Source: a virus | Taxonomy: Duplodnaviria > Heunggongvirae > Uroviricota > Caudoviricetes | Direction: 5' to 3' (one strand) | Length of the DNA: 24,643 nucleotides | IMG/VR virus record: IMGVR_UViG_2778261316_000001 | Location: 1-24,643 of that record | Notes under the pieces: generated by a model | Database searches by the model: none | Seen by the model: only the letters and a program-made list of their open reading frames with translations | What the model was told of the DNA's origin: nothing | Translations under genes and position numbers: made by a program | In this document: positions 1-24,643 of the stretch, in pieces | How the letters are laid out: every line of letters starts with the position of its first letter | How positions within the stretch are numbered: the stretch's first letter is position 1

Positions 1-111
1 TCCACCTGCAAAATAAGTGGGTGCTTAAGTTACAGGATCCTGGATTCGGGACCAGACGGTACTCAGACGACGCTTACACTTCAGGAGGCATAACAAAAGG
101 AGTACAACGAT

Positions 112-867
112 ATGTCAACTCAACCCTTAATGAAGCATGAAGTAGTTCTTCCGGTCATCGTTGACGGCTATCACTGGGCCTGTAATCAGGACCGTATGTG
201 GAACCTGAACGAGCTACATAGGACGCTTGGGCTTCCACCTGCTAAGGAGCCGGGTCAGTGGCGTAGCTCTCTAAAAGACAAGCTCGTTAAAGATGCAAAT
301 TTGCATGTTTTAGCAGGACGCTCCGGTGGCACACTGGCAACTGAGGAAGCGGCTATTGCCTATGCGATGTGGGTCTCTGACGATTTCTACCTAAAGGTCA
401 TCCGTGCTTTCATCGCTTTACGTAACGACAAAGTGTCAGAAGCTAAGGCGCTGGCGCAGGACTCCAAGGAACTTAAGGGTCTCAAGCCTATAGCCCGTAA
501 CTGGCTGGAAAAGCTGGATAACCCGAAGCAGGGCCACACCCTGACAGAGTGTCTTAAGAATCTCGACTTCAGGCTAGGTACAAAGCTGGTATCAGCCAAG
601 GCTCTTAATGCCGTATTGAAGTCAGGGCGTATAGCTAATCCCTTCTATAGTCGCAAGCTGGACGGTCGAGGACAGCCTGTATTTGACATCTCGTCAGGTG
701 GCTGGATGACCAGCTTCAATCCGAAGGGTCTGGAGAACGGCTATTACCGTCTTCAGGATAACCACTACAACGGTCAGGAGGGGCTTAAGGTCCTCACCAA
801 GGGTTACGAGTGGCTTAAGTCCAACAAGGTCGAGCTGGTTCGTCTGTGCGCTAAGGGAGGACTCTAA
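112..867 (+). CDS. KilA-N-like domain protein (phage antirepressor/regulator-like), 251 aa
   Basis: ORF preceded by AGGAGG...AAGGAG; N-terminal ~100 aa resemble KilA-N/APSES DNA-binding domain pattern (e.g. EEAAIAYAMWVSDDFYLKVIRAF). Domain call from memory, not searched. Confidence 0.45.
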   Translation: MSTQPLMKHEVVLPVIVDGYHWACNQDRMWNLNELHRTLGLPPAKEPGQWRSSLKDKLVKDANLHVLAGRSGGTLATEEAAIAYAMWVSDDFYLKVIRAFIALRNDKVSEAKALAQDSKELKGLKPIARNWLEKLDNPKQGHTLTECLKNLDFRLGTKLVSAKALNAVLKSGRIANPFYSRKLDGRGQPVFDISSGGWMTSFNPKGLENGYYRLQDNHYNGQEGLKVLTKGYEWLKSNKVELVRLCAKGGL

Positions 868-868
868 G

Positions 869-1036
869 ATGATCGACCCGCGCACACCTGAGGGTCGCAT
901 GACTCTCCGTTACCGTGGCTACCGGACTGAAGTCATCCTGAAGGAGCTTGGTCTAGACCCGGAAGATGAGACCCGCCAGCACCAATCACGAGATGAGCTA
1001 ATAGCCCAACTGGTCGCTATGAAACTGTCTGCCTAA
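869..1036 (+). CDS. Small hypothetical phage protein, 55 aa (MIDPRTPEGRMTLRYRGYRTEVILKELGLDPEDETRQHQSRDELIAQLVAMKLSA)
   Basis: ATG 1 nt after the stop of the upstream ORF, suggesting translational coupling; not in ORF track because shorter than 60 aa. Confidence 0.3.
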   Translation: MIDPRTPEGRMTLRYRGYRTEVILKELGLDPEDETRQHQSRDELIAQLVAMKLSA

Positions 1037-1132
1037 TTTTAAAACCTTTTGAGATGACCGATGCGGGGAGACCCGTAGGCGCTACTGCGTCTGCGATACC
1101 GATAGTCTCAACTCTCAAGAGGAGTAATTACT

Positions 1133-1642
1133 ATGTCTAGCAAAGCTAGTGCGTTATTCAACAACAATGACTGGAAACTCCATGTCACCGACATCAATCT
1201 CTACGAAAACACTGTGAGTCTGGACGGTCAGTCCTACCCACTGTCCTTCGCTATTAAGACCCTGATTCCGGGCTACCTGTCAGGACTGCCTGCCACCAGC
1301 CGCGAGTCCATGGAATTACTGGAAGCTCTGGCTGAAGCTGGCGTGACCATTGGAAACTTCTTCAGCAATGACCTGATGACCGCCTACCAACGTCGCCAGC
1401 AGAACAAGCGAGCCGAGGCTGAGCGTATCGCTAAAGAGCAGCGCATTCAGGCTGAGCGTATGCGTGAAGAGAACATGACCGATGCAGAGTGGCAGAAAGA
1501 GCTACAGCGCCGCAAACAGGTCAAAGCTGAGCGCCGGACCTATGGTGAGAACCTCCGCAGTGCTACCCATTCCGCTGGTCGCTCCCGTGCCGCTATTGTC
1601 GCTGACATTGAGTCAGGCGGTAACTGGATGGACAGCCTCTAA
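1133..1642 (+). CDS. Hypothetical phage protein with charged coiled-coil segment (scaffold-like), 169 aa
   Basis: RBS AAGAGGAG upstream; central AEAERIAKEQRIQAERMREE...QKELQRRKQVKAERR heptad-like charged region. Function inferred only from composition and position. Confidence 0.4.
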   Translation: MSSKASALFNNNDWKLHVTDINLYENTVSLDGQSYPLSFAIKTLIPGYLSGLPATSRESMELLEALAEAGVTIGNFFSNDLMTAYQRRQQNKRAEAERIAKEQRIQAERMREENMTDAEWQKELQRRKQVKAERRTYGENLRSATHSAGRSRAAIVADIESGGNWMDSL

Positions 1643-1716
1643 GACAGACACACAAGTGGTCCTGACCTGATGTCGGGACCCACAGTATCTAAAACTAATT
1701 TAGGAGATTGATTATT

Positions 1717-2706
1717 ATGACCATGATTAAAGATAGCTATCAGTTCGGCATTGAGCCAGTACGTATCACCGACACCGACAACATTCAGGTAAACGAAGGT
1801 CTTCCGACTAACGCCGACCCTCAGGTCTATGCCTTCCAGTTAGCTAAGCTGGTGAAGACCATGCTCAATTCTGTACTTAAAGACGCTCAGGATAACATTC
1901 CGTTCCCTGTAGAAGTCCTGCCAGCTCGCAACAGCTTACCGACGCCAATCATTGCTCACACTCTGGCTGACCGCTCTGTGGTCGTTCCTGTCCGTGGTGG
2001 TAAACGACCTGAAGTCGTGACCGCTCCGTCTGGTACTGAAATCACCGTTGAGCCGATTGAGCAAGCTATCCTCGTGTCCCACCAGACCAAGCTATGGGAC
2101 GCTAAGTCATCCACCGGATTCACTCAGGGCACACTTCAGCAGGACGCTATGAACATCTGTGAGAATGTGGTCCGTACCATCAACGCTCGCATGGTCGACG
2201 TTCTGGAGTCCTCCAAACTGTTGAAGACCGTAGAGCTTCCTGTCCTGACTGGTAGCCTGACCGCTAAGGCAGACGATATCATGGACGCTCTGTATGACAA
2301 CACCGAGCCATCTTTCGGTTCTGAGGTTTCTGACTATGGCATTATCGCCCATGAGTCACACATCAAGGCTCTCTCTCGTCTGGCTGCTAAGCAGGGCTTC
2401 TCTGGTGAAGACGCTATCGTGGATATGCTGGGTACCGACATCGCGTATTACAACGGTGAGGACAAAGGTGTGTTCATGTTGGCTAAACGCTTCACGGCCC
2501 TGAGCTTCGGCTGCTTCCGTCACGACGGTGAGAATATTACGGTCGTCCTTTCACGTGATGGCGACTCTCAGTCCCACGACTTGGAAATCCTCGGTAAAGT
2601 GTTCGTTGTCGCTGAAGCTGCTACGACCGTCAAGATGGGCACTGGCTCAGCTACTGCCGTCCTGCCTGTAGTCAAACGCCTGAAGTTCACCAAGACCGAA
2701 GCGTAA
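1717..2706 (+). CDS. Hypothetical phage structural protein, possible major capsid protein, about 329 aa
   Basis: TAGGAG 10 nt upstream of ATG at 1717 (track start 1708 is TTG); T/V/A-rich, low K/R composition and size typical of capsid proteins; follows the coiled-coil ORF. Product is a guess. Confidence 0.4.
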   Translation: MTMIKDSYQFGIEPVRITDTDNIQVNEGLPTNADPQVYAFQLAKLVKTMLNSVLKDAQDNIPFPVEVLPARNSLPTPIIAHTLADRSVVVPVRGGKRPEVVTAPSGTEITVEPIEQAILVSHQTKLWDAKSSTGFTQGTLQQDAMNICENVVRTINARMVDVLESSKLLKTVELPVLTGSLTAKADDIMDALYDNTEPSFGSEVSDYGIIAHESHIKALSRLAAKQGFSGEDAIVDMLGTDIAYYNGEDKGVFMLAKRFTALSFGCFRHDGENITVVLSRDGDSQSHDLEILGKVFVVAEAATTVKMGTGSATAVLPVVKRLKFTKTEA

Positions 2707-2711
2707 GACCA

Positions 2712-2951
2712 ATGGGTAAGAGCATTAGTAAAGGCTTCAGGTCCATCGCCAAGGGCCTGACAGGTGGTGCTGGGACTCAAGGTGGGGCTTCGGTCCCGCC
2801 TCCTGTAGCTCCTCCTGTAGCTCCTCCAGATGACGCTCAGCAAGCTGTAGTCGATACCCAAGGTCAGGAGACCGAGGGAGGTAAGACCATGAGCAGAGGT
2901 AAGTCTGGACTGAATATCAGCAGGACTTCAGGTGGTGGGCTATCACTGTGA
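2712..2951 (+). CDS. Small Gly/Pro-rich hypothetical protein, 79 aa (contains PPPVAPPVAPP)
   Basis: ORF starts 6 nt after the upstream stop, same strand as the block. Confidence 0.3.
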   Translation: MGKSISKGFRSIAKGLTGGAGTQGGASVPPPVAPPVAPPDDAQQAVVDTQGQETEGGKTMSRGKSGLNISRTSGGGLSL

Positions 2952-2961
2952 TTAACTAACT

Positions 2962-2987
2962 ATGGTCTGGACCAATGGTCTGGACCT
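2962..2987. repeat. Tandem direct repeat ATGGTCTGGACC x2 (1-nt spacer)
   Basis: Read directly: ctATGGTCTGGACCaATGGTCTGGACCtg; related copies (AAGTCCAGACC, GGTCCTGACC, AATGACACAAGTCTGG, AATGACACAAGGTCTTG) lie in 3280-3375. Confidence 0.5.
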
Positions 2988-3027
2988 GTTGTTAATGTAA
3001 TAATATAACATAACAGATAGGGGCTTT

Positions 3028-3183
3028 ATGTCTATGACTTCCGCAGACCTGAAGTCCCTCCTGACTCTGGTCTATAAACTCGTGTTCCTCTCTGTGGGTC
3101 TCTACATGGTCCTCTCTGGTCGACTCGGTGTGGATGTGTTCGACACTCTGTCTAAGGCTGTGGGTGGACTTCTAGGTCCTTAG
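3028..3183 (+). CDS. Small predicted membrane protein, 51 aa (MSMTSADLKSLLTLVYKLVFLSVGLYMVLSGRLGVDVFDTLSKAVGGLLGP)
   Basis: GGGG upstream of ATG; one hydrophobic helix; last ORF before the junction region. Confidence 0.3.
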   Translation: MSMTSADLKSLLTLVYKLVFLSVGLYMVLSGRLGVDVFDTLSKAVGGLLGP

Positions 3184-3376
3184 GTTTGGACTCACAGTGG
3201 GACCGATGGTTTCTGACAGAAAAATGTGAATGACCATCTAATACATTAAGCCAGCAGACTTCCCCCCATAGGCCCACCTCAAGTCCAGACCGAGGCCACC
3301 GGGGGTCCTGACCAGCCGTCTAGACATCCAGTCTAATGACACAAGTCTGGCACAAAGAATGACACAAGGTCTTGAC

Positions 3377-4834
3377 TCAATGCAGGACCTCAGGCCTACT
3401 AAGGGTCCGCTTCAAGTCCTTGTAGTTCCAGATGAACTTAATGGGCACATCCAGTTTATCTTTGCCGCGGACGCCGTCGCGGATTGCCGTCATTTGCGGA
3501 CCATGATCGATAGCATCTGTCCAGCTGAAGCAGGAGATTGACGTTTTGACCGGATTATCCAGCACCGGCAGGCGTTCTATGGTAATGGTATAGGTCGATT
3601 CACGCGCGCCACTATTTCCGCCGCTGATGCCGACATTGCCCGTCAAAATAGGTAACATAGCAATAGCGCGTGCAGTCAGTTCGCCGTTTGCCTGGCGTTG
3701 TGGCCCCCAGCCCTGGCAGATATAAGCGGGTTTTGCTGTGCCAATTTCACGCGCCAGTTTGATGATACGGTCCTCCGGGATACCGGTAATTTGCGAAGCC
3801 CACTGCGGCGTTTTCGCTGTTTTATCGTCACCTTCACCAAGAATATAGGCTTTATAGTGACCATTTTTGGGTGCATCTGCGGGTAAGGTTTTTTCGTCAT
3901 AGCCGACGCAGTATTTATCGAGAAAAGATTGATCAACGAGATTTTCGTTAATCAATACCCAGGCAATACCCGCAACCAGCGCGGCATCGGTGCCCGGGCG
4001 AATAGGGAGCCATTCGTCTTCACGACCGGCAGCCGTATCGGTATATCGCGGATCGATAACAATCATTTTGGCGTTCGATTTCTCGCGCGCTTTTTCAAGA
4101 AGATAAGTGATGCCACCACCGCTCATGCGGGTTTCTGCCGGGTTGTTACCAAACATCACGACCAGCTTGCTGTTTTCAATATCCGTGGTGCTGTTGCCAT
4201 CATTACTGCCGTAGGTGTAGGGCATGGCACAGGAAATTTGCGCAGTGCTGTAGGAGCCATACTGGTTGAGTGAACCGCCGTAGCAGTTCATCAGGCGTTT
4301 GACCGCCGAGGCTGATGGCGAAGAGCGGGTCATATTGCCGCCAACGATCCCCGAAGAGTACTGAATATATACAGCCTCATTGCCATATTGTTCGACGGTT
4401 TTCTTCAGGCTACTGGCGATAGTATCCAGGGCTTCATCCCAGCTAATCCGTTCGAATTTGCCTTCGCCGCGTTTGCCCACGCGTTTCATTGGGTAATTCA
4501 AGCGATCGGGATGATTAATACGCCGGCGGATGGAGCGACCGCGCAAACAGGCGCGTACCTGATGGTTGCCGTACTCATCGCTGCCGGTATTGTCAGTTTC
4601 CACCCAGGTCACTTCATTATCTTTAACATGTAGACGAAGTGCACAGCGGCTACCACAGTTGACGGAACAGGCACCCCAGACCACTTTTTCGCGGGCCTGT
4701 TGTACCGATGCTGCTGCATTGCGCAGGGTAAACGGCAAAGAAAAACCGCCTGCAGCCAGCGCCAGAGAACCTATCGCGGTAGATTTAACGAGTGTTCTGC
4801 GGCTGATGCCCACCATTCGTTCATTTTTGGACAT
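3377..4834 (-). pseudogene. ynfE: ynfE truncated: N-terminal ~471 codons of DMSO-reductase-family molybdoenzyme catalytic subunit, Tat signal present
   Basis: Begins MSKNERMVGISRRTLVKSTAIGSLALAAG (twin-arginine motif) with CxxCxxxC cluster; homology to YnfE/DmsA ends after ...VPIKFIWNY (about 3422); last 14 codons (KDLKRTLSRPEVLH) are read-through into foreign DNA. Full-length protein is about 800 aa. Confidence 0.8.
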
Positions 4835-4933
4835 AACTCACTCCCTGTTCTTTATCGTTATATAAAAGTTTATATATTGAATATTTAGCGCGCTAACAAT
4901 AGAGGGAGTCTACCCATTTTGGGTTAAGAATTA

Positions 4934-4947
4934 TTAATCCATATCAA
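4934..4947. promoter_or_regulatory. FNR-like site TTAAT-N4-ATCAA upstream of ynfE
   Basis: ttaatccatatcaa matches FNR consensus TTGAT-N4-ATCAA at 9/10 positions, about 100 bp upstream of the ynfE start; ynfE is an anaerobically expressed operon. Confidence 0.3.
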
Positions 4948-4993
4948 TAGAAGGGTATGAGTAATAAGGTGGGATTATGTTGTATGTTCAAAT

Positions 4994-5016
4994 CGCCGGA
5001 TTTGTCATATCCGGCG
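4994..5016 (-). terminator. Stem-loop downstream of ynfD (cgccggat...atccggcg), weak U tract
   Basis: 8-bp inverted repeat immediately after the ynfD stop at 5033; U-tract is poor, so intrinsic terminator is tentative. Confidence 0.3.
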
Positions 5017-5032
5017 TTCAGTCGATAATGTG

Positions 5033-5338
5033 TTACTGCGGTTCGGCAGGCGCGCCATCCTGGCTAGACTGCGCGGGAGCAGAGACGTTACCGCTGGTGG
5101 TGCGGGTATAGAGAATTTTATGCGTATCATTAGCGCAATGGCCGACGACCTGGGAATCAGGCTGATCAACCTGGTCATTGGGTACAATACTTAACGTGAA
5201 GCTGCTTTCGGGTACGCCATTATTGATAATGCGCTGTGATATATCGCTCTGTATGCGCTCACAGGATCCCGGCGCGGCGAGTACCGCGGGTGAGGCGAGG
5301 GCGAGCAGAAGCGCGGCACAGCAGGTTGAGAGTTTCAT
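5033..5338 (-). CDS. ynfD: YnfD, DUF1161 secreted protein, 101 aa
   Basis: MKLSTCCAALLLALASPAVLAAP... signal peptide; matches recalled K-12 YnfD; start taken at the internal Met of the track ORF. Confidence 0.85.
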   Translation of the reverse strand: MKLSTCCAALLLALASPAVLAAPGSCERIQSDISQRIINNGVPESSFTLSIVPNDQVDQPDSQVVGHCANDTHKILYTRTTSGNVSAPAQSSQDGAPAEPQ

Positions 5339-5445
5339 CATAAGCTCCTTACGCGAAGATAACTTCTTTAAGCATAGCATTTAACGTGTAAAGTACTGTA
5401 TTTGCTACTATGATTGAGAATCATCTCTACTCTCTGGTGACTGTT

Positions 5446-6156
5446 GTGAAATACAAATTACTACCATGCTTACTCGCGATATTCCTCACAGGATGTGACC
5501 GCACAGAGGTAACACTTTCATTTACCCCTGAGATGGCCAGTTTCTCTAATGAATTCGATTTTGATCCGCTGCGTGGTCCGGTAAAAGATTTCACTCAGAC
5601 ATTAATGGATGAGCAAGGTGAAGTGACGAAACGTGTTTCTGGGACTTTGTCGGAAGAAGGCTGTTTTGATTCACTCGAATTACTGGATCTGGAAAATAAT
5701 ACCGTGGTCGCTCTGGTACTGGACGCCAATTATTACCGTGATGCCGAGACGCTGGAGAAGAGAGTACGTTTACAGGGAAAATGCCAGCTAGCAGAATTAC
5801 CTTCTGCCGGGGTGAGTTGGGAAACCGATGATAATGGCTTCGTGATTAAAGCCAGCAGCAAACAAATGCAGATGGAATATCGCTATGATGATCAGGGTTA
5901 TCCGCTGGGTAAAACCACGAAAAGTAACGACAAAACATTATCTGTCAGCGCCACGCCATCAACGGATCCGATCAAAAAATTAGATTACACAGCGGTTACT
6001 TTACTGAATAATCAACGGGTTGGTAATGTAAAACAGAGCTGTGAATATGACAGTCACGCTAATCCGGTGGACTGTCAGCTAATCATTGTTGATGAAGGAG
6101 TAAAACCCGCCGTCGAACGGGTTTACACCATTAAAAATACGATCGATTATTATTAA
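5446..6156 (+). CDS. ynfC: YnfC, UPF0257 lipoprotein, 236 aa
   Basis: (V)KYKLLPCLLAIFLTGC lipobox; GTG start at 5446 gives the K-12 length; conserved position between ynfD and speG. Confidence 0.85.
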   Translation: MKYKLLPCLLAIFLTGCDRTEVTLSFTPEMASFSNEFDFDPLRGPVKDFTQTLMDEQGEVTKRVSGTLSEEGCFDSLELLDLENNTVVALVLDANYYRDAETLEKRVRLQGKCQLAELPSAGVSWETDDNGFVIKASSKQMQMEYRYDDQGYPLGKTTKSNDKTLSVSATPSTDPIKKLDYTAVTLLNNQRVGNVKQSCEYDSHANPVDCQLIIVDEGVKPAVERVYTIKNTIDYY

Positions 6157-6158
6157 TG

Positions 6159-6719
6159 CTATTGTGCGGTCGGCTTCAGGAGAGTCTGACCCGGTGTTTT
6201 GTGCTCTGCCAGATACTGATGCTGGAATATACACATGCGAATGGCATTACGATATTGACCATTAATAAAGAACTCGTGCATCAATTCACCTTCAACCGAA
6301 AAGCCAAGCTTGCGGTAAATGTGAATCGCTTTTTCATTCTCTTTATCAACGATCAGATACAGCTTATAGAGATTGAGAACGGTAAAGCCATAGTCCATTG
6401 CTAATTTGGCGGCACGGGTTGCCAGACCTTTCCCCTGATACTCCGGGGAGATAATTATCTGAAATTCTGCGCGGCGATGAACATGGTTAATTTCCACCAG
6501 CTCCACCAGACCGGCTTTTTCGCCGTCACATTCCACCACAAAGCGCCGTTCGCTCTGATCGTGAATATGCTTATCATACAGATCAGAGAGTTCAACAAAG
6601 GCTTCGTAGGGTTCCTCAAACCAGTAACGCATCACACTGGCGTTATTGTCGAGTTGATGTACATAGCGTAAATCTTCACGCTCCAGCGGGCGTAGCTTAA
6701 CACTGTGGGCGCTTGGCAT
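6159..6719 (-). CDS. speG: Spermidine N1-acetyltransferase SpeG, 186 aa
   Basis: Full-length match to recalled SpeG ([26 protein letters not shown]...), GNAT fold. Confidence 0.92.
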
Positions 6720-6753
6720 AACGTGTCCTTACATTCCTTAAATCAATAACAGG

Positions 6754-7095
6754 TTAGGGGGTAATAACGCGGCCAGTTCGACGGTCCAGGCAGCGCAAAG
6801 TATTGGGCTCCCAGTAGGCATTGATGTTGGCGCTTTGCTCACATTTATCGCGGTTATCAAAAGCGGCGTCGGCTTTATCCCACTCTTTTTCAGTGCGTTT
6901 ATTCACTTTCTGGCGCAGATTGCGCGTGTCATTCCATTGCTCTTTTTCCATAGCGGCGTGCTGGCGGCTTTGTGCACTGTCGCCAGACTCAATCACCAGT
7001 TTGTTAGTTTCGGCATGAACAGTTGTGCTCAATGCCAGTGCGCAAGGCAGCAGAATAGCGAGCAGGCCGATTCGTTTGCTGAGAGTGATTTTCAT
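6754..7095 (-). CDS. ynfB: YnfB, UPF0482 secreted protein, 113 aa
   Basis: [28 protein letters not shown] signal peptide; conserved neighbour of speG. Confidence 0.85.
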
Positions 7096-7229
7096 AATTC
7101 ATTCCCTGTATGAATGATTAAAGGTGATTCTACACCATCCACTGCGGACGCAAAACGTACCAGGAGGGTGTTTATATTGATGATATTATGTCGCCCTATA
7201 ACTATACATGATGTCAATAAGAGACAAAG

Positions 7230-7556
7230 ATGATTAAAACAACGTTACTATTTTTTGCTACTGCGCTGTGTGAAATTATTGGATGCTTTCTGCCCTGGTT
7301 GTGGTTAAAACGAAACGCCAGTATCTGGCTGTTGCTTCCGGCGGGGATTTCACTGGCGCTGTTTGTCTGGTTGTTAACGTTGCATCCAGCGGCGAGTGGG
7401 CGTGTTTACGCGGCTTATGGTGGCGTTTATGTCTGCACGGCGTTGATGTGGTTGCGCGTTGTGGATGGCGTGAAACTGACTCTTTATGACTGGACGGGTG
7501 CGTTGATTGCGCTTTGCGGCATGTTGATCATTGTTGCGGGCTGGGGGCGCACGTAG
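7230..7556 (+). CDS. ynfA: YnfA, UPF0060 small inner-membrane protein, 108 aa
   Basis: Four hydrophobic helices; [26 protein letters not shown] matches recalled YnfA. Confidence 0.88.
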
Positions 7557-7761
7557 GAACATAAATCCATTTTATCAATAAGATAAGAGGAAGTGTCAGC
7601 TGACAAAAGGTATTCTATTTCATCTTTTGTCAACCATTCACAGCGCAAATATACGCCTTTTTTTGTGATCACTCCGGCTTTTTTCGATCTTTATACTTGT
7701 ATGGTAGTAGCTCAGTTGCGTAGATTTCATGCATCACGACAAGCGATGCAAGGAATCGAAC

Positions 7762-8976
7762 ATGAAGATCGTAAAGGCTGAAGTTTTTGTTACCTGTCCG
7801 GGGCGTAATTTCGTCACATTAAAAATCACCACTGAGGACGGTATTACGGGCCTTGGGGATGCCACCCTCAATGGACGTGAGCTTTCCGTGGCCTCTTATT
7901 TGCAGGATCACCTTTGTCCGCAGCTTATTGGTCGCGATGCGCACCGTATCGAAGATATCTGGCAGTTTTTCTATAAAGGTGCTTACTGGCGTCGCGGTCC
8001 GGTTACGATGTCGGCCATTTCAGCGGTTGATATGGCGCTGTGGGATATTAAAGCCAAAGCTGCCAACATGCCGCTTTACCAGTTACTCGGCGGCGCGTCT
8101 CGTGAAGGGGTGATGGTTTATTGCCATACCACCGGTCACAGTATTGATGAAGCTCTGGATGATTATGCCCGTCATCAAGAGCTTGGATTCAAAGCCATCC
8201 GCGTGCAGTGCGGAATCCCTGGTATGAAAACCACCTACGGCATGTCGAAAGGTAAAGGTCTGGCTTATGAACCCGCAACCAAAGGACAGTGGCCGGAAGA
8301 GCAGCTGTGGTCGACGGAGAAATACCTCGATTTCATGCCGAAATTGTTTGACGCGGTACGTAACAAGTTTGGTTTTAATGAACATTTGCTGCATGACATG
8401 CACCATCGCTTAACGCCTATTGAAGCGGCGCGCTTTGGTAAAAGCATTGAAGATTATCGCATGTTCTGGATGGAAGACCCGACGCCTGCGGAAAACCAGG
8501 AATGCTTCCGTCTCATTCGCCAACATACCGTCACACCCATCGCAGTGGGTGAAGTCTTCAACAGCATCTGGGACTGCAAACAACTGATTGAAGAGCAACT
8601 CATCGATTATATCCGCACCACGCTGACCCATGCAGGCGGAATTACCGGTATGCGCCGGATTGCCGATTTTGCTTCGCTGTATCAGGTACGTACTGGCTCA
8701 CACGGTCCTTCCGATTTGTCACCAGTCTGCATGGCTGCGGCGCTGCACTTTGATCTGTGGGTCCCCAATTTCGGTGTCCAGGAATACATGGGTTATTCCG
8801 AACAAATGCTCGAAGTCTTCCCGCACAACTGGACTTTCGATAACGGCTATATGCATCCGGGAGACAAACCGGGTCTTGGTATCGAATTCGATGAAAAGCT
8901 GGCGGCGAAATATCCCTATGAACCTGCTTATCTACCAGTCGCACGTCTGGAAGATGGCACGCTGTGGAACTGGTAA
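7762..8976 (+). CDS. rspA: RspA, starvation-sensing protein, mannonate dehydratase-like enolase superfamily, 404 aa
   Basis: [40 protein letters not shown]... typical enolase-superfamily N-terminus; start at internal Met of track ORF; operon with rspB. Confidence 0.9.
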
Positions 8977-8987
8977 GGAGTAAGATA

Positions 8988-10007
8988 ATGAAAAGCATAT
9001 TAATTGAAAAACCGAATCAACTGGCGATTGTCGAACGTGAAATACCCACCCCGTCAGCGGGTGAAGTACGAGTAAAAGTGAAACTTGCCGGAATTTGTGG
9101 TTCAGATAGCCATATTTATCGTGGGCATAATCCTTTTGCGAAATATCCGCGCGTCATTGGTCATGAATTCTTTGGCGTCATTGATGCAGTGGGTGAAGGC
9201 GTGGAAAGCGCCAGAGTCGGTGAACGTGTTGCTGTCGATCCGGTGGTCAGCTGTGGGCATTGCTATCCGTGCTCTATAGGTAAACCGAACGTTTGTACGA
9301 CACTGGCTGTATTAGGTGTGCACGCTGACGGTGGTTTCAGTGAATATGCCGTGGTTCCGGCAAAAAATGCGTGGAAAATTCCTGAAGCAGTGGCCGATCA
9401 ATATGCGGTAATGATCGAACCTTTTACCATTGCGGCTAACGTAACCGGACATGGTCAACCGACTGAAAATGATACCGTTCTGGTTTATGGTGCCGGTCCA
9501 ATCGGCCTGACGATCGTTCAGGTATTAAAAGGCGTCTATAACGTTAAAAATGTGATTGTTGCCGATCGCATTGATGAACGACTGGAAAAAGCGAAAGAGA
9601 GCGGGGCTGACTGGGCGATTAATAACAGCCAGACACCGCTTGGCGAGATTTTCACTGAAAAAGGCATCAAGCCGACATTAATTATCGATGCGGCTTGTCA
9701 TCCTTCTATCCTGAAAGAGGCCGTAACGCTGGCTTCTCCAACGGCACGTATTGTATTGATGGGGTTCTCCAGTGAACCGTCTGAAGTGATTCAGCAAGGA
9801 ATTACCGGAAAAGAACTCTCTATTTTCTCTTCACGCTTAAATGCAAATAAATTCCCGATCGTTATCGACTGGTTAAGTAAAGGGTTAATTAAACCAGAAA
9901 AATTAATTACCCATACGTTTGATTTCCAGCATGTTGCTGATGCCATTAGTTTATTTGAACAGGATCAAAAACATTGCTGCAAAGTCTTACTCACTTTTTC
10001 TGAATAA
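8988..10007 (+). CDS. rspB: RspB, Zn-dependent alcohol dehydrogenase-like starvation-sensing protein, 339 aa
   Basis: MKSILIEKPNQL...; GHEFFG zinc-ADH motif and GAGPIG Rossmann motif; overlaps the rspA stop. Confidence 0.9.
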   Translation: MKSILIEKPNQLAIVEREIPTPSAGEVRVKVKLAGICGSDSHIYRGHNPFAKYPRVIGHEFFGVIDAVGEGVESARVGERVAVDPVVSCGHCYPCSIGKPNVCTTLAVLGVHADGGFSEYAVVPAKNAWKIPEAVADQYAVMIEPFTIAANVTGHGQPTENDTVLVYGAGPIGLTIVQVLKGVYNVKNVIVADRIDERLEKAKESGADWAINNSQTPLGEIFTEKGIKPTLIIDAACHPSILKEAVTLASPTARIVLMGFSSEPSEVIQQGITGKELSIFSSRLNANKFPIVIDWLSKGLIKPEKLITHTFDFQHVADAISLFEQDQKHCCKVLLTFSE

Positions 10008-10064
10008 TACCAATAACGGCGAGTAAGTAGTACGCATCTTACCTCTTTTTTAGAGATAACCATT

Positions 10065-10175
10065 ATGACAATAGAAAAACACGAAAGAAGCACTAAGGAT
10101 TTGGTGAAAGCAGCAGTATCGGGATGGCTGGGCACTGCGCTTGAATTTATGGATTTCAAGAGTCATACGTGTTAA
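10065..10175 (+). pseudogene. ydfJ: 5' fragment of ydfJ (MFS transporter) interrupted by prophage insertion
   Basis: Track-consistent reading gives MTIEKHERSTKDLVKAAVSGWLGTALEFMDF then an early stop; the rest of the transporter is absent and an integrase gene follows. Coordinates +/-1 nt because of a local text/track mismatch. Confidence 0.6.
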
Positions 10176-10194
10176 CTATTTGATAAATATTAAA

Positions 10195-11475
10195 TTAATT
10201 TTTCATTGCTTCGTTATGGGGCATGGTTGGGGCAAACTCGCTTAACTGTGTATTTAACAAAGCTACCTGTGCATTATTGTTTTCAGACATCCATTTTCCG
10301 TATACCTGAAATACCATTTGCGCATCTGCATGGCCCATCTGGTTTGCTATAAATGCCGGGTTAGCACCAGCTGTCAGCGACCAGCAGGCATAAGTATGTC
10401 TCGACTGATATGATTTTCGATGGCGGAGTCCGGCACGTTTTATCGCTGCGTCCCACATCTGCCTTATTGAGTCAACGGTAAAATGGTCACCATAATTTTT
10501 TACTCTCGCTGACACTTCAGGTTGAAAAACAAAGGTGCATTTTTGTTTTTCTGTTCTGCCATACTCTCTGAGGTGAACATCAATGATATGCTCTTTGCTC
10601 AGTCTCGTTAATGTCATCTGACTCCGGAGAGCGTCGATTGCTGGCTTAATAAGATGAATGACCCGATTGGTTCCCGCCTGTGTTTTTGGTACCGTGAAAC
10701 GGTCTTTTGCTAAATTTCTCCTGATCATCATTGTTCCATTTTTCAGATCTATGTCCTCCCATCCAAGTGCACACAGCTCACCAGGGCGAACGCCAGTATA
10801 AACAGAAACACACCATAAATTTTTGGCTTGCTGATTTCTGCACGCATCGATAAGACGGATGAATTCCTCCCGCGAAAGAGGATCCGGAATGGTTCTTGAT
10901 TCCTTTAATGGCGAGATCCCCTTAAACGGGTTATCTGCCAAGTAACCGTTATCAACACCAAACTGGAACACGGCGTTAAGATTTGTCATGTAATTATTTA
11001 CAGTTACAGCCGATCTCCCTGGTTGTGTAACAATATAGTTACTTTTGGGGATCTGGTATCCAGTCAGTAGCTCTTTACGAACCTCCAGTAATTTTTCTTT
11101 ATTAATCGATGAGGCAAGATTTTTTTCACCGATTATGCTCAGGATATTTTTGATGACGGCACGGTATGTGTTGAGTGATGTTTTTGCGACTTCAGTTTCT
11201 TTCAGTGCCAGAAATTTTTCAGCCAGTTCTTTTATGGTTAAATCTTGTCGGGCCTCACCAAATTTTTCCAGATTGCGTGAGGAGGGAAACTGTTTTGCAT
11301 AGTCGAAAACACCAGTTTTTATTGCGTAACAAACAGAGGCGCGTAGTTCACCTGCAACGCGCCTGTTTTTTGCTGTGTCAGGAACCCCCAGATTTTCCCT
11401 GACTCTTACGCCTTTATAAACAAACCAGATACGTAATTTCCCTCCATGGTTTTCCACGCCTGTCGGATATTTCAT
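10195..11475 (-). CDS. int: Phage tyrosine integrase (lambda/Rac IntR-like), about 426 aa
   Basis: N-terminus MKYPTGVENHGGKLRIWFVYKGVRVRE resembles IntR-type integrases; C-terminal catalytic region with HxxR and terminal Tyr context (SYQSRHTYACW...HADAQMVFQVYGKW); adjacent to the ydfJ junction. Confidence 0.85.
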   Translation of the reverse strand: MKYPTGVENHGGKLRIWFVYKGVRVRENLGVPDTAKNRRVAGELRASVCYAIKTGVFDYAKQFPSSRNLEKFGEARQDLTIKELAEKFLALKETEVAKTSLNTYRAVIKNILSIIGEKNLASSINKEKLLEVRKELLTGYQIPKSNYIVTQPGRSAVTVNNYMTNLNAVFQFGVDNGYLADNPFKGISPLKESRTIPDPLSREEFIRLIDACRNQQAKNLWCVSVYTGVRPGELCALGWEDIDLKNGTMMIRRNLAKDRFTVPKTQAGTNRVIHLIKPAIDALRSQMTLTRLSKEHIIDVHLREYGRTEKQKCTFVFQPEVSARVKNYGDHFTVDSIRQMWDAAIKRAGLRHRKSYQSRHTYACWSLTAGANPAFIANQMGHADAQMVFQVYGKWMSENNNAQVALLNTQLSEFAPTMPHNEAMKN

Positions 11476-11509
11476 TTCAACTTCTCTCATTAGTTAGTGT
11501 GGCTTTTAG

Positions 11510-11761
11510 TCAAGTAAGATGACGTCTTGGTCTCGCTGATGCCTGGCGCTCAATCCAGCGATCAATTTCTTCCAGGTTGTAAAAGCATGGGCTGTTATCC
11601 CATGGCATACCGTCATGAGCGACATGCTTATATTCCCTTCCTTCCATAAACGATTTTTCCCGGGCCTTTTTTAACGTACCTTTTTTTATTCCTTTCAGCG
11701 CAATTAACTGCTCTTCGGATACCCATTTGCCGGGAGAGACAATCATGATTACTTCGCTCAT
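11510..11761 (-). CDS. xis: Putative excisionase (YdaQ/Xis-like), 83 aa
   Basis: Small basic protein immediately upstream of int on the same strand; resembles recalled Rac YdaQ. Confidence 0.6.
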   Translation of the reverse strand: MSEVIMIVSPGKWVSEEQLIALKGIKKGTLKKAREKSFMEGREYKHVAHDGMPWDNSPCFYNLEEIDRWIERQASARPRRHLT

Positions 11762-11833
11762 CGATTTCTTTATCTCTTACATTAGACGAGCGCCGGTTGC
11801 AGAATACCAGTCACAACCGGCGACAGTTGAACA

Positions 11834-14305
11834 TTAAGAATCAGCCTGACTCGGGATCAGTTTTTGCCAGATAACTGAAACGTATTTTGCCTGGTAACGG
11901 GCGTCATCAAGTGCATTATGGCGCTCACCTTCGAATGGAATAGCCGTTCTGGCATCGAAGTCTATGGCTTTCCCCAGCTCAACGATTGTGCGTACATCGC
12001 GATCGTTGTAGTAACGCCACGGGCAGGGGATCCCCTGCCGTTCGTATGAACGGCGCAAAATCGTGTTGTCGAAGTTGGCTCCATTTCCCCAAACCTGAAC
12101 AAAAAATTCACCGGAGTTTTCGTCGATAAATTCCCGCAATTGTAACAGTGCATCATCTAACGGGATTTCATCGGTCATAATGGCAGATTGCGCTTCGCGT
12201 GATTGCTTAAGCCACCATTTAATGGTGTCCCGATCAATGACTCCGCCAGCAGTTTCCAGATCGATAGTCTTACTAAATTCCGGTCCCATATCTCCGGTTT
12301 GCGGATCGAAAAATATTGCACCTATTGAGATGATCGGGGCATCAGGATTTTTTCCCATGGTTTCAAGGTCGATCATTAGATGGTCACACGTCCTGCTGGT
12401 GGATGTGATTTCGTGATGACCGTTCACCTTAATTGAGTGATCTGCCGTCTCGCCAGTTTCATTATCGCTATTGTGATGCTGATTGCCGCCAGTGTTCTCC
12501 TTGTGTGGATGTTCAGCGCCTTCCATTTCCTCCAGATCATCTTCCTGAACTTCAACCTGATACTCTTCATCGAATGTTTCCTGGTATGTTGCGTCGCCCA
12601 TCACCGCGCCACAATCAGGGCAGTTGCCGCCGCCGGTCTGACCGCAGGCGGTGCAGACTTTTTCCACTTCCAGTTGCGCCACTGGTTCAGGCTGTTTCGT
12701 TTCTGGCTCGTTTTGTAACGCATTTGTGCTGTTTTGTTCCGCTTTTTGGTAGTTCCGTTCCGATTCATGCTGGTTCTGGTTCACAGAATCGCGGGTCTGG
12801 ATCCCCTTAACCCATTTCGGATCATTCGGGTCACTAATCCCTTCAACAAATTCACCACGTGATGCAGCAAGCAACTTATCGGCGTCAGGCTGGCTGATAT
12901 TGGCTGCCTGCATAATTTTGTTTACTTCGTCAGCGGTAACTTTTATCGGCTCTGGTTGTTCTGAATCTTCAGCGGTATCTACATTTTGCGGTAAGCCCGT
13001 GTATGTGCCATTTTTTCGGGCAAAATATTCTTCTTTTGTGATTTCAGTGGCGCCAGCAGCCAGTGCCTTATCCAGACCAGAAAGTTTGTTTGCGCGACCG
13101 TATTTTTCTCCGTCCTTATCTGCGAAGAGGAAATAGAACGGCCCCTCACGCTCTACAGATGGTTCAGCTTCCGGCGCGGTTTCATTTTTTGGGATATCAG
13201 ATACCTCAGTTTCCACTGCATCAGTTTGTGTTTCTGATGACTGGAGAACATCAACAGTGCCCAGGTCTGTTTCTTCATTCTCAAACACGCCCTTTGTCGT
13301 CAGGTATTCGCAGATATATTTGTTCAGTGCTATGGGATCTTTGTGAATGTCGATCGGACGCTCACGGACAAGGCCAAAAATAGTCTGGCGGTCGTAGCGA
13401 AGGGCATCAGGCTGTTTGCGCATTGATGCCGAGATACGCTTCCAGTCTTCGCGGTCGTTGTCGATAACTTCTTTTTTTGCCCAGCGATGGATGCTGCCGT
13501 CAATGTTTCCGGCATCCACATCACCAGGCCAGAGAGCGTAGGCCAGTTCGTCATCCAGTGTTTTCCATGTCTGCTTGTATTCGCGATGAATGGCAGCAAT
13601 GACCGGGCTGATTTTTCCTGTTGAATTTTCAGTGTACTGTTGATTGGTTCTGGCGCGGGCGAGATCAACAACAGACGTGTATTTTCCGGTTTCCTTGCGT
13701 TCACCTTCGCGACGTTTTTTCCAGATGCGCATCTCTGCCTGAATTTCGGGCCATTTAGCACCAGGAATACATTTATGCTTAACCCACCCAATGGCGTGCA
13801 ACTTAAGCTCCGGATACATGGCGTTAACTTCTGGCATTTTCATCAACGCTTCAACGATATGTCCGTCGAATGTTGCCATGTCTTCCTGCAACAATTCCTG
13901 TGCGCTAATAACCATATCAACGGTGATGTTTTCACATGTGTCGAACTTAACCATGACAGCGTTCTGTACTTCAGGGGCCAGCTTGTCAAAAGTGACGTTC
14001 ATCGGATCGGATTCAGTCTCAACCGGGACAAAAGAAGCAGACTCCTCATCCCAGCGGTTTTCCTGCATATATTCAGCATCCCATGAATCGAGGGCAGGGC
14101 GGGGTATGCCAGGTTTATCCTCGCAGACAATAAATTTATAAGCGCAGTCCTGAGCAGCCGGATAATGTTCCAGGAACTGCCAGTGAAATTTTGCTCGAGC
14201 ACGGCGTTCGTCGCCAGCTTCAATGGCTGTGGCTACAGCCACAGCGCCTTCTTCCCTTGTTGCCAGTTCGTCAGGAATAGCGGCGCAAATAAAGACTTTA
14301 CTCAT
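11834..14305 (-). CDS. RecE-like exonuclease VIII family protein with C-terminal DnaQ-like (DEDDh) 3'-5' exonuclease domain and internal Cys4 zinc ribbon, 823 aa
   Basis: Middle segment DADKLLAASRGEFVEGISDPNDPKWVKGIQTRD matches a recalled RecE segment; C-terminus has MIDLETMG, WGNGANFDN and HNALDDARY (Exo I/II/III motifs); CTACGQTGGGNCPDCG zinc ribbon. Confidence 0.7.
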   Translation of the reverse strand: MSKVFICAAIPDELATREEGAVAVATAIEAGDERRARAKFHWQFLEHYPAAQDCAYKFIVCEDKPGIPRPALDSWDAEYMQENRWDEESASFVPVETESDPMNVTFDKLAPEVQNAVMVKFDTCENITVDMVISAQELLQEDMATFDGHIVEALMKMPEVNAMYPELKLHAIGWVKHKCIPGAKWPEIQAEMRIWKKRREGERKETGKYTSVVDLARARTNQQYTENSTGKISPVIAAIHREYKQTWKTLDDELAYALWPGDVDAGNIDGSIHRWAKKEVIDNDREDWKRISASMRKQPDALRYDRQTIFGLVRERPIDIHKDPIALNKYICEYLTTKGVFENEETDLGTVDVLQSSETQTDAVETEVSDIPKNETAPEAEPSVEREGPFYFLFADKDGEKYGRANKLSGLDKALAAGATEITKEEYFARKNGTYTGLPQNVDTAEDSEQPEPIKVTADEVNKIMQAANISQPDADKLLAASRGEFVEGISDPNDPKWVKGIQTRDSVNQNQHESERNYQKAEQNSTNALQNEPETKQPEPVAQLEVEKVCTACGQTGGGNCPDCGAVMGDATYQETFDEEYQVEVQEDDLEEMEGAEHPHKENTGGNQHHNSDNETGETADHSIKVNGHHEITSTSRTCDHLMIDLETMGKNPDAPIISIGAIFFDPQTGDMGPEFSKTIDLETAGGVIDRDTIKWWLKQSREAQSAIMTDEIPLDDALLQLREFIDENSGEFFVQVWGNGANFDNTILRRSYERQGIPCPWRYYNDRDVRTIVELGKAIDFDARTAIPFEGERHNALDDARYQAKYVSVIWQKLIPSQADS

Positions 14306-14398
14306 TTTGTTTTAACCTCATGACAGATTTAAGGATGAACAAATCCCTGCCATTGCTGGCATATAAGAATGAAACCGGATATTTATTACGGAACTGTT

Positions 14399-14590
14399 TT
14401 AAAGACCTGCCGGGATTTCGATATTATCCTGGTGAATAACTTTATCGACCGGGTAACAGTTACCGGGAATTTTCTGTTCGGTTGCTGCAGTCATACACTC
14501 CTGCATTGTCCTGTGCACACTGACTGCAATATCAACTGGCTCTCCGGAAACAAGAAAAACTGTCAGAACAAGCACAAATGCTGAATTCAT
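14399..14590 (-). CDS. ydfD: YdfD-like small prophage protein, 63 aa
   Basis: MNSAFVLVLTVFLVSGEPVDIAVSV... one hydrophobic helix; start overlaps the dicB stop (ATGA); position after dicB as in Qin. Confidence 0.7.
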   Translation of the reverse strand: MNSAFVLVLTVFLVSGEPVDIAVSVHRTMQECMTAATEQKIPGNCYPVDKVIHQDNIEIPAGL

Positions 14591-14775
14591 TGTGCACATC
14601 CTTTTGGCATCAGACGTAAACGAGCCAGCATTGAAACAATGCATATTTTATTTAATAGCTCCCGTTCTTGTTTTCTCTTGTTAATGGCATCTTCAGTAAA
14701 TACTGGGTTACTGATAGTGACACCAATTTCAAAACAACCTTCAGACGTATTAACGTTTGGTAATAACGTTTTCAT
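14587..14775 (-). CDS. dicB: Cell-division inhibitor DicB, 62 aa
   Basis: MKTLLPNVNTSEGCFEIGVTISNPVFTEDAINKRKQERELLNKICIVSMLARLRLMPKGCAQ matches recalled DicB; lies just downstream of dicF on the same strand. Confidence 0.85.
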   Translation of the reverse strand: MKTLLPNVNTSEGCFEIGVTISNPVFTEDAINKRKQERELLNKICIVSMLARLRLMPKGCAQ

Positions 14776-14949
14776 TATCGCGTCCTCAACAATGAATTTT
14801 GTGATGCAGTGCCTGGTGCCTCCAGGTGACGTTAACCAGTTAACAATTAACGCCGGATACAGAGAATCCACCCATAACACTGTTTTTGGTTTTAACTGTT
14901 CCGCGTGCGCTCAGCCGCATTCACCACATCACAAAATTCACTTTAAAAA

Positions 14950-15002
14950 GGGCGGCAGAGCAGTCACGGAGTAAAACTGATACCGCCAAACGTCACCAGA
15001 AA
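14950..15002 (-). ncRNA. dicF: DicF small RNA (53 nt) with intrinsic terminator
   Basis: Reverse complement reads TTTCTGGTGACGTTTGGCGGTATCAGTTTTACTCCGTGACTGCTCTGCCGCCC followed by TTTTT, identical to the recalled K-12 DicF sequence. Confidence 0.9.
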
Positions 15003-15342
15003 ATTGATAACAGAGGGCGTTGCAGCGGGGTTGTCACTTAAGCGTATGGTCAACCTGACAACCCGGTGTCCTCAACGGGGAAGGAATAACCCCGCCATAC
15101 TTACCGCCGCGCCATTTCGCGGGTTGCCACAACCGGAAGCGCACGGTCGACGAAAATTTAACGACAGGCTATCTATGAACCAGCTACCTCGCCGTGCGCT
15201 TTCGCGTTATGGTCTGACTTTTCAGGGAAATATCCTTTCAGTAAACTGTCAGTGCCGGATGCTCACCCGTGTCCGGCGCACGCACTCCACCTCACCCGTG
15301 GAGAACTCCTTAATTACTAACCTTAGCTTTGTTGATTAGCTA

Positions 15343-15561
15343 CTAACGCGGGTATGTAATCATTCTGGCAATGCTTAATGCCGCTGCTTTTTCCAGATTG
15401 GTGATATCCTGCTCCAGAGCGGACAGATTTTCAGCCTGCTTAGCCCTGGTTTCATTGGCCCATTTCAAATCCTGCGCTGCATTAATTTTCTGGCGCATCC
15501 ACTCATAAAGTTCATCATCGGTATAGTCTGGCGCGATGATGACGGGTTCTCGTTTCTGCAT
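15343..15561 (-). CDS. ydfC: YdfC-like prophage protein, 72 aa
   Basis: Size and position (between ydfB and dicF) match the Qin dicB operon; sequence MQKREPVIIAPDYTDDELYEWMRQ... resembles recalled YdfC. Confidence 0.7.
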   Translation of the reverse strand: MQKREPVIIAPDYTDDELYEWMRQKINAAQDLKWANETRAKQAENLSALEQDITNLEKAAALSIARMITYPR

Positions 15562-15590
15562 ACTGATTCCTCGCGGTGCTGTTTCGCTTA

Positions 15591-15719
15591 TCAGCCGTTA
15601 GATTTTGCCGAACTGGAAAGCGCCTGTTTAAATTCGTTGAAGCTGAGAGCTTCTTCGCCGTCGGCAAGACCTTCCAAGTATTCTTCGTAAGCCTTTTCCA
15701 TGATTGTGTCGAAATCCAT
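15591..15719 (-). CDS. ydfB: YdfB-like prophage protein, 42 aa (MDFDTIMEKAYEEYLEGLADGEEALSFNEFKQALSSSAKSNG)
   Basis: Found by manual translation (below track cutoff); start is 2 nt after the ydfA stop; size matches K-12 YdfB. Confidence 0.6.
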   Translation of the reverse strand: MDFDTIMEKAYEEYLEGLADGEEALSFNEFKQALSSSAKSNG

Positions 15720-15720
15720 A

Positions 15721-15876
15721 TCACTCACCTGGGTTTCTTTCCAGCCAGCGACGGGCACCATTTTCGGTTTTAAACGTTTTGCTTTTGGTATACGTCATCG
15801 CGGTGAACGTACCGTCCTGGTTGGGGAACACGCCACATACCAGAGATTCGCTGTTGCCAAGATCGATAGTATCCAT
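15721..15876 (-). CDS. ydfA: YdfA-like prophage protein (DUF1391), 51 aa
   Basis: MDTIDLGNSESLVCGVFPNQDGTFTAMTYTKSKTFKTENGARRWLERNPGE; first gene downstream of the dicB-operon promoter. Confidence 0.7.
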   Translation of the reverse strand: MDTIDLGNSESLVCGVFPNQDGTFTAMTYTKSKTFKTENGARRWLERNPGE

Positions 15877-15990
15877 GCTGACCTCATTTCCCCTTAACGC
15901 CGGGGTAGCGGAACTGTTTGCTGAGAACACCGTGCGGTGTCTTGATGGAAAATAATTTAGAATAACCTAACATGAGAGGCAAGTGTTTTT

Positions 15991-16008
15991 TGTTAGATTG
16001 ATCTAACA
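15991..16008. promoter_or_regulatory. Palindrome TGTTAGA-TTGA-TCTAACA in the dicB-operon promoter region (candidate DicA operator)
   Basis: Perfect 7-bp inverted repeat between the dicA 3' end and the ydfA start; the same half-sites recur at 16502-16519. Confidence 0.5.
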
Positions 16009-16044
16009 AAAAGGGTGGGCGCAACTAATCACTTGAAAAGAATG

Positions 16045-16452
16045 TTATTTTATTGATTTATTTTTACGCGCTTTAAGCATTTCTTCGAAGAGTTTGTTGA
16101 AGTTTTCTACTCTTGCGCGCATTTCAGACAGCAAGGCTTCCTGCTCGGAAGATGGAAGAGCATCGAATAATTCGATCAATTCTTTGTGGTTGGGAGTTAG
16201 CTCTGTTTCCACATGAAGTTCTTGTGCAGGCACTGGTGCCTTGTCTTCGTCACCAAACATTAGCCATGTAGGTGAGCACTTCAGAGCATCCGCTAAAGCA
16301 AACAATCGTTTTCCGACTGGCTGGGTTTCGTCTCTTTCCCATTGTGAAATTGTGACGTGAGCAACTCCAGCGAGGCGCGCGGCTTCTCGTTGTGTTAAGC
16401 GTAATTCTTTTCGTCGCGCCAGAACTCGCTGGCCCAGGGTTCTTGTATCCAT
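16045..16452 (-). CDS. dicA: DicA, HTH-XRE repressor (cI-like), 135 aa
   Basis: N-terminal HTH (LRLTQREAARLAGVAHVTISQWERDE); C-terminal part (FALADALKCSPTWLMFGDEDK...EMRARVENFNKLFEEMLKARK) matches recalled DicA; divergent from dicC. Confidence 0.85.
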   Translation of the reverse strand: MDTRTLGQRVLARRKELRLTQREAARLAGVAHVTISQWERDETQPVGKRLFALADALKCSPTWLMFGDEDKAPVPAQELHVETELTPNHKELIELFDALPSSEQEALLSEMRARVENFNKLFEEMLKARKNKSIK

Positions 16453-16501
16453 AGTTAGGTAATTCTAATTTTTCTTGACTTAGGTATCCCGCGCACAATA
16501 A

Positions 16502-16519
16502 TGTTAGAAAAGTCTAACA
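16502..16519. promoter_or_regulatory. Palindrome TGTTAGA-AAAG-TCTAACA in the dicA-dicC intergenic region (candidate operator)
   Basis: Perfect inverted repeat just upstream of the dicC RBS (GAGGGGGG) and about 50 bp from the dicA start; a TTGACT -35-like hexamer lies upstream. Confidence 0.5.
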
Positions 16520-16533
16520 AGAGGGGGGCTTTG

Positions 16534-16761
16534 ATGCTTAAAGTTGACGCAATTACTTTTTTTGGCAGCAAAACAAAGCTTGCCAATGCCGCAGGAGTGA
16601 GGCTGGCAAGTGTTGCTGCTTGGGGGATACTGGTTCCTGAAGGTCGCGCGATGCGTCTACAGGAGGCATCTGGCGGGGAGCTTCAGTATGATCCCAAAGT
16701 TTATGATGAATATCGTAAGACGAAGCGGGCGGGGCGGTTGAACAATGAAAATCACTCCTGA
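16534..16761 (+). CDS. dicC: DicC, Cro-like regulator, 75 aa
   Basis: MLKVDAITFFGSKTKLANAAGVRLASVAAW...; start at internal Met after the RBS (the track start at 16501 would include the operator). Confidence 0.8.
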   Translation: MLKVDAITFFGSKTKLANAAGVRLASVAAWGILVPEGRAMRLQEASGGELQYDPKVYDEYRKTKRAGRLNNENHS

Positions 16762-17266
16762 ACAGGCTCGTGAGGCTCTGGATGCCTGGATATGTCGACC
16801 AGGAATGACACAGGAGCAGGCGACGATATTAATCACTGAAGCATTCTGGGCTTTGAAAGAGCGCCCGAACATCGATGTTCAGCGTGTCACAGATGAAGGT
16901 GGCGCGGTTGATCAGCGAGCGCTTGGTGTTAATCGAGTGAAGATATTCGAACGCTGGAAGGCTATCGACACCAGGGATAAGCGTGAAAAGTTCACGGCGC
17001 TAGTGCCTGCGATTATGGAGGCTATCCGGATTAGTGATTTCAGGTTGTATCGTGAAATTACTGACGGAAAAAGCATCACGTGCATGATCGCCGGGTTAAA
17101 CAAAGAATATGGCGATGTGGTGGAGTCCGGACTGCTTTTTGCTGATCCTGCCGTAGTGGATCGTGAAACTGACGAACTTATAGAAAAAGCAATTGCTTTC
17201 AAGCTTGCGTATCGACAGCAATACCAACAAAAAGCTGGATGGAATTATGAGCCTTCTTTTTGCTGA
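16745..17266 (+). CDS. Hypothetical prophage protein, 173 aa, in the cII/YdaT position
   Basis: ORF overlapping the dicC end and the replication gene start; no motif recognised. Confidence 0.5.
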   Translation: MKITPEQAREALDAWICRPGMTQEQATILITEAFWALKERPNIDVQRVTDEGGAVDQRALGVNRVKIFERWKAIDTRDKREKFTALVPAIMEAIRISDFRLYREITDGKSITCMIAGLNKEYGDVVESGLLFADPAVVDRETDELIEKAIAFKLAYRQQYQQKAGWNYEPSFC

Positions 17267-18190
17267 ACGCCCACTGGTTATAAACACGCAGCTGGCAATG
17301 AAAATTGGCTTAAACGAAGCCATTGTTTTGCAACAACTGCACTACTGGTTGAGAGATACCAACTCCGGCATGGAATGTGATGGTGTTCGCTGGATTTATA
17401 ACACAACGGAACAATGGCTGGAACAGTTCCCATTCTGGTCAGAGTCAACGTTAAAGCGCGCGTTTGCAAGTCTGAAAACGCTGGGGCTTTTGCGTTGTGA
17501 AAAGCTCAATAAATCAAAGCGCGATATGACCAATTTCTACTTTTAGATGGTGGCAAATTGAGCGAATCCATCGGTTCAAAATGCGCCGCTCCATCAGGTC
17601 AAAATGACACGATGGAAGAGGTCAAAATGAAACGCTCCATTGGTTCAAAACGACCCAATGTCATCGGGTCAAAATGGCCTGATGATCTTACAGAGAATAC
17701 AACAGAGATTACTACAGAGAATAAAAACACTTTTCGTCCGGAAGCTTCGCAACCGGACCCGCAGACGACTGAACAGGATTCTTTAACCCGGAACTCCGAC
17801 GCGGTTGTGTTTAGTGCGAAAAAACGCCAGTGGGGTAGCAGGGAGGATTTGGCGTGTGCGCAGTGGATCTGGGGGCGGATCGTGGGTCTCTACGAACAGG
17901 CAGCCAGTGATGATGGCGAGATCATGCGACCAAAAGAGCCTAACTGGACTGCCTGGGCCAATGACGTGCGCACAATGCGGATGCTGGATGGCAGAAGCCA
18001 CAGACAAATTTGCGAAATGTTTGGTCGGGTTCAGCGAGATCCATTCTGGGTAAAAAACATCATGAGCCCGTCAAAGCTCCGCGAAAAATGGGACGAACTG
18101 GTCATCCGCCTGGGACGTTCACCTGTACAGCGTTGTGTTAATCATATTTCTGAACCGGATACAGAAATTCCGCCTGGTTTCAGAGGATAA
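17247..18190 (+). pseudogene. Phage replication initiator (O-like) split into two frames at a T-run, with origin iterons inside
   Basis: N-terminal ~100 aa (MSLLFAERPLVINTQLAMKIGLNEAIVLQQLHYWL...) in frame 0 ends at 17546; continuation in another frame from about 17513/17558 to 18190; frames meet at ctacTTTTagatgg. Confidence 0.55.
17562..17680. repeat. Five iterons (consensus TCCATYGGTTCAAAATG) at 23-24 bp spacing, followed by an A+T-rich stretch: candidate prophage replication origin
   Basis: CAAAATG/CAAAACG cores at 17577, 17600, 17623, 17646, 17670; downstream acagagaatacaacagagattactacagagaataaaaac. Confidence 0.65.
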
Positions 18191-18230
18191 GTGTTGATTT
18201 CAGGTCATGAGGTAATTTTAAGGGGGACTT

Positions 18231-18653
18231 GTGGCAAAAGTTTTTACACAAGAAGAGCGGGAAAAAATTAAATGGCAGGTGGTGGAACTCGTGCGCCAGA
18301 GCGGCCGTGAGACGTTACGGCAACTGGAAGCTAAAACAGGTGCGACTAGATATCTGATGAGCGTTCTTGCCAGAGAGCTGGTAGCCAGTGGCGATGTATA
18401 CAACTCCGGCTACGGGTTATTCCCCTCTGAACAGGCGCGTAAGGACTGGCAAAACGCCCGCAAAAAACTCTCGAGGGCAAAGGTGAAGAAACCTGCTGTG
18501 GTTGATCCGGACCTTATCTGGTCATCACCTGACGGAGAAATACGTCGCTACGACAGTCGCCTAAACATAATCTGTCGCGAGTGCCGGAAGAGCGAAGTTA
18601 TGCAGCGCATACTGGCTTTCTATCAGGGTAATTTTCAGGACGTGGCGCAGTGA
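18231..18653 (+). CDS. Hypothetical prophage protein, 140 aa (GTG start)
   Basis: ORF after the replication gene, overlapping the methyltransferase start (GTGA); basic, with a CxxC pair (CRECRK). Confidence 0.4.
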   Translation: MAKVFTQEEREKIKWQVVELVRQSGRETLRQLEAKTGATRYLMSVLARELVASGDVYNSGYGLFPSEQARKDWQNARKKLSRAKVKKPAVVDPDLIWSSPDGEIRRYDSRLNIICRECRKSEVMQRILAFYQGNFQDVAQ

Positions 18654-19139
18654 GTGCACCGGCAACCATTCTTGATATGTGCTGTGGCAGCCGCATGTTC
18701 TGGTTCGATAAGTCTGACAAACGGGCGATATTCAGCGATATCAGAAAAGAAGGATACACATTACGCAATGGGAGACGCTTGATTATCAGCCCTGACATTA
18801 TCGCAGATTTTCGTGCATTATCATTTGCAGACGCATCTTTTTCGATGGTTGTATTAGACCCTCCGCATCTTGAGCGTGTTGGTGATAACGCCTGGATGGG
18901 AAAGAAATATGGACGGCTGAATAAAGATGCCTGGCGTGATGATTTGCGACAGAGATTTAAAGAAGCTTTTCGGGTGTTGAGGCCGCACGGCGTTCTGATT
19001 TTTTAATGGAATGAAACGCAAATACCGGTAAGCCAGATTCTGGCACTGACAGATAGAAAGCCTGTTATCTGTCAACGAACAGGGAAAAAACGATAAAACC
19101 CACTGGATTATTTTTATGAAAGAGGCATCCAGTGAGTAG
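18650..19139 (+). pseudogene. Phage DNA methyltransferase (DPPH motif) disrupted by an in-frame TAA and a frameshift in an A-run
   Basis: ILDMCCGSR (motif I-like) and VVLDPPH (motif IV); in-frame TAA at 19004-19006 inside ...GVLIF*WNETQIPVSQ...; reading shifts frame in AAAAAA at 19085-19090 to continue ...NDKTHWIIFMKEASSE. Confidence 0.6.
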
Positions 19140-19616
19140 ATTCGTAAGGTTACAGATACGTATATCTGAATAATTAAATTCAGTTCTGTAAATAAAACTT
19201 AATCCTTAACCGGATGGATTTCTGCACCCTCAGAACATCAGGAGGCCGCCCGAAAGGGCGGTAGTGAAATGCGAAAGTTCAAAATTATTATTGAAACGGA
19301 AATAGCTGGTGGAGATTTTGAGGATGTATTCGAAGTGGACGATGACGCAACACCTGATGAAATTCATGACGGAGCATAAGAAATTTTCTTTAACTACTGC
19401 AATTACTCATACCACGAAATAAAAGACGATGAGGAAGAACAAAGTGGCTGATTTTTGTTCAGCTAAATATAACATCAGTTTTGAAGAGCGGGATGAACTA
19501 TTAATGGACTATGGTGAATTACGCGGTGGAAGTGCTGCTGATGTCGAATCCTAGCGTGATGACTATGAAGCGGGAAAAACTCCGGTCGAAGCATATTGTG
19601 ATGAGTGGGGCGATGA

Positions 19617-19871
19617 ATGAGCGAGATTAATTATCAGGAAGGGCATGAAACGGCGGGGCAAGCAAAACCAGTGGCATGGCGATATCGCTACGTGAAAAAA
19701 GCGTTACGGACTTTCAGGGGAAGTAGTGGTCTGGTGACTGGAAATATGTACCGAAAAAAGAGGATTGTAACGACAGGCCGAACTATCAAATTCAGGCCTT
19801 ATTCACTGCCTCACCAGTCCCGGTTACATCAGAAGAACTGGTTAAAGCTGTGCACTTTTATGAACAACTAA
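19617..19871 (+). CDS. Hypothetical protein, 84 aa, possibly frameshifted
   Basis: Track ORF; an alternative frame from about 19700 gives a more protein-like continuation (WKYVPKKEDCNDRPNYQIQALFTASPVPVTSEELVKAVHFYEQLKREN) without a start codon. Confidence 0.3.
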   Translation: MSEINYQEGHETAGQAKPVAWRYRYVKKALRTFRGSSGLVTGNMYRKKRIVTTGRTIKFRPYSLPHQSRLHQKNWLKLCTFMNN

Positions 19872-20157
19872 AACGCGAAAATCCACCAACATCCGGCAAC
19901 TAGATTAATGGATTAACTATGTCGGTTAAACGACCAGCCAACTGAAAAAGCGGAAACCTGATTACAGGTTGCCAGATAAGGCAATGAGCTACCTGGCGCG
20001 GAACGGGCTGATAAGTATGGGGAATGTTTTACGATGAACCTTTAGACTAAAGAGTTTGTAACGCTATGTAAGTGATTTTTTCTGGTTTAGATATTTATAT
20101 GTCCGGCCAAATTGAGGTGTGTTTAAATGTAATTGCACATTGATTGTAGGAGGAATA

Positions 20158-20337
20158 ATGAAAAACGCATTGCAGTTTTTGTTTGTTGCGTTCTGGTTGT
20201 TCGCATCATGTATGCCCATCATCTTCACAGCAAGGTATATGGAAAAAGTTGATGTTTTGATATTAATATTTGGATATATAAATGCCCTTTTTTTAGGGGT
20301 GTTCATGGCGGTCATGTGCATTGAATACTGGCGGTAA
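20158..20337 (+). CDS. Small two-helix membrane protein, 59 aa
   Basis: Strong RBS (TAGGAGGAATAATG), A+T-rich upstream region; MKNALQFLFVAFWLFASCMPIIFTARYMEKVDVLILIFGYINALFLGVFMAVMCIEYWR. Confidence 0.4.
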   Translation: MKNALQFLFVAFWLFASCMPIIFTARYMEKVDVLILIFGYINALFLGVFMAVMCIEYWR

Positions 20338-20643
20338 ATACAGCGAACTCCATTGGTTTAGTTGGATATTTACTGTGCTGGACAAAAACGGTTTGCGGGG
20401 AAATCTTAGTTAAGTAGAATGACTGCGGGTGCTTGAGGCTATCTGCCTCGGGCATGGACACCAACGGCAGATAGAGAAAAGCCCCAGTTAACATTACGCG
20501 TCCTGCAAGACGCTTAACATTAATCTGAGGCCAATTTCATGCTAGACACATGTAGGTTAGCCTCTTACGTGCCGAAAGGCACGGAGAAGCAGGCTATTGT
20601 TAACACCAAGCTGTAATGTCCCCTTTGAACCATTCTAAAATGT

Positions 20644-20670
20644 CCCCAGACAATTCTCTGGGGGATTTTT
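20644..20670 (+). terminator. Intrinsic terminator-like hairpin (CCCCAG...CTGGGG + TTTTT) immediately upstream of the transposase start
   Basis: 6-bp GC-rich stem, 8-nt loop, then GATTTTT; ends 1 nt before the ATG at 20672. Confidence 0.4.
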
Positions 20671-20671
20671 C

Positions 20672-22012
20672 ATGATCAAAGAGACTGTTACGATGAGTCA
20701 TAAGGAACTCCACCGACTTCAGATTATTCAGGAGTCAATTAATCGACATATTACTCAGGAACAAGCTGCGGCACGCATTGGCATTTCTATTCGGCAGGTT
20801 AAACGTCTGGTGCAACGGTATAGAAATGAAGGGCCTTCTGGTCTGGTTTCCCACCGACGTGGAAAGCGTCCTAATAATTCCTTTTCTACTGAATTCAGAG
20901 CAACAGTAATTTCACTCCTCAAAGGCCGTTACGCTGATTTTGGACCTACGTTTGCGTGCGAAAAATTGCGCGAGATACACGGTTTATCTTTATCCGTTGA
21001 AACTCTCAGAAAGTGGATGATAGAAGAGGGGTTATGGCGTGAACGCCGTCGTAAAATTGCCCGTATATATCAACGCCGCATGCGACGACCATCTTACGGT
21101 GAACTGATCCAGATTGATGGCTCACCTCATGACTGGTTTGAAAATCGAGGCCCCAGATGTACACTGATCGTTTTCATTGATGATGCCACCAGTGCGTTGA
21201 TGGCGTTGCGTTTTGTGCCTGCTGAAACAACCCGGGCTTACATGGAAACCCTCCGGGGTTACCTTAATGATCATGGCGTACCGCTCGCTCTCTACTCTGA
21301 TAGACACAGTATATTCAGGGTAAATAACCCAGAGCGGGAAGGTGAGCTGACCCAGTTCACTCGTGCGATAAAGACACTGGGCATCGAGCCAATCCATGCC
21401 AACAGCCCGCAGGCAAAAGGGCGGGTAGAGCGCGCCAATCAGACACTACAGGACAGGCTGGTCAAAGAAATGCGGCTTCAGAATATCAGTGATATTGAAA
21501 CAGCAAATGCATGGTTGCCGACCTTTATTGAAGCCTATAACAACCGGTTCGCTACGTCGCCTCGTACTACTGATAATGCTCATCTTGATGTGCACCATTC
21601 TGAAGAGGAACTGGGTTATATCTTCAGCCTACAGGCGAAGCGCGTTCTGTCTAAAAATCTCACTTTCCAGTACAAAAGCAGTGCGTTTCAGGTACGCAGT
21701 GAGAGCCGGGGATATCGACTTAGGCATTCGGTTGTTACTGTATGCGAGAACTTTGACGGTGAAATTAACGTTCTGTATGACGGGAAAGCGCTGGGCTGGG
21801 AAAAGTATGTTGATGGCCCGGAGCCTATACCACTGGATGATGAAAAGAGTGTCCATGAACGAGTGGATAATGCCCGTATTGATTTACGCTCAAAATACTA
21901 TGTTAAACCTAAAGCTGACCATCCCTGGCTTACGCGCCGAACGCAAAGTCATCAGCAAGTTAAGCCCCCGAAGTTACCTAAAAAGAAGCCTGATCCCGAT
22001 AAAAAAGATTGA
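20672..22012 (+). CDS. DDE transposase (HTH N-terminus plus rve integrase-core domain), 446 aa; IS481/ISNCY-like
   Basis: N-terminal HTH (ITQEQAAARIGISIRQVKRLVQRY), catalytic core with D...D...E pattern (IQIDGSPHDWF..., LYSDRHSIF, ...RVERANQTLQ), basic C-tail. Family assignment from memory. Confidence 0.8.
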   Translation: MIKETVTMSHKELHRLQIIQESINRHITQEQAAARIGISIRQVKRLVQRYRNEGPSGLVSHRRGKRPNNSFSTEFRATVISLLKGRYADFGPTFACEKLREIHGLSLSVETLRKWMIEEGLWRERRRKIARIYQRRMRRPSYGELIQIDGSPHDWFENRGPRCTLIVFIDDATSALMALRFVPAETTRAYMETLRGYLNDHGVPLALYSDRHSIFRVNNPEREGELTQFTRAIKTLGIEPIHANSPQAKGRVERANQTLQDRLVKEMRLQNISDIETANAWLPTFIEAYNNRFATSPRTTDNAHLDVHHSEEELGYIFSLQAKRVLSKNLTFQYKSSAFQVRSESRGYRLRHSVVTVCENFDGEINVLYDGKALGWEKYVDGPEPIPLDDEKSVHERVDNARIDLRSKYYVKPKADHPWLTRRTQSHQQVKPPKLPKKKPDPDKKD

Positions 22013-22404
22013 AACCAAGATCGATTCGGTTGAGTGCATATCCATTCATAGGGTAGATTCTTAAGTCGCGTTTCTGGTGTTCATTTTCGGGTGGTTTGTT
22101 ACTTGTTTTACCGGGGATATGCCAGAAACGCGCTGAGTCAGTCTGGGCGGTGCGCGTAATGAGGCGTTATGGTAAATAGCCTATGCTAATGTCCGCTAAG
22201 AGCAAGAAGCGGAAGTTGGCAGTTTTGTGGACTGTCCCCACAAAAGTGACTACAGAAATAGTTGCAATTCATAATTGATCATGGGTTGTCAGTTAAACTC
22301 GTGGCGATTTAAATAGACTAATTGGGAGTGCGTCCATTACTTATATCTTGTAATGTTAACTATCAGAAATGATACAAAGATAATATGTCTTTAAAGAAAA
22401 GGCT

Positions 22405-22434
22405 GATGGCGAAAAGTGGCCCGATGAGGGCCAC
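22405..22434 (-). terminator. Intrinsic terminator downstream of flxA (GTGGCCC...GGGCCAC + U tract)
   Basis: 7-bp GC-rich inverted repeat 15 nt after the flxA stop, followed on the minus strand by UUUUC. Confidence 0.45.
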
Positions 22435-22448
22435 AATACGGCTGTCAC

Positions 22449-22781
22449 TTAGACGTAAATATCAATGGTGCCAGCGGTATTTGTATCGTCTTTTTTCTCT
22501 TCTTTTTTATCAGGCTGAACTGTCGCGTCTTCATTCTTTTTCTCTGCCTGCTGCCTTAACAACTGCTCCAGTTGAGCCCAGAGGCTTTCAATTTGCTTCT
22601 GTACCAATGCAGCCATTTCTTTTTTCTGCTGTGTCGTCATCCCCTCTTCCGATGAGATTTTCCCAAGCTTTTCAGTCAGCACCTGAATTTGTCTTGTGAT
22701 TTTGGCTATTTCTGATGTTCCTTCCGGGGCGGAGTTGTTTGAAATAACGGTTGAGGTATTTCCCTGAATTGTGACAGACAT
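22449..22781 (-). CDS. flxA: FlxA (FliA-regulated prophage protein), 110 aa
   Basis: Full-length match to recalled FlxA (MSVTIQGNTSTVISNNSAPEGTSEIAKITRQIQVLTEKLG...). Confidence 0.9.
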   Translation of the reverse strand: MSVTIQGNTSTVISNNSAPEGTSEIAKITRQIQVLTEKLGKISSEEGMTTQQKKEMAALVQKQIESLWAQLEQLLRQQAEKKNEDATVQPDKKEEKKDDTNTAGTIDIYV

Positions 22782-22804
22782 AGATTTCTCCTTTTAAAAA
22801 AGCA

Positions 22805-22832
22805 CTATCGGCATGAACAAAAAAATCTTTAA
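22805..22832 (-). promoter_or_regulatory. Sigma-28 (FliA) promoter of flxA: TAAAGA-N14-GCCGATAG
   Basis: On the minus strand TAAAGAtttttttgttcatGCCGATAG lies about 25 nt upstream of the flxA ATG; matches class-3 flagellar promoter consensus TAAAGTTT-N11-GCCGATAA. Confidence 0.55.
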
Positions 22833-22983
22833 TCGTATTTCTTGTGTCATTAATTGTTTGATGTTCAGATTGTTTTCCTCGCGGGCTGGCGCGCCTCAGA
22901 AAGTAAAGCTTGTTGACAGGGGTAAACGTTCGGCAATAATTTTCTGCCGCATGCGGGTGTTGCATAAAACGTGTTACGTTCCT

Positions 22984-23289
22984 TTATCGACAGGTCAGGT
23001 CACCGCTCACCCGCCGACGAGAAAGCAACACTGACATGCTAAAGCAAAAAATAGATGAATAAGTTGAGTTGTGCATATGTAGCCTGACCGTCACAAAGTA
23101 TATGGTGTCTGTACCAGTAAGATGATGGCCGGACTCTTTAAAAACGAGCTGACCTGCACAATACAGGATGGACTTAGCAATGGCTGCTCCTGGCAGAAAG
23201 CGGACAGTGATCACCGTTCTTACGACTACTTTCTGACTTCCTTCGTGACTTGCCCTAAGCATGTTGTAGTGCGATACTTGTAATGACAT
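22984..23289 (-). CDS. ydfV: Possible YdfV-like prophage protein, 101 aa
   Basis: Assigned only by position (between flxA and relB) and by size equal to K-12 YdfV; sequence has odd composition and may be non-coding. Confidence 0.3.
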   Translation of the reverse strand: MSLQVSHYNMLRASHEGSQKVVVRTVITVRFLPGAAIAKSILYCAGQLVFKESGHHLTGTDTIYFVTVRLHMHNSTYSSIFCFSMSVLLSRRRVSGDLTCR

Positions 23290-23302
23290 TTGTAATTACA
23301 AG
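23277..23302. promoter_or_regulatory. relBE operator/promoter: CTTGTAAT-N10-ATTACAAG with internal palindrome TTGTAATTACAA
   Basis: Inverted repeats 12 nt upstream of the relB ATG; RelB-RelE autoregulation through such operators is established. Confidence 0.5.
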
Positions 23303-23313
23303 AGGTGTAAGAC

Positions 23314-23553
23314 ATGGGTAGCATTAACCTGCGTATTGACGATGAACTTAAAGCGCGTTCTTACGCCGCGCTTGAAAAAATGGGTGTAACTCCTTCTGAA
23401 GCGCTTCGTCTCATGCTCGAGTATATCGCTGACAATGAACGCTTGCCGTTCAAACAGACACTCCTGAGTGATGAAGATGCTGAACTTGTGGAGATAGTGA
23501 AAGAACGGCTTCGTAATCCTAAGCCAGTACGTGTGACGCTGGATGAACTCTGA
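23314..23553 (+). CDS. relB: RelB antitoxin, 79 aa
   Basis: Near-identical to recalled RelB (MGSINLRIDDELKARSYA...PKPVRVTLDEL). Confidence 0.92.
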   Translation: MGSINLRIDDELKARSYAALEKMGVTPSEALRLMLEYIADNERLPFKQTLLSDEDAELVEIVKERLRNPKPVRVTLDEL

Positions 23554-23840
23554 TGGCGTATTTTCTGGATTTTGACGAGCGGGCACTAAAGGAATGGCGA
23601 AAGCTGGGCTCGACGGTACGTGAACAGTTGAAAAAGAAGCTGGTTGAAGTACTTGAGTCACCCCGGATTGAAGCAAACAAGCTCCGTGGTATGCCTGATT
23701 GTTACAAGATTAAGCTCCGGTCTTCAGGCTATCGCCTTGTATACCAGGTTATAGACGAGAAAGTTGTCGTTTTCGTGATTTCTGTTGGGAAAAGAGAACG
23801 CTCGGAAGTATATAGCGAGGCGGTCAAACGCATTCTCTGA
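23553..23840 (+). CDS. relE: RelE mRNA interferase toxin, 95 aa
   Basis: Matches recalled RelE (MAYFLDFDERALKEWRKLGSTVREQLKKKL...); start overlaps the relB stop. Confidence 0.92.
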   Translation: MAYFLDFDERALKEWRKLGSTVREQLKKKLVEVLESPRIEANKLRGMPDCYKIKLRSSGYRLVYQVIDEKVVVFVISVGKRERSEVYSEAVKRIL

Positions 23841-23911
23841 ACCAAAGCATGACATCTCTGTTTCGCACCGAAGGTGACACTTCTGCTTTGCGTTGACAGG
23901 AGAAGCAGGCT

Positions 23912-24067
23912 ATGAAGCAGCAAAAGGCGATGTTAATCGCCCTGATCGTCATCTGTTTAACCGTCATAGTGACGGCACTGGTAACGAGGAAAGACCTCTG
24001 CGAGGTACGAATCCGAACCGGCCAGACGGAGGTCGCTGTCTTCACAGCTTACGAACCTGAGGAGTAA
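23912..24067 (+). CDS. hokD: HokD (RelF) Hok-family membrane toxin, 51 aa
   Basis: MKQQKAMLIALIVICLTVIVTALVTRKDLCEVRIRTGQTEVAVFTAYEPEE, found by manual translation; typical Hok architecture. Confidence 0.85.
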   Translation: MKQQKAMLIALIVICLTVIVTALVTRKDLCEVRIRTGQTEVAVFTAYEPEE

Positions 24068-24137
24068 GAGACTCGGCGAGTGAGAAATCCCTCGCCACCT
24101 CTGATGTGGCAGGCATCCTCAACGCACCCGCACTTAA

Positions 24138-24160
24138 CCCGCTTCGGCGGGTTTTTGTTT
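24138..24160 (+). terminator. Rho-independent terminator after hokD (CCCGC-TTCG-GCGGG + TTTTTGTTTTT)
   Basis: 5-bp GC stem with tetraloop followed by a T-run, about 70 nt after the hokD stop. Confidence 0.6.
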
Positions 24161-24283
24161 TTATTTTCAACGCATTTGAAGTTCTGGATGGTGCCGGAAT
24201 AGAATCAAAAATACTTAAGTAGCGCGCAGGGATAAGAGGGATGGTCCCTTAAAGGGGAGAGCTAATTATCCGGAAGGATTCTG

Positions 24284-24535
24284 ATGATGAACATCGAAGA
24301 ACTGCGTAAAATTTTTTGTGAAGATGGCCTCTATGCTGTGTGCGTTGAAAATGGAAATATTGCTAGTCATTACCGCATTGTGTGTTTGCAAAAAAATGGG
24401 GCTGCGTTAATTAATTATGTGGATGCCCGAGTGACGGACGGATTTATCTTGCGCGACGGTGAGTTTGTCACTTCATTACAGGCATTGAAAGAGATCGGAA
24501 TAAAAGCTGGCTTTTCTGCTTTTTCAGAAGAATAA
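24284..24535 (+). CDS. rem: Rem-like prophage protein, 83 aa
   Basis: Size and position after hokD match K-12 Qin rem; sequence MMNIEELRKIFCEDGLYAVCVENGN... resembles recalled Rem. Confidence 0.65.
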   Translation: MMNIEELRKIFCEDGLYAVCVENGNIASHYRIVCLQKNGAALINYVDARVTDGFILRDGEFVTSLQALKEIGIKAGFSAFSEE

Positions 24536-24643
24536 ACTCATCTACAATCTTGCGCGGGGCTGAACTCCATAAGCGCTAACTTAAGGGTTGTGGTATTACG
24601 CCTGATATGATTTAACGTGCCGATGAATTACTCTCACGATAAC

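Follow-up and report, generated by a model that had tools for sequence, protein, structure and literature searches.

What kind of element carries the six tightly packed genes at the left end of the IMG/VR virus record IMGVR_UViG_2778261316_000001 (Caudoviricetes)? The stretch analysed, called the window here, comprises positions 1 to 24,643 of that record, 24,643 nt in all. A preliminary description took the genes to be a compact phage-like block and named an uncharacterised prophage, a satellite and a non-structural system as possible affiliations. All six ORFs were found at the coordinates given there, all on the + strand, and the region is organised as follows.

1-77, no strand assigned: outer end of an IS66-family element, foreign to the island and inserted 35 nt 5' of the KilA-N start codon
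78-111, + strand: KilA-N leader and ribosome-binding site (cttcaggaggcataacaaaaggagtacaacgat), 100% identical to the complete island copy L001 from 78 onwards
112-867, + strand: KilA-N ORF, 251 aa
869-1036, + strand: p55 ORF, 55 aa, beginning 1 nt past the KilA-N stop
1133-1642, + strand: DUF6971-like ORF, 169 aa
1708-2706, + strand: capsid ORF, 332 aa from the TTG at 1708 or 329 aa from the ATG at 1717
2712-2951, + strand: gp7.3-like ORF, 79 aa
2964-2996, + strand: terminator-like hairpin, GGTCTGGACC AAT GGTCTGGACC followed by a T-rich run, directly 3' of the gp7.3-like gene
3028-3183, + strand: ORF of 51 aa with a single hydrophobic segment
3337-3372, + strand: TGACACAA(G/A) repeats at the right island end, candidates for arm-type binding sites of the integrase
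3377-4834, - strand: 5' portion of ynfE (selenate/DMSO-reductase-family subunit A), the target gene, truncated by the insertion and outside the element
3423-3439, no strand assigned: attR core GTAGTTCCAGATGAACT, the right boundary of the island

The six ORFs are more than chance reading frames. Purifying selection is seen in 6/6 of them when they are compared with diverged island copies (pN/pS 0.00-0.49, mostly 0.04-0.25). Homologs of the capsid protein begin at the ATG at 1717, which is therefore the likelier start. Consensus scans found no sigma-70-type promoter on the + strand of the block; the hairpin at 2964-2996 comes from such a scan, in which terminator-like hairpins show no excess over the shuffled expectation, and is a presumptive terminator. 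The block is rare in E. coli, being covered to at least 80% in 28 of 5426 complete genomes. It makes up the right two-thirds of an island of ~6.4 kb and is thus an incomplete unit, with the integrase and the promoters of the island lying to the left of the window. Positions 1-77 cannot be aligned to intact islands, and the alignment begins at 78. These 77 nt are multicopy, with up to 10 places per genome, plasmids included; positions 59-77 are the reverse complement of TGTAAGCGTCGTCTGAGTA, and in strain AREA_C483 a copy of the sequence adjoins IS66 tnpA-tnpB-tnpC. As the IS66-family element cuts the block off from the left part of the island, promoters included, the copy in the window strain may be impaired.

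The six genes form the principal operon of a mobile island, 6.4 kb long, that has integrated into ynfE of E. coli. The gene order is a 526-aa tyrosine integrase, a small variable gene, KilA-N, p55, the DUF6971 protein, the HK97 capsid protein, the gp7.3 homolog and the 51-aa membrane protein; the integrase gene lies outside the window, and the tyrosine recombinases of the islands measure 526-532 aa. In the complete copy L002, a 17-nt direct repeat (16/17 identical) flanks the island inside ynfE, with its two copies 6419 bp apart, and the TGACACAA(G/A) repeat family adjoins both ends (17106, 23249, 23260). RefSeq annotation of matching genomes splits ynfE into two pseudogene halves around the island, and this gene is among those interrupted by integrative elements (PMC7192596). 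An integrase with flanking att repeats is found in phage satellites, as is the lack of most genes for a particle or for autonomous replication. Both apply to the island, in which the only families recognised are the integrase, KilA-N, DUF6971, the HK97 protein and gp7.3. No polymerase, primase, replication, portal, terminase or tail family was detected in Pfam, PHROG and NCBIfam scans, with NCBIfam recognising the integrase alone, and an Rfam scan gave no match.

The gene-neighbourhood comparison proposed in the preliminary description places the block in a recurrent integrase island and not in a full phage. A layout of ~6 kb with an integrase, a KilA-N/Bro-N/pRha gene, DUF6971 and an HK97 protein was present in 7/7 remote contexts examined, at capsid identities of 20-42%; in no case did it lie within a full phage. 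Capsid proteins with at least 90% identity occur in Escherichia, Shigella, Citrobacter, Leclercia and Buttiauxella together with swapped integrases. Full-text literature searches returned no description of the island; the one related mention was that of ynfE among interrupted genes (PMC7192596).

The 332-aa protein, previously called capsid-like with a structural check recommended, is predicted to have the HK97 capsid fold. AF2 with 12 close sequences gave a pLDDT of 36 and no usable fold; a fold was obtained only once an exhaustive HMM search had added remote homologs, and the fold search with this model retrieved solved capsid and encapsulin shell proteins. Searches of Pfam, PHROG and the PDB with the capsid sequences and the family profile found no capsid match, and neither the 329-aa nor the 79-aa protein had a tblastn match in 50,697 phage genomes. 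The complete fold is kept in the family down to 20% identity, under purifying selection. Two homologs carry Ig-like C-terminal domains, which fit with an exposed virion surface. Judged by these searches, the capsid-protein lineage is confined to islands of this kind and absent from sequenced phages.

The gene directly upstream of the capsid gene always belongs to the family of the 169-aa protein. This protein has a globular N-terminal half, then a highly charged helical segment, in line with its earlier description as a charged coiled coil, and a conserved C-terminal NWMDxL tail. It scores 14 bits on DUF6971 (PF22318; cut-off 27), and homologs 86-95% identical to it have precomputed PF22318 matches. 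The family alignment reaches distant islands, and a DUF6971 gene adjoins the capsid gene in L007 and L110/L111. A profile check, suggested earlier for a possible scaffold, related the family to PDB 5EUR, an 'uncharacterized protein' (E 2.7e-16); hhalign found no similarity to the K1F scaffold gp9. From its position, we infer a role as an internal scaffold or a shell-binding protein, and the conserved tail could be a scaffold anchor or a cargo anchor. Full-text literature searches found no paper mentioning DUF6971 and nothing relevant for SF216/5EUR.

The first gene of the operon encodes a KilA-N protein, as had been proposed. The 251-aa product reaches 26.6 bits against Pfam KilA-N (PF04383), above the curated cut-off of 23.8, is 36% identical to P1 KilA over residues 11-122 and matches phrog_129 'transcriptional regulator' (E 4e-14). 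A full-length homolog (29% identity) is present in the distant islands L008/L009, and the gene has a pN/pS of 0.25. Its product, a DNA-binding protein, probably serves as the island regulator or as a phage-interfering factor. The 55-aa protein, p55, is translationally coupled to KilA-N, as described earlier, and, in the enterobacterial islands that were examined, is retained along with the capsid gene and that of the 169-aa protein. By tblastn, p55 is 51-96% identical in islands with differing integrases; its pN/pS is 0.00-0.18, and it has no Pfam, PHROG, NCBIfam or PADLOC match.

The 79-aa protein, correctly described as Pro/Gly-rich, is a homolog of the T7/K1F virion protein gp7.3 (host-range/adsorption, tail-associated). 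It is 38% identical to K1F gp7.3 over the full length (pairwise E 2.6e-14), the two proteins have the ends GKSISK... and ...SRTSGGG(I/L)S(I/L) in common, and both the full-length homology and the terminal motifs place it in the gp7.3 family. It also matches phrog_1320 (E 1.2e-11) and scores 19 bits on Pfam VirionAssem_T7, under the cut-off of 25. The gp7.3-like gene is present in ynfE-type islands and was undetected in islands with other integrases. The 51-aa product has one hydrophobic stretch, as expected from its description as a membrane protein, and no family match in Pfam or PHROG; the pN/pS of its ORF is 0.11-0.37. In L005 it is 82% identical over 40 aa, in an island with an 86% identical integrase and a 44% identical capsid protein; the 51-aa gene moves together with the integrase/att module.

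Promoters of the T7 group (Studiervirinae) have a consensus of ~23 nt, with a conserved part from -7 to +6 (CACTATAGGGAGA) and a phage-specific part from -12 to -8. Complete islands possess one or more promoters for T7-type single-subunit RNA polymerases, located upstream of the block and co-oriented with it. In the complete copies L001 and L002 the promoter ACTATCACTATAGGGAGA is identical in 25/25 nt, with 0 mismatches, to phi10 of coliphage K1F (at 21001, upstream of gene 10), and the identity takes in the specificity region from -12 to -8 and the GGGAGA from +1 to +6. An exact match of 24 nt is found in K1F, EcoDS1, CR44b and other Kayfunavirus phages, at 7-9 places in each genome, and is annotated as 'promoter' in several of them. 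The island sequence is thus a T7-group promoter; it lies in the left part of the island, outside the window, and the window itself contains no CACTATAGG core. Among related loci, 46 of 49 have this core on the + strand within 5 kb upstream of the capsid gene, and 0 have it there on the - strand. The core density is 0.41/kb upstream of the capsid gene vs 0.0046/kb in flanking DNA (~90-fold).

Other lineages have promoters of their own. A sister lineage that also occupies this ynfE site, and whose capsid protein is 42-44% identical, has a 31-nt exact match to a promoter of Citrobacter phage CR8 that occurs 11 times per CR8 genome, and more distant lineages have 2-4 repeated T7-type promoters each, with their own specificity region. 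Neither the second promoter type of L002 nor the L007 promoter has an exact match among sequenced phages. A hairpin of 28-32 nt just 3' of the integrase gene is identical to one in the Kayfunavirus leader between phiOR and gene 19.5, at the right genome end; this hairpin is all that the left non-coding region of the island shares with Kayfunavirus phages, and blastn of window positions 78-3440 against phages gave no match.

Exact K1F-type late promoters together with an own capsid-shell protein point to an undescribed kind of phage satellite as the most likely identity of the island. The satellite affiliation, one of those suggested at the outset, is now the best explanation on the strength of the promoters, the att repeats and the HK97 shell gene. 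We consider it reasonably likely that the six genes are the late operon of an integrative island (~6.4 kb) acting as a satellite, a molecular parasite, of virulent K1F-group (Kayfunavirus) T7-like phages. In an uninfected cell, the operon would be silent. Upon infection by a K1F-type phage, the phage RNA polymerase would transcribe the island at late-gene levels, and the DUF6971 protein and the island HK97 protein would build a satellite-specific shell, presumably on the helper portal and core. The particle would be finished by the helper terminase and tail, with the island gp7.3 homolog replacing or competing with that of the helper. The island has no replication gene, hence replication is probably driven by the helper replisome, primed at the phage-type promoters. 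Excised island DNA would be packaged and carried to new cells, where the integrase would insert it into ynfE. Helper capsid assembly would probably be damaged as a side effect, and the bacterial population would be protected.

A wider reading, to which we give about even odds, holds jointly that the islands are satellites of virulent T7-like (Autographiviridae-type) phages and the first of this kind, that they copy late promoters instead of using an own induction regulator, that they have a private HK97 shell and that their lineages track helper genera. Within this joint reading, the hijacking logic would be one undescribed for other satellites, with the helper polymerase transcribing the island and possibly priming its replication, and the shell would derive from an ancient capsid-protein lineage. 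The lineages would follow one T7-like genus or another by exchanging the specificity region of the promoter, and islands with two promoter types in tandem, as some have, would exploit two helpers. No satellite of T7-like phages came up in full-text literature searches, and none is listed in a commentary of December 2025 on the known satellite families.

Few phages are as well understood or as widely used as T7 and its relatives, which serve in expression systems and in phage therapy (E. coli K1, Klebsiella, Citrobacter). If the satellite reading is true, the island would offer a satellite in E. coli that is both minimal and amenable to genetics, 6.4 kb in size, switched on by a phage polymerase and equipped with its own capsid, and a natural case of promoter mimicry as an infection sensor. 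It might also account for otherwise unexplained resistance to Kayfunavirus therapy phages, or for poor yields of them, and would give genes a new path from one enterobacterial genus to another. The work defines a capsid-protein lineage and gives a context to the domain DUF6971 (PDB 5EUR).

The same promoters could, with a rather low probability, be the sensor of a phage-triggered defence island that is not a transmissible satellite. Here the phage polymerase would over-express a decoy capsid protein, a gp7.3 mimic and the KilA-N protein, so that helper capsid/tail assembly is poisoned or the cell is killed, and the island would spread by other routes only. The wiring of the promoters to a phage polymerase fits this scheme, as does the absence from the island of packaging genes and of a recognisable pac signal. 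It also fits that no excised form was found: attP junction patterns had 0 matches in viral and metagenome contigs, and no terminal overlap was seen in the contigs tested, island-sized ones of ~6.2-6.9 kb included. The island is present in 13 metagenome contigs of 6.2-6.9 kb, 8 of which align to the ynfE-type reference L034; seven of these eight have only ~30-150 bp of ynfE flank per end, and the remaining one begins within the island. Because of these short ynfE flanks at the ends, such contigs are probably assembly breaks from presence/absence polymorphism and not episomes. Matches in IMG/VR were rejected as evidence of packaging, being chromosomal 'prophage' calls that take in a neighbouring lambdoid prophage. 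In a PADLOC scan, the KilA-N domain partly matches the candidate defence family PDC-S22 (E 1e-7), but this was the only match, and no known defence system was detected. The integrase, the att sites and the occurrence of near-identical copies in five genera speak for frequent horizontal transfer and against a purely defensive role. So do the retention of a complete HK97 fold over such divergence and the dedicated partner that is always kept in the scaffold position, and an intracellular decoy would have little use for surface Ig-like domains. As a rule, known satellites interfere with their helpers, which is in keeping with a defence function, and the defence and satellite lifestyles are compatible with each other.

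It is doubtful that the HK97 protein is a capsid-size redirector like SaPIbov5 Ccm, co-assembling with helper gp10 into small capsids that fit the 6.4-kb island. BLAST and hhalign profile comparison found no detectable similarity between the capsid protein and K1F gp10, which makes mixed lattices harder to envisage, and a separate scaffold-position protein stands beside the capsid gene in every lineage. It is very improbable that the island is left over from a temperate T7-like prophage that decayed, or is a mobile element bearing an encapsulin-type nanocompartment, and today has nothing to do with phage infection: the fold is shared with encapsulins, but the ~6-kb gene set is kept under purifying selection across lineages 20-40% identical, pseudogenised polymerase, portal or terminase remnants are absent, the capsid protein shows no sequence relationship to gp10 of Kayfunavirus phages, promoters that still match those of current phages exactly indicate ongoing selection, Pfam and NCBIfam scans revealed no cargo enzyme, the adjacent DUF6971 protein included, and an encapsulin would have no use for a gp7.3 homolog. 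The decayed prophage was accordingly rejected for the conserved architecture and the lack of remnants of other phage genes. Gokushovirus-like and inovirus-like prophages were rejected as well; an integrase is present, and the microvirus capsid protein and the morphogenesis ATPase (an inovirus hallmark), respectively, are missing.

The putative satellite was compared with known families. P4-like hallmarks (primase/helicase alpha, sid, psu, delta) were absent from the Pfam, PHROG and NCBIfam scans. The cf-PICIs (e.g. EcCI2) encode, according to the literature, every protein required for making capsids and for packaging, borrow nothing but tails and use temperate helpers. In contrast, the island is 6.4 kb long, provides only a shell protein, a putative scaffold and the gp7.3 homolog, and has promoters that point to virulent T7-like phages; from the cf-PICI set of capsid, portal, protease or scaffold, head-tail connectors and small terminase, only the capsid is recognisable. 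SaPIbov5 Ccm co-assembles with a related helper capsid protein, whereas the island capsid has no detectable kinship to gp10 of the putative helper, and host, helper type and regulation all differ. The PICMIs of Vibrionaceae resemble the putative satellite in being very small, having an integrase and depending on virulent helpers, and are described as packaged as concatemers and without capsid-remodelling genes (PMC10803314); unlike them, the island has its own HK97 capsid protein and phage-polymerase promoters. PLE of Vibrio cholerae, whose helper is ICP1, resembles the proposed satellite in exploiting a virulent phage and in being activated when that phage infects, and it makes small capsids (PMC10945586). 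However, PLE is ~18 kb, has its own replication genes and remodels the helper coat protein with the external scaffold TcaP, and is not known to have an own capsid protein or phage-polymerase promoters. The Streptomyces satellites MiniFlayer and MulchMansion encode encapsidation proteins and lack key replication genes, as the island does (PMC10690885). They have an actinobacterial host and siphovirus helpers, and are not known to mimic helper-polymerase promoters. The island promoter itself is set apart from the T7-group late (class III) promoters, such as K1F phi10, by its place in a bacterial chromosome, within an element that has no polymerase gene.

The window is a piece of E. coli chromosome. 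Complete genomes show the block as part of an island of ~6.4 kb, of which it makes up the right-hand two-thirds and which lies within ynfE, leaving that gene as two pseudogene halves. This small integrative element is bounded by a 17-nt direct repeat, GTAGTTCCAGATG(G/A)ACT, with copies 6419 bp apart, and comprises, in order, the ynfE 3′ half, a 526–532-aa tyrosine integrase gene, a variable gene for a 122–155-aa product, the genes for the KilA-N, p55, 169-aa, 329-aa, p79 and p51 proteins, and the ynfE 5′ half. Most of the block is present in 28 of 5426 complete E. coli genomes; strains with an intact ynfE island include those of NZ_OY754416 and NZ_AP027639. While ynfE is on a published list of genes that integrative elements interrupt (PMC7192596), no description of the island was found in the literature. 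The paralog downstream of ynfE, ynfF, is intact in reference genomes. A separate lambdoid (Qin/Rac-like) prophage extends from next to rspB (window 10195–~24000).

Features of the window (prophage genes by the annotation of NZ_CM194533)
1–77: end of an IS66-family element (terminal inverted repeat region), foreign to the island
3377–4834, minus strand: ynfE 5′ half, a selenate/DMSO-reductase-family catalytic subunit truncated by the island
3423–3439: right copy of the 17-nt direct repeat; TGACACAAG repeats stand just before it and are present at the island left end too
10195–11490, minus strand: prophage integrase
11834–14305, minus strand: prophage 823-aa exonuclease
After the exonuclease: dicB/ydfA-C-type genes and replication protein O of the lambdoid prophage

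The six co-directional ORFs of the preliminary description were recovered exactly where it had placed them. Against diverged copies of the element, every ORF, the three small ones included, shows a synonymous excess (pN/pS 0.00 to 0.49, mostly 0.04–0.25), and all six are therefore genes and not chance frames. For the ORF read as 332 aa, the likeliest start codon is the ATG at 1717, where its homologs begin, which would give a product of 329 aa. No sigma-70-type promoter was found on the strand of the block ORFs and no Rfam family matched the block. The assignment of the 251-aa product as KilA-N-like is borne out by a domain score above the Pfam cut-off and by 36% identity to P1 KilA across the KilA-N domain. 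A PHROG search with the 79-aa protein gave phrog_1320, 'host range and adsorption protein' (E 1e-11), and the protein aligns over its full length with the virion protein gp7.3 of K1F, a virulent T7-like Kayfunavirus phage, at 38% identity (E 2.6e-14) and with termini alike; in the examined island variants with other integrases, a gp7.3 homolog was not detected.

For the 329-aa protein, sequence searches of Pfam, PHROG and PDB found no match, tblastn against 50,697 phage genomes found none either, and there is no sequence kinship with the capsid protein of the putative helper. About 35 full-length relatives, at 20–42% identity, emerged when 1.8 billion representatives were searched exhaustively with an HMM. 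AlphaFold2 failed on a shallow alignment, and the remote relatives were needed to obtain a confident model (pLDDT 79.4, pTM 0.73), which bears out the earlier capsid-like reading: the protein is an HK97 shell protein. Its gene is always directly preceded by that of the 169-aa protein, which matches DUF6971 weakly and whose family profile finds PDB 5EUR ('uncharacterized protein', E 2.7e-16). Described previously as a charged coiled coil, the 169-aa protein contains a charged helical stretch, along with a globular N-terminal domain and a C-terminal tail that is conserved. It shows no similarity to the K1F scaffold gp9; its position and shape suggest that it is a scaffold. The 314-aa database protein P0020 joins a KilA-N N-terminus to residues ~100–329 of the capsid protein, and is either an island deletion variant or a misassembly. 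Besides its HK97 shell protein, the island codes for a partner in scaffold position and for a protein homologous to one of the virion proteins of the T7 group; replication, portal, terminase and tail genes were not recognised in it, nor was a packaging signal.

Upstream of the main operon are promoters whose use should be restricted to a T7-type phage RNA polymerase. A repeat search of a complete island identified TAAACTATCACTATAGGGAGA between the variable gene and the KilA-N gene, and 100% identical copies of a 24-nt part of it occur 7–9 times per genome in K1F, EcoDS1, CR44b, Dev2, SH3-5, PE3-1, ST31, LM33_P1 and many other Kayfunavirus phages, where several records label them promoter; the zero-mismatch copy in K1F, at 21001, lies just upstream of capsid gene 10. 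A sister lineage at the same ynfE site, with a capsid protein 42–44% identical, carries in its place TTTAAGGAAGGTACACTATAGGGAGAGACAC, which is also the sequence of the promoters of Citrobacter phage CR8 (11 per genome). More distant lineages each have 2–4 repeats of a T7-type promoter with a specificity region of their own.

Promoter repeats of islands at other loci
L007: TTCCTACCACTATAGGGAGA
L112: TTGTCATCACTATAGGGAGA
L113, T3-like: AATTAACCCTCACTATAGGGAGA
L110: ACACCCACTAATGGGAGAC

In the 5 kb that precede the capsid gene, the CACTATAGG core is present on the coding strand in 46 of 49 loci (99 matches, 0.41 per kb versus 0.0046 per kb in flanking chromosome), and on the opposite strand of the same stretch in none of the 49. 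Two promoter types stand in tandem in some islands: the complete ynfE island L002 has T7-type promoters AAGCACTCACTATAGGGG and AACTATCACTATAGGGAGA 28 bp apart (19433–19480), as do several metagenome loci. AAGCACTCACTATAGGGG has no exact match among sequenced phages. Such pairs suggest a response to two helper polymerases.

No phage-type promoter lies within the window, because the promoters are found on the left side of the inserted IS66-family element. Its insertion site, 35 nt ahead of the KilA-N start codon, places this element between the operon and the phage-type promoters of the island in this strain, and thus cuts the window copy off from the island left part. The island copy of NZ_CM194533, otherwise identical, has ISSen4 inside the capsid gene instead. 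An IS66 element is also present in a related island (L005), and IS insertion into this small island thus seems to be frequent.

The left part, outside the window, carries further sequence features in the ynfE island L001. Just after the integrase gene lies the hairpin AGGGAGGGTGATAATAATCATAATCCCTCCT (18574–18609), of which 28–32 nt are identical to a hairpin of Kayfunavirus phages that lies in the leader running from the right-end promoter to gene 19.5 and occurs in either orientation, depending on the phage. Upstream of the 122-aa gene, at 18700–18900, are three ~60-bp tandem repeats, each with TTGACAT/GTGACAT and CCTGTGAGTC, reminiscent in arrangement of the early T7 promoters, which stand in tandem and serve the host polymerase. 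Some 650 bp of non-coding DNA, with a (CCA)n run at 19868–19895, separate the phage-type promoter from the KilA-N gene and are a candidate origin or packaging region.

All seven remote homolog contexts examined share one plan: an integrase (280–511 aa, at least 420 aa in six of seven), a KilA-N/Bro-N/pRha-type DNA-binding protein, 1–2 small genes, a ~135–190-aa DUF6971-like protein, the HK97 protein and the island end. A full phage genome surrounds the capsid homolog in none of the seven. Remote islands measure about 6 kb, and L007 ~10 kb; at 4806–6502, L007 carries T7 gp0.4-family, ParE-like and HNH endonuclease genes, each behind its own T7-type promoters. In Enterobacteria the p55-p169-capsid core is 80–97% identical, with integrase (31% identity) and regulators swapped, and capsid proteins with identities of 90% or more are shared by Escherichia, Shigella, Citrobacter, Leclercia and Buttiauxella. 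Shigella flexneri SFBU1023 holds two copies of the core at different sites (L037, L042), with integrases only 31% identical; in L037, the ynfE-site copy, the integrase match is in two separated pieces. The island is also held by 13 metagenome contigs of 6.2–6.9 kb, and seven of the eight aligning to the ynfE-type reference have only short ynfE flanks at both ends. These contigs point to presence/absence polymorphism in natural populations; they do not point to an episome, as terminal overlap is absent from all of them. Searches of contigs for excised or circular forms gave nothing that would directly indicate excision, replication or packaging.

The preliminary description had left a prophage, a satellite and a non-structural system as options; we now favour the second. 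The most economical mechanism is that the island is a satellite of virulent T7-like phages, which we consider probable with moderate confidence. The operon would be silent until a matching phage delivers its polymerase, and would then be transcribed at late-gene strength; the island shell would be assembled on helper portal, core and tail parts, and the island would be packaged and move on. By analogy with the origins of T7, the helper replisome could plausibly replicate the island from its phage-type promoters. As a rough estimate, if the capacity of a 40-kb T=7 head scales with T^1.5, a T=3 head would take about 11 kb and a T=1 head 2 kb; a small shell would then hold one or two island copies, and a helper-sized head six (38.5 kb). 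The data fit both sizes equally. The strongest competing reading is that the island serves defence alone: the promoters would sense infection, and the capsid and gp7.3 homologs would poison assembly. This reading shares the promoter wiring with the satellite reading and differs solely in whether particles carry the island; we regard it as possible but rather unlikely. A co-assembly role of the HK97 protein, like that of the SaPIbov5 capsid protein Ccm, fits the island less well than a satellite does and is improbable. A prophage remnant or an encapsulin likewise fits less well, and even taken together the two are very unlikely.

Full-text searches of open-access papers found no satellite of T7-like phages, and a December 2025 commentary names P4, PICIs, cf-PICIs, PLE and a jumbo-phage satellite in its enumeration of satellite families and has no entry for T7-like phages. 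The island differs from cf-PICI, P4 and PICMI in that it does not carry the defining gene set of any of them. We class it as a probable phage satellite with putative functional steps. It is similar to PICMI and PLE in its small size and putative virulent helper; by virtue of a capsid protein of its own, it would function most like cf-PICI or a satellite virus.

Follow-up and report, generated by a model that had tools for sequence, protein, structure and literature searches.

An integrative element of roughly 6.6 kb lies in ynfE, and its right-hand end occupies positions 2955-3434 of the window, by which we mean the whole 24,643-nucleotide stretch of DNA analysed here. We consider it probable that this stretch is the cis-acting end of the island, and that what the initial annotation had taken for one family of short repeats is a composite of a hairpin, a copy of a T7-type concatemer junction, integrase arm sites and the attachment core. 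As a terminator hairpin, a T7-type packaging junction and probable integrase sites come together here, the island looks like a previously undescribed satellite of T7-like phages and, on the evidence of sequence, is a candidate satellite of the T7 group. All of the words quoted in the initial annotation are indeed present (ATGGTCTGGACC at 2962 and 2975, with a 13-nt period; AAGTCCAGACC at 3281; GGTCCTGACC at 1658 and 3304; AATGACACAAG at 3335 and 3358), the last of them about 10 nt away from the interval of 3344-3375 to which they had been assigned, but they divide among three things, namely the hairpin, the stretch homologous to phages and a TGACACAA array apart from both. The features are collected in Table 1.

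Table 1. Features at the right-hand end of the ynfE island and in the genes preceding it, in window coordinates
Feature	Position	Strand	Basis or remark
Hairpin GGTCCTGAC-CTGAT-GTCGGGACC	1658..1680	+	Read directly; 9 pairs including one G-T
Major capsid protein gene, 329 aa, HK97-fold	1717..2706	+	AlphaFold2 and Foldseek
79-aa ORF resembling T7 gp6.7 (virion protein)	2712..2951	+	PHROG 1320, E=1.2e-11, full length
Stem-loop GGUCUGGACC-AAU-GGUCUGGACC (the tandem ATGGTCTGGACC x2)	2964..2986	+	T-rich tail at 2987-2996
51-aa hydrophobic ORF (small membrane ORF)	3028..3183	+	ORF list
Homologue of the pre-repeat ('pac'-side) sequence, CTGACAGAAAAATGTGAATGACCA	3195..3236	+	blastn to Studiervirinae genome ends; nhmmer
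Homologue of the start of the T7-type direct terminal repeat (TCTAATAC...CCCCCCATAGGCCC...CAGACC..GGCCACC...)	3237..~3357	+	Alignments with T7, Citrof5, JA10 and Pisces
Three-unit array TGACACAAG / TGGCACAAAG / TGACACAAG, period 11-12	3337..3368	+	Candidate integrase arm-type sites
TTGACTCAATGC	3372..3383	+	Direct copy on the left arm
CTTCAAGTCC	3410..3419	+	Left arm has GGACTTGAAG, its inverted copy (+25)
attR copy of the 13-bp core GTAGTTCCAGATG	3422..3434	+	Three-way alignment of empty K-12 ynfE and both junctions

The attachment core and its arms

The core GTAGTTCCAGATG is found at both island junctions (two copies per island) and once in the empty ynfE of K-12. To the right of 3434 the ynfE sequence resumes, with the gene on the minus strand, and ORF 3377-4834 merely reads on into the island; comparison with the empty locus thus moves the ynfE junction, previously placed at about 3375, to the core. 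The proposal that this region is the end of an inserted element was borne out, the duplicated core and a tyrosine integrase at the other end confirming it as the attR side. The integrase is a 526-aa ORF at the left end of the island and matches Pfam PF00589 (Phage_integrase; E=1.3e-13) and PHROG 1 (E=5e-42).

The best candidate for the arm sites of this integrase, and by its arrangement a likely one, is the TGACACAA array. Units of the form (C)TGACACAA(A/G) occur as two to three tandem copies spaced by one helical turn, between -85 and -62 relative to the core, with three perfect units in other variants, and the left arm has two more, oriented alike, at +158 and +169 within int. All island copies of TGACACAA are confined to the two arms, and the only other occurrence of the word in the window is at 22842, on the opposite strand. 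In islands whose integrase is 30% identical, TGTAACC takes the place of TGACACAA in the same geometry, the type B islands having TGTAACC pairs. As the TGACACAA units also align with short repeats of the terminal repeat of phage Pisces, their assignment to the integrase is not exclusive, and they may serve the helper instead. Closer to the core, TTGACTCAATGC/TTGACTCAA is present at -50 and +38 in three type A islands and may be an integrase, Xis/IHF or promoter element, and every type A island has the inverted repeat CTTCAAGTC (CTTCAAGTCC/GGACTTGAAG) at -12 and +25/26, which makes CTTCAAGTCC, adjoining the core, a candidate site for the recombinase or an accessory factor. These three elements (the TGACACAA array, TTGACTCAATGC and CTTCAAGTCC) each have a counterpart on the other arm and are likely to be the protein-binding sites of the attachment site. 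The arrangement resembles a lambda-type attP in its adjacent tyrosine integrase, its short identical core and its tandem direct repeats, which flank the core on both sides at a distance of about 60-170 bp, but differs in that the putative island arm repeats overlap the phage-repeat homologue and the int coding sequence and in that no excisionase was recognized.

It had been suggested that the repeats as a whole mark integrase or excisionase arms, and the adjoining att core, with a tyrosine integrase at the other end, and the behaviour of TGACACAA (both arms, tandem, helical-turn spacing and a different motif where the integrase is divergent) agree with this. We nevertheless think it unlikely that every word of the GGTCTGGACC and GACACAAG types is such a site in attR. 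GGTCTGGACC is separated from the core by 435-460 bp, with a gene in between, and the left arm has no copy of it, so that of the repeats expected at the other end of the element TGACACAA was found there and GGTCTGGACC was not. The spacing of the GGTCTGGACC copies varies (12, 13, 14 and about 22 nt) while the base pairing between them stays, homology to the terminal repeats of phages accounts for the words at 3281 and 3304, and no excisionase gene is seen in the island. The suggestion accordingly survives for the TGACACAA array and lapses for GGTCTGGACC, which belongs to the hairpin, and for AAGTCCAGACC and GGTCCTGACC, which belong to the phage homology.

A homologue of the T7-type concatemer junction

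An nhmmer profile of four phage junctions matches positions 3195-3288 (E=3e-11, 40 bits), with one match per island and zero elsewhere in 176 kb, and the blastn matches of this stretch are collinear with the ends of the ~40-kb Studiervirinae genomes. We relied on these local alignments and on the profile search because the rebuilt attP and the Pisces junction differ in length, so that aligning them globally put the repeat start out of register. The pre-repeat stretch is conserved in all island subfamilies, and ATCTGTATCAGC is an exact match across the annotated Pisces repeat boundary (position 190/191). The pac module has also been exchanged between island variants; one of these (L031) retains the TGACACAA/core part and has a Kayfunavirus-type pre-repeat identical to Pisces at 28/29 positions. 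The annotated repeat starts TCTCACAG and TCTCATAG serve as the model for the right-end cut, which is predicted just before 3237. Both AAGTCCAGACC (3281) and GGTCCTGACC (3304) fall within the terminal-repeat homologue and, from this alignment, appear to be ordinary members of the short GAC/GTC-rich units that build T7-type terminal repeats.

Among the Studiervirinae junctions the closest is that of Kayfunavirus (Pisces/K1F), with T7/Berlinvirus closest for the pre-repeat part. The island and the phages share the pre-repeat sequence, the repeat start (TCTNANA...CCCCCATAGGCC...CAGACC..GGCCACC), the short GAC/GTC-rich units, a repeat-end motif of CCCT followed directly by ATCTGT(A/T), and a small ORF and hairpins upstream. 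In contrast with the phage junctions, the island copy is carried by a chromosomal element of 6.6 kb, its right-hand portion shares sequence with the beginning of int, and it is longer, the rebuilt 'repeat' measuring about 324 bp (type A) or about 855 bp (type B) as against 160-190 bp in T7 and Pisces. As it is also split by the integrase attachment core, the island junction would be continuous only after excision.

The repeat-end motif, GTCTCCCT followed directly by ATCTGTAT, occurs once per island, at int codons 18-23 and outside the window. It equals the Pisces repeat-end boundary (CTATCTGTA is found on the + strand of Pisces only at 189) and resembles the class II pause site of T7 RNA polymerase. 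The class II signal ATCTGTT sits at the T7 concatemer junction (10.1101/2021.01.11.426313; 10.64898/2026.02.12.705533), and class II termination by the T7 polymerase is reportedly abolished by any base change (10.1101/2021.01.11.426313); the island reads ATCTGTA, as does Pisces. The 16-mer GTCTCCCTATCTGTAT lies within int in two reading frames and at two positions (codon 18 versus codon 167) and is therefore conserved as DNA; it was not found in 31 kb of E. coli DNA.

We also considered whether the words have no specific function and are by-products of a T7-like oligonucleotide or codon bias (GGTC, GACC, GTCC, GGAC), their clustering at the end being due to chance. Such a bias exists, and part of the word excess is a genome-wide word bias common to T7-like phages: GTCTGGAC, GTCCTGAC and CTGAAGTC each occur 7-9 times per 6.6 kb, mostly in genes (6/9 of the island copies of GTCTGGAC), and are also enriched in Pisces (0.41 per kb for GTCTGGAC), and under an order-5 Markov model the count of CTGAAGTC is accounted for (P=0.41) and that of TGACACAAG almost so (P=0.09). 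As a full explanation it is very unlikely, as the 9 copies of the 8-mer GTCTGGAC in the island exceed the 1.3-2.5 expected from order-3 and order-5 simulations (2.5 under order-5, with 9 reached in 0/300 simulations), the junction homology is significant and positionally collinear, the island copies of TGACACAA are all in the two arms, and the hairpin structure is conserved across subfamilies that differ in sequence. Nor do the repeats occur at a similar density in unrelated DNA of the same genome, GTCTGGAC being found 0 times in the 21 kb of flanking E. coli DNA. GGTCTGGACC and GGTCCTGACC have no further copies in the 24.6-kb window.

Gene content, promoters and the hairpin

The island has 7-9 genes, namely int, a variable cargo gene, KilA-N or Rha, DUF6971, the capsid protein, the gp6.7-like ORF and the small ORF only. 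No replication gene was recognized in it; portal, protease, scaffold, head-tail connector, small terminase, AlpA and primase-replicase gave no Pfam or PHROG match in the island, the capsid protein being the sole head component recognized, and an Rfam scan of positions 1-3600 at E<=1 returned zero matches. The 329-aa protein had no tblastn match in phages and none in a PDB sequence-profile search, and BLASTP found nothing in common with the Pisces capsid protein, to which it is unrelated in sequence. Its AlphaFold2 model, derived from a 34-sequence alignment, reached a pLDDT of 80 (a shallow alignment gave an unusable model with a pLDDT of 42), and the top 50 Foldseek hits of this model in PDB and BFVD were all phage major capsid proteins or encapsulins, with a probability of 1.00. 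C-terminal Ig domains are present in distant homologues of the island protein. The 79-aa ORF showed no significant BLASTP similarity to Pisces gp6.7 and fell under the curated cut-off of Pfam VirionAssem_T7 (E=2e-3), so that it is the PHROG profile match that supports its assignment; it is partly deleted in one variant (L003). The 51-aa ORF is likened to T7 gene 19.5 by position only, as both lie between the last promoter/terminator and the right-end repeat when the T7 and Pisces layouts are compared.

A promoter weight matrix built from 11 Pisces promoters gave Kayfunavirus-type matches in all island subfamilies, all co-oriented with the genes, and zero matches in 21 kb of E. coli DNA. One match, of 34.4 bits at position 4279 of L003, is as good as those of real phage promoters. 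Strong Kayfunavirus-type promoters lie at least 2.4 kb upstream of the junction and are co-oriented with it; between the hairpin and the junction there is no phage promoter of at least 8 bits, and none scores within the window itself. The phiOR-like CTATCACTGT at 2940 scored below 8 bits and was rejected as a promoter.

About 2% of complete E. coli genomes contain the island. Not only E. coli but also Shigella, Citrobacter, Leclercia and Enterobacter have islands of the same compact architecture, and among these relatives there are two types of integrase and at least three target sites. IS-free copies span 6.28-6.89 kb, a narrow size that recurs, and many other copies carry IS insertions or small deletions. 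These insertions and deletions, and the occurrence together of T7-like promoters, a gp6.7-like gene, an HK97 capsid gene and a junction-like sequence, are also what would be seen in the decayed remnant of an integrated (temperate) T7-like phage, the repeat- and promoter-like sequences of which would be relics without a present role. We hold this to be highly improbable, as the same architecture, at 6.3-6.9 kb, is kept across the five genera, integrase types and target sites, the pac module is swapped between variants, the capsid protein is not related in sequence to that of Pisces, and no remnant of a polymerase, portal or tail was found.

The tandem ATGGTCTGGACC consists of two copies of a quasi-palindrome, and its RNA folds as a 10-bp hairpin followed by a U-rich tail (-20.9 kcal/mol, z=-3.0), beginning 13 nt past the stop codon of the gp6.7-like ORF. 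It was also flagged in a terminator scan (10 pairs, 6 of them G-C, a loop of 3 and the tail TGTTGTTAAT), the sigma-70 and terminator scans being overall at background density. Nine island variants fold at this site, with stems of 8-10 bp and energies of -12 to -17 kcal/mol. Their loops vary (AAU; UGAG; UUCG twice; 13-14 nt), which made a MAFFT alignment of the variants unreliable, whereas substitutions in the stem keep the pairing (for example T.G to A-T in L016), and T-runs such as TTTGTTTTGT come after the hairpin in most of them; one further variant (L020) has a single GGTCTGGACC copy and has lost the hairpin. Given that the hairpin is kept in nine variants despite altered loops and pairing-preserving stem changes, it is most likely the transcription terminator of the capsid/gp6.7-like operon. 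It shares with the T-phi (class I) terminator of T7 a stable hairpin and a U-rich tail right after the capsid-gene operon, as in the example of Pisces, but has no sequence similarity to it, and its tail is broken by a G (UGUUGUU). Another hairpin sits between the DUF6971 gene and the capsid gene (Table 1), and the copy of GGTCCTGACC at 1658 is one half of it. Each GGTCTGGACC copy is near-palindromic (GGTC..GACC) and lies upstream of an ORF, but that the tandem is an operator for a dimeric island regulator (e.g. KilA-N or Rha) controlling the small downstream ORF is scarcely credible, since type B islands have GGTCAGAC-N14-GTCTGGCC, in which the pairing is kept and two palindromic half-site pairs are not, the loop is twice a UUCG tetraloop, a T-run comes next, and islands with Rha in place of KilA-N (L032) keep the same hairpin.

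A candidate satellite and its relation to known systems

In the mechanism that we propose, the RNA polymerase of an infecting T7-like (Kayfunavirus-like) phage would fire the phage-type promoters of the island, which would excise upon helper infection. Circularization would then join the right arm to the left arm and rebuild a continuous junction of ~324 bp, from 3237 through the core to the repeat-end motif in int, and the helper terminase would cut and package the island DNA. What is packaged might be a monomer, in small capsids assembled from the protein that the island itself encodes, or a concatemer of roughly 6 units, in a capsid of the helper, the island being 1/6 of the size of the helper genome. 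The hairpin would end transcription of the capsid/gp6.7-like operon, as T-phi does after the T7 capsid gene.

More broadly, we see about an even chance that the island family is an undescribed kind of satellite living on virulent T7-group phages of Enterobacterales. Such a satellite would use promoters for the helper polymerase (Kayfunavirus-type and T3-type) and copies of both T7 terminator types, and its own HK97-fold protein would build or modify capsids; the packaging junction would be hidden across att so that only excised copies are packaged, and the size would be set by concatemer packaging or by a small capsid. The exact attP junction pattern was not found in viral or metagenome contigs, the pac-like pattern was found in viral contigs only as island copies in isolate-derived records, and the island-sized contigs examined as possible free forms (6.4-7.8 kb) were all integrated copies or chromosome fragments. 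No description of the island, or of its helper-dependent induction, packaging or transfer, was found in the searchable literature.

T7 is among the best-studied phages and is regarded as strictly virulent, and we know of no natural satellites of it. If the satellite reading is true, satellite biology would gain a new class of helper, the engineered T7 phagemids would have a natural counterpart, and there would be a natural experiment on what T7-type terminases and polymerases need (pre-repeat region, repeat start and class II pause site); the outcome of T7-like therapeutic phages on island-bearing strains may also change. Taken by itself, the finding shows that what look like short repeats at the end of an island can be three superimposed signals, namely RNA structure, packaging mimic and recombinase sites.

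The element lacks a full set of virion and replication genes yet has cis signals matched to a helper, which is the general mark of a phage satellite. With the PICIs, SaPIs and cfPICI it has in common an integrase-bearing island and a helper-matched packaging signal and, with cfPICI, also its own HK97-fold capsid protein. It is half the size, however, and of the full head module of cfPICI only the capsid protein was recognized; unlike all three, its presumed helper is a virulent T7-like phage, and its control would be by promoters for a phage RNA polymerase. PICMIs (PMC10803314), which have an integrase, Fis/AlpA and primase core, are similar to the island in their ~6 kb size, a virulent helper and possible concatemer packaging. 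They are without capsid-remodelling genes, are found in Vibrionaceae and have virulent Vibrio phages as helpers (PMC10803314), whereas the island has a capsid gene, mimics a T7-type repeat, gives no primase or AlpA match and has its hosts in the Enterobacterales. Laboratory T7 phagemids, plasmids with a T7 origin, pac site and terminal repeat (Chung and Hinkle 1990, as cited in PMC13236587), are replicated, packaged as concatemers and transduced by T7. The likeness to these phagemids lies in a small circular DNA with a T7-type promoter/origin-like region, a pac site and a terminal repeat; the island, with its putative packaging, differs from them in being natural and chromosomally integrated and in having its own integrase, capsid gene and gp6.7-like gene.

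Island end and repeat words

The window matches E. coli chromosomes, and its first 6 kb are present in the same arrangement in 108 of 5426 complete genomes, in which ynfE is split by the island and a 526-aa tyrosine recombinase lies at the far end; ynfE is already on a list of genes interrupted by integrative elements (PMC7192596). Alignment of the empty K-12 ynfE with both junctions, the comparison proposed in the initial annotation, defined a duplicated 13-bp core, GTAGTTCCAGATG, which places the true junction approx. 45 bp to the right of the position first suggested. The end of the ynfE N-terminal ORF at 3377 is not a junction marker, because the truncated frame runs through 45 nt of island DNA (3377-3421) before its stop codon. 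Positions 1-77 do not match the otherwise 100%-identical NZ_CM194533, but match ECONIH5-type islands; the window derives from another island variant, possibly a recombinant one. Right of the island, ynfD-ynfA and rspAB precede a second integrase gene, and to judge from the genes annotated in the matching genome (an exonuclease, dicB/dicC and ydf genes), ~10195-24643 is a defective prophage region similar to Qin.

The repeat words named in the initial annotation were all recovered by scripted search; GGTCTGGACC and GGTCCTGACC have no further copies in the 24.6-kb window and TGACACAA has a single extra one. The excess is real for the 8-mer GTCTGGAC: the 6.6-kb island has nine copies where Markov models predict 1.3 (order 3) or 2.5 (order 5), and the 21 kb of E. 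coli DNA flanking it have none. As this word is also common in the T7-like phage Pisces (0.41 per kb) and six of the nine island copies are intragenic, the presumed single repeat family is partly a word bias of the whole element. We consider it quite probable that the repeats are composite, comprising a hairpin, a mimic of a packaging junction and candidate recombinase sites.

Coordinates of repeats, genes and related features (window positions unless stated; + and - values are bp from the att core)
Feature	Sequence	Position
Repeat word	ATGGTCTGGACC	2962, 2975
Repeat word	AAGTCCAGACC	3281
Repeat word	GGTCCTGACC	1658, 3304
Repeat word	AATGACACAAG	3335, 3358
Array unit	TGACACAAG	3337, 3360
Array unit	TGGCACAAAG	3348
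Extra copy, other strand	TGACACAA	22842
Left-arm (int side) units	TGACACAA	+158, +169
Direct repeat, both arms	TTGACTCAATGC	-50, +38
Inverted repeat between arms	CTTCAAGTCC	-12, +25
Type B pairs	TGTAACC	-73/-61, +74/+86
Attachment core	GTAGTTCCAGATG	3422-3434
Hairpin (tandem copies)		2962-2986
Second hairpin, 9 bp		1658-1680
AT-rich imperfect inverted repeat	TGTTGTTAATG...TAACATAACA	2987-3016
Junction-profile match		3195-3288
16-mer in int	GTCTCCCTATCTGTAT	L001 16961-16988; L016 3599; L022 134
Promoter-type sites, left of window start		L003 4279, 5201, 5516, 5539
DUF6971 gene		1133-1642
329-aa protein gene		1717-2706
ynfE N-terminal fragment, running into island DNA		3377-4834
Second integrase, minus strand		10195-11490

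The tandem repeat as an RNA hairpin

As GGTCTGGACC is a near-perfect reverse complement of itself, two consecutive copies pair in RNA, forming eight Watson-Crick and two G-U pairs. The resulting hairpin (-20.9 kcal/mol, z=-3.0) was flagged in a terminator scan with the tail TGTTGTTAAT, and in related islands its pairing is retained, but its sequence and spacing are not. The occurrence of a UUCG tetraloop in two variants, together with a T.G to A-T double change in L016, points to selection on an RNA stem rather than on a pair of spaced protein sites. The hairpin can be dispensed with, since in the variant L020 one copy has been lost and the hairpin with it.

Hairpin variants in related islands
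Island	Hairpin	Tail
L028, L030	GGTCTGGACC-AAT-GGTCTGGACC	TTTGTTTTGT
L013, L033	GGTCTGGACC-AAT-GGTCTGGGCC	TTTGTTTTGT
L029	GGTCTGGACT-AAT-GGTCTGGGCC	
L014	GGTCTGGACC-TGAG-GGTCTGGACC	
L031	GGTCTGGAC-TTCG-GTCTGGACC	
L016	GGTCAGGATC-TTCG-GGTCTTGGCC	
L012, L019	GGTCAGAC-N14-GTCTGGCC	TTTATTTTGT
L015	GGTCAGAC-N13-GTCTGGCC	TTTATTTTGT
L022	GGTCTGGAC-N13-GGTCTGGGCC	TTATTTATTTGT

The hairpin always lies 3' of the capsid gene, or of the capsid and gp6.7-like genes, where T7-like phages such as Pisces have T-phi; T7 itself is reported to have no natural terminators other than T-phi and the signal at the concatemer junction (10.64898/2026.02.12.705533). In our proposal it would end the late operon. The second hairpin, of which one half is GGTCCTGACC, lies 5' of the capsid gene. 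The AT-rich inverted repeat falls between the main hairpin and the small ORF; its counterparts by position in T7 and Pisces are AT-rich hairpins upstream of gene 19.5.

Phage junction homology and candidate arm-type sites

In a sensitive blastn search of 50,697 phage records, 2700-3421 matched solely the ends of T7-like genomes, one of the matches lying partly inside an annotated 'short direct terminal repeat'. When both arms, joined as after excision, were used as the query, 93 records matched, the best-ranked being nearly all Studiervirinae of ~38-40 kb, and the matches were collinear with the concatemer junction (pre-repeat and repeat start, repeat interior, repeat end). The phage ends themselves bore this out: the T7 end is ...AAAAATCTGAGTGACTA/TCTCACAG...CCCCCATAGGGGG and its island counterpart ...AAAAATGTGAATGACCA/TCTAATAC...CCCCCCATAGGCCC, continuing CAGACCGAGGCCACCGGGGGTCCTGACC where Pisces has CAGACCAAAGGCCACCACCCCAGTGACC. 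In addition, a profile built from four phage junctions only matched the window with E=3e-11; in 176 kb its sole matches were single sites, one in each island of both subfamilies. Judged by this homology, which spans 3195-3357, AAGTCCAGACC at 3281 and GGTCCTGACC at 3304 belong to the usual units of T7-type terminal repeats.

On the other arm, within int, the island reads GGGTCTCCCT/ATCTGTATCAGC and Pisces GAGTCTCT/ATCTGTATCAGC, exactly at the annotated repeat end (position 190). The 16-mer GTCTCCCTATCTGTAT has one copy per island. In types A and C it lies at int codon 18, in frame 2; type B has it at codon 167, in frame 0. What is conserved is thus the DNA and not the protein. The 16-mer is similar to ATCTGTT, the class II pause/termination signal that T7 RNA polymerase encounters at the junction between concatemer units (10.1101/2021.01.11.426313). 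The related island L031 (7020-7060; E. coli SH21PTE31) combines the arm and core of type A with another pre-repeat, ACGATGAGTTTTGGACCAAAAGTTAGAGA, identical to Pisces at 28 of 29 positions; a packaging-like module has thus been exchanged independently of the recombination module, which suggests that the exchange tracks helper phages. L031 also carries the type B small ORF.

The repeats near the ynfE junction had initially been likened to integrase or excisionase arm-type sites that may mark an attL/attR. This explanation fails for the tandem ATGGTCTGGACC, an RNA hairpin, and for the words at 3281 and 3304, which are phage repeat units, but it stands for the TGACACAA array, which has units on both arms and a motif that differs with a divergent integrase. 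In other type A islands all three units are perfect and follow one another at 11-12 bp, type C retains the motif and type B, with its divergent integrase, has TGTAACC pairs instead. The array and the arm repeats show the pattern expected of arm-type sites and we regard them as candidates. The array also aligns with the TTGACCCAAGG/TTGGCCCAAAG units of the Pisces repeat, and the type A left-arm copies sit at the place of the post-repeat short repeats in T7-like phages; the array may therefore serve the helper, or both helper and integrase.

Gene content, promoters and possible mobilization

From left to right the island carries int, a variable cargo gene (HNH endonuclease, DUF4145 or hypothetical proteins), ~900 bp free of genes, KilA-N (Rha in some variants), DUF6971, a 329-aa protein, a 79-aa ORF and a small hydrophobic ORF. 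The 79-aa ORF matches the T7 gp6.7 family (PHROG 1320, E=1.2e-11; Pfam, E=2e-3, below cut-off). No annotated relatives of the 329-aa protein were found, and an exhaustive profile search gave distant homologues, some with C-terminal Ig domains. Once these were added, AlphaFold2 reached a pLDDT of 80, and the top 50 Foldseek matches in PDB and BFVD were all phage major capsid proteins or encapsulins, so that this unannotated protein is, by its predicted structure, an HK97-fold major capsid protein, of a family known from these islands and distant metagenomic homologues only. The DUF6971 gene, directly 5', occupies the place where a scaffolding protein would be expected. Its product has a highly charged, helix-prone C-terminal half, and the label 'peptidase M16 family' in some records looks doubtful.

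Relatives occur in Shigella, Citrobacter, Leclercia and Enterobacter. Type A islands target ynfE; in type C islands the integrase is 80% identical and the core similar, though not the same; type B islands have a 30% identical integrase and target the 3' end of a tRNA-like gene, which we read by eye as tRNA-Gly(CCC). Approx. 30 IS-free type A islands in E. coli genomes measure 6277-6888 bp despite differing cargo genes. A T7-like genome, at 38-41 kb, is about six times this length (6.28-6.89 kb). Insertions of IS3, IS66 or IS21 are present in many of the other copies.

A weight matrix from 11 promoters of the Kayfunavirus phage Pisces scored 34.4 bits at 4279 of the related island L003, inside the range of Pisces's own promoters. 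The gene-free stretch gave a T3-like site and additional matches (23.8 and 20.7 bits); nothing in 21 kb of E. coli DNA scored 8 bits or more. Such promoters occur in every island subfamily (L016 and L022 also have sites), always co-oriented with the genes. One lies directly 5' of the cargo gene. In the gene-free region, L003 5224-5350 contains a phage-type promoter, then a G-run and an AT-rich stretch, a layout that recalls the T7 primary origin, in which a promoter is combined with an AT-rich region; none of the island genes was recognized as a replication gene.

We propose that integration would split the junction mimic. On excision, 3237-3434 and the initial 126 nt of the left arm would become one uninterrupted stretch of ~324 bp, with a pac-like sequence at one end and a pause-like motif at the other. 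Plasmids with a T7 origin, pac site and terminal repeat are known to be replicated by T7, packaged as concatemers and transduced (PMC13236587, citing Chung and Hinkle 1990). For the island, a monomer inside a small capsid made of its own capsid protein would be as plausible as a concatemer of roughly six units in a helper capsid. Public contigs yielded neither an excised nor a packaged form, and we put the chances that T7-like phages truly mobilize the island at even. In full-text literature of incomplete coverage, neither a satellite of T7-like phages nor an account of the island was found, apart from ynfE as a listed target. The island does not carry the defining gene set of either cfPICIs or PICMIs; we rate it as a candidate phage satellite, its nearest systems being the T7 concatemer junction, T7 phagemids, cfPICIs, PICMIs and lambda-type attP sites.

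Follow-up and report, generated by a model that had tools for sequence, protein, structure and literature searches.

What splits ynfE in this stretch of DNA, and what became of the rest of the gene? The window (the whole stretch that was analysed, 24,643 nucleotides of IMG/VR record IMGVR_UViG_2778261316_000001) carries the beginning of ynfE, a selenate-reductase gene, on its minus strand. An earlier note, made from the letters alone, had described a Tat signal and an Fe-S cysteine cluster in this frame, and both are present (SRRTLVK and CSVNCGSRC). According to the ORF listing, the minus-strand frame 3377..4834 encodes 485 aa and terminates with ...VPIKFIWNY KDLKRTLSRPEVLH and a stop codon. 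When compared by BLASTN, nt 1-1413 of K-12 ynfE matched window positions 4834..3422 with 99.9% identity and no match was found past that point, which agrees with the break claimed after codon 471 (...VPIKFIWNY, 3422) and the 14 foreign codons behind it. The features of the locus are:

1..77, no strand assigned: end of an IS66-family IS (terminal 77 bp), 34 nt ahead of the KilA-N start codon
112..867, plus strand: KilA-N domain protein, 251 aa (Pfam KilA-N 5e-6, above cutoff; phrog_129 transcriptional regulator 4e-14)
869..1036, plus strand: conserved 55-aa protein, member of the family backbone (tblastn)
1133..1642, plus strand: DUF6971 protein (RefSeq name), 169 aa; C-terminal half charged and probably coiled
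1717..2706, plus strand: HK97-fold major capsid (shell) protein by predicted structure, 329-332 aa
2712..2951, plus strand: homologue of T7-group gp7.3, 79 aa (phrog_1320 1.2e-11, full length)
2964..2986, plus strand: terminator-like hairpin and then a T-rich tail (consensus scan), downstream of the capsid and gp7.3 genes
3028..3183, plus strand: hydrophobic protein, 51 aa, probably single-pass membrane (ORF; 82% identical in Kluyvera L016)
3201..3297, plus strand: copy of a T7-group concatemer junction and left genome end, Kayfunavirus (K1F) type; putative packaging/cleavage site
3337..3368, plus strand: repeated TGACACAAG / TGGCACAAAG motifs (3337-3345, 3348-3357, 3360-3368), putative integrase arm-type sites of attR
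3422..3438, no strand assigned: attR core GTAGTTCCAGATGAACT, 17 bp, equal to ynfE nt 1397-1413 (codons 466-471, encoding KFIWNY)
3377..4834, minus strand: 5′ fragment of ynfE, codons 1-471 (4834..3422), then 14 element-derived codons and a stop

The DNA left of the break had been taken for about 3.4 kb of prophage fragment whose phage-like genes replaced the 3′ half of ynfE. Neither point held. We found ynfE nt 1397-2427 intact about 6.7 kb further left in L001 and L002 (L numbers are our handles for the sequences compared), and deletion or replacement of the 3′ half was rejected. In complete genomes the intact half and ynfFGH-dmsD lie beyond the integrase end of the insert; the half is invisible in the window because the window ends inside the element. 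The supposed fragment is the right half of a compact, integrase-bearing island of about 6.5 kb. As seen in 129 complete E. coli genomes, the ynfE junction is one end of this element, and its integrase is of the tyrosine type. The earlier note had proposed to look in the full contig for an integrase, att sites and the displaced 3′ end; in complete genomes all were found, the integrase, the left att copy and the 3′ end lying beyond the left edge of the window. It was right that foreign DNA of phage ancestry interrupts ynfE, and that the lambdoid (Qin-like) prophage is a different insertion, with its own integrase (10195-11490) at its start.

The insert has ynfE nt 1-1413 on its right and nt 1397-2427 on its left, with the 17-bp overlap duplicated. 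In L001 this core flanks the insert (14286 and 21023). K-12 ynfE has a single copy, and none was found in ynfF even with 4 mismatches allowed. In both L001 and L002 the integrase (526-534 aa; Phage_integrase domain 7e-14, phrog_1 1e-39) has its start some 60 nt away from the left core. The element thus has an att repeat at both ends and an integrase adjoining one att site, as expected of a tyrosine-integrase element; the window holds the right att copy only, the integrase and the left copy lying outside. The TGACACAAG / TGGCACAAAG pair recurs near the opposite element end (L001 14456-14475) and at the right end of ynfE-type islands of other hosts (L009, L016, L047). Judged from this layout, the insertion is a clean site-specific integration, in which the gene is split and not deleted. 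Since the core is duplicated, integration should be precisely reversible, with excision restoring ynfE.

With window positions 2400-4400 as query and at least 80% of it covered, the same junction was found in 129 complete E. coli genomes out of 5,426. Of the 5,426 genomes, 312 (∼6%) have the capsid module. Strain MSB1_9D (NZ_LR890349) is one carrier whose island copies are intact.

The anaerobic operon had been expected to be inactivated. Full-length YnfE is indeed impossible, whereas ynfF, ynfG, ynfH and dmsD are intact in related genomes. The island is oriented against ynfFGH-dmsD and parts them from the ynfE promoter; it may in this way affect their expression, or even inactivate the whole operon. 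The paralogue of ynfE, ynfF, stays intact.

Only the right ∼3.3 kb of the island lies in the window, which opens in the IS66 end and parts from the otherwise identical L002 exactly at 77/78. The terminal 77-mer gave 730 matches in 527 genomes, on chromosomes and plasmids, adjoining IS66 tnpA/tnpB/tnpC. It separates the visible part of the element from the left half, outside the window, which carries the integrase and the phage-type promoters. Lying ahead of the KilA-N gene, the IS66 insertion may leave the visible genes uncoupled from those promoters. An IS end at the start of a sequence is a typical signature of a contig break.

The predicted structure of the 1717..2706 product shows an HK97 fold, with N-arm, E-loop hairpin, spine helix, P domain and A domain in the model. 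AlphaFold on 15 close homologues gave a pLDDT of 34, and the fold was obtained only with distant relatives from an exhaustive HMMER search. The 332-aa protein had no match in PDB, GenBank phages (tblastn), Pfam, PHROGs or NCBIfam, and a profile of 36 capsid relatives matched only Ig-like add-on domains, in individual members. As far as these searches reach, it is a capsid protein that seems to have no sequence-level family. No enzyme-like neighbour of its gene was recognised in Pfam or NCBIfam, which bears on encapsulin cargo. Distant relatives also occur in small integrase islands, one of which carries four T7-type promoters. When IMG/VR was searched for the capsid gene with close homologues, matches came only from two contigs with IMG isolate-genome numbers, and in both the island was still flanked by ynfE.

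In every case the DUF6971-like gene directly precedes the capsid gene. This conserved position suggests a putative scaffold; the protein had no above-threshold match in Pfam, NCBIfam or PDB and none in phages (tblastn). Its dN/dS was 0.08-0.11, and that of the capsid gene 0.09-0.16. Both genes are under purifying selection. In all family members examined, the 55-aa gene immediately precedes the DUF6971-like gene (52-96% identity, tblastn). The KilA-N position is an exchangeable regulator slot, occupied elsewhere by a Rha-family gene or an unrelated gene of 161-166 aa (L001, L005, L006).

The gp7.3 of the T7 group is a virion protein required for adsorption and tail assembly. The island protein is 39% identical to Kayfunavirus gp7.3, and the two have in common an MGKSISK N-terminus and an SRTSGGGxSx C-terminus. 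Pfam VirionAssem_T7 (PF11653) gave 19.0 bits, under the gathering cutoff of 25, and tblastn against phages gave no match, for which low-complexity filtering may be responsible. Homology to gp7.3 is nevertheless supported by the sequence features given here, despite the sub-cutoff score. The gene is an accessory of ynfE-type E. coli islands and is missing from islands of the tRNA-Gly type.

A hairpin is common to the island and Kayfunavirus. In tRNA-Gly-type islands a hairpin plus T-run stands directly 3′ of the capsid gene, and its position in the island corresponds to that of T-phi after gene 10 in the annotation of T7. The 51-aa probable membrane protein is, by position, an analogue of phage gene 19.5, the final gene before the genome end. 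T7, K1F and CR8 each have a gene 19.5 of about 50 aa at the same place, that of CR8 being annotated with one transmembrane helix.

Eight island proteins, six encoded in the window and two from L002, were compared with Pfam, PHROGs and NCBIfam. Among them only the capsid protein and the gp7.3 homologue are structural, and the comparison brought up no gene for a portal, terminase, tail or lysis; such gene poverty is in keeping with a satellite. Nothing recognisable as an excisionase, replication initiator, portal, protease or terminase turned up in the island, and every such function would therefore have to come from a helper phage.

Which phage this might be is indicated by the promoters. The island showed no excess of sigma-70 promoters. 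All ten islands scanned carry 1-2 phage-type promoters, read in the direction of the genes, in the interval that separates the integrase gene from the conserved block; for the window, this places them beyond the IS66 end. The promoter at L002 7827 has zero mismatches to TATCACTATAGGGAGA. Identity with the promoter that K1F has in front of its capsid gene extends over 25 nt. Kayfunavirus F carries eight such promoters. Elsewhere, the exact 19-mer occurs in some 20 viral contigs, which are 39-41 kb long. The promoter variant of the Kluyvera island has an exact match in Citrobacter phage CR8 only, and that of L017 and L018 has no exact match in IMG/VR. That promoter variants track different phages implies continuing co-adaptation.

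A second phage signal lies close to the attR end. The point that corresponds to the phage end is 3236/3237, after ...GAATGACCA and before TCTAATAC..., with TCCCCCCATAGGCCC at 3261-3275. In a multiple alignment this block is collinear over about 100 nt with the junctions of K1F, CR8 and T7 and with seven other islands. The window and K1F gave a local score of 44, compared with a shuffle mean of 15.8 ± 2.3 (0 of 1000 shuffles reached 44). L005 scored 55 against K1F, and the genuine phage pair K1F-T7 scored 37. Across the whole K1F genome, the best match of the block is the terminal repeat, nt 24-54. For CR8-type islands against the CR8 junction the signal is weak (z about 2.8; 14-23 of 1000 shuffles reached the score). 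Cis signals matched to a helper, namely promoters and junction copy, are thus found at the level of sequence.

The island is not confined to E. coli. Islands at the same ynfE codons were found in Kluyvera (L016) and another host (L009), and the integrases of all three are 86-95% identical. Islands at tRNA-Gly in several enterobacterial genera have the capsid, promoter and genome-end features in common with them, and some also contain the anti-T7 gene PD-T7-4. The ∼6.5-kb layout recurs with two integrases that are only 31% identical, two target sites and two capsid clades that are only 45% identical.

With integration anatomy, predicted fold, promoter identity, junction similarity, cross-genus conservation and purifying selection established in this way, we consider it likely that the ∼6.5-kb ynfE island is an integrative satellite of T7-group lytic phages, here Kayfunavirus (K1F-like). 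The island would be silent until a matching T7-group phage infects the cell. Phage RNA polymerase would then read the island promoters, which are identical to phage late promoters, and transcripts would start at the G of ...CACTATAGGGAGA. They would give the regulator, the 55-aa protein, the putative scaffold, the HK97-fold capsid, the gp7.3 homologue and the small membrane protein. Island DNA would be excised and replicated, and could be cut and packaged by the phage terminase via the copy of the concatemer junction. It could be packaged either in capsids built from or modified by the island capsid protein, or as concatemers of about six units in helper-sized heads, and the phage might suffer interference. 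That the phage-type promoters come after the integrase gene counts against the satellite reading as regards the trigger for excision. Also against it are the absence of the circular attP junction from IMG/VR and JGI metagenome contigs, the IMG/VR matches still flanked by ynfE, the weak CR8 junction signal and the helper functions that were not recognised in the island.

We lean, less firmly, towards a wider proposal: an undescribed family, widespread in Enterobacteriaceae, would be triggered by the helper polymerase, packaged by the helper terminase through a mimicked genome end, rebuild the head with its own capsid protein and carry anti-T7 genes.

The island could instead serve mainly in anti-phage defence, with the promoters as an infection sensor, the capsid-like and gp7.3 proteins as decoys that poison assembly, and no packaging at any time. 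Expression tied to phage promoters suits a sensor. PD-T7-4, a gene experimentally selected as anti-T7, occupies the slot beside the integrase in some sister islands; such defence genes 'often overlap an integrase gene'. Neither a free nor an encapsidated form was found: IMG/VR and JGI metagenome contigs contained no circular attP junction. Two Logan contigs of the size of the element (L004, L047) proved not to be circular and end in flanking host DNA. We nevertheless regard this explanation as unlikely, because defence has no evident need for a ∼100-nt genome-end copy conserved in every member or for an integrase with intact att sites. It also overlaps the satellite reading and does not exclude it, since known satellites interfere with their helpers as well.

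It is improbable that the island is the decayed remnant of a temperate T7-like prophage, its phage-like signals being fossils that no longer serve any purpose. In favour of this, T7-group character is common to the promoters, the junction, the gp7.3 homologue and the gene 19.5-like position. IS elements have also entered many copies: IS66 is in the window and ISSen4 in the L002 capsid gene, while L005 has ISCro1 and other copies have IS421. These insertions fit decay as well as mobility, and we count them against the satellite reading. However, a fossil would hardly repeat one layout with such divergent integrases and capsid clades at two targets in several genera, keep its capsid and DUF6971-like genes under purifying selection, or have promoters that follow different phages. 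Moreover, no sequence similarity could be detected between the capsid protein and gp10 of Kayfunavirus.

Slightly less credible still is a regulatory switch, in which host conditions trigger excision and ynfE is restored. The TIGER survey, which proposes such regulated gene integrity, lists Eco892.7.ynfE and Sfl13.8.ynfE, integrase-bearing islands of 7-8 kb in ynfE of E. coli/Shigella (Mageeney et al., NAR 2020, PMC7192596). These are almost certainly the same element as the island in the window. The survey catalogues position and target only, and we found nothing in it on a capsid gene, phage promoters or a genome-end copy (PMC7192596). The island disrupts the Molybdopterin domain of ynfE without restoring it, at the same codon in independent hosts. 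The definition of regulated gene integrity applies in part, with a domain disrupted and unrestored, several independent integrations and one integrase clade. In a sister lineage the same cargo sits at tRNA-Gly, where no gene is inactivated, and is therefore not about ynfE. In addition, the KFIWNY-coding core is more simply explained as a reliable landing site, an intact paralogue remains in ynfF, and no host-responsive regulator was recognised. An assembly artefact or chimeric contig can practically be dismissed: the window does open in an IS end, a typical mark of a contig break, but the identical junction in 129 complete genomes refutes misassembly of the junction itself.

Compared with known satellites, the island differs in each case. 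cf-PICIs such as EcCI2 are 10-15 kb long, use temperate helpers and encode a complete set of head and packaging proteins (portal, protease, small terminase, connectors). The island has 6.5 kb, only a capsid and a possible scaffold, and signals that point to lytic T7-group phages; it was not assigned to cf-PICIs, since the capsid protein alone was found of a complete capsid/packaging module. The Ccm of SaPIbov5 belongs to a Gram-positive host with cos-type siphophage helpers, so that host and helper type differ, and there is no sequence similarity. Membership in P4-like elements or classical PICIs was rejected as well: no primase/replicase, AlpA-type regulator, Sid/Psu/Delta or master repressor was found in Pfam, PHROGs or NCBIfam.

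In being a small integrated satellite of virulent phages, the island would resemble the PICMIs of Vibrionaceae and the PLEs of Vibrio cholerae. The PICMI gene set includes an integrase with Fis and AlpA. The island is not a PICMI, as it has a capsid gene and hosts among Enterobacteriaceae, and neither Fis nor AlpA was detected. To our knowledge, promoters of a helper single-subunit RNA polymerase have been reported for neither PICMIs nor PLEs. Plasmids with a T7 promoter-type origin and a concatemer junction were reportedly packaged into T7 particles by Chung and Hinkle in 1990; those plasmids were engineered, whereas the island carries both kinds of signal naturally. PICMIs are described as small satellites of virulent phages in Vibrionaceae with reduced gene sets, packaged as concatemers and encoding no capsid-remodelling genes (PMC10803314). 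A concatemer of six island units, at 39-40 kb, would be as long as one Kayfunavirus genome.

The split ynfE is ordinary and the island itself is catalogued; its content is the point of interest. This content (capsid gene, gp7.3 homologue, genome-end copy) appears to be undescribed. Our literature search found no description of such an element or of a satellite of T7 phages, with subscription journals thinly covered, so that prior publication is possible.

Few phages have been studied as well as T7 and its relatives, and K1F-like relatives are candidates for phage therapy. If the satellite reading is true, the island would belong to the first satellite system for the classic T7 model phages. 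Should such islands respond to infection, take over packaging and carry anti-T7 genes, they would influence which hosts a phage can infect and how phage therapy turns out. The island would also be a compact natural case of infection-triggered gene expression, and such islands could explain where PD-T7-4 and other orphan defence genes come from. The long-standing question of whether strictly lytic model coliphages have satellites would then become a direct experiment.

The minus-strand ORF at 3377..4834 (485 aa) carries an N-terminal twin-arginine signal and an Fe-S cysteine cluster, and its C-terminus reads ...VPIKFIWNY, then KDLKRTLSRPEVLH, then a stop. When aligned with K-12 ynfE, window 4834..3422 matched nt 1-1413 with 99.9% identity, and no ynfE match was seen left of 3422. 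The break that the earlier note had placed at codon ~471 is therefore exact. Since a 2-kb query across the junction was at least 80% covered in 129 of 5,426 complete E. coli genomes, an artefact was rejected. By the TIGER domain test (PMC7192596), ynfE is cut midway through its Molybdopterin domain.

The junction was examined in two complete genomes, L001 (strain MSB1_9D) and L002, the latter 100% identical to window 78-3500 except for one IS. In both, ynfE nt 1397-2427, followed by ynfF, ynfG, ynfH and dmsD, lies intact ~6.7 kb left of the junction, so the 3' half of ynfE was, contrary to the earlier note, not replaced by phage-like genes. Both ynfE pieces contain the same 17 bp (window orientation, GTAGTTCCAGATGAACT), which code for KFIWNY. 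This core is a direct repeat on both sides of the insert, is single-copy in K-12 and was absent from the paralogue ynfF when searched. The L001 copies are identical; the left copy of L002 (5291-5307) is one base off the right copy (GTAGTTCCAGATGGACT vs ...GAACT). A tyrosine recombinase gene (526-534 aa) starts ~60 nt inside the left repeat in both genomes. TGACACAAG-type repeats near both island ends (window 3337-3368; L001 14456-14475) are placed as would be expected of integrase arm sites. The insertion is certainly a classical reversible site-specific integration, in which ynfE was split and no sequence was lost. Without IS elements the island is ~6.5 kb, and only its right ~3.3 kb is inside the window.

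As the earlier note had also proposed, the insertion is distinct from the lambdoid (Qin-like) prophage, which starts beside rspB (10195-24643) with its own integrase (10195-11490, minus strand). The large prophage ORF at 11834-14305 (minus strand) is the counterpart of an exonuclease gene in related genomes, and a transposase ORF (HTH and rve_3 domains, 20672-22012) interrupts the prophage. At about the same prophage place, strain MSB1_9D has a retron Ec67-type reverse transcriptase.

All island genes are on the plus strand, opposed to ynfE.

Island features in the window
112-867, plus strand, KilA-N protein
869-1036, plus strand, conserved 55-aa protein
1133-1642, plus strand, 169-aa protein (RefSeq name DUF6971)
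1708-2706, plus strand, 332-aa protein (capsid)
2712-2951, plus strand, 79-aa protein (gp7.3 homologue)
2964-2986, terminator-like hairpin
3028-3183, plus strand, 51-aa hydrophobic protein, probably membrane

No sequence-level family was found for the 332-aa protein in Pfam, PHROGs, NCBIfam, PDB or GenBank phages, or by the profile of its relatives. Exhaustive searching with HMMER yielded 65 relatives with identities down to ~25%, and the AlphaFold model built with them was confident (pLDDT 81, pTM 0.76). Purifying selection acts on the gene of this protein (dN/dS 0.09-0.16). The 79-aa protein matched phrog_1320 (1.2e-11) and Kayfunavirus gp7.3 (39% identity, N- and C-termini matching), with a Pfam score under threshold; judged by these matches, it is a homologue of T7-group gp7.3.

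The DUF6971-capsid module was found in 312 of 5,426 E. coli genomes, at no more than two places per genome. Members examined share the gene order integrase, variable slot, regulator (KilA-N, Rha or another gene), 55-aa gene, DUF6971-like gene, capsid gene and small membrane gene. Their integrases are of two types, 31% identical to each other. One targets ynfE (E. coli, Kluyvera intermedia and the host of a further island, L009) and the other tRNA-Gly(CCC) (E. coli, Shigella, Enterobacter and Buttiauxella). A second capsid clade, ~45% identical to the E. coli one, accompanies the tRNA-Gly-type integrase in Shimwellia and Buttiauxella gaviniae, the tRNA-Gly gene being detected beside the island in the latter and not in the former. 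The same clade occurs with the ynfE-type integrase in Kluyvera, which shows that integrase and capsid types have been exchanged. Remoter capsid relatives likewise lie in small integrase islands. One of them, L051 (a 12-kb Logan contig, ERR5982074), has integrase, Phage_T7_GP04-domain, ParE-like, HNH and DUF6971-like genes; its capsid protein is 527 aa long, and an alignment scan suggested a C-terminal Ig-like domain. Going by this contig, the family seems far wider than the E. coli islands.

PD-T7-4 (PADLOC 1e-102), a gene selected experimentally as an anti-T7 defence and described to "often overlap an integrase gene", occupies the variable slot of some tRNA-Gly islands. In islands of this type a DUF4145 gene overlaps the integrase-gene end (L005, from O26:H11 strain FWSEC0001, 2664-3323; L004 1765-2418), and the L005 copy is the PD-T7-4 match. 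In ynfE-type islands the slot holds a 122-aa protein (phrog_23123) between the two phage-type promoters, and its gene may have a so far unrecognised role in defence or counter-defence.

These promoters, of gaccCTAAACTATCACTATAGGGAGAcc type, lie in the left half of complete copies. In each of the 10 islands scanned there are one or two, every one of them on the same strand as the genes and in the interval that separates the integrase gene from the conserved block; 0.2 per 42 kb would be expected by chance. Over 25 nt the island promoter has no difference from the one preceding the K1F capsid gene. Eight such promoters are present in Kayfunavirus F, and the exact 19-mer occurs elsewhere in ~20 IMG/VR contigs of 39-41 kb, among them Kayfunavirus vB_EcoP_F (L021). 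The Kluyvera variant, AAGGTACACTATAGGGAGA, has an exact match in Citrobacter phage CR8 only. The L009 variant, also present in contigs of ~39.8 kb, has the CCCTC block of the T3 promoter consensus. L051 has four sites of another variant, ttaattcctacCACTATAGGGAGAc. A sigma-70 promoter scan of the island gave no excess.

None of the phage-type sites is in the window, as all lie beyond the end of an IS66-family element (1-77), which was inserted 34 nt ahead of the first visible island gene (KilA-N). This insertion, which probably cuts the visible genes off from the promoters, was absent from the complete E. coli genomes searched (best coverage of window 1-500, 85%). IS disruption looks frequent in the family, the window copy included. 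ISSen4 lies within the capsid gene of L002 (10322-11442), ISCro1 upstream of the DUF6971-like gene of L005 (5355-7970), and IS421 near the junction in three of the junction-query matches.

Three tandem ~83-bp units (L002 7150-7360; L001 16138-16385) follow the integrase gene and precede the first promoter. Each combines the AT-rich sequence CTCTTTATATAT with CTTGACATNCNGTCC...CCTGTGAGTCAC, and they could serve as an origin, as a set of early promoters or as binding sites. Between the second promoter and the KilA-N gene, L002 has a ~650-nt stretch without annotated gene, which contains a CAC/CAT run (caccaccaccaccaccaccaccatcatc, 8320-8350).

At the right end, window 3201-3297 aligned collinearly with the K1F concatemer junction, covering the last ~35 nt of the unique right end and ~60 nt at the start of the 178-bp terminal repeat.

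Junction alignment (slash, phage end or its position)
K1F: GACGATGAGTTTTGGACCAAAAGTTTGAGACCACA / TCTCACAG...CAAGTCTCCCCATAGGCCC...AAGTCCAGACCAAAGGCCC
Window: GACCGATGGTTTCTGACAGAAAAATGTGAATGACCA / TCTAATAC...GACTTCCCCCCATAGGCCC...AAGTCCAGACCGAGGCC

Local alignment scores and shuffle nulls
Window vs K1F: 44; null 15.8 +/- 2.3; reached in 0/1000
L005 vs K1F: 55; null ~15 +/- 2; reached in 0/1000
K1F vs T7 (genuine phage pair): 37; null ~15 +/- 2; reached in 0/1000
L016 (Kluyvera) and L017 (Shimwellia) vs CR8: 22; null ~15.6 +/- 2.3; reached in 23 and 14 per 1000

The block was present in 8 of 8 islands aligned, independent of integrase type, and in CR8-type islands its match to CR8 itself is weak. 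Two more features recall the phage right end. Directly ahead of the block is the small membrane gene, in a place that belongs to gene 19.5 in T7, K1F and CR8. A hairpin, GGAGGGTGATAATAATCATAATCCCTCC, is common to ynfE-type islands and Kayfunavirus (score 39 vs 15.8 +/- 2.1), where it lies between the last phage promoter and gene 19.5. One loop position differs (GATAA in islands vs GATAT in phages), and in K1F the stem is shorter and bears a compensating change.

Positions of the hairpin
L002, 7027-7054
L001, 16054
L047 (a further island locus), 1784
K1F, 38985-39008
Kayfunavirus F, 6965-6992

The simplest account of these features would be a satellite of T7-group lytic phages, ahead of a defence-only element, a prophage fossil or a regulatory switch of ynfE. 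It is suggested by the helper-specific polymerase promoters, by a genome-end site that mimics the phage's, by conservation of a capsid gene without the remaining virion, by a helper-like gp7.3 in part of the members and anti-T7 cargo in others, and by an architecture kept across genera. Its weak points are that no excisionase or replication gene is recognisable in the island, that the integrase gene is upstream of the phage promoters, that the attP junction gave no match in public assemblies (IMG/VR, JGI metagenome contigs), and that IS disruption is frequent. cf-PICIs form small heads, and Ccm of SaPIbov5 modifies helper heads. The island capsid protein might, like that of cf-PICIs, build small heads of its own, or modify helper heads as Ccm does. 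About six island units (6 x 6.5-6.7 kb = 39-40 kb) might instead fill one helper head, in likeness to the PICMI concatemers reported in PMC10803314; this arithmetic is suggestive only.

Islands of 7-8 kb in the ynfE of E. coli and Shigella were already listed in the TIGER survey (PMC7192596), which proposed ynfE as a "regulated gene integrity" candidate. Full-text literature, in which few subscription journals were covered, gave no description of the ynfE island or of any T7-like-phage satellite. We rate the island as known as a catalogue entry and, as a putative satellite family, new, though earlier publication is possible.

With the island in place, full-length YnfE cannot be made. The earlier note took the whole operon to be inactivated. 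In related genomes the ynfFGH-dmsD genes are intact and lie 6.5 kb or more from the ynfE promoter, beyond DNA of opposite orientation, and it is plausible that their expression would be lost through this separation.

Follow-up and report, generated by a model that had tools for sequence, protein, structure and literature searches.

A complete integrase–excisionase module beside a truncated ydfJ in Escherichia coli: the likely attL end of a Qin/mEp460-type prophage

The window, by which we mean the whole 24,643-nucleotide stretch that was analysed (IMG/VR record IMGVR_UViG_2778261316_000001), contains E. coli chromosomal DNA that runs through rspA (7729–8976), rspB and the 5′ stub of ydfJ and passes into phage DNA from position 10158. 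The final host gene ahead of the insertion is rspB, which encodes a Zn-dependent oxidoreductase (8988–10007, plus strand; so annotated by RefSeq in the identical sequences of strain EA7 and isolate 12). The ATG of ydfJ lies at 10065 and its codons 1–31, MTIEKHERSTKDLVKAAVSGWLGTALEFMDF, end at 10157; the frame then continues through five phage codons to a stop reached by 10175, giving a 36-residue ORF of the ynfP type (10065–10175, plus strand) that is nearly identical to ynfP of K-12, with one mismatch across the shared ∼265 nt. An earlier note on this DNA had ydfJ cut after about 31 codons and the prophage arm extending over 10060–11800, and both statements prove accurate on reading the sequence. 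ydfJ encodes an MFS transporter and lies between rspAB, which it follows directly, and ydfI. Among complete genomes the nearest is that of isolate 12 from Hungary (NZ_CM194533.1), with two mismatches to the window in 22.8 kb; the other differences are an additional copy of ISSen4 and the window's initial 77 nt.

Beyond the stub, the int gene (10195–11475, minus strand) encodes a 426-residue tyrosine recombinase whose N-terminus forms an arm-binding domain; use of an upstream ATG at 11490 would lengthen the product to 431 residues. Pfam assigns residues 201–392 of Int to the Phage_integrase family (PF00589; 66.2 bits against a cut-off of 27.1, E = 3.9e-18) and residues 4–67 to Arm-DNA-bind_2 (PF12167; 84.4 bits, E = 5.5e-24). 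Immediately upstream, with 34 nt between its stop codon and the int start, xis (11510–11761, minus strand) encodes an 83-residue excisionase of the DUF1233 family (PF06806, 'putative excisionase'; 108.1 bits, E = 1.6e-31, residues 5–73 of 83). Both ORFs are uninterrupted and, together with the Pfam matches, bear out the full-length integrase and the excisionase that had been proposed to follow the ydfJ stub. The identical proteins are present in RefSeq as WP_000876979.1 (integrase) and WP_000005552.1 (excisionase), in genomes with 100% identity, and the exact Int and Xis proteins are each found on at least 1000 contigs.

A search of PDB sequences for a close solved homologue of Int returned distant tyrosine recombinases only, the best being Tn1549 Int (E = 4e-9), and λ Int was not among them. 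Alignment to this distant structure (PDB code 6EMY) suggests R230, K264, Y356-x-x-R359, H382 and the nucleophile Y392 as catalytic candidates, with Tyr356 occupying the place of the first His of the H-x-x-R motif. The O157 allele of Int shares the YQSRHT motif, and the Ints of phages mEp460_ev081 and PhiR42_1 agree with the window at position 356; the tyrosine is probably tolerated. Int differs from that of mEp460_ev081 at two residues (H301Y and Q311H) and from that of PhiR42_1 at another two (G22D and A46S), while Xis is identical to that of both phages compared. A dN/dS of 0.05 relative to the O157 allele (93.7% identical) indicates that int is under purifying selection.

Upstream of xis and int, in one leftward operon with them, is the gene for an 823-residue exonuclease (11834–14305, minus strand), the full-length counterpart of the K-12 pseudogene ydfE; the protein contains a Pfam Rv2179c-like 3′–5′ exoribonuclease domain (2.3e-67) and is 88.8% identical to that of mEp460_ev081. 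Further upstream is the dicBF operon (14399–15001, minus strand; RefSeq), comprising ydfD, dicB and the DicF sRNA (14950–15001; Rfam, 76.7 bits, E = 1.4e-15). The immunity region (16045–16761) encodes a DicA-type HTH repressor (16045–16452, minus strand; Pfam HTH_3) and a DicC/Cro-type regulator (16534–16761, plus strand). The repressor is 56% identical to DicA of K-12 and 50% identical to the mEp460 repressor; for the Cro-like protein the corresponding values are 85.5 and 76%. DicA is described as repressing dicBp in K-12 and the dicBF operon of that strain as being under layered control (PMC10448788). By analogy with dicBp, the immunity region may control the leftward operon that ends in xis-int. 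A consensus scan for promoters and terminators across 9900–12100 was uninformative, with fewer promoter-like matches than in shuffled sequences and terminators at chance level.

Four att sequences were aligned: the window attL, the attR of isolate 12 and the attP sites of mEp460_ev081 and PhiR42_1. All four share an 11-bp core, TTATGGATTTC, the attL copy of which spans 10147–10157 within codons 28–31 of ydfJ. The K-12 annotation of a 427-residue YdfJ starting at the core arises because the core holds an in-frame ATG (Met29). Insertion in ydfJ at this core, adjoining rspB, corresponds to the Qin/mEp460-type site. The attL consists of a host left half and a phage right half and the attR of isolate 12 of a phage left half and a host right half, in exact agreement with the Campbell model. 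A matching core repeat, which the earlier note proposed to look for at the far end of the prophage, is present in isolate 12 at the junction where ydfJ resumes (7069–7079 of locus L004); the window itself contains no second att copy, and the attR was taken from this nearest complete genome. The P arm of the isolate 12 attR is identical to mEp460 attP across 300 nt, and the P′ arm of the window attL (10158–10260, overlapping the int 3′ end) has one mismatch in 150 nt to the attP of mEp460_ev081 and likewise to that of PhiR42_1.

Joining the host halves of attL (left) and attR (right) yields an uninterrupted ydfJ, and this exact sequence occurs, as an empty attB, in 2009 of 5426 complete E. coli genomes. 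The attL, attR, attP and attB sequences are consistent with a single crossover inside TTATGGATTTC, and the junctions expected on excision would be ...GAATTATGGATTTCAAGAG... for attP and ...GAATTTATGGATTTCCAGTTA... for attB. Three IMG/VR contigs contain the exact attP junction, a count that is uninformative on excision. The P′ arm also contains a candidate arm-type pair, TGGGGCATGGTTGGGGCA, at 10217–10234. The pattern TGGGRCA-N4-TGGGRCA, which was derived from the two sites themselves, occurs once per arm (P and P′) and has no further copy in the window or in the 45.9-kb phage genome; since the motif was defined post hoc, the pairs are candidate arm-type sites and offer a lead only.

Alignment to K-12 Qin across the intQ and ydfE region, the check suggested in the earlier note, was performed with blastn against MG1655 and yielded exact deletion boundaries as well as collinearity. 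Window positions 6903–11354 and 13539–16125 align, and the 2,184 bp between them are absent from K-12. This segment (11355–13538) comprises int codons 1–40, xis and two-thirds of the exonuclease gene on its 3′ side; what K-12 has between the alignment ends coincides with an annotated IS2E remnant of ∼0.7 kb, which the annotated intQ pseudogene abuts. The loss from the K-12 int amounts to its first 121 nt, i.e. 40 codons of the arm-binding domain with the start codon. In other respects the two elements have much in common: the ydfJ site and 11-bp core are the same, the attL junctions are one mismatch apart, the int remnant is 99.2% identical over 1197 nt (99.7% for host flank plus int) and the elements are collinear over the ydfE 5′ end, ydfD, dicB, DicF, ydfCBA, ydfW, flxA, ydfV, relBE, hokD and rem. 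K-12 Qin differs in lacking 11355–13538, with the IS2E remnant in its place, and a 4.8-kb segment at 17025–21827 (YdaT, the O-like gene, DUF977, methyltransferase, sok and the ISEsa1 remnant), and in carrying another repressor allele with 56% identity. The collinearity from the ydfE 5′ end through rem (blastn and Rfam) supports the original description of the element as a Qin-type prophage, and the dicBF operon, a DicA/DicC-type immunity region and relBE-hokD-rem are all present (Rfam, RefSeq and blastn).

Because the IS2E remnant in K-12 replaces 11355–13538, the window retains the pre-deletion arrangement. The premise that the K-12 integrase gene was broken by an insertion sequence holds in so far as intQ is a pseudogene truncated by an IS2 remnant, but the event was a 2.2-kb replacement that also took xis and not a simple insertion. 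K-12 Qin would then be the more decayed derivative, having lost int codons 1–40, xis and most of the exonuclease gene to an IS2-associated event. Excision of Qin was undetectable in K-12, which was put down to the inactive intQ (PMC3105296).

Four sequenced phage genomes carry the int-xis arm with 99.2–99.5% DNA identity: mEp460_ev081 (LR597641), Tritos (OV696610), HannyBb (PP925841) and PhiR42_1 (PV340562; host recorded as E. coli ECOR13). They share the exo-xis-int-attP module with the window, attP sits directly beside the int 3′ end in each, their attP arms are the phage-side halves of attL and attR, and the dicB, rem and pinQ modules are shared as well. In contrast to the element studied here, the records of these coliphages are complete genomes of 45–49 kb in which the morphogenesis and replication modules are full; in the window element the O-like gene is frameshifted, IS remnants are present and the immunity region is a different one, and isolate 12 additionally lacks 18.9 kb from terminase to tail fibre. 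In published accounts mEp460_ev081, which came from infant faeces and has dicB, dicF, dicAC and rem, is called a functional temperate phage (PMC10448788; PMC10910852).

In outline the arrangement resembles that of phage λ: the tyrosine recombinase begins with an arm-binding domain, the gene for a small excisionase lies directly upstream, attP adjoins the 3′ end of int, the two genes close the leftward early operon, and integration and excision proceed according to the Campbell model. There is no close sequence kinship with λ; the window Int has a PF12167 arm domain and Xis belongs to DUF1233. The λ target is intergenic and its core is 15 bp long, whereas the target here is an 11-bp core inside the protein-coding gene ydfJ. 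Taking the host flank, the att structure and the gene content together, we consider it very probable that 10060–11800 comprises the attL and the site-specific recombination module of a Qin/mEp460-type lambdoid prophage in E. coli ydfJ.

The int-xis segment has a match in 3057 of 5426 complete E. coli genomes, with coverage of at least 80% in 2355 (∼43%), and the rspB-int-xis-exo junction is covered to at least 80% in 2104; in K-12-lineage genomes the match is limited to query positions 1–1197 of the segment. Since ∼43% of complete genomes carry the arm, the broken copy of K-12 is the exception. An intact int as a rare or remarkable feature is ruled out, being the majority state among carriers (2355 of 3057 at 80% coverage or more). 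Qin-site prophages of 11 to 97 kb have been reported in 48% of genomes, and Ramisetty and Sudhakari found most Qin hits to have a mutated intQ (PMC6379469); at the level of large deletions our counts do not support 'most', as 2355 of the 3057 carriers cover at least 80% of int-xis. Stx2a prophages are also integrated at ydfJ (PMC8309913), and 15 records of Stx2a-converting phages contain 90–93% relatives of the window int.

The intact arm is the normal state in E. coli, already known and fully annotated in RefSeq. The intQ pseudogene of K-12 arose by decay specific to that lineage, and ydfJ in this species usually holds a prophage in which int and xis are both complete. The proposal that the window preserves the ancestral state stands in the sense that the phage genomes share the exo-xis-int-attP order, with K-12 differing only by the IS2-associated replacement; it does not stand as the description of a rare relic, the intact state being common. 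All of this can already be read from RefSeq annotations and from the literature on Qin-like prophages and mEp460_ev081, and has little import beyond bookkeeping.

Outside the recombination module the element is damaged. Its O-like/primosomal replication gene (17247–18190, plus strand) is broken by a 22-bp frameshifting deletion at ∼17539; the gene is 966 nt long and intact in EA7 and mEp460_ev081, and appears as two ORFs in the window and in the annotation of isolate 12. The methyltransferase gene is annotated as frameshifted (RefSeq, identical sequence), a transposase remnant of the ISEsa1 type at 20672–22012 is annotated as incomplete and an IS421 copy starts at 24569. In isolate 12, where the element is ∼30.4 kb in size and IS1 adjoins pinQ, an 18.9-kb deletion joins the gene for the terminase large subunit to the tail-fibre gene, with the loss of all head and tail genes. 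EA7 has an int-xis region identical to that of the window and retains a complete morphogenesis module. These genomes show a decay series that leads from a free phage of the mEp460 type through a nearly complete prophage such as that of EA7 and the window/isolate 12 element to Qin of K-12. A complete inducible phage is ruled out by the frameshift in the replication gene and, in isolate 12, by the loss of the head and tail genes.

We propose that an ancestral phage integrated by Int-mediated recombination of attP with TTATGGATTTC at codons 28–31 of ydfJ, which would have split the gene into the 31-codon 5′ stub of the ynfP ORF and a 3′ remainder past attR. Read from a dicA-controlled promoter, the leftward early operon would comprise ydfABC, DicF, dicB, ydfD and the exonuclease gene, with xis and int at its distal end, and derepression might, by analogy with λ and with DicA/dicBp of K-12, lead to transcription through both. 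Int and Xis, together with host bending proteins, could then recombine attL with attR, releasing a circle of ∼30 kb and restoring ydfJ. All components required in cis and in trans are there and match those of sequenced phage genomes; expression of the arm and actual excision of the element are inferred, and excision competence is plausible. As Int, Xis, attL and the isolate 12 attR are intact and barely differ from their counterparts in mEp460_ev081 and PhiR42_1, the suggestion that the prophage is 'possibly still excisable' is reasonable. The prophage being otherwise defective, excision would cure the element and yield no phage.

It is possible, though we rather doubt it, that int and xis are intact yet inert in the host, with too little expression to be of use: repression may be tight, the repressor allele may be non-inducible or transcription may stop inside the dicBF operon. 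In that case the element would be no less 'grounded' than Qin in K-12, its ORFs being whole only for lack of time to decay. The loss of replication and, in isolate 12, of morphogenesis leaves no phage-level selection on int, and in the consensus scan of 9900–12100 no promoter-like signal stood out near xis-int. The layered control described for dicBF of K-12 could keep xis-int silent (PMC10448788), and among the cryptic prophages of K-12 that have an intact integrase, most excise at less than 1e-5 per cell (PMC3105296). The same study nevertheless detected low-frequency excision in seven of nine K-12 cryptic prophages and put down the failure of Qin and CP4-44 to excise to an inactive or missing integrase (PMC3105296), and in the present case Int, Xis and the two att arms hardly differ from those found in sequenced phage genomes.

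An improbable alternative to descent of the arm with the resident prophage is that a newly arriving mEp460-like phage replaced a decayed end, either by recombining with an older Qin remnant or by integrating in tandem next to it. The element is indeed a mosaic: its int-xis and pinQ-to-attR ends are ∼99.5% identical to mEp460, the alignment to mEp460 over 10142–15208 is 95% identical overall and the immunity region is non-homologous. Tandem prophages also occur at this site, O157 LSU61 having an attP-like junction beside int, and ydfJ prophages are reported to vary by recombination with similar prophages (PMC10132054). The int remnant of K-12 is, however, equally close to the window (99.2% over 1197 nt and 99.7% for flank plus int), so that the ends are conserved in all lineages with no sign of a recent strain-specific replacement, and the window contains no second att junction. 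We think it very unlikely that the ∼30-kb defective prophage, which can neither replicate nor make virions, has been kept excision-competent as a reversible switch that rebuilds ydfJ, as in the 'active lysogeny' of other bacteria; if it were such a switch, excision would relink full-length ydfJ to its native upstream region.

The preferred reading, that of an intact recombination module in a defective prophage, has a bearing on K-12 itself. Since both att cores persist in K-12 Qin, Int and Xis of the window, supplied in trans, should excise it cleanly, and their expression in K-12 would provide a direct test of the published assumption that the defective intQ alone traps Qin in the chromosome.

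Comparison of the immunity region (16045-16761) with those of K-12 and the temperate coliphage mEp460_ev081 showed a typical lambdoid mosaic. The DicA-type repressor shares 56% identity with K-12 DicA and 50% with the mEp460_ev081 repressor, and its Cro/DicC-type partner shares 85.5 and 76%, respectively. The repressor is a third immunity allele, and findings on DicA/Rem control made in K-12 may therefore not carry over directly to this prophage. The O-like/primosomal replication gene (17247-18190) is frameshifted by a 22-bp deletion at ~17539 relative to both EA7, an E. coli strain identical to the window in int-xis, and mEp460_ev081.

Each of the two att arms, P and P', contains a single copy of a paired heptamer, TGGGRCA-N4-TGGGRCA, and the P' copy lies within the 3' coding end of int. 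It was located at 10217-10234 in the window, at 6932-6949 in the isolate 12 (NZ_CM194533.1) sequence that reaches attR, and at 24624-24641 and 24831-24848 in the 45.9-kb phage genome. No further copies were found in the window or in that phage genome. The pairs, for which the pattern was drawn up post hoc from the sites themselves, are candidates for arm-type Int binding sites. The int allele of E. coli O157:H7 LSU61 shows 93.7% DNA identity over int-xis, and what precedes it (positions 1380-1540 of the LSU61 sequence) is not ydfJ but an attP-like junction of P arm, core and P' arm, an arrangement that suggests tandem prophages with the ydfJ core in common.

The 4.8-kb segment absent from K-12 Qin includes a sok-type antisense RNA (20427-20598, + strand; Rfam RF01794, 104 bits) directly upstream of an ISEsa1/IS1202-like transposase ORF (20672-22012, + strand), which carries HTH and rve_3 domains and is incomplete according to RefSeq. 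The RNA locus looks like a hok/sok remnant. Just past rem, an IS421 (IS4-like) copy is inserted, and the window closes 75 nt into it (24569-24643); the same insertion is present in isolate 12, and in most other genomes the match to the window stops at 24568.

At the left end, a small integrative island interrupts ynfE, and its right part occupies positions 1-3421, followed by a ynfE fragment on the minus strand (3377-4834). This right part carries genes for KilA-N (112-867) and DUF6971 (1133-1642) proteins, as well as a 332-residue ORF with no Pfam match (1708-2706). ynfE is intact in EA7, and the match of that strain to the window starts only at 3422. In isolate 12, which differs from the window at bases 1-77, ISSen4 splits the 332-residue ORF, and the start of the island adjoins the other ynfE fragment and carries its own 526-residue tyrosine recombinase.

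Outside the window, a 1031-residue ORF of isolate 12 (602-3694 in the attR-reaching sequence) is wrongly annotated as 'terminase gpA endonuclease subunit': it joins the 5' part of a terminase large-subunit gene to the 3' part of a tail-fibre gene, a fusion produced by an 18.9-kb deletion of the head and tail genes.

Follow-up and report, generated by a model that had tools for sequence, protein, structure and literature searches.

An intact ydfE gene in a Qin-type lambdoid prophage joins a RecE-like scaffold to a DexA-like DEDDh exonuclease domain

The ydfE gene and its place in the dicBF operon

The window, i.e., the whole 24,643-nucleotide stretch of viral DNA analysed here, carries on its minus strand a complete gene (11834..14305) with an ATG start, 823 codons and a stop. 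The same coordinates are given in the RefSeq annotation of a genome that is 100% identical (WP_001515375.1, named "exonuclease" or "3'-5' exonuclease"), and a match to phrog_2082 spans the entire protein. The first 767 nt are 99.7% identical to ydfE of Escherichia coli K-12, which is then cut by IS2 after about 255 codons, so that the K-12 gene product, unlike the window protein, lacks the linker and the exonuclease. Judged by this match, and with the same neighbours dicB and ydfD, the window gene is ydfE in its intact form, the K-12 copy in the Qin prophage being a pseudogene. It is probably because K-12 carries only the truncated copy that the YdfE-type exonuclease has been overlooked. Membership of the YdfE family is supported by precomputed Pfam assignments for proteins 87-97% identical to the window protein, which list both PF27430 (YdfE_N) and PF27432 (YdfE_C); these Pfam families and the family annotation as a 3'-5' exonuclease were already known. 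Close relatives were confined to Escherichia and Shigella in a search with this single protein, and no description of the fusion between scaffold and DEDDh domain was found in the literature on Rv2179c in connection with prophages, on DEDDh exonucleases of lambdoid phages, or on DexA in connection with prophages and defence.

The host element is a lambdoid prophage of the Qin/mEp460 type, and the gene is located at the distal end of its early-left (dicBF) operon, which DicA represses, and is followed closely by xis and int. The gene order is dicA - ydfABC - dicF - dicB - ydfD - exo - xis - int, with the following features:

10195..11475, minus strand: tyrosine integrase, at the prophage end adjoining rspB
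11510..11761, minus strand: excisionase, directly downstream of the exonuclease gene, with no recT between
11834..14305, minus strand: YdfE-type exonuclease (full-length phrog_2082; RefSeq WP_001515375.1; K-12 ydfE match)
14399..14590, minus strand: ydfD (lysis protein, DUF1482), the next gene upstream within the operon
14587..14775, minus strand: dicB cell-division inhibitor
14950..15001, minus strand: dicF small RNA (Rfam RF00039 at 76.7 bits; gathering score 48)
15343..15876, minus strand: the small ORFs ydfC, ydfB-like and ydfA at the promoter-proximal end of the operon (annotation)
16045..16452, minus strand: DicA-type (CI-like) repressor (ORF and annotation)

The slot before xis and int in the early-left operon is the one that holds exo-bet in lambda and recE-recT in Rac. 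The operon position of the gene is the same in the Qin remnant of K-12, in O157, in an ompW prophage and in the viable phage mEp460. The prophage in the window is defective, with broken replication genes and IS elements, and its exonuclease gene is intact; the gene is also retained in the viable phages HannyBb, PhiR42_1, Tritos, mEp460 and Evi. Transcription of the dicBF operon and its repression by DicA have been described (bioRxiv 10.1101/2024.09.21.614188), and a crude scan of the minus-strand sequence directly preceding the gene found no sigma-70-like promoter.

A DEDDh exonuclease domain on a RecE-like scaffold

The C-terminal part of the protein matches the Rv2179c-like family PF16473 (E 2.3e-67, with 226.5 bits where the cut-off is 27) over residues 642-813, which cover positions 2-177 of the 177 in the profile. 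The top match in the PDB, both by sequence (E 1.6e-6) and by Foldseek (E 1.5e-8), is T4 DexA (8KEL), and the best Foldseek matches of the domain, i.e., DexA, RNase T, DnaQ, Orn and Cap18, place it in the RNase H-like DnaQ fold. AF2 pLDDT lies mostly between 63 and 92 per 10-residue block in the domain, with values of about 50 around residues 701-710 and 821-823. Residues D646, E648, D746, H796 and D801 align with D7, E9, D119, H186 and D191 of DexA and are kept in 66 of 67 unique domains, and dN/dS is 0.10-0.27 in both folded ends of the protein, with relaxed linkers. The protein retains an intact two-metal DEDDh site, on which purifying selection acts. The earlier note had proposed a DEDDh 3'-5' exonuclease in place of the PD-(D/E)XK nuclease of RecE, which is borne out by Pfam, the PDB sequence match and Foldseek; a Pfam search of the window protein gave no match to the PD-(D/E)XK nuclease PF12684/DUF3799. 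The 3'-5' polarity, as well as a preference for DNA over RNA, would be expected from family membership. The domain and its motifs are located as follows:

11837..12385, minus strand: DexA/Rv2179c-type DEDDh domain, predicted 3'-5' exonuclease, residues 641-823 (PF16473; 8KEL; dN/dS)
12359..12370, minus strand: Exo I motif DLET with D646 and E648 (alignment to DexA)
12068..12082, minus strand: Exo II motif GANFD with D746 (alignment to DexA)
11903..11920, minus strand: Exo III motif HNALDD with H796 and D801 (alignment to DexA)

Of the relatives on which experimental work has been done, T4 DexA and EcD, an exonuclease directed against T4, are the nearest. DexA is the closest solved structure (PDB 8KEL/8KEN) and shares with the window domain both the Pfam family and the five catalytic residues. 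It differs in being a standalone protein of 227 aa from a virulent phage, about 24% identical to the window domain, with features of its own, i.e., extra loops, the tetramer contact S87/D90, and W152 and D169 for recognition of 5hmC; the window domain is instead tethered to a scaffold of 640 residues. The equivalent of W152 is Tyr766, not Trp, and no other position within the fold varies as much as residue 766 when close relatives are compared (Y, C, S, H, T). The alignment around the D169 loop is gapped and unreliable, and D90 falls on Asp718 in HMMER, where a one-residue shift gives Ala and the MAFFT placement differs. DexA is described as scavenging host DNA in T4.

EcD, a standalone E. coli homologue of DexA, protects against T4 and digests DNA that contains 5hmC, whereas unmodified DNA is not digested (PMC12153337). 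EcD/HREX belongs to the same DEDDh subfamily as the window protein and comes from the same host species; with about 190 aa it is however a standalone protein and has retained the Trp, whereas the window protein is an 823-aa fusion with Tyr766. That EcD might be the C-terminal domain of the window protein itself was considered and rejected, as the published primers (MIDTET...) and residue A78 fit a standalone protein; one that fits the primers has 189-193 aa and is 38% identical to the window domain. The exact EcD reverse primer was not found in the contigs examined, and PMC12153337 makes no mention of the 823-aa fusion or of a prophage context (the word "prophage" occurs 0 times), and probably none of RecE, the two words in it that begin with "rece" perhaps being of the kind of "recent". 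The only PADLOC match, of 12 bits (E 0.024) to a generic exonuclease effector, was likewise rejected as a sign of a known defence system. A third relative is Rv2179c of Mycobacterium tuberculosis, the founder of PF16473, the family that the window domain also matches (226 bits); a search of PDB sequences with the window protein did not find it at E <0.01. Rv2179c, described as an RNA exonuclease, is a bacterial protein that stands alone. Phage F116 has in its recombination module a 3'-5' DEDDh exonuclease, F116p16, which adjoins an SSB gene and a Rad52-like gene; it belongs to PF00929, not PF16473, and has no BLASTP similarity to the window domain, so that the likeness is one of analogy only.

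That the centre of the protein resembles RecE, as put forward in the earlier note, is borne out by BLASTP, in which residues 262-625 align to residues 278-591 of Rac RecE (866 aa) with 39% identity (E 2e-59). Identity is much higher from residue 465 onward, LLAASRGEFVEGISDPNDPKWVKGIQTRD included, and the search gave no similarity past RecE residue 591. The RecE equivalog model NF007259 of NCBIfam scores 280 bits, below its cut-off of 1269, and matches over model positions 271-602 of 877 only. The first 260 residues are of the YdfE_N type, not the PF06630 N-terminus of RecE (Exonuc_VIII), a Pfam model that has no match in the window protein and does detect other family members. Only one third of the protein can be called "RecE-like", and that third is non-catalytic and largely disordered. 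The two proteins have in common a homologous middle, including the Cys4 knuckle and the GISDPNDPKW linker, and the same layout, in which the C-terminal nuclease comes after a long acidic scaffold. They differ in the catalytic domain, which in RecE is a PD-(D/E)XK 5'-3' dsDNA exonuclease (PF12684) partnered by RecT, whereas the window has a DEDDh domain and no recT. The RecE nuclease is a tetrameric toroid, and the N-terminal two-thirds of RecE improves linear-linear recombineering (review PMC11611040).

As modelled by AF2, the layout is that of beads on a string, i.e., three small folded domains separated by very acidic disordered linkers:

13691..14305, minus strand: folded N-terminal domain, residues 1-205 (alpha/beta head and helical bundle, YdfE_N type)
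13286..13585, minus strand: helical domain, residues 241-340 (AF2 pLDDT 87-96)
13001..13153, minus strand: small beta-hairpin/helix domain, residues 385-435 (AF2 pLDDT 86-94)
12431..13522, minus strand: non-catalytic region homologous to RecE 278-591, residues 262-625 (BLASTP E 2e-59; NF007259)
12431..12913, minus strand: highly conserved acidic linker common with RecE, residues 465-625, crossover site for nuclease cassettes
12608..12655, minus strand: Cys4 knuckle CTACGQTGGGNCPDCG, residues 551-566 (AF2 pLDDT about 74)

The helical domain is the most widely conserved part of the scaffold and is matched by RecE-type as well as YdfE-type members. A search for structural relatives of the scaffold domains found none. 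The net charge of the whole protein is -65; residues 341-384 and 571-640 contain 27-30% Asp+Glu and have an AF2 pLDDT below 50. A Cys4 ribbon in the acidic linker had been noted earlier and is indeed present (C551, C554, C562 and C565, in the pattern CxxC-x7-CxxC), though it is not peculiar to the window protein, as RecE has the same knuckle (CNACGQTGGDNCPDCG). Within the family it is optional, being present in 5 of 38 long representatives.

Exchange of nuclease cassettes and the presence of recT

The earlier note had claimed that no RecT-like annealase gene follows the exonuclease gene, and this holds: xis and then int come next, and the full annotation of the window contains no RecT, Bet or Erf. 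Neither of the two things named there as counting against the proposal, i.e., a canonical RecE PD-(D/E)XK C-terminus or an adjacent recT, was found. The survey of recT in prophages carrying the fusion, which had been suggested at the same time, extends the claim. RecT, Bet, lambda Exo and Gam occurred in 0/80 loci with the DEDDh form, while RecT was present in 80/80 loci with the RecE nuclease; both samples are nearly clonal (at least 99% identity), and the counts therefore represent non-independent events. No Erf was found in the 80 related viral contigs, and a phmmer search with RecE residues 596-866 did not find the RecE nuclease at the DEDDh loci.

Rac RecE and YdfE-type genes recombine with each other in nature. 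In a natural hybrid of 900 aa (locus L008) the sequence agrees completely (100%) with that of the window protein as far as about residue 560 and is RecE-type from there on, from which it follows that the nuclease is a swappable cassette. In such hybrids the RecE nuclease is regained, and recT then follows. All four combinations of N-terminus and nuclease occur, and the form with the RecE N-terminus and the DEDDh domain is likewise without recT. The nuclease cassette is exchanged by homologous recombination inside the conserved linker, and among the loci examined the PD-(D/E)XK cassette is always found with recT and the DEDDh cassette never. This co-variation, together with the hybrids that regain recT, strengthens the earlier proposal that the DEDDh form is not part of an exonuclease/annealase pair of the RecET type.

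The DEDDh cassette was found in 4048 of 5426 complete E. coli genomes (about 75%), and recE-nuclease with recT in 1728 of them. A third class has the same scaffold, no detected nuclease domain and, beside a Gam-like gene, a tail that is probably a Rad52-like annealase. Rad52-type Pfam matches to this tail are below threshold (E 0.0017-0.059) and a profile search of the PDB did not find RAD52; the assignment is based on a motif pattern and one depositor's annotation and is to be taken as a lead, not a result.

Possible roles of the DEDDh form

It is moderately probable that the DEDDh domain of this intact ydfE processes or degrades the ends of linear DNA while the phage develops, independently of any annealase. 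The biological role is the least certain part of this explanation, which is preferred over single-strand annealing of the RecET type. The gene would be expressed together with xis and int upon induction or infection, and the scaffold may bring whichever end-processing module it carries to one common partner or site. The domain, probably a dimer like DexA, would remove nucleotides at free 3'-OH ends, its substrate probably being DNA, and would, e.g., trim 3' tails or make ends unsuitable for host enzymes. Such action would leave 5' overhangs or digest single strands, and could therefore not hand a 3' tail to an annealase. The identity of the domain, the restriction of RecE homology to residues 262-625, the operon position, the exchange of cassettes, the co-variation with recT, purifying selection, the annealase fusion, the F116 module and retention in viable phages all point this way. 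Several observations count against it. We know of no established place for a 3'-5' exonuclease without an annealase in lambdoid recombination, EcD, the sole relative in E. coli for which a phenotype is known, acts in defence and not in recombination, Rv2179c as the namesake of PF16473 is described as an RNA exonuclease, and the scaffold domains are without structural relatives, which bears on the idea of a common target.

A tentative alternative is that the protein is a prophage anti-phage nuclease of the HREX/EcD kind, degrading incoming and possibly base-modified phage DNA from its 3' ends and so protecting the lysogen. The gene would then belong to the same "immunity" operon as DicB, which blocks entry of phage DNA. 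It is intact in a decayed cryptic prophage with broken replication genes and IS elements. The presence of the domain in three-quarters of complete E. coli genomes and the variability of residue 766, at the 5hmC-stacking W152 site of DexA, in a pattern like that of an arms race, also fit, as does the precedent of EcD (PMC12153337), with the standalone protein fitting its primers being 38% identical to the domain. On the other hand, DicA represses the operon in lysogens and no promoter of the gene's own was seen in the crude scan, the W152 equivalent is Tyr and not Trp, PADLOC gave no convincing match (E 0.024), viable phages keep the gene too, and pure defence leaves unexplained the 640-residue scaffold that is common to RecE and the annealase fusion. 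It is somewhat unlikely, although tempting to speculate, that the RecE/YdfE scaffold is a general tethering platform for swappable DNA-end modules (5'-3' exonuclease, 3'-5' exonuclease and Rad52-like annealase), of which the DEDDh form would be a modification-sensing anti-phage exonuclease of the dicBF immunity operon.

The remaining explanations are improbable to differing degrees. An RNA exonuclease like Rv2179c, trimming or degrading the 3' ends of, e.g., host or phage transcripts or RNA products of the dicF operon, is improbable: the best-matching Pfam family takes its name from the 3'-5' exoribonuclease Rv2179c, the fold is close to those of RNase T and oligoribonuclease and the RNA of the operon is processed to DicF, but among solved structures the DNA exonuclease DexA is the nearest in sequence as well as in fold, K-12 makes DicF despite its truncated ydfE, and the scaffold otherwise carries DNA enzymes (the RecE nuclease and the probable annealase). 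Quite improbable is a counter-defence or host-takeover nuclease, which upon induction would destroy immunity-linked host nucleic acids such as retron msDNA or linear signalling oligonucleotides, or scavenge host DNA for nucleotides as DexA is described to do. Such a role had been put forward in the earlier note, which named anti-defence and nucleic-acid processing as possibilities; the closest experimental precedents for these are degradation of DNA and defence against phages (PMC12153337). The early-left position adjoins the host-directed toxins DicB, DicF and YdfD; however, profile searches and PADLOC matched no known anti-defence family, and we know of no lambdoid phage that degrades the host chromosome. 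It is very improbable that the gene is a functionless relic kept only through lying in a cryptic prophage, as might be suggested by the defective state of the window prophage and the tolerance of K-12 for the IS2 truncation. This view is disfavoured by the dN/dS of 0.10-0.27 in both folded ends, the near-universal retention of the catalytic residues (66/67 unique domains) and the intact ORF in thousands of genomes as well as in viable phages.

The DEDDh form and the probable annealase fusions are labelled "exodeoxyribonuclease VIII" in many records. For the DEDDh form this name implies the wrong fold and partner requirement and, as predicted from the family, the wrong polarity, and for the annealase fusions it is probably wrong altogether because no nuclease domain is detected there. 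The family represents a natural experiment on the N-terminal two-thirds of RecE, in which one scaffold carries three C-terminal modules, and near-isogenic hybrids that differ only in the cassette are directly comparable. Complete E. coli genomes carry the DEDDh cassette over twice as often as recE-nuclease with recT, and should an action like that of EcD prove true, ydfE would be a very widespread prophage defence gene.

Domain architecture of the exonuclease

The exonuclease gene (11834–14305, minus strand) is a single unbroken open reading frame of 823 codons, and RefSeq gives it identical coordinates and the name "3'-5' exonuclease" (WP_001515375.1) in a genome that matches the window at 100% identity. 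The NCBIfam RecE equivalog model covers only residues 246–625 of the protein (model positions 271–602 of 877), with a score of 280 bits where the cut-off is 1269. When Rac RecE from an annotated genome (locus L003, 866 aa) was used as the BLASTP reference, residues 262–625 aligned with RecE 278–591 at 39% identity (E = 2e-59), with very high identity from residue 465 onward, and nothing in the window protein aligned past RecE residue 591, where the nuclease starts. The highly similar part includes the segment that the earlier note had matched to RecE as well as the Cys4 ribbon, a knuckle that RecE also carries and that is found in only five of 38 long family representatives. Twelve of the 38 long members have the short linear motif G-x-F-S-[IV]-[DE]-G-L in their disordered linkers, and its counterpart in the window protein is GEFVEGIS (residues 465–472, 12890–12913); it may be a docking motif for some partner.

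The C-terminus matches PF16473, the Rv2179c-like 3'-5' exoribonuclease domain, over residues 642–813 (E = 2.3e-67; score 226 bits, cut-off 27), and RNase_T gives a weak Pfam match over the same residues. The only PDB sequences matched were those of T4 DexA (8KEL and 8KEN, E = 1.6e-6). The C-terminal domain is mostly confident in the AlphaFold2 model of the full protein, and a Foldseek search with it returned DexA as the best match, followed by RNase T, a Cas-associated DnaQ domain, oligoribonucleases and Cap18. D646, E648, D746, H796 and D801 align with the catalytic D7, E9, D119, H186 and D191 of DexA, and all five are kept in 66 of the 67 unique domain sequences collected. Because of the PF16473 and DexA matches and the conserved catalytic residues, the domain is predicted to be a 3'-5' exonuclease. 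Pairwise dN/dS among four alleles is 0.10–0.18 for residues 1–260, 0.10–0.27 for the DEDDh domain (informative comparisons) and 0.3–0.5 for the linkers. The BLASTP, Pfam and NCBIfam results thus agree in every particular with the earlier note, which had proposed a RecE-like centre, a Cys4 ribbon, a DnaQ-type rather than a RecE nuclease at the C-terminus and no recT nearby, the last point being borne out by the complete annotation of the window, where RecT, Bet and Erf are all absent.

Prophage setting and the association with recT

The window is the cryptic prophage Qin, which has inserted beside rspB and has the gene order int, xis, exonuclease gene, ydfD, dicB, dicF, ydfC, ydfB, ydfA and a DicA-type repressor, beyond which lies a divergent dicC/ydaT/replication region decayed by frameshifts and IS elements. 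The dicBF operon is intact throughout, including the small RNA:

14950–15001, minus strand: dicF small RNA (Rfam RF00039, 76.7 bits), between ydfC and dicB, as in K-12

The K-12 copy of the exonuclease gene retains the first 767 nt at 99.7% identity before it is interrupted by IS2, giving the pseudogene ydfE. According to a preprint on DicC, transcription from the dicB promoter covers dicB and ydfD together with three pseudogenes (ydfE, insD7 and intQ), and DicA is the repressor of this promoter (bioRxiv 10.1101/2024.09.21.614188). The order dicB, DUF1482, exonuclease, xis, int is also found in an O157:H7 prophage, in an ompW-site prophage and in the viable phage mEp460, and homologues at 87–99.5% identity are present in phages HannyBb, PhiR42_1, Tritos and Evi and in PPompW prophages. 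Decay of the right arm affects 17193–18190, ~18700–19140 and ~19600–20040 (plus strand): a gene of the replication region is broken into two ORFs, where a related genome (L004) has a single ORF of 321 codons; the methyltransferase and one further ORF carry frameshifts, and a fragment of an ISEsa1 transposase comes next (~20690–21740). The left arm, with the exonuclease gene, xis and int, is intact. In the region 1–3400 there is a separate insertion, upstream of a truncated ynfE/ynfF-like DMSO/selenate reductase gene, that contains genes for a KilA-N domain protein and a DUF6971 protein along with other hypothetical genes; the 100%-identical genome has ISSen4 in this insertion and the window does not.

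Eighty IMG/VR contigs carrying the DEDDh domain were taken with flanks of up to 7 kb per side, and all their ORFs were queried with RecT, lambda Bet, Exo, Gam, the RecE nuclease and the tail of a third class of family members described below. None of these was found in any of the 80 loci (70 with a YdfE_N-type and nine with a RecE-type front), whereas every one of 80 contigs with the RecE nuclease, treated in the same way, had RecT; both samples are nearly clonal, so that the counts are places and not independent events. Even so the contrast is complete, and it recurs in a separate context, a Rac-like prophage in which a RecE_N front is joined to the DEDDh domain and xis and int follow directly. 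recT is strictly associated with the PD-(D/E)XK cassette only.

Exchangeable modules on a common scaffold

Proteins of 900 aa are 87–97% identical to the window protein over its residues 1–625, but in these PF12684, the RecE-type PD-(D/E)XK domain, replaces PF16473. Two such hybrid genes (loci L007 and L008, the latter at 6001–8703) lie in the order dicB, ydfD, hybrid, recT, lar, DUF1187, xisR, intR at the Rac attachment site (ttcA). The L008 hybrid is 100% identical to the window protein until about residue 560 and RecE-type thereafter, which places the crossover within the linker common to both proteins. The conserved acidic linker (residues 465–625, 12431–12913) serves as the recombination joint between the Qin and Rac prophage types. 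Domain shuffling is ordinary among lambdoid phages. A profile search run exhaustively over 1.84 billion representative proteins gave only 247 clusters with E below 0.001, and the source organisms looked up among these were all Enterobacterales. Among the long members each N-terminal type occurs with each nuclease, four pairings in all.

Many members of 680–815 aa have neither nuclease, and their tails share a highly conserved domain of ~200 residues with the motif KKSLTDAxKKALSxLGFSADV.

Third-class fusions: P0129, P0134, P0135, P0153, P0170, P0187, P0189, P0196, P0211, P0232, P0237, P0263 and P0267 (family proteins); locus L039, 5001–7337

The only Pfam resemblance of the tail is to Rad52_Rad22, below threshold, in three of four sequences (E = 0.0017, 0.023 and 0.059), and a profile search of the PDB with the tail did not retrieve RAD52. 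Homologues that stand alone are present in 173 phage records; among them PseuP_222 (44% identity) carries the annotation "RAD52-like annealing protein", and F116 gp19 is called simply "exonuclease". A weak Gam match lies on one side of the L039 fusion and a Sipho_Gp157 gene on the other. The third class probably joins the scaffold to a Rad52/Sak-like annealase. In NCBI these fusions often go by the name "exodeoxyribonuclease VIII", and PHROG 2489 is named "exonuclease"; both names are probably wrong. The early region of Pseudomonas phage F116 (L209, 10.5–18 kb) encodes the tail homologue gp19, a PF00929 DEDDh 3'-5' exonuclease (gp16), an SSB (gp15) and a recombination-associated exonuclease (gp14), and so provides an example of a 3'-5' exonuclease inside a phage recombination module.

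Probable role of the protein

Domain composition, an intact active site, exchange of cassettes and restriction of recT to the PD-(D/E)XK cassette are all shown. On this basis the window protein is predicted to be an annealase-independent 3'-5' exonuclease, with DNA ends as its most probable substrate. The scaffold common to RecE and the probable annealase would deliver the exonuclease, and its expression would be from the early-left operon along with xis and int. The N-terminal domain of RecE has no known function, although full-length RecE improves linear-linear recombination (PMC11611040, a 2023 review). Processing or degradation of DNA ends during phage development is ranked first among the possible roles because of the position of the gene, the other partners of the scaffold, retention in viable phages and the DEDDh exonuclease that F116, also a temperate phage, has beside SSB and annealase-like genes.

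A defence role like that of EcD is ranked second. EcD, an E. coli homologue of DexA described in a 2025 paper that also solved the DexA structure, digests DNA containing 5hmC but not unmodified DNA and protects cells against T4, and DexA W152 is implicated in 5hmC recognition, reportedly by stacking on the base (PMC12153337; the word "prophage" does not occur in its main text). EcD is a relative and not the window protein itself, since its published primers and residue A78 fit a standalone protein of ~190 aa (189–193) encoded on several viral contigs (L011, L026, L027, L029 and L032), starting MNHLMIDTETLGNGPDAAIF and 38% identical to the window DEDDh domain; the reverse primer is one base off these copies, none of which is the exact EcD allele. 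In addition to this precedent, a defence role is favoured by retention of the gene in decayed prophages and by its abundance: of 5426 complete E. coli genomes, 3537 have the full gene (coverage at least 80%) and 4048 have the DEDDh cassette, of which a single genome can carry as many as seven copies. The RecE nuclease contiguous with recT is present in 1728 of these genomes. A further point in favour is the variability of residue 766, the counterpart of W152, which is Trp in the EcD-like protein but Tyr in the window protein (codon at 12008–12010). Among 30 unique close relatives, in which the catalytic residues are all invariant, it is the most variable site within the fold (Y17, C6, S4, H2, T1; 1.74 bits), which hints at diversifying pressure where the substrate is contacted, as read from residue frequencies rather than a codon model in a small sample (n = 30). 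On the other hand the Trp itself is missing, the operon is repressed in lysogens and defence leaves the scaffold unexplained. RNA processing, counter-defence and the possibility that the gene is a relic are given low weight beside DNA-end processing.

The family is already present in databases under reasonable names, and its N-terminal parts were recently defined by Pfam. In the literature searched we found no description of the protein as a RecE scaffold with a swapped nuclease of opposite polarity, of the loss of recT accompanying the swap, or of a third module on the RecE/YdfE scaffold. The finding is useful and testable rather than startling; if the Rad52-like reading is true, the scaffold would bear three DNA-end modules, all linked to recombination.

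Follow-up and report, generated by a model that had tools for sequence, protein, structure and literature searches.

A Qin-type dicBF operon beside rspB and the origin of its K-12-like DicF

Background

Is a small RNA that is identical in two prophages a sign that selection has acted on that RNA? The question is raised by a stretch of viral DNA of 24,643 nucleotides, IMG/VR record IMGVR_UViG_2778261316_000001, which we call the window in its entirety. It carries, on its minus strand, the genes of a dicB operon together with the small RNA DicF, and the original prediction, made from the sequence, saw in this DicF an RNA held constant while its neighbours drifted. Our conclusion is different: very probably, this is a Qin-type dicBF operon at the Qin site beside rspB, and the match between its DicF and that of K-12 reflects a shared haplotype, not selection specific to the sRNA.

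The operon and its gene map

The order ydfA-ydfB-ydfC-dicF-dicB-ydfD is found on the minus strand at 14399-15876, and in the list of open reading frames every ORF of the series is intact. The order is that of K-12, on one strand, with family-level protein matches (Pfam DicB/DUF1391/DUF1482), and ydfD overlaps dicB by 4 nt at the dicB stop codon. All six elements of the complete minus-strand operon that had been announced are thus present, and the range given for it, 14399-15880, was right to within 4 nt. Of 5426 complete E. coli genomes, 4759 have a match over at least part of a 2.3-kb query running from dicC to ydfD, so that the resemblance is one of homology and not of chance. What the window carries is the already known dicBF operon of a lambdoid prophage of the Qin type; it has been studied in depth, and about 80% of complete E. 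coli genomes have a copy. Table 1 collects the features.

Table 1. Features of the operon and its surroundings, in window coordinates
Feature	Position	Strand	Evidence
Full-length 823-aa 3'-5' exonuclease gene	11834-14305	-	ORF; Pfam PF16473 226.5 bits
ydfD (DUF1482; annotated as lysis protein)	14399-14590	-	Pfam PF07358 91.1 bits; 191/192 nt identical to K-12
dicB, 62-aa cell-division inhibitor	14587-14775	-	Pfam PF05358 136.8 bits; 189/189 nt identical to K-12
dicF-dicB spacer, the dicB 5' leader	14776-14949	-	174/174 identical to K-12
T-run TTTTTAA, completing the DicF Rho-independent terminator	14943-14949	-	Sequence and fold; identical in K-12
dicF, 53-nt small RNA	14950-15002	-	Rfam RF00039 76.7 bits; 53/53 identical to K-12 b1574
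Inferred 190-nt RNase III-generated DicF precursor	14950-15139	-	Projected from K-12 experiments (bioRxiv 10.1101/2023.04.14.536235)
Conserved structured leader of the DicF precursor	15010-15130	-	Covariance model R1, 154 bits
ydfC, 72 aa	15343-15561	-	ORF; 216/219 nt identical to K-12; one amino-acid change, A38T
ydfB, 42 aa	15591-15719	-	123/129 nt identical to K-12; 3 amino-acid changes
ydfA (DUF1391), 51 aa	15721-15876	-	Pfam PF07151 95.6 bits; 147/156 nt identical to K-12
Putative dicB-operon promoter, TTGCCT-17-TAAATT at 15982-15954	15954-16008	-	Positional homology to the K-12 dicA-ydfA spacer
dicA-type repressor, different immunity allele	16045-16452	-	Pfam HTH_3; 57% aa identity to K-12 DicA
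Promoter-like site for dicC, TTGACT-16-AATAAT	16475-16520	+	Third operator palindrome 16502-16520
dicC, P22 Cro-like	16534-16761	+	Pfam PF14549 45.9 bits; PGAP annotation of near-identical genome

Directly upstream of the operon, and on the same strand, lies dicA, from which the Cro-like dicC diverges. Three palindromes of the form TGTTAG-N-CTAACA, predicted operators whose half-sites are the same in K-12, are distributed between the dicA/dicC spacer and the region upstream of ydfA. Two of them (15990-16008 and 15957-15973) overlap the putative dicB-operon promoter, and a promoter scan raised no flag at that promoter; a role for promoter and operators is suggested by the repeats and by their position relative to the K-12 ones. 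The window also contains rem.

If the operon behaves as experiments on K-12 describe (PMC5069750; bioRxiv 10.1101/2023.04.14.536235), leftward transcription would start just downstream of dicA, at a promoter overlapped by operators for the resident DicA-type repressor. By analogy, this DicA, an allele only 57% identical to the K-12 one, would repress the promoter and Rem would relieve the repression. The polycistronic RNA, in the order ydfA-ydfB-ydfC-leader-dicF, would be cut by RNase III into a precursor of about 190 nt and then by RNase E into the 53-nt DicF, whose 3' end would come from its own intrinsic terminator. With Hfq, the 3' part of DicF may pair with ftsZ mRNA and its 5' end with xylR and pykA mRNAs, which would block division and change metabolism. 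Transcripts that read through the terminator would yield DicB, then YdfD. In K-12, dicB expression depends on this read-through (bioRxiv 10.1101/2023.04.14.536235), and DicB is an indirect inhibitor of FtsZ polymerisation (PMC5069750; bioRxiv 10.1101/2023.04.14.536235).

Site and state of the prophage

The window is 99.99% identical to NZ_CM194533.1, a genome in which the prophage lies between rspB and Qin-like lysis genes. The int ORF, at 10195-11490, adjoins ORFs that correspond to rspB and rspA as PGAP annotates them in that genome. Similarly, intQ extends to the end of the annotated Qin element of K-12, where its immediate neighbour is rspB. The prophage is inserted at the chromosomal site of K-12 Qin, beside rspB.

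The description of this prophage as decaying is accurate for one region and misleading for others. The near-identical genome has annotated IS elements and pseudogenes in its replication region, but int, xis and the 823-aa exonuclease gene are all full-length ORFs in the window, and the prophage is less decayed than K-12 Qin. The 5' 767 nt of the exonuclease gene align to K-12 ydfE as far as an IS2 insertion; in K-12 the gene survives as the truncated pseudogene ydfE. The K-12 stretch examined has no annotated excisionase.

One could go further and take the operon for the silent relic of a dead prophage, conserved only through recent insertion, with a DicF and a DicB that no longer function. 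The IS elements and pseudogenes just mentioned are in keeping with this, as are the tight repression of the K-12 operon in laboratory conditions (bioRxiv 10.1101/2023.04.14.536235) and the 3.5-kb deletion that removed dicF and the immunity region from 14 of 86 loci anchored on DicB. However, the five small ORFs are all intact, the encoded DicB is identical to the active K-12 protein, and repressor, Cro-like gene, rem and the predicted promoter-operator architecture are all in place. Moreover, 4419 of the 5426 complete E. coli genomes carry the segment that precedes DicF, in a median of 2 copies and at most 8, and K-12 itself shows stationary-phase DicF and inducible filamentation (bioRxiv 10.1101/2023.04.14.536235). 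We regard a silent relic as most improbable.

Identity of DicF with K-12: haplotype or selection

A scan with the Rfam model of DicF, RF00039, finds the RNA at 15001-14950 with 76.7 bits, well above the gathering score of 48 (E 1.4e-15); the match spans model positions 1-52 of 52, and the stem pairs are all canonical. Both the minimum-free-energy and the centroid folds leave nucleotides 1-15 open and form a terminator hairpin from nucleotides 16-52, followed by UUUUU, with a fold energy of -15.9 kcal/mol (z = -2.0). The identity of DicF and its terminator to those of K-12, as stated in the original prediction, is exact: 53/53 against MG1655 (NC_000913 1649382-1649434), then 174/174 in the downstream segment that includes the T-tail. 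The stretch that carries the inferred 190-nt precursor is likewise identical to K-12, and diversity in the population falls at about 15147-15152, near the inferred start of the precursor. The behaviour of DicF is established for K-12 alone; the identity of both sRNA and precursor suggests that it would be the same here.

From this identity it had been argued that strong purifying selection held the sRNA while its neighbours drifted, and alignment with K-12, dicF against its neighbours, was proposed as the way to see it. The alignment yields no local island of identity. The run without any difference is 677 nt long, from 15193 to 14517, and contains dicF, the whole of dicB and the spacer that separates them. 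Between the ydfB/ydfC spacer and the start of the exonuclease gene, 8 differences occur in 1232 nt, a rate at which 53 nt would hold 0.34 differences, with probability 0.71 of holding none; at the rate over 14399-15880, this probability is 0.44. DicF is identical to K-12 because the surrounding 677 nt are all identical, and, given the probability of 0.71, the comparison with K-12 carries no signal of purifying selection specific to the sRNA.

As for the flanking genes that were said to have diverged, dicA has (75/132 aa, with DNA that can be aligned only downstream of window position 16163), but ydfC has not. Going upstream, divergence increases in steps: about 6.8% across ydfA/ydfB, then a dicA N-terminus that cannot be aligned at all. 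Such steps point to module exchange, not to a difference in rates, and dicA/dicC, alone in being truly diverged, looks like a swapped immunity module, as is usual in lambdoid phages. Mosaic breakpoints recur over the 86 DicB-anchored loci. The whole dicF-dicB-ydfD tract is the K-12 haplotype, acquired through common descent or in a recent recombination tract, and the identity of DicF is consequently no evidence for selection acting specifically on the sRNA. Two cautions are worth stating: a short RNA that equals its reference tells us nothing when the entire tract carries the reference haplotype, and lambdoid mosaicism can mimic diverged neighbours.

Population samples offer a second view of the problem, provided that the choice of loci does not dictate the answer. 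The best 80 loci anchored on the DicB of the window nearly all encode a DicB that is 100% identical, are too related for a test of conservation, and show a diversity that simply drops towards the anchor. Loci anchored on the exact 5' segment of DicF display a valley of diversity centred on dicF, which we discarded as confounded by the choice of loci; these were used only for the extent of DicB variation. We rely, for a sample unbiased with respect to dicF, on 77 sequences (76 loci and the window) chosen through divergent DicB; DicF variants were searched by blastn. There, diversity is 0.077 in the 5' 20 nt of dicF and 0.070 in its hairpin, against 0.04-0.08 in the flanks, and 58 of the 77 sequences carry alleles other than that of K-12; these include G12A and G12T, a form whose hairpin is short and others in which the 5' end has been replaced.

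Selection on the sRNA has arguments of its own. The targets of DicF have been validated, and regulation is lost when DicF is mutated (PMC5069750). The exact 19-nt 5' segment is shared by loci whose downstream DicB ranges from 100% to 58% amino-acid identity; however, that divergence consists of a replaced C-terminal half, not of gradual drift. Among K-12-like loci, the nucleotide diversity of dicF is 0.006, against 0.014-0.019 in the flanks, a value 2-3 times lower that leaves room for some added constraint on the sRNA; but the difference is not significant, and the comparison of segregating sites in dicF and in flanking non-coding DNA shows no significant excess of conservation (Fisher p = 0.42). 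With the 677-nt run, the conserved ydfC and the variable alleles of the unbiased sample added to the balance, strong purifying selection is a highly unlikely source of the identity, and the shared haplotype remains our preferred explanation.

The two-hairpin leader

The most conserved element of the region is not dicF: it is the leader just upstream of it (15130-15010), which is more widely conserved than DicF. It folds into hairpin 1 (15094-15076) and hairpin 2 (15064-15028), the latter with a conserved 19-nt loop. Within the DicF precursor, what is conserved among distant phages is this structured leader, and not the sRNA. Homologues occur in Qin-type prophages, in the ban-operon leader of P1 and P7, in Stx2c phages, phage cdtI, metagenomic phages and others; no Rfam family matches the leader. 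Over 100 distinct homologues, compensatory changes are seen in 9 of 14 pairs, a count that none of 500 shuffles reached and that supports both hairpins, although conservation and pair counts are somewhat inflated since the homologues were gathered with partly fixed patterns and the alignment was fitted to the model. An RNAalifold structure for the leader was set aside in favour of these two hairpins, being without covariation. Hairpin 1 often differs by one-nucleotide indels, and this makes a coding function less likely.

Behind the leader, nearly every homologue examined has a terminator-type hairpin and a T-run, usually within about 85 nt; metagenomic L387 is the one homologue seen without them nearby. 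The hairpin itself has at least 8 different sequences, the 5' "seed" comes in several variants, and the genes downstream vary: dicB, kil, tRNAs and ban, or an unrelated ORF. We also considered an outer closing stem, or anti-terminator pairing, between the leader segment GGCGCGGCGG and the 3' strand of the terminator; it was rejected, as P1-class homologues keep the leader with an unrelated terminator.

These observations invite the hypothesis that the constrained unit is a cis-acting module of leader plus terminator and not the trans-acting DicF. The leader, of about 120 nt, would be an undescribed and widespread phage RNA element that acts on processing or on read-through, as a put-type antiterminator or an attenuator would, and DicF would be its variable, fast-evolving 3' product; the genes read into may be division-inhibitor or replication genes. 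The hypothesis is consistent with a leader more widespread than DicF, with covariation in both hairpins, with a terminator that persists while its sequence changes, with the diversity of downstream genes and with the requirement of read-through for dicB expression. On the other hand, a role as precursor for RNase III and RNase E may suffice for conservation, the leader has no sequence similarity to HK022, the counts are inflated as said above, and in Qin the predicted promoter is about 800 nt upstream of the leader, not beside it. A search of the literature on antitermination at dicF/dicB returned nothing relevant. We hold the hypothesis to be tentative, and on the whole rather doubtful, both for the module as the constrained unit and for the leader as its cis-acting element. 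If true, it would explain how the toxic dicB is expressed behind a terminator, and why phage genes that are unrelated to one another are preceded by the same module.

Comparison with known systems

The put RNAs of phage HK022 (PMC9378689) resemble the leader in architecture alone: about 70-120 nt long, they form two stem-loops and precede terminators in an early phage transcript. The leader likewise has two supported stem-loops upstream of terminators, but in Qin its distance from the promoter differs, and blastn and blastn-short against the whole HK022 genome, which carries putL and putR, gave only chance-level matches. Homology was accordingly rejected, and the architectural analogy is what remains.

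The model of STnc100/PasD, a prophage sRNA family (Rfam RF02076; bioRxiv 10.64898/2026.05.13.724894), aligns with the dicF-dicB spacer along its full 206 positions. The match, at 14952-14743, scores 34.4 bits, below the gathering score of 47, and extends into the dicB coding sequence; we do not count the spacer as a member of the family. Similar sub-threshold matches, of 34-40 bits, lie upstream of kil in phage pPE4 and in a P1-like plasmid.

In P1, the ban-operon leader contains an annotated "dicF-like region" (AF234172 68791-68892) just after Pban and the C1 operator. Its two-hairpin leader is 77.6% identical to that of the window, and that of P7 82%, with compensatory changes in the stems. 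As in Qin, the leader follows a repressor-controlled promoter and precedes an intrinsic terminator; however, the terminator hairpin and the 5' "seed" differ, the downstream genes are tRNAs and ban in place of dicB, and the Rfam DicF model has no match in P1 at E <= 1.

The leader-dicF-spacer-dicB module is also found, in varied prophage backgrounds, in EHEC O157:H7 and other E. coli (PMC5069750, Fig. 9). These copies include variant DicF alleles and DicB proteins down to 58-63% amino-acid identity, with a replaced C-terminal half, whereas the window has the K-12 alleles.

Qin of K-12 MG1655 (b1571-b1576) has the same gene order at the same chromosomal site, with 100% identity in dicF, the dicF-dicB spacer and dicB, and 337/340 in the leader. 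Its immunity module (dicA N-terminus, operators and dicC) is the other allele, with about 87% nucleotide identity in the dicC region, its ydfA and ydfB differ by about 5-6%, and it is without the block of replication genes found at about 17025-21827 in the window. Finally, its ydfE and intQ are pseudogenes interrupted by IS2, whereas the exonuclease, xis and int of the window are full-length ORFs.

Operon and host prophage

Between 15876 and 14399, the minus strand carries five intact small open reading frames and one RNA gene in the same order as in K-12. The original prediction of a complete dicB operon thus holds, with three proteins recognized by Pfam and DicF by Rfam. A scan against all Rfam families returns two matches in the 24.6-kb window, one of which is DicF: the match, at 15001-14950, spans the full model with all pairs canonical, and reaches 76.7 bits where the gathering score is 48 (E-value 1.4e-15). 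Folded alone, DicF has 15 open nucleotides, then the terminator hairpin, then a U-tail. The feature is a textbook operon, already known.

The window is 99.99% identical to E. coli NZ_CM194533.1 (2 mismatches over 22.8 kb), whose PGAP annotation, in window coordinates, gives the prophage layout of the table; the reading frames are also visible in the window itself. The prophage is Qin at the Qin site, and the operon lies between the exonuclease gene and the dicA-type repressor gene. After dicC, PGAP places ydaT, O and DUF977, two frameshifted genes and an ISEsa1 fragment, beyond which are ydfW, flxA, ydfV, relBE, hokD and rem. The frameshifts and the ISEsa1 fragment agree with the earlier description of a decaying prophage, but it is less eroded than K-12 Qin, in which intQ is a pseudogene and so is ydfE, the exonuclease gene reduced by IS2 to its 5' part. 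Segment 17025-21827 of the window is missing from K-12.

Features of the prophage, with nucleotides identical to K-12 MG1655 Qin
Feature	Position	Strand	Evidence	Identical to K-12
rspA and rspB	about 7.7-10.0 kb		PGAP	
int	10195-11475		PGAP	
xis	11510-11761		PGAP	
823-aa 3'-5' exonuclease	11834-14305		PGAP	
ydfD	14590-14399	-	intact ORF; Pfam YdfD/DUF1482	191/192
dicB	14775-14587	-	intact ORF; Pfam DicB, 136.8 bits	189/189
dicF-dicB spacer				174/174
dicF	15002-14950	-	RNA gene; Rfam RF00039	53/53
ydfC-dicF spacer				337/340
ydfC	15561-15343	-	intact ORF	216/219
ydfB	15719-15591	-	intact ORF	123/129
ydfA	15876-15721	-	intact ORF; Pfam YdfA/DUF1391	147/156
dicA-type repressor	16045-16452	-	PGAP	
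dicC	16534-16761		PGAP	

Two mobile-element observations can be added. NZ_CM194533.1 has a copy of ISSen4 (IS3 family) at window position 1871-1874, where the window has no insertion. A strong Rfam sok/hok-leader match (RF01794, 104 bits) at 20427-20598 (+), with no intact hok frame downstream, adjoins an IS transposase frame at 20672-22012. The IS seems to have cut short a second hok/sok locus here; hokD, at 23912-24067, is intact.

Since neither the small RNA nor any part of its precursor differs from K-12, we adopt the K-12 mechanism (PMC5069750; bioRxiv 10.1101/2023.04.14.536235). Transcription would begin at dicBp, repressed by DicA and relieved by the antirepressor Rem; RNase III would yield a 190-nt species and RNase E the 53-nt DicF, whose 3' end would come from intrinsic termination. 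Aided by Hfq, the 3' part of DicF would pair with ftsZ mRNA, and its 5' end with xylR and pykA mRNAs; all three targets are located outside the window. Expression of DicB and YdfD would require terminator read-through.

Three palindromes with half-sites TGTTAG..CTAACA are found, one in the dicA/dicC spacer (16502-16520) and two ahead of ydfA (15990-16008 and 15957-15973). K-12 has identical half-sites, with different inner bases; the shared half-sites suggest that the resident repressor allele may still control both promoters. The gene rem, for the K-12 antirepressor of DicA, is at 24284-24535 (+) within a block 99.3% identical to K-12, and dicA here is a different immunity allele (57% amino acid identity).

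Comparison with K-12

Each feature was aligned with K-12 MG1655 Qin. The predicted identity of DicF and its terminator to K-12 is exact and extends through the downstream spacer, but it was also taken as a sign of strong purifying selection on the small RNA, and here the alignment gives no dicF-specific signal: dicF is not set among diverged neighbours but enclosed in a run of 677 nucleotides, 15193-14517, without any difference. From the ydfB/ydfC spacer to the start of the exonuclease gene there are 8 differences in 1232 nucleotides; at this rate, 0.34 differences are expected in 53 nucleotides, and the probability of finding none is 0.71. It is 0.44 at the rate over the whole predicted range, 14399-15880.

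The flanking genes had been said to diverge. This is true of dicA, but not of ydfC, whose protein has one amino acid change; DicB and YdfD have none. Divergence climbs stepwise toward upstream: 15 differences fall within 15633-15851, in ydfA and ydfB, and DNA homology ends at 16163, within dicA, to return at about 87% in dicC. On the alignment, this is the pattern left by an exchange of modules at the lambdoid immunity region, not by unequal substitution rates, and the same mosaic breakpoints are found again in other loci. What is being compared is one haplotype in two copies, set in a mosaic background, and for this reason the argument for selection does not stand. The observation itself is upheld, its interpretation only in part.

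Conservation of DicF among loci

Among 86 loci anchored on the DicB of the window, dicF is missing from 14. In 12 of these, homology to the window does not extend beyond about 85 nt upstream of dicB (~14859); several have a deletion of about 3.5 kb joining ~14859 to ~18402, which also takes out ydfABC, dicA, dicC, ydaT and O, and leaves dicB without promoter or repressor (junction seen in compared loci L009, L012, L014, L019, L021, L023, L025, L037, L038, L070, L074 and L080). The dicF-bearing loci, E. albertii excluded, give 49 distinct haplotypes, in which positions 1-52 of dicF have 6 segregating sites, against 55 in the 319 positions of leader and spacer (Fisher p = 0.42). Nucleotide diversity is 0.006 in dicF versus 0.019 and 0.014 in the flanks, and low diversity is spread evenly from ~15147 to dicB. 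In E. albertii, the 5' 29 nt of DicF are retained with 2 mismatches, but the terminator hairpin is a different one.

In loci anchored on the exact 19-nt 5' segment of DicF, the downstream DicB spans 100% to 58% amino acid identity, an asymmetry that is partly an artefact of the choice of loci; the 174-nt dicF-dicB spacing is retained in 91/104. The aligned loci indicate that DicB differs by having its C-terminal half replaced, together with ydfD, and not by drift. In a common allele class (58-63% identity; 14671-14399 (-) versus L208-L287), homology is kept over the first 35 codons and all the DNA upstream, beyond which other sequence takes the place of the C-terminal half and most of ydfD; this puts a recombination junction inside dicB at ~14671.

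The fairest sample is anchored on divergent DicB, and so unbiased for dicF: 76 loci plus the window. Within these 77 sequences, the 5' 20 nt of DicF have a diversity of 0.077 and its hairpin one of 0.070, compared with 0.04-0.08 for the flanks. DicF does vary: only 19 sequences have the exact K-12 allele, the others having G12A, G12T, A39G, a short-hairpin form (TTTCTGGTGATTCGGCGGAAACGGATATCCGCCC) or a replaced 5' end. On these samples, DicF is not significantly more conserved than the non-coding DNA beside it. Some degree of constraint surely acts on DicF, given that its targets and pairing were validated in K-12 (PMC5069750); the locus in the window does not demonstrate it.

A spacer match and two host labels

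A full-length match to the Rfam STnc100 model at 14952-14743 (-), below threshold (34.4 bits against a gathering score of 47), runs across the dicF-dicB spacer into the start of dicB. Comparable matches precede kil in phage pPE4 (L290, 1758-1942) and a TerB-family gene in a P1-like plasmid (L288, 4343-4462).

Loci of the dicB/dicF type also occur under non-enterobacterial names: L006 (GTDB, MAG: Veillonella parvula), with 93-94% nucleotide identity to the window, and L290 (Actinobacillus phage vB_Apl-pPE4), annotated DicA/YdaT/Kil/exodeoxyribonuclease VIII. Both look like lambdoid prophage DNA of the E. coli type, which suggests bin contamination or a mis-assigned host.

A structured leader upstream of DicF

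What is somewhat new here is limited to one element, the structured leader at 15130-15010 (-) within the DicF precursor. Of 5426 complete E. coli genomes, 4419 carry the pre-DicF segment, which PGAP does not annotate; the median copy number is 2 and the maximum 8. Weaker matches, on P1-like plasmids, are confined to the part upstream of DicF. The same ~95 nt appear in phage records: in the ban leaders of P1 and P7, the P1 copy (L289, 1201-1295) directly following Pban and the C1 operator, in what the record labels a 'dicF-like region'; in Stx2c phages, cdtI, Ayreon and 2H10; and in pPE4 (L290, 1488-1613), ahead of a DicF-like hairpin and kil. Further homologues are L366, L376 and the metagenomic L387. 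The leader matches no Rfam family, in the window or in the phage and plasmid homologues scanned.

Homologues were gathered by pattern from viral and metagenome contigs, a covariance model was built, and 100 distinct sequences were aligned. The two hairpins, 15094-15076 and 15064-15028, are 94.5% paired, versus 42-55% with partners slid. Compensatory changes occur in 9 of 14 pairs (24 cells), a level reached by none of 500 shuffles; in one variant, four pairs of hairpin 2 changed together, GGATCACCA with TGGTGATCC. These figures are to be read knowing that the search patterns hold part of the sequence constant, that the alignment is fitted to the model, and that many of the changes go back to few lineages. 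One-nucleotide indels are common in hairpin 1, which argues that the segment does not encode protein.

In the homologues examined, the leader is followed by a hairpin and T-run, mostly within about 85 nt; L387 has none within 120 nt. This hairpin has at least 8 different sequences, and the short 5' 'seed' varies too: the conserved leader is thus the constant part, and DicF the variable part. Diversity drops at ~15150, coinciding with 15139, the position at which RNase III is projected to make the 5' end of its 190-nt product.

On a conservative view, the leader would be a processing scaffold, as already implied by K-12 work. A bolder view is that it may act in cis to control terminator read-through; that it forms a new class of cis-regulatory RNA seems unlikely. 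Set beside put of HK022, with which it has no sequence similarity, the leader is alike in architecture only.

Follow-up and report, generated by a model that had tools for sequence, protein, structure and literature searches.

The stretch of DNA analysed here (called the window, 24,643 nucleotides, IMG/VR record IMGVR_UViG_2778261316_000001) very probably contains the replication module of a Qin-like lambdoid prophage, integrated beside rspAB/ynfA-D in Escherichia coli, with a lambda-style origin inside the gene of an O-like initiator and a 22-bp deletion in the same gene. The origin architecture is an ordinary one in an uncharacterised O-like family, and the initiator is inactivated by deletion during prophage decay. 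An origin placed within the O gene has been textbook knowledge since lambda.

The window is 100% identical to E. coli NZ_CM194533.1. Its gene content comprises int/xis, dicB, DicF, ydfABC, a dicA-like repressor gene, and dicC/cro-like, YdaT/cII-like, O-like and DUF977/Ren-like genes, and pseudogenes and IS elements were found downstream of the replication genes. The O-like gene is followed directly by the DUF977/Ren-like gene, and no P-like or DnaC-like loader gene was found after it; in the relative E. coli 08_3449, an IstB/DnaC-like ATPase gene occupies the DUF977/Ren-like position. A consensus scan revealed a putative pR-like sigma-70 promoter (TTGACT-16-AATAAT, 10 of 12 hexamer positions) at 16475–16502 on the plus strand, upstream of the cro/dicC-like, cII/YdaT-like and O-like genes. 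It would transcribe rightward through the origin and, by analogy with lambda, may activate it.

Iterons and A+T-rich stretch within the coding region

Five 23-bp iterons with the core CATCnGGTCAAAATG were located by repeat search, TRF and core matching on the plus strand at 17569–17591, 17592–17614, 17615–17637, 17638–17660 and 17662–17684. In the repeat search (17553–17684), the five in-register copies follow each other at start-to-start distances of 23, 23, 23 and 24 bp, and TRF reported a period-23 array at 17567–17640 with a score of 71. The sequence-only reading had described iterons of 17 nt at 17562–17680, followed by an A+T-rich stretch, as a lambda-ori-like structure in the initiator coding region. 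The structure itself and its periodicity were confirmed by the repeat search, TRF and A+T content, and the limits given for the array were close, while the repeat search and the palindromes described below define contiguous units of 23 bp. The core form CATCRGKTCAAAATG is present, always on the plus strand, with 0, 0, 3, 2 and 0 mismatches in units 1 to 5. When up to 3 mismatches were allowed, the 24.6-kb window contained 8 matches to this core, as compared with 2.98 ± 1.61 in shuffled sequences, none of 100 shuffles reaching 8; the three matches outside the array have 3 mismatches each.

Each of the contiguous units is an imperfect palindrome of the 10-3-10 type centred on the A-tract GGTCAAAATGACC, with arms complementary at 8 of 10 positions in units 2, 4 and 5. 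We infer that these 23-bp units are the binding sites for dimers of the N-terminal domain of the initiator, by analogy with ori-lambda. A degenerate additional copy, "iteron 0" (GATGGTGGCAAATTGAGCGAATC, 17546–17568, plus strand), appears in the repeat search as a copy at 67% and keeps to the 23-bp phasing of the array. At this position, both Klebsiella phage vB_VIPKPNMC05 (GATGAGGTCAAAGTGACC) and E. coli SCU-116 (GGTCAAAGTG) have a good iteron.

Immediately downstream, at 17685–17737, there is a region with a purine-rich top (plus) strand and an A+T content of 69.8%, against 52.7% in the whole window. It contains about three tandem 12-nt units ACAGAGAATACA at 17690–17725, recognised by TRF as a period-12 array (17690–17723, score 54), and is a candidate DNA-unwinding element. 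The same A+T-rich module was found inside an unrelated initiator gene of one compared locus (L021:1507–1552), BLASTP between the two proteins giving E = 4.9. An Rfam search of the window yielded no matches in the origin region, only DicF and sok elsewhere.

The array takes up about codons 115–153 of the intact 321-codon gene and coincides with a modelled linker at residues 102–174. A rival reading is that the repeats are not an origin, being either a repetitive peptide linker of the IGSK type or operators of another regulator. The encoded peptide does have repeated IGSK motifs. The repeated unit is nevertheless DNA and not peptide, because 23 bp is not a multiple of three and the units are translated in all three frames, as IGSK, SGQN and EVKM. 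Synonymous positions are preferentially conserved in the repeats: identity at third codon positions is 0.79–0.90 in the iterons versus 0.39–0.77 in the N-domain, and third positions in the A+T-rich region are 78–100% conserved. For the homologs of SCU-116 and the Klebsiella phage, third-codon identity reaches 0.78–1.00 in the iterons and A+T-rich region and only 0.39–0.46 in the N-domain, and in the iteron part it is kept although amino-acid identity there is lower. The enrichment in iteron and A+T-rich codons corresponds to p = 1.7e-8 and 6e-7 (Fisher tests).

The repeats also change together with the N-terminal DNA-binding domain, independently of the C-domain. Homologs with the same type of N-domain (88%, 71% and 72% identical) keep CATCnGGTCAAAATG at the 23-bp phase, and one of these relatives is a Klebsiella phage with an unrelated C-terminal part. 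In Hafnia phage yong2, whose N-domain is 49% identical, the repeats read CATTGGGACAAATTGTCC with the 23-bp phase unchanged, and where the C-domain is the same but combined with a different N-domain, as in E. coli strain 4/0 and Shigella phage VIT_AJPSC, the repeats are TCAAAATCTGACCCG with a period of 15 bp. On these comparisons, the constraint acts on the DNA and not on the encoded peptide, and three-frame translation, third-codon conservation and co-variation with the N-domain together mark the repeats as a lambdoid origin. Since position, dyad symmetry, central A-tract and downstream A+T-rich tract also copy the published description of ori-lambda, with iterons within O and then an A+T-rich stretch (PMC7466680), a non-origin role of the repeats is considered very unlikely.

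The likeness extends to ori-lambda and to the 6-iteron origins of Stx phages P27 and 933W. These, too, are placed centrally in the initiator gene, with the sequences for the N-terminal DNA-binding and C-terminal recruitment domains on either side, and consist of 4–6 direct repeats that each show dyad symmetry around an A-tract, immediately followed by an A+T-rich, purine-skewed tract, which in lambda peaks at 75% A+T in a 40-nt window as compared with 69.8% here. Lambda iterons are placed at O codons 117–146, and the lambda O gene also stands downstream of cro, cII-like genes and a pR-like promoter. The iterons themselves differ, being 23-bp CATCnGGTCAAAATGACnnGATG in this locus and about 19-bp ATCCCTCAAAACGAGGGAT in lambda. 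Here the O-like gene is followed by the DUF977/Ren-like gene and not by a P gene. Unlike the initiators of lambda, P27 and 933W, the one in this window is a pseudogene.

In intact relatives, the product of a single gene very probably consists of an N-terminal winged helix, a linker that is disordered and a C-domain homologous to the one in lambda O, and the DNA coding for the linker would double as the origin, with five or six 23-bp palindromic iterons and then the A+T-rich element of 12-nt units. By analogy with ori-lambda, dimers of the N-domain may assemble on the iterons into an O-some, after which the A+T-rich DNA beside them would open and the C-terminal part would bring in the host helicase machinery, probably with the help of rightward transcription from the pR-like promoter. 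Points that speak against this reading are the N-domain, which falls outside PF04492, the missing P-like or DnaC-like loader gene and an A+T content that reaches only about 70%.

The deletion and the fate of the split gene

The initiator gene is now represented by two open reading frames. ORF1 (17247–17546, plus strand; PGAP CDS WP_106425526.1) codes for 99 residues, the truncated, predicted iteron-binding winged-helix N-terminal domain of an O-like initiator. Its product ends with ...MTNFYF* at the TAG codon 17544–17546 because of the frameshift, and matches phrog_6493 at 5.6e-32 and phrog_391 ("replication initiation O-like") at 8e-14. ORF2 (17558–18190, plus strand) is the frame-shifted remainder, which includes the origin-encoded linker and a lambda-O-like C-terminal domain, and matches phrog_391 at 1.9e-70 over profile positions 102–298 of 298. 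It lies in the -1 frame relative to ORF1, which is open from 17513 to 18190, and its start is uncertain: PGAP uses TTG 17558, while other gene callers prefer ATG 17627. The end of the first reading frame at 17546 and the continuation in another frame thus agree with what had been noticed from the sequence alone.

Alignment to the intact genes of NWU_4 and BL21 explains the break. At the junction 17539..17540, 22 bp (CACGATCAACTATGGGAGCGAG) are lost from a gene that has 966 nt and codes for 321 amino acids when intact, and the switch point proposed earlier, ctacTTTTagatgg, is exactly this junction. The lost segment codes for the final strand of the wing (TINYGSEL), and without it the frame is shifted by -1. 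When the 22 nt were put back, a 321-aa reading frame was obtained with a single difference (F186S) from NWU_4; the restored allele also differs by one residue from WP_000054512.1. Escherichia phage PhiR42_1 has a "DNA replication protein O" with the same sequence as the intact protein (100% identity). Of the complete E. coli genomes, about 1,700 have the intact gene, and in 1,715 the match to the 1.2-kb query region extends over 80% or more of its length.

The junction was counted with a 40-nt junction query, and carriers were also sought by exact-protein look-up. It is identical in all seven assemblies examined, which were produced independently (NCBI, ENA, Logan and JGI) and one of which is a 5.1-Mb contig, and the exact 99-aa product is recorded from 143 contigs. 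Among 5,426 complete RefSeq E. coli genomes, the junction occurs in one, the source itself. Carriers examined differ by 0–1 nt over 944 nt, and some of them additionally lost 2.1 kb of the adjacent immunity region. These alignments and counts identify the frame change as a true, inherited loss of 22 bp by which the initiator became a pseudogene, the first of three alternatives in the sequence-only reading, namely an inactivating frameshift in the course of prophage decay.

The title of that reading implied that the origin and the frame change are connected; no such link was seen. The deletion ends 6 bp before the degenerate sixth iteron and the repeats are not involved in it. Slippage or recombination between iterons was considered as its cause and rejected, the deleted 22-mer not being iteron-like by eye and microhomology amounting to just 1 bp. 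In this genome and its lineage, the wing has lost its last strand through the deletion and the frame is shifted, leaving a 99-aa N-fragment and a separate 210-aa remnant, with the origin DNA untouched and the initiator encoded in cis destroyed. It is a further lesion in an already defective prophage with pseudogenes and IS elements.

The broken allele might have been kept as useful, the iteron array together with the N-fragment and/or the DnaT-tailed C-fragment acting as a replication decoy that titrates or poisons the initiator or helicase recruitment of incoming phages of the same replication type. Plasmids with oop and iterons ITN3-4 of lambda are known to block replication of phages with the same replication type (PMC3349717), the origin DNA in the window is intact, and the allele is widespread enough to be met on so many contigs. 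If true, it would be a prophage-encoded device of replication-targeted exclusion, analogous to the "inhibition phenotype" of plasmid-borne ori-lambda. The near-identity of the carriers is, however, consistent with one recent clone, and no evidence of selection was found; loss of a part of the immunity region in some carriers and the presence of pseudogenes among the neighbouring genes speak against such a role, and the N-fragment, deprived of the wing strand, may not fold or bind. In our opinion, the probability of a retained decoy is quite small, and decay by deletion is preferred.

The split could also be designed, as two genes for DNA binding and recruitment or as programmed ribosomal frameshifting at TTTT-TAG. 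The two reading frames do roughly correspond to two domains, a GGTGG motif is placed 4 nt upstream of TTG 17558, and PGAP annotates two CDSs instead of one pseudogene, labelled "hypothetical protein" (ORF1) and "phage replication protein O" (ORF2). A conserved two-gene layout is nevertheless excluded by the homologs, because they are single reading frames: those examined, with identities from 57% to 100%, have 320–330 aa, and those among the matches listed (4,280 database matches) are overwhelmingly single reading frames of 290–330 aa. A natural allele of 290 aa is without four of the iterons. Moreover, the split allele is derived by deletion and has lost the conserved Y-T-I-N-Y wing strand, and its junction is confined to one complete genome. 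ORF1 lacks a slippery heptamer of the X XXY YYZ type, and slipping by +1 on TTTT would lead to a frame that stops after 20 codons, whereas ORF2 needs a -1 shift. A genuine two-protein arrangement, another of the three possibilities that had been left open, is therefore regarded as extremely improbable.

The remaining one, a sequencing or assembly error such as a miscall in the T homopolymer with the gene intact in the strain, is practically excluded, because the same junction was found in all seven assemblies and its product on 143 contigs, although the junction sits in a TTTT run, is so rare among complete genomes and yields a single 314-aa reading frame when one T is added. The proposed single-T test was thus positive in its letter, but this 314-aa frame has no TINYGSEL and is not the ancestral state, and removal of one T leads to a stop at residue 120. 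An indel in the T-run was also rejected as the lesion, since alignment to NWU_4 and BL21 shows a clean 22-bp gap and not a 1-nt indel; the suggested alignment to intact homologous initiators has in this way resolved the frame break.

The initiator family and its relatives

The gene in the window is the same gene as the members of PHROG 391 "replication initiation O-like" known from the Qin region of E. coli (WP_000054512.1) and from PhiR42_1. These relatives show the same synteny of dicA-like, dicC, ydaT-like, O-like and DUF977 genes and do not have the frameshifting deletion of 22 bp. About one in three complete E. coli genomes, BL21 among them, has a member of the family, and database entries of the intact gene are mostly labelled "hypothetical protein". 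A literature search yielded no paper on the origin described here, none on PhiR42_1 and none on phage initiators with DnaT-like tails. The value of the analysis is mostly practical and no new biological question is opened: the iteron sequence, its phasing and a putative unwinding module are defined for a very common O-like family, and the two pieces annotated by PGAP should be one pseudogene. The locus is also a clean natural example for recognising DNA-level constraint in coding DNA by a three-frame repeat, third codons and domain co-variation.

Residues 17–321 of the intact protein match phrog_391 at positions 11–298 of 298 (E 1.1e-91). Its similarity to lambda O is 36% identity over residues 170–294 (tblastn, E 2e-16), which corresponds to the C-domains, and matches to phrog_277, phrog_2357 and phrog_391 are common to both proteins. 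In searches of Pfam and NCBIfam, neither the fragments nor the intact protein gave a significant match, only sub-threshold hits to Slx4 and the DnaT tail being obtained. Pfam PF04492 (Phage_rep_O) was absent from the fragment and the intact protein, whereas lambda O matches it at 5.7e-36 in the same search. The initiator is not a strict homolog of lambda O at the DNA-binding end, because its N-domain is not PF04492. Phages of Staphylococcus and Bacillus have initiator or "DnaD-like" proteins that share 43–46% identity with this N-domain.

An AF2 model of the intact protein, built from a shallow alignment of 12 sequences with a mean pLDDT of 52 and usable for domain boundaries and topology only, predicts a winged helix at residues 14–101 (H-H-b-b-H-H-b-b), the linker at very low confidence and a helical C-domain at residues 183–295. 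In Foldseek, the modelled N-domain is matched best by winged-helix proteins that bind DNA, with 4pql and 5kbj at the top, which are described in the database as "N-Terminal domain of DNA binding protein" and "Rep-DNA complex". We take both to be N-terminal domains of RepA bound to iteron DNA, from RepA_N-type initiators of staphylococcal multiresistance plasmids. The alignment covers 103 columns with a target-normalised TM-score of about 0.56–0.58 and 17% identity; with E about 0.02, a low-confidence model and no Foldseek match at E ≤ 0.001, this weak match is a likeness of fold and not demonstrated family membership.

The C-terminus of the protein, encoded at 18125–18187 on the plus strand, is a 21-residue tail, VQRCVNHISEPDTEIPPGFRG, which resembles the C-terminus of host primosomal DnaT according to phmmer and NCBIfam, and is a feature that the lambda O sequence compared does not have. 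A search of PDB sequences with the initiator gave nothing beyond this tail and a chance yteR match. In phmmer, the tail matched 2ru8, 6aep and 9zbt at E 0.013–0.044, and positions 160–179 of 179 of the NCBIfam DnaT model were matched at E 0.0037, far below the curated cut-off. Across the aligned homologs, the IP-GFRG motif of the tail is invariant.

The repeat array as a probable origin of replication

An iteron array followed by an A+T-rich stretch inside the initiator gene had been proposed from the sequence alone, and a recount confirmed both. Five in-register copies were found with start-to-start spacings of 23, 23, 23 and 24 bp, the core CATCRGKTCAAAATG standing at 17569, 17592, 17615, 17638 and 17662, always on the plus strand. 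The 23-bp units are all imperfect 10-3-10 palindromes centred on an A-tract, with 8 of 10 arm positions complementary in units 2, 4 and 5. At up to three mismatches, the core occurs 8 times in the window versus 2.98 ± 1.61 in shuffled sequences (8 was reached in 0 of 100 shuffles), and the three matches outside the array carry three mismatches each. The stretch at 17685–17737 contains 69.8% A+T against 52.7% window-wide, and TRF reported, besides the period-23 array, a second array of period 12 (ACAGAGAATACA, 2.8 copies, 17690–17723).

The period of 23 bp is not a multiple of three, and successive copies of one DNA unit are read as IGSK, SGQN and EVKM. In codon alignments of the window-type gene with its SCU-116 and Klebsiella-phage homologs, third-codon identity was 0.79–0.85 in the iterons, 0.78–1.00 in the A+T-rich part and 0.39–0.46 in the N-domain (Fisher tests of third-codon conservation, p = 1.7e-8 and 6e-7), while amino-acid identity in the iteron part was below that of the N-domain in the same two alignments. 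Relatives sharing the N-domain retain the core at the same phase, among them Klebsiella phage vB_VIPKPNMC05 with an unrelated C-terminal part (Phg_2220_C). In Hafnia phage yong2, whose N-domain is 49% identical, CATTGGGACAAATTGTCC stands at the 23-bp phase. E. coli strain 4/0 and Shigella phage VIT_AJPSC join the same C-domain to a different N-domain, and their genes have TCAAAATCTGACCCG repeats with a 15-bp period. In these homologs, the repeats follow the N-domain.

Iterons inside the O gene are a published architecture of lambdoid origins, with four in lambda and six in Stx phages (PMC7466680). In lambda they occupy codons 117–146 of O and are followed by an A+T-rich tract, a layout mirrored here. 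The three-frame reading, third-codon conservation, co-variation with the N-domain and this lambda-like layout argue for an origin and not merely a repetitive linker. Every feature of a lambdoid origin that can be checked in sequence was found, and by analogy the region is most probably an origin working like ori-lambda: dimers of the winged-helix domain would attach to the palindromic iterons and build up an O-some, the A+T-rich element beside them would melt, and the C-terminal part would recruit the host helicase machinery. A description of the origin of PHROG 391 O-like initiators was not found in the literature.

The A+T-rich module, ATCTTACAGAGAATACAACAGAGATTACT...AAAAACAC with its 12-nt tandem, was also observed midway within an unrelated initiator gene of E. 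coli VL46 and in a Klebsiella phage (L021:1507–1552; L017:1965–2001). The VL46 initiator is annotated as 'LvrA C-terminal domain-related' (BLASTP against the O-like protein, E = 4.9), the repeats upstream in its gene seem by eye to be different, of the GGGAAAACC type, and DnaC-like and DnaB-like genes come after it. The module looks like a portable unwinding element common to origins of different iteron specificity. Among the 290-aa E. coli alleles (P0016–P0021), the member covered by alignment, P0018, has an in-frame 31-aa deletion of 93 nt (23+23+23+24), with exactly four iterons gone, which is consistent with recombination between iterons 1 and 5. It is the reverse of the window, the initiator being intact in frame and the origin mostly lost.

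The 22-bp deletion in the initiator gene

The sequence-only reading had noted that the first ORF ends at 17546 and that the rest continues in another frame, and this was confirmed: ORF1 (17247–17546) stops at a TAG, and the rest of the gene lies in the −1 frame, open at 17513–18190. Of the explanations offered there, an inactivating frameshift in the course of prophage decay is borne out by intact genes. With the 1,201-nt query, the majority of E. coli matches cover 1,223 nt, and strains NWU_4 and BL21 have a single 966-nt ORF of 321 aa at this locus. Alignment showed a gap of exactly 22 bp in the window, where CACGATCAACTATGGGAGCGAG is missing at 17539/17540 and the microhomology amounts to 1 bp. 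Apart from this gap, a single nucleotide distinguishes the window from the NWU_4 allele, and once the 22 nt are put back the ORF again encodes 321 aa, with the substitution F186S as its one difference from NWU_4.

A genuine two-protein arrangement had also been considered. A conserved two-gene layout is excluded: homologs with identities between 57% and 100% each consist of one ORF, and among the matches listed out of 4,280 database homologs the overwhelming majority are single ORFs of 290–330 aa. A search of ORF1 for a slippery heptamer found none, and a +1 slip on TTTT leads to a dead-end frame.

A single T indel had been proposed as a test: one more T in the TTTT run opens a 314-aa ORF, but this ORF lacks TINYGSEL and is therefore not the ancestral state. 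The deletion allele is real, even though, of 5,426 complete E. coli genomes, a 40-nt junction probe matched the source genome alone. The 99-aa product occurs as an exact match in 253 indexed blocks of a public assembly collection and is recorded from 143 contigs, versus at least 1,000 for the intact NWU_4 protein. The 22-bp gap, these 143 contigs and the identical junction in 7 of 7 retrieved loci (NCBI, ENA, Logan, JGI; 0–1 mismatches over 944 nt) rule out sequencing error as well as a slip in the homopolymer.

The frame change is a case of ordinary pseudogenisation, and the closeness of the lesion to the origin looks like a coincidence. In the window the origin DNA is intact and the initiator is truncated before the end of its DNA-binding domain; by analogy with lambda, this replicon would be expected to be dead in the absence of a trans-acting intact initiator with matching specificity.

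In three of the seven carriers (L005, L007, L011), 2.1 kb corresponding to window 14860–16959, across the immunity region, are also missing. This loss takes DicF, ydfC/B/A, the dicA-like repressor, dicC/cro and the beginning of the YdaT/cII-like gene, and shows continuing, stepwise decay of the same prophage lineage.

The initiator protein and its family

Over its whole length, the intact protein fits the phrog_391 profile 'replication initiation O-like' (1.1e-91), and the two fragments in the window match the two halves of this profile. The protein annotated as 'DNA replication protein O' in Escherichia phage PhiR42_1 shares 100% identity with the intact protein. Residues 170–294 of the intact protein are 36% identical to lambda O in its C-terminal part (E 2e-16). 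The N-domain gave no match to Pfam Phage_rep_O, whereas lambda O matched strongly in the same search; its best PHROG matches were phrog_6493 and related initiator families. The protein departs from the lambda O family, taken strictly, in its N-terminal domain and in having no adjacent P gene, and is best placed among PHROG 391 O-like initiators. Its N-terminal winged-helix domain (aa 3–129) is 43–46% identical to initiators or 'DnaD-like' proteins encoded by phages of Staphylococcus and Bacillus (e.g. NC_021332.1); conservation this high across phyla is unusual for the DNA-binding domain of a phage.

The AlphaFold2 model, built from a shallow alignment and of low confidence (mean pLDDT 52), has a winged-helix topology at aa 14–101, a very low-confidence linker at 102–174 and a helical C-domain at 183–295. 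The last wing strand, predicted at 97–101 (conserved Y-T-I-N-Y), is lost through the deletion. Foldseek matched the modelled N-domain best to winged-helix DNA binders, first 4pql and 5kbj, which are RepA N-domain structures with iteron DNA; these matches are weak (E about 0.02), and the likeness is therefore a resemblance only.

The last 21 residues of the family, VQRCVNHISEPDTEIPPGFRG (18125–18187, last 21 codons), resemble the extreme C-terminus of host primosomal DnaT. They align to 21 residues of PDB 2ru8, 6aep and 9zbt match too, and IP-GFRG is invariant across homologs even with divergent preceding residues. Since a P- or DnaC-like loader gene is absent beside the initiator in the window, this tail could be a mimic for reaching the host primosome or helicase loader. 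Literature on a DnaT-like tail of phage initiators was not found. The tail, the A+T-rich module and the 290-aa alleles are leads on the initiator family and leave the verdict on the finding unchanged.

The prophage and its gene neighbourhood

E. coli isolate 12 (NZ_CM194533.1) is 100% identical over the 1.2-kb region around the finding, and its chromosome positions 4764335–4788977 correspond to the whole window. A Qin-like lambdoid prophage adjoining rspAB and ynfA-D is represented in the window by its left arm, in the order integrase, excisionase, 3'-5' exonuclease, ydfD, dicB, DicF RNA (Rfam; 14950–15001, minus strand), ydfC, ydfA, dicA-like repressor (16045–16452, minus strand), dicC/cro-like gene, YdaT/cII-like gene (16745–17266; PF06254 and phrog_163), the two initiator ORFs and a DUF977/Ren-like gene. 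A predicted pR-like promoter lies at 16475–16502, upstream of the repeat array. Further right there are a frameshifted methyltransferase, other pseudogenes and IS fragments, because of which the prophage is regarded as already defective, together with relBE, hokD and rem. A full-length sok antitoxin RNA (Rfam, 104 bits) was observed at 20427–20598 on the plus strand, with a truncated ISEsa1 transposase directly downstream and no hok gene annotated beside it.

The downstream neighbour of the O-like initiator differs among prophages: the DUF977/Ren-like gene in the window (18231–18653), BL21 and NWU_4, an IstB/DnaC-like ATPase in strain 08_3449 (L012:2620–3360), and an HTH protein with a P-loop ATPase in strain AB66. 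This variability suggests one initiator with alternative helicase-loading routes.

In PGAP annotation of NZ_CM194533.1, 17247–17546 is a 'hypothetical protein' and 17558–18190 a 'phage replication protein O', both remnants being treated as separate intact CDSs and not as a single pseudogene with a frameshift; most genomes list the intact gene as 'hypothetical protein'. In the window, the YdaT/cII-like and O-like genes have 20 nt in common (17247–17266), so a small indel there would fuse both, and in some E. coli assemblies the two ORFs are fused (P0001, P0002, P0004; 448 aa, PF06254 plus O-like sequence).

Follow-up and report, generated by a model that had tools for sequence, protein, structure and literature searches.

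A methyltransferase remnant in the early-right operon of Qin

The window analysed here (the whole stretch of 24,643 nt) carries at positions 18650-19139 (plus strand) what is very probably a fixed pseudogene, within the Qin prophage, of a small (~160 aa) phage class I SAM-dependent methyltransferase. Two lesions interrupt the ~162-codon ancestral gene, a nonsense codon and, 26 codons further downstream, a one-base insertion at codons 145-147. The 5' remnant ORF (18650-19006, plus strand) opens with a GTG start and runs for 118 codons until a premature TAA (19004-19006) closes it as ...GVLIF*WNET.... It encodes, in this order, a motif I-like SAM-binding segment (ILDMCCGS, residues 7-14, 18668-18691, plus strand), whose D9, C11, and C12 residues are invariant in the family, and the motif IV tetrapeptide DPPH (residues 70-73, 18857-18868, plus strand), invariant in 107 homologs. 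Beyond the stop, the frame-0 stretch WNETQIPVSQILALTDRKPVICQRTG (19007-19084, plus strand) is colinear with intact homologs. Frame 0 read past the TAA gives WNETQIPVSQILALTDRKPVICQRTGKKR, which ends as ...QRTGKKR at a second stop, the TAA at 19094-19096, because of the one-base insertion in GGGAAAAAA (19082-19090, plus strand; GGG at 19082-19084 and A6 at 19085-19090). The +1 frame, entered within this same tract, yields the C-terminal remnant NDKTHWIIFMKEASSE (19089-19139, plus strand, including the TAG at 19137-19139), which matches the conserved C-terminus of intact homologs. In the repaired 162-aa protein, the segments past the stop and past the frameshift can each be aligned with regions of the homologs that are highly conserved. 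A first-pass annotation had placed the ORF start at 18650, the TAA at 19004, the A6 run at 19085-19090, and the end at 19139, all of which proved exact on re-reading, and the DPPH motif that it had claimed is the one found at residues 70-73.

Window positions 78-24643 are 100% identical to E. coli NZ_CM194533.1, bar an ISSen4 insertion in the latter, and the locus corresponds to the early-right (replication) operon of the lambdoid prophage Qin, integrated beside rspAB. The Qin gene order comprises the integrase, excisionase, exonuclease, ydfD, dicB, the DicF RNA, and ydfC/B/A, followed by the repressor, dicC (cro-like), a YdaT-like gene, an O-like replication gene, the DUF977 gene, and the methyltransferase remnant, and then by more pseudogenes, an ISEsa1 fragment, ydfW, flxA, relBE, hokD, and rem. 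An Rfam match to DicF RNA between ydfC and dicB (14950-15001, minus strand, 76.7 bits) confirms the Qin identity. Immediately upstream of the remnant, the TGA stop (18651-18653) of the DUF977-family gene (18231-18653, plus strand) overlaps the GTG start codon (GTGA), which makes translational coupling of the two genes likely.

The neighborhood of the remnant shows other signs of alteration. The O-like replication gene (17193-18190), an intact 966-nt ORF in E. coli CFSAN064036 and PhiR42_1, has in the window a 22-bp deletion relative to both (at ~17539/17540), which splits it into 17247-17546 and 17558-18190; given this strain-level deletion, the Qin copy of the window is probably unable to replicate. 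A 36-aa DUF7167 ORF located 3' of the pseudogene (19269-19379) is possibly a remnant too, since the annotation of the corresponding locus in E. coli W and NCTC9082 is that of a DUF7167 pseudogene which is longer and contains an internal stop. For regions 19617-20037 and 20693-21742, the PGAP annotation of the identical RefSeq record gives a 'hypothetical protein; frameshifted; internal stop' and a partial ISEsa1 transposase (IS1202-like), which indicates a general decay of that part of the prophage, and a sok-type antitoxin RNA (20427-20598, plus strand; Rfam, 104 bits) beside the ISEsa1 fragment implies a hok/sok-like toxin-antitoxin locus. At the other end of the window, positions 1-4834 contain KilA-N and DUF6971 genes and a truncated gene for the A subunit of a DMSO/selenate reductase (ynfE-like, 3377-4834, minus strand); ynfE is cut in two in the matching genome (L006 7824-17982) by an ~8 kb integrase-bearing island that lies within it.

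A nonsense substitution and a one-base insertion

DNA alignment to the intact genes of Stx2c_EH0430 and ST846-OXA48phi9.2, complemented by translations of the intact O121 and O111 prophage copies of E. coli, identifies the first lesion (19004-19006, plus strand) as a substitution and not an indel: one A-to-T change, at 19004, turned the AAA codon of Lys119 into TAA in the Qin lineage. Lys119 belongs to an F-K-W triplet (residues 118-120) and is invariant both among 34 close homologs and throughout an alignment of 107 sequences that spans enterobacterial and Gram-positive clades. The remnant keeps LDMCCGS and DPPHL, and in the triplet TAA takes the place of the K codon. The alignment to intact homologs proposed in the first-pass annotation as a check reveals that none of them ends at the TAA; all continue with F-K-W and then ~44 more conserved residues. 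The reading of the in-frame TAA as a lesion is well founded, as the codon is AAA in intact homologs.

The second lesion had been described as a poly-A frameshift. The frameshift at this tract is real, but the inserted base is most simply a G. At this site GGAAAAAAC is the reading of the nearest intact E. coli alleles, and over the tract itself intact E. coli alleles have GGAAAAAA; the 27 intact NDK-type alleles retrieved from IMG/VR, a group to which the window allele's closest intact relatives belong, all read ACA GGA AAA AAC GAT (GG + A6), as opposed to GGG + A6 in the window. The Klebsiella phage gene has GGG AAG AAC at the same site, which would hint at an extra A. Nevertheless, because the closest intact alleles are GG + A6, the addition of a G 5' of the ancestral A6 is a one-step event, so that the insertion that shifted the frame in the Qin lineage would more parsimoniously be a change from GG to GGG rather than an additional A in the run. 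The tract seems mildly prone to indels, since one IMG/VR member of the pseudogene lineage (L101) has gone a step further to GGGG + A6 and one protein cluster (P0018) translates as if one A had been lost from the run (apparently GG + A5).

These rare variations in tract length, from the GG + A6 of intact genes to the other three states, could be taken to favor the restoration of the full product by recoding (read-through of the stop together with +1 frameshifting or transcriptional slippage on G3A6), or the operation of a phase-variable switch. However, the tract is nearly fixed: all 43 TAA alleles in IMG/VR are frameshifted, 42 of them with GGG + A6 and only L101 with G4A6, and every sampled complete genome has G3A6. 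Runs of three and six bases are also much shorter than known slippage and phase-variation tracts. A programmed-frameshift gene is likewise at odds with the homologs, which are single plain ORFs with neither frameshift nor stop, and with the position of the TAA upstream of the shift. Since this in-frame stop precedes the tract by 26 codons and is not bypassed, frame correction or switching alone cannot rescue the protein. Plain homologous ORFs, a short and fixed tract, and an upstream TAA lead us to exclude recoding and phase variation (including a phasevarion), for which we see hardly any chance at all. Two inactivating mutations remain the preferred reading.

Both lesions are fixed in a widespread lineage

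The lesions lie in or beside short homopolymers (T6 at 18999-19004 and G3A6 at 19082-19090), and homopolymer indels are a frequent type of sequencing error, which might suggest that both are sequencing or assembly errors and that the gene is intact in the organism. Against this, the first lesion is a substitution, and both recur in identical form in genomes obtained by many laboratories on many platforms. A 60-mer centered on the TAA has an exact match in 473 of 5426 complete E. coli genomes, always chromosomal and in a single copy per genome. For the AAA-repaired 60-mer no full-length exact match was found in the same 5426 genomes, the best full-length match being the TAA allele itself (98.3%), and the frame-repaired 60-mer had no full-length exact match among them either; the repaired variant is absent from the lineage in these genomes. 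The 490-nt allele is held at ≥95% identity by 480 complete E. coli genomes, and the 31 rows at ≥95% in a 60-row spread sample all span exactly 490 nt. Alleles of 80-90% identity from other prophages occur in ~417 genomes, and most of the full-length rows sampled among them measure 489 nt, one base shorter. In IMG/VR, each of the 60 AAA alleles is separated from the window allele by 50 or more substitutions across the ~494-nt gene region.

The distribution extends beyond these collections. Of the GTDB species representatives, a Shigella flexneri chromosome alone gave a match, and it has both lesions; these are also present in E. coli W, in NCTC9082, and in the 48.7-kb prophage PhiR42_1 of ECOR13, which is Qin-like, full-length, and equipped with head and tail genes of the lambda type. 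The population data exclude sequencing error, whose probability we consider negligible. The consensus-error alternative, which the first-pass annotation had named as a possible refutation, is not borne out in the 473 complete genomes, Shigella flexneri, or PhiR42_1, and its proposal of genuine pseudogenisation by two independent lesions is sustained by their identical presence in hundreds of independent complete assemblies and in 43 of the 43 IMG/VR copies of the lineage.

We found no allele carrying a single lesion among the 5426 complete E. coli genomes, 102 IMG/VR loci, and the GTDB representatives. One protein (P0023) has GAA at codon 119 and keeps the frameshift; since it shares two derived residues, S76 and S99, with the E. 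coli W sub-lineage, a secondary TAA-to-GAA change is the simplest explanation. Both lesions would predate the common ancestor of all sampled copies and would have been passed on with the prophage. One IMG/VR copy (L035) keeps both lesions and diverges at the 5' end of the gene, where the first ~35 nt show 21 differences; this divergence suggests a recombination junction at the boundary between the DUF977 and methyltransferase genes. The two lesions can be used as a lineage marker of the Qin family, since both are fixed in a full-length Qin-like prophage, in a Shigella flexneri genome, and in ~9% of complete E. coli genomes.

Consequences for the protein and age of the inactivation

Translation of the remnant would now give at most a 118-residue stump. 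To place the truncation in the fold, we used an AF2 model of an intact homolog (P0001) built with 107 sequences (pLDDT 86.5); a first run with 34 close homologs had reached a pLDDT of only 53.5 and was discarded, and it was the addition of a second, Gram-positive clade that raised this value. In the model, residue 118 lies inside the strand 110-121, after which come a helix (127-131) and two further strands (138-141 and 150-156). About half of the positions in the lost 44-residue segment are invariant among the 34 close homologs (W120, E122, T123, Q124, L133, T134, P138, Q142-K146, D148, K149, H151, W152, and F155). Judging from the sequence and the model, the stump is not expected to be an active enzyme.

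Polymorphism within the pseudogene lineage is scarce. The few variable sites amount to 7 non-synonymous and 7 synonymous changes (the recombinant 5' end of L035 excluded), a ratio that fits cleanly neither pure neutrality nor the constraint seen in the family. That this ratio is lower than naive neutrality would predict (with p = 0.786, P = 0.017, rising to 0.09-0.18 under transition-biased expectations) is one of several observations compatible with the idea that the 118-aa N-terminal product is a genuine short protein with some function, for instance in SAM binding, in regulation, or as a dominant-negative form. The others are the coupling of its start codon to the upstream gene, its retention of motif I and DPPH, and the fact that PGAP calls it as a CDS in most carriers (WP_001310834.1). 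Yet the ratio is alike in the stump (5:4) and in the untranslated 3' part (2:3), the invariant R76 is replaced in one stump sub-lineage, and among the thousands of family members no intact one ends at residue 118. The cut, moreover, would sever a core beta strand and deprive the Rossmann fold of its last helix and of two strands, along with many invariant positions. The structural cut and the lack of N:S difference between the stump and the 3' remnant make a functional stump unlikely, to the point that we give it only a slim chance, although a somewhat better one than sequencing error or recoding; a dead fragment of a formerly complete enzyme is by far the better account.

The repaired protein deviates at 5 of 72 family-invariant positions (C39R, D40N, P58S, F69L, and G102R), to which the E. 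coli W sub-lineage adds R76S, whereas intact members deviate at 0-2 of the 72 in a leave-one-out test. The dN/dS values (Nei-Gojobori) between the repaired and intact alleles (0.14-0.20) fall within the range of those between intact alleles (0.09-0.37), which indicates that most of the divergence of the window allele accrued under constraint. An ancient pseudogene with long neutral decay was also considered and dropped, as dN/dS is not elevated. On these sequence comparisons, the inactivation appears to be recent in comparison with the allele's split from those of other prophages and older than its spread across E. coli and Shigella.

Family identity and probable ancestral function

The repaired 162-aa protein matches the phrog_954 profile over practically its whole length with E = 9.2e-82 (residues 5-161, profile positions 52-205 of 229), a level that chance would not produce. 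PHROG 954 is labeled 'DNA methyltransferase' and its members are named 'class I SAM-dependent methyltransferase' by NCBI. Relatives were detected by tblastn in 244 phage records (coverage ≥94%), and protein databases contain ~7000 of them at E ≤ 1e-20, typically of 155-165 aa. The family spans phages of Proteobacteria, Firmicutes, Actinobacteria, Bacteroidota, and Verrucomicrobia, with 45-65% identity between the proteins of E. coli prophages and those of phages infecting Streptococcus, Listeria, Staphylococcus, Gordonia, Bacteroides, Porphyromonas, Akkermansia, and Vibrio. Members have an uninterrupted ORF of ~155-165 codons, which the Qin copy lacks, with its stop at codon 119 and its insertion at codons 145-147; it has to be regarded for this reason as a PHROG 954 pseudogene and not as a functional member. 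By its sequence, it appears to be a member of the family by descent, but a broken one. Some longer homologs (248-279 aa) were looked at for clues to function, but they are fusions with downstream small phage ORFs and proved uninformative.

Assignment to the class I (Rossmann-fold) SAM-dependent methyltransferases is supported by a seven-stranded alpha/beta fold similar to those of solved members of the class. The Pfam model Methyltransf_11 matches with 21.3 bits, barely over its cut-off of 21.2, Methyltransf_25 is sub-threshold, and N6_N4_Mtase (PF01555) scores 16.6 bits, below its gathering threshold of 26.7. We discarded beta-class membership, implied by PF01555, on account of this sub-threshold score and of motif order, which should be IV before I and is I before IV in the remnant. 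NCBIfam has no model specific to the PHROG 954 family, and sequence searches against the PDB, with the single sequence and with a profile, gave no significant match (the best being 2zie, E = 0.12, residues 57-119). The matches of the fold search are generic class I methyltransferases, with RNA N2-guanine enzymes found as readily as M.TaqI. The resemblance to M.TaqI (N6-adenine, DNA), Trm11/TrmN (N2-guanine and N6-adenine, tRNA), and RsmC (N2-guanine, rRNA) is at the fold level only (TM 0.47-0.59, 12-19% identity), generic small-molecule methyltransferases equal or beat these enzymes in fold search score, and, in contrast with them, the PHROG 954 enzyme has no target-recognition domain. Our literature searches (on the DPPH motif, the Qin methyltransferase pseudogene, the WP accessions, and PhiR42_1) retrieved no characterized member of PHROG 954.

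The ancestor of the Qin copy would have been a single-domain Rossmann-fold enzyme with an N-terminal LDMCCGS SAM-binding motif and a DPPH catalytic motif. Motifs of the (D/N)PP(Y/F/H) type serve the methylation of exocyclic amino groups of nucleobases, and we infer the label of N6A/N4C DNA methyltransferase from the existing annotation and from this motif. The annotation labels, the invariant DPPH, and the location in a phage replication module make it reasonably probable that the ancestral substrate was DNA. The role of the enzyme was most likely the modification of phage DNA at an exocyclic amino group early in the lytic cycle, its expression presumably taking place early after induction or infection.

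Intact and broken relatives

Intact PHROG 954 relatives are encoded in E. coli O121 and O111 prophages (WP_001275735.1 and WP_000145667.1), in the Stx2c phage Stx2c_EH0430, and in Klebsiella phage ST846-OXA48phi9.2 (QBP07693.1). The window copy, once repaired, is colinear with them over the full length with 85-91% amino-acid identity, and it shares with them the LDMCCGS and DPPH motifs and a location downstream of replication and DUF977 genes. It differs from them by the nonsense codon at K119, the +1 insertion, and the five substitutions at otherwise invariant positions. Copies of the same family in lambdoid prophages of E. coli O157:H7 (for example strains EC4115 and ECP19-2498; L010 301-774 and L011 274-747) are pseudogenes as well, annotated by PGAP as 'SAM-dependent methyltransferase; internal stop'. 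Unlike the Qin copy, they have a stop at W95 and no frameshift, and they belong to a separate allele lineage with ~88% nucleotide identity. The P0018 lineage, with its apparent -1 deletion in the A run, may represent a third inactivation. Loss of the methyltransferase in resident prophages is thus recurrent, with independent inactivation confirmed in at least two E. coli prophage lineages (Qin and O157:H7) and perhaps also in P0018.

It is tempting to go beyond this and propose that the loss was selected and not merely tolerated, and that the Qin stump could persist as a functional fragment, but we regard this combination as very improbable. If true, ~9% of E. coli strains would bear a repurposed half-methyltransferase, and constitutive methylation by a prophage enzyme would be costly to the host.

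Annotation and significance of the Qin remnant

The pseudogene is already on record in RefSeq, where PGAP independently labels 18695-19139 as 'SAM-dependent methyltransferase; frameshifted; internal stop'. By contrast, ~380 RefSeq genomes (a figure extrapolated from a 60-row sample, with three records checked) treat the 118-aa stump as an ordinary protein, under the name 'class I SAM-dependent methyltransferase' (WP_001310834.1 and WP_182116904.1; L007 301-657, L008 301-657, and L002 3451-3807). RefSeq is thus inconsistent on one identical allele, a pseudogene in some of its genomes and an ordinary protein in several hundred others, which may mislead methylome and pan-genome work.

The Qin methyltransferase remnant is an ordinary, widespread, and previously annotated pseudogene in a decaying lambdoid prophage. 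It illustrates cleanly how a gene decays in a domesticated prophage, and its importance is chiefly practical; its parent family PHROG 954, widespread and highly conserved, is a more interesting target than the dead Qin copy.

Follow-up and report, generated by a model that had tools for sequence, protein, structure and literature searches.

Qin (Kim), the cryptic lambdoid prophage of Escherichia coli K-12, is the closest described counterpart of the locus considered here. It occupies the rspB-side locus and has in common with our sequence a dicA/dicC-type immunity region and the ydfA-ydfB-ydfC-DicF-dicB-ydfD operon, together with ydfW, flxA, ydfV, relBE, hokD, rem, ydfU, Q, the lysis genes and cspI. 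It differs in that the segment from ydaT' (ydfX) to ydfW has been deleted, and K-12 is hence without the three genes, A, B and C, that are the subject of this study; intQ and ydfE are pseudogenes there, and int and exo have been lost. Another Qin-locus prophage, PhiR42_1 of ECOR13 (PV340562), has been deposited as a 48.7-kb phage genome. A literature search found no paper on PhiR42_1, and its record lists gene fragments as genes. A positional analogy can also be drawn with the nin region of phage lambda, where small dispensable genes are crowded closely together, some of them overlapping, between the replication genes and Q. Uneven decay of defective prophages and the retention of host-useful genes within them are already established (Wang et al., 2010, PMC3105296; Bobay et al., 2014, to the extent that it is cited in PMC6832061), and the locus touches no open question in this respect.

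We analyzed a stretch of 24,643 nucleotides (the window), which constitutes the IMG/VR record IMGVR_UViG_2778261316_000001. An earlier note on this DNA had described positions 19140-19915 as a nin-like cluster of small open reading frames (ORFs) that continue in frame past their stop codons, and had taken the accumulation of lesions there and upstream as a sign that one prophage arm is selectively retained. Our analysis indicates that 19269-20037 very probably represents three dead accessory genes of lambdoid phage origin that were formerly coupled in translation, located between the replication module and hok/Q, and it gives little reason to invoke a protected arm.

Prophage setting

The whole window consists of matches to E. 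coli chromosomes, and one record, NZ_CM194533.1, matches it at 100%. Record annotation and an Rfam scan place the studied region within the Qin cryptic lambdoid prophage, adjoining rspB, with rspB-side integration, a dicC/dicA-type immunity region and the ydfABC-DicF-dicB-ydfD operon. The annotated order begins with int, xis, exo, ydfD, dicB, DicF, ydfC, ydfB and ydfA, continues with a cI-like repressor, dicC, ydaT, an O-like initiator, DUF977, a methyltransferase pseudogene and the A/B/C region, and ends with an ISNCY/ISEsa1-like transposase fragment, ydfW, flxA, ydfV, relBE, hokD and rem. The source-like record and K-12 Qin have their genes in collinear order. The prophage is defective in that its morphogenesis genes have been lost, and nohA, a terminase/stf fusion, tfaQ and pinQ are the late-region leftovers in the 100%-matching record. 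Compared with K-12, the window version retains int, xis, exo, ydaT, the O-like gene, DUF977, the dead methyltransferase gene and the dead A/B/C genes, as well as a sok remnant and the IS fragment; its repressor allele is different. The features discussed below are as follows.

14950-15001, minus strand: DicF (Rfam, 76.7 bits)
17247-18190, plus strand: O-like replication initiator gene, split into 17247-17546 and 17558-18190
17553-17684: five iterons of ~23 nt, just downstream of a 22-bp deletion
18650-19139, plus strand: SAM-dependent (DNA) methyltransferase pseudogene (PGAP note "frameshifted; internal stop")
19166-19268, plus strand: conserved leader and mosaic joint 5' of gene A; phage homology begins at ~19166
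19269-19451, plus strand: gene A pseudogene, DUF7167 (Pfam PF23768)/phrog_1997; 60 aa (183 nt) when intact
19444-19620, plus strand: gene B pseudogene, phrog_519; 58 aa (177 nt) when intact; overlaps A by 8 nt
19617-20037, plus strand: gene C pseudogene, phrog_660; overlaps B by ATGA; TGA at 20035-37
20427-20598, plus strand: sok/hok-leader remnant (Rfam RF01794, 104 bits)
20672-22012, plus strand: ISNCY/ISEsa1-like transposase fragment (PGAP "incomplete; missing C-terminus")

In the relatives and in the source record, the slot is preceded by the O-like gene and DUF977 and followed by hok, rem, ydfU (DUF968), rusA and Q, and with its genes between the O-like replication gene/DUF977 and hok-rem-ydfU-Q the term nin-like is fair as a positional description. 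Unlike the genes of the lambda nin region, A, B and C match DUF7167/phrog_1997, phrog_519 and phrog_660 only; Pfam and PHROG scans gave no match to any nin gene family. These three families are uncharacterized and recur among phages, and a literature search found no paper that mentions DUF7167. An Rfam scan of the whole window at gathering thresholds returned DicF and sok only, with zero hits in 19140-19915, and a non-coding RNA explanation of that interval was rejected.

Intact relatives of the A-B-C module

Intact relatives of the module have 88-92% nucleotide identity to the window and contain three translationally coupled genes in this slot. They include vB_EcoS-640R1, vB_EcoS-689R5, vB_Apl-pPE4, ArgO145 and the JJ1886 prophage at tRNA-Ser/mtfA, and further STN0717-11, 2014C-3097 and JE86-ST02. 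Each gene is a single long ORF, of 183 nt for A, 177 nt for B and 315-516 nt for C, the last with mosaic C-termini. Gene B begins 8 nt before the end of A (ATGGCTGA) and C begins at an ATGA overlap with B. Gene order, overlapping start/stop junctions and the upstream leader are as in the window in vB_EcoS-689R5, the JJ1886 prophage and Stx phage ArgO145, the last of which has the module in a different genomic neighborhood. Modules of this type differ from the window in that A and B are open, as is C in several of them (360-516 nt). Comparison with these relatives confirmed each of the lesions in A, B and C described below, every one being the derived state against 9-10 intact sequences, and in none of the relatives examined do the short ORFs of the window appear as genuine separate genes.

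Lesions in genes A, B and C

Gene A is interrupted by the nonsense substitution K37* (AAA to TAA at 19377-19379), which leaves an ORF of 36 codons (19269-19379). The earlier note held that this ORF continues in frame past its stop, and it does, as homologous sequence to 19451. The frame past the TAA reads EIFFNYCNYSYHEIKDDEEEQSG, includes the peptide EIFFNYCNYSYHEIK and ends at TGA 19449-51; its tail is identical at 21 of 23 residues to the intact 60-aa homologues and uses the same stop codon as theirs. Position 19377 is A in 9/9 intact relatives. Conceptual repair raises the PHROG score from 57.8 to 100.1 bits and the score against Pfam DUF7167, a model of ~60 positions with a gathering cut-off of 24.4 bits, from 24.1 to 45.3 bits with positions 1-60 covered (an intact relative scores 55.1 bits). 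The 36-aa ORF as found covers model positions 1-33 only and lies below the cut-off. Judged from these scores, the locus is a truncated, pseudogenized descendant of DUF7167 and not an intact member of the family. Several assemblies bear the PGAP label "DUF7167 family protein; internal stop", and in some the 36-aa ORF is listed as a normal "DUF7167 family protein".

Gene B has lost its native start (ATG to GTG at 19444) and has acquired the nonsense codon W37* (TGG to TAG at 19552-54). The 41-codon ORF that the earlier note placed at 19430 in fact spans 19429-19554, its first five codons being an upstream in-frame extension from ATG 19429; the continuation past the TAG that the note had claimed is real, while its start has to be moved to 19429 and the native start lies at 19444. 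Beyond the TAG the frame reads RDDYEAGKTPVEAYCDEWGDE, includes the peptide DDYEAGKTPVEAYCDEWGDE and ends at TGA 19618-20. This tail is identical to the intact 58-aa homologues at 21/21 residues, with one synonymous change on the Qin branch, and its conservation could reflect either recent exchange between prophages or constraint. The 41-aa ORF is without any match to phrog_519; after repair the match reaches 52.3 bits (E = 1.6e-13) over residues 1-58, with 83.2 bits for an intact relative. In every record inspected, annotation of gene B as a pseudogene is absent.

Codon 37 of gene B is TGG in all intact relatives but one, the exception being 606R7, which has an independent TAG at this codon on a different sequence background. 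An intact, near-identical database protein of B (P0001) has six N-terminal "Qin-type" residues in common with the window. These differences in B are therefore allelic, and the Qin-specific set is M1V, A34V, A36S and W37*. The amber codon lies inside a former Dcm site (CCTGG to CCTAG, 19550-54), to which A36S (GCA to TCC) had given rise before the amber appeared. Dcm sites are classic mutation hotspots via deamination of 5-methylcytosine, and the signature suggests that the amber codon would have arisen by such a deamination on the complementary strand.

For gene C the lesions were read from an alignment to L013, L012 and L010. One G has been lost at 19701, directly after an A6 run (19695-19700), and the resulting -1 frameshift, which the earlier note had suspected in the ORF at 19617, is confined to the window's haplotype. 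The set is completed by two nonsense codons, TAG 19724-26 and TAG 19901-03, and by a -4 frameshift, four nucleotides having been deleted at 19934/35. Measured against the 171-aa form, C also lacks 90 nt in frame at 19879/80, a deletion shared with other prophages. The 84-aa ORF matches phrog_660 through residues 2-40 only (28.7 bits) and is out of frame past codon 28; repaired across two frameshifts and two stops, gene C scores 161.5 bits. PGAP calls a pseudogene at window positions 19617-20037 ("frameshifted; internal stop"), and the remnant runs ~120 nt beyond 19915, where the earlier note had ended the region, to 20037.

Because repair lifts the family scores, the sequence beyond the stops is a real coding remnant and no chance open frame. 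The proposal that the cluster consists of decayed genes is well founded on these scores and on the intact relatives. Minus-strand ORFs at 19230-19367, 19288-19377, 19475-19594 and elsewhere lie antisense to the conserved coding frames and gained no support of their own.

Neighboring lesions and elements

Lesions in the initiator and methyltransferase genes had also been claimed, and both exist. The initiator has a 22-bp deletion at 17539/17540; L001 and L002 have the extra CACGATCAACTATGGGAGCGAG and an intact gene of 966 nt. This deletion is private to the strain, as the 966-nt gene is intact in MB10, PhiR42_1, cq9, UMNK88 and 14EC047 (it was also noted as intact under the labels L001, L002, L011, L015 and L016). 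The methyltransferase gene is disrupted twice, by a nonsense codon at 19004-19006 (AAA to TAA) and by a frameshift that lies in or beside the A-run near 19085-19098. Its conceptual repair, of 162 aa, is collinear with intact phage methyltransferases and, in Stx2c phages, finds matches with 100% coverage and 85% identity. The five or more disruptions counted in the earlier note between 17.2 and 19.9 kb are real but an underestimate, there being at least 10 within 17.5-20.04 kb in addition to the loss of the hok ORF (20598).

The leader in front of gene A contains AGGAGG (19240-45), a 6-bp GC hairpin with a GAAA loop (19246-61), 7 further nucleotides and the ATG at 19269. Folding of 19225-19290 gave a minimum free energy (MFE) of -17.7 kcal/mol (z = -2.25), with the hairpin in both the MFE and the centroid structures. 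In O157 the same ~100-nt leader comes after another methyltransferase pseudogene, so we regard it as a module joint and reject it as an independent element. A promoter consensus scan found one weak site (19264-19291), fewer than the shuffled expectation. Terminator-like hairpins were found in 18900-20700, none of them in the leader (19166-19268), and the hairpin before gene A is without a T-tract; a promoter or terminator explanation of the leader was rejected on the consensus scan.

On the right, homology to L010 (a JJ1886-type prophage) stops at window position 20597, which is L010 position 10376, and hokD of L010 starts at 10375. As the homology stops at the hokD start of the relative, the hok ORF has been removed at the IS junction and the sok/leader part alone is left. 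The decayed block has its right edge here. The transposase fragment forms one ORF of 446 aa that runs in frame into ydfW (21863-22012).

Spread and continuing erosion

The Qin-type allele is found in ~500 complete E. coli genomes at ≥99% identity, and ATCC 8739 is one strain that has it. Another ~1,350 complete genomes fall in a class at ~92%, of which the cases sampled proved to be different prophages, more complete and with open A and B genes. Each of the two Qin haplotypes was turned into a 251-nt query in which both stops had been repaired. The closest records matched at 99.2%, differing at exactly the two engineered mismatches, and numbered 34 for the one haplotype and 376 for the second. 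No genome was closer to either repaired query, and there were zero Qin-type copies with either stop repaired in this two-haplotype search. Both stops are thus fixed among these Qin-type copies and present in at least 410 complete E. coli genomes (34 + 376, with the haplotypes matched exactly over 251 nt). Over 851 nt, 14 records are 100% identical to the window. PGAP independently flags A, C and the methyltransferase gene as pseudogenes in several assemblies.

Erosion has gone further in some lineages. There are Qin-type variants of B with frameshifts, deletions or fusions (P0028, P0031, P0038 and P0039), recombinants in which the "VES*" lesion stands on another N-terminal background (P0033, P0036) and minority variants with CAG for TAG at codon 37, which re-open a 64-aa ORF (P0003, P0004). 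14EC047 has an IS66 insertion and K-12 has lost the whole block by deletion. On the Qin branch, changes in A and B together comprise 13 nonsynonymous and 7 synonymous (dN/dS ~0.41, not significantly different from neutrality), as against a dN/dS of ~0.18 among intact copies, which does differ significantly from neutrality; the contrast between the two is not significant (Fisher p = 0.18). The polarized Qin-branch counts point toward relaxed constraint and are partly confounded, since six of the B changes are allelic (P0001).

PhiR42_1 gives the lesions a relative age. It is 99.1% identical to the window over the region and shares the A and B stops, the first TAG in C, the methyltransferase stop and the IS scar. 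Unlike the window it has kept the G at 19701, and with it the frame of C at that point, and its O-like gene is intact and its late region complete: it retains int-xis-exo, the immunity/dicB region, replication, Q and lysis genes and a complete lambda-type head/tail block. A prophage that is complete yet bears the lesions means that the lesions are older than the late-gene deletion in the window's strain and in K-12.

Discussion

The reading we favor, three dead accessory genes that were once translationally coupled, would require nothing beyond ordinary spontaneous mutation: A and B each suffered one single-base nonsense substitution, B in addition a change to a weaker start codon, and C acquired two nonsense codons and two small deletions that shift the frame. 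All of these nonsense codons, and the -4 deletion with them, probably arose once, in an ancestor of the Qin-locus lineage in which all modules were still present, and have since passed to ~500 sequenced E. coli chromosomes with further, presumably neutral, erosion. As far as sequence comparison can tell, no function has been kept and the present short ORFs are probably reading-frame leftovers.

The proposal that the lesion cluster reflects selective retention of one arm, with int-xis-exo and the dicB operon kept while the replication/nin-like arm decays, appears unlikely to us. It has points in its favor. PGAP reports no broken gene in this strain from int through ydaT, against at least 10 lesions at 17.5-20.04 kb and the loss of the hok ORF; int has an in-situ dN/dS of ~0.1; both dicB and dicF have demonstrated effects at the host level (PMC6832061); and purifying selection has been reported on the genes that remain in vertically inherited defective prophages (Bobay et al., 2014, cited through PMC6832061). 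The right arm is annotated as intact in this strain as well, however (flxA, ydfV, relBE, hokD, rem, ydfU, Q, essD, rrrQ, rzpQ and cspI), a small ORF at 20159-20337 remains intact inside the supposedly decayed block, and the O-gene lesion, being private to the strain, stands outside the old cluster. The intactness of the int-xis-exo and dicB arm holds for this strain but not across the lineage: UMNK88 has a frameshift in exo and 14EC047 one in dicA, and in K-12 both intQ and ydfE have become pseudogenes. PhiR42_1 has the same lesions while keeping all its modules, including the head and tail genes. Since the lesions arose in an otherwise complete element, they are not the counterpart of a protected arm, and the claim of selective retention is left unsupported. 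The repressor allele has been swapped and alleles of the A-C slot recombine between prophages, so the intactness of a segment can also reflect recent replacement. We also carried out the comparison of dN/dS along the prophage that the earlier note had proposed, in situ and per gene, for the window against UMNK88, 14EC047, cq9, MB10 and PhiR42_1. With 15 synonymous and 18 nonsynonymous changes in the left arm and 2 and 5 in the pseudogene block, substitutions are too few to compare the arms or to show differential constraint; exo (~0.6 on 16 changes) and the pseudogene block (~0.65 on 7) offer no demonstrable contrast.

Three other explanations deserve to be weighed against the loss of three genes. 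Leaky or regulatory in-frame stops have been proposed in general by Belinky et al. (PMC7918605), and here low-level readthrough might yield full-length DUF7167 and phrog_519 proteins from down-tuned A and B genes. The persistence of the stops in ~500 genomes and the perfectly conserved tail of B would fit, the TAG to CAG variants (P0003, P0004) resemble the "stop intermediate" double substitutions of that study, and the over-representation of the "mobilome" category among its cases (PMC7918605) would agree as well. Against this, all diverged relatives, 606R7 apart, have sense codons at the stop positions of A and B, so that the stops are not conserved features (codon 37 of A is AAA in all intact relatives). 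Gene B has lost its ATG as well, readthrough is powerless against the frameshifts in the neighboring C and methyltransferase genes, and Qin-type alleles gather frameshifts, deletions, an IS insertion and loss of the whole block. The stop in gene A is moreover TAA, the least leaky stop codon in E. coli. We consider such readthrough very improbable, and give equally little credence to a version in which the nonsense codons are tolerated and readthrough or reversion to CAG maintains a trickle of DUF7167 and phrog_519 protein in ~500 lineages.

The view that each of the ORFs of 36, 41 and 84 codons is a small gene in its own right seems less probable still. PGAP and phage annotators have called some of them as coding sequences, and the 36-aa ORF does reach 57.8 bits against phrog_1997; but intact phages show one long ORF in place of the fragments, and the ORFs themselves match DUF7167 at positions 1-33 only and below the cut-off (36 aa), match no family (41 aa) or run out of frame past codon 28 (84 aa). 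The least plausible explanation, to the point of being negligible, attributes the stops and the frameshift to errors of sequencing or assembly, such as homopolymer errors. The -1 frameshift in C does adjoin an A6 run, where L003 and L010 have A8. The stops in A and B, though, are base substitutions without change of length, and the identical sequence recurs in numerous complete genomes obtained independently, by different laboratories and from different hosts; with no stop-repaired Qin-type copy and at least 410 genomes containing both stops, sequencing error is excluded.

With the loss of three coupled accessory genes as the preferred reading, these are ordinary pseudogenes, already annotated, in a well-known cryptic prophage. 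They provide a well-dated example of dispensable accessory genes lost early in a lambdoid prophage, before the structural genes. They also matter for annotation: among the normal genes of some RefSeq records are two truncated remnants, a "DUF7167 family protein" of 36 aa and a "class I SAM-dependent methyltransferase" of 118 aa. Loss of these genes is not limited to Qin. Gene C is itself frameshifted in the JJ1886 prophage and in 640R1, and "Rac 442/2" has lost the start of gene A; together with the amber of 606R7, these scattered lesions indicate that sporadic loss of A, B and C is common. We regard it as very improbable that the repeated knock-out of gene B at codon 37, in the Qin lineage and in 606R7, reflects selection against a product that is toxic to the host.

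Repeated loss of the accessory genes A, B and C

Genes A, B and C (DUF7167/phrog_1997, phrog_519 and phrog_660) are accessory genes whose loss is a repeated event among lambdoid phages and prophages. The start of gene A is preceded by the following element:

19240-19271, gene A leader: AGGAGG, a GC hairpin (16 nt, GAAA loop), 7 nt and the gene A ATG

The distance from the Shine-Dalgarno to the start codon is 23 nt and is shortened only if the hairpin forms. This layout, which is kept in relatives with little covariation, is reminiscent of structured-spacer ribosome-binding sites. The amber codon of gene B (19549-19554) lies inside a Dcm site that was made by prior substitutions, the codons having passed from GCA TGG through TCC TGG to TCC TAG, a change that bears the signature of 5-methylcytosine deamination.

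Independent lesions are seen in other DNAs. Codon 37 of gene B is likewise changed from TGG to TAG in phage vB_EcoM-606R7 (2777-2963), on a different sequence background; the start codon of gene A is destroyed (ATG to ATA) in the 'Rac' 442/2 prophage (2553-2735); and gene C is frameshifted by expansion of A6 to A8 in a JJ1886-type prophage (L010) and in a further comparison DNA, L003. Over the A-B-C module, PP818812.1, deposited as 'Actinobacillus phage vB_Apl-pPE4', has ~89.5% nucleotide identity to E. coli lambdoid prophage DNA, and its Actinobacillus host label looks odd.

Downstream of these genes lies a likely ORF that is missing from the annotation:

20159-20337, plus strand, 59-aa ORF whose product has two hydrophobic segments (MKNALQFLFVAFWLF...); Shine-Dalgarno AGGAGG

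In JJ1886-type prophages this ORF is intact, with 98.6–99.7% identity to the window, whereas genes A–C reach only ~92%. A minus-strand ORF overlapping the same interval, annotated in some phage records, is disrupted in one relative.

The IS junction and the structure of Qin

20427-20598, sok/hok-leader remnant (Rfam RF01794, 104 bits)
20672-22012, plus strand, 446-aa ORF, an ISNCY/ISEsa1-like transposase fragment continuing in frame into ydfW
23912-24067, second hokD, intact

The right end of the sok/hok-leader remnant is the exact position of the hokD start codon in relatives, and the hok toxin ORF is lost where the remnant meets the IS fragment. Since a sok remnant without its toxin ORF at this junction is accompanied by a second, intact hokD, Qin looks like two lambdoid early-region segments fused at the IS scar. 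The final 49 codons of the 446-aa ORF make up what is annotated as the 49-aa 'protein YdfW', a relation suggesting that ydfW is a leftover reading frame.

Immunity region, initiator gene and left end

16045-16452, minus strand, cI-like repressor, another allele than K-12/UMNK88 dicA
17553-17684, five iterons of ~23 nt each, core TCAAAATG, within the O-like initiator gene

The immunity region has been swapped inside a prophage otherwise inherited vertically: the repressor gave no blastn match to K-12/UMNK88 dicA, and its flanking genes have 94–100% identity to other Qin haplotypes. The intragenic iteron array resembles the lambda ori. Directly adjoining it on the upstream side, a 22-bp deletion (17539/17540), private to the window's strain, breaks the O-like gene in two, whereas the gene is whole (966 nt) in other Qin-locus prophages.

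At the left end (1-4834; 5824-15982 in comparison DNA L009), a ynfE-like DMSO/selenate reductase A-subunit gene is interrupted by an inserted island encoding a tyrosine recombinase, KilA-N and DUF6971. The version of this island in the 100%-matching E. coli chromosome (NZ_CM194533.1) contains an ISSen4 copy that is absent from the window.
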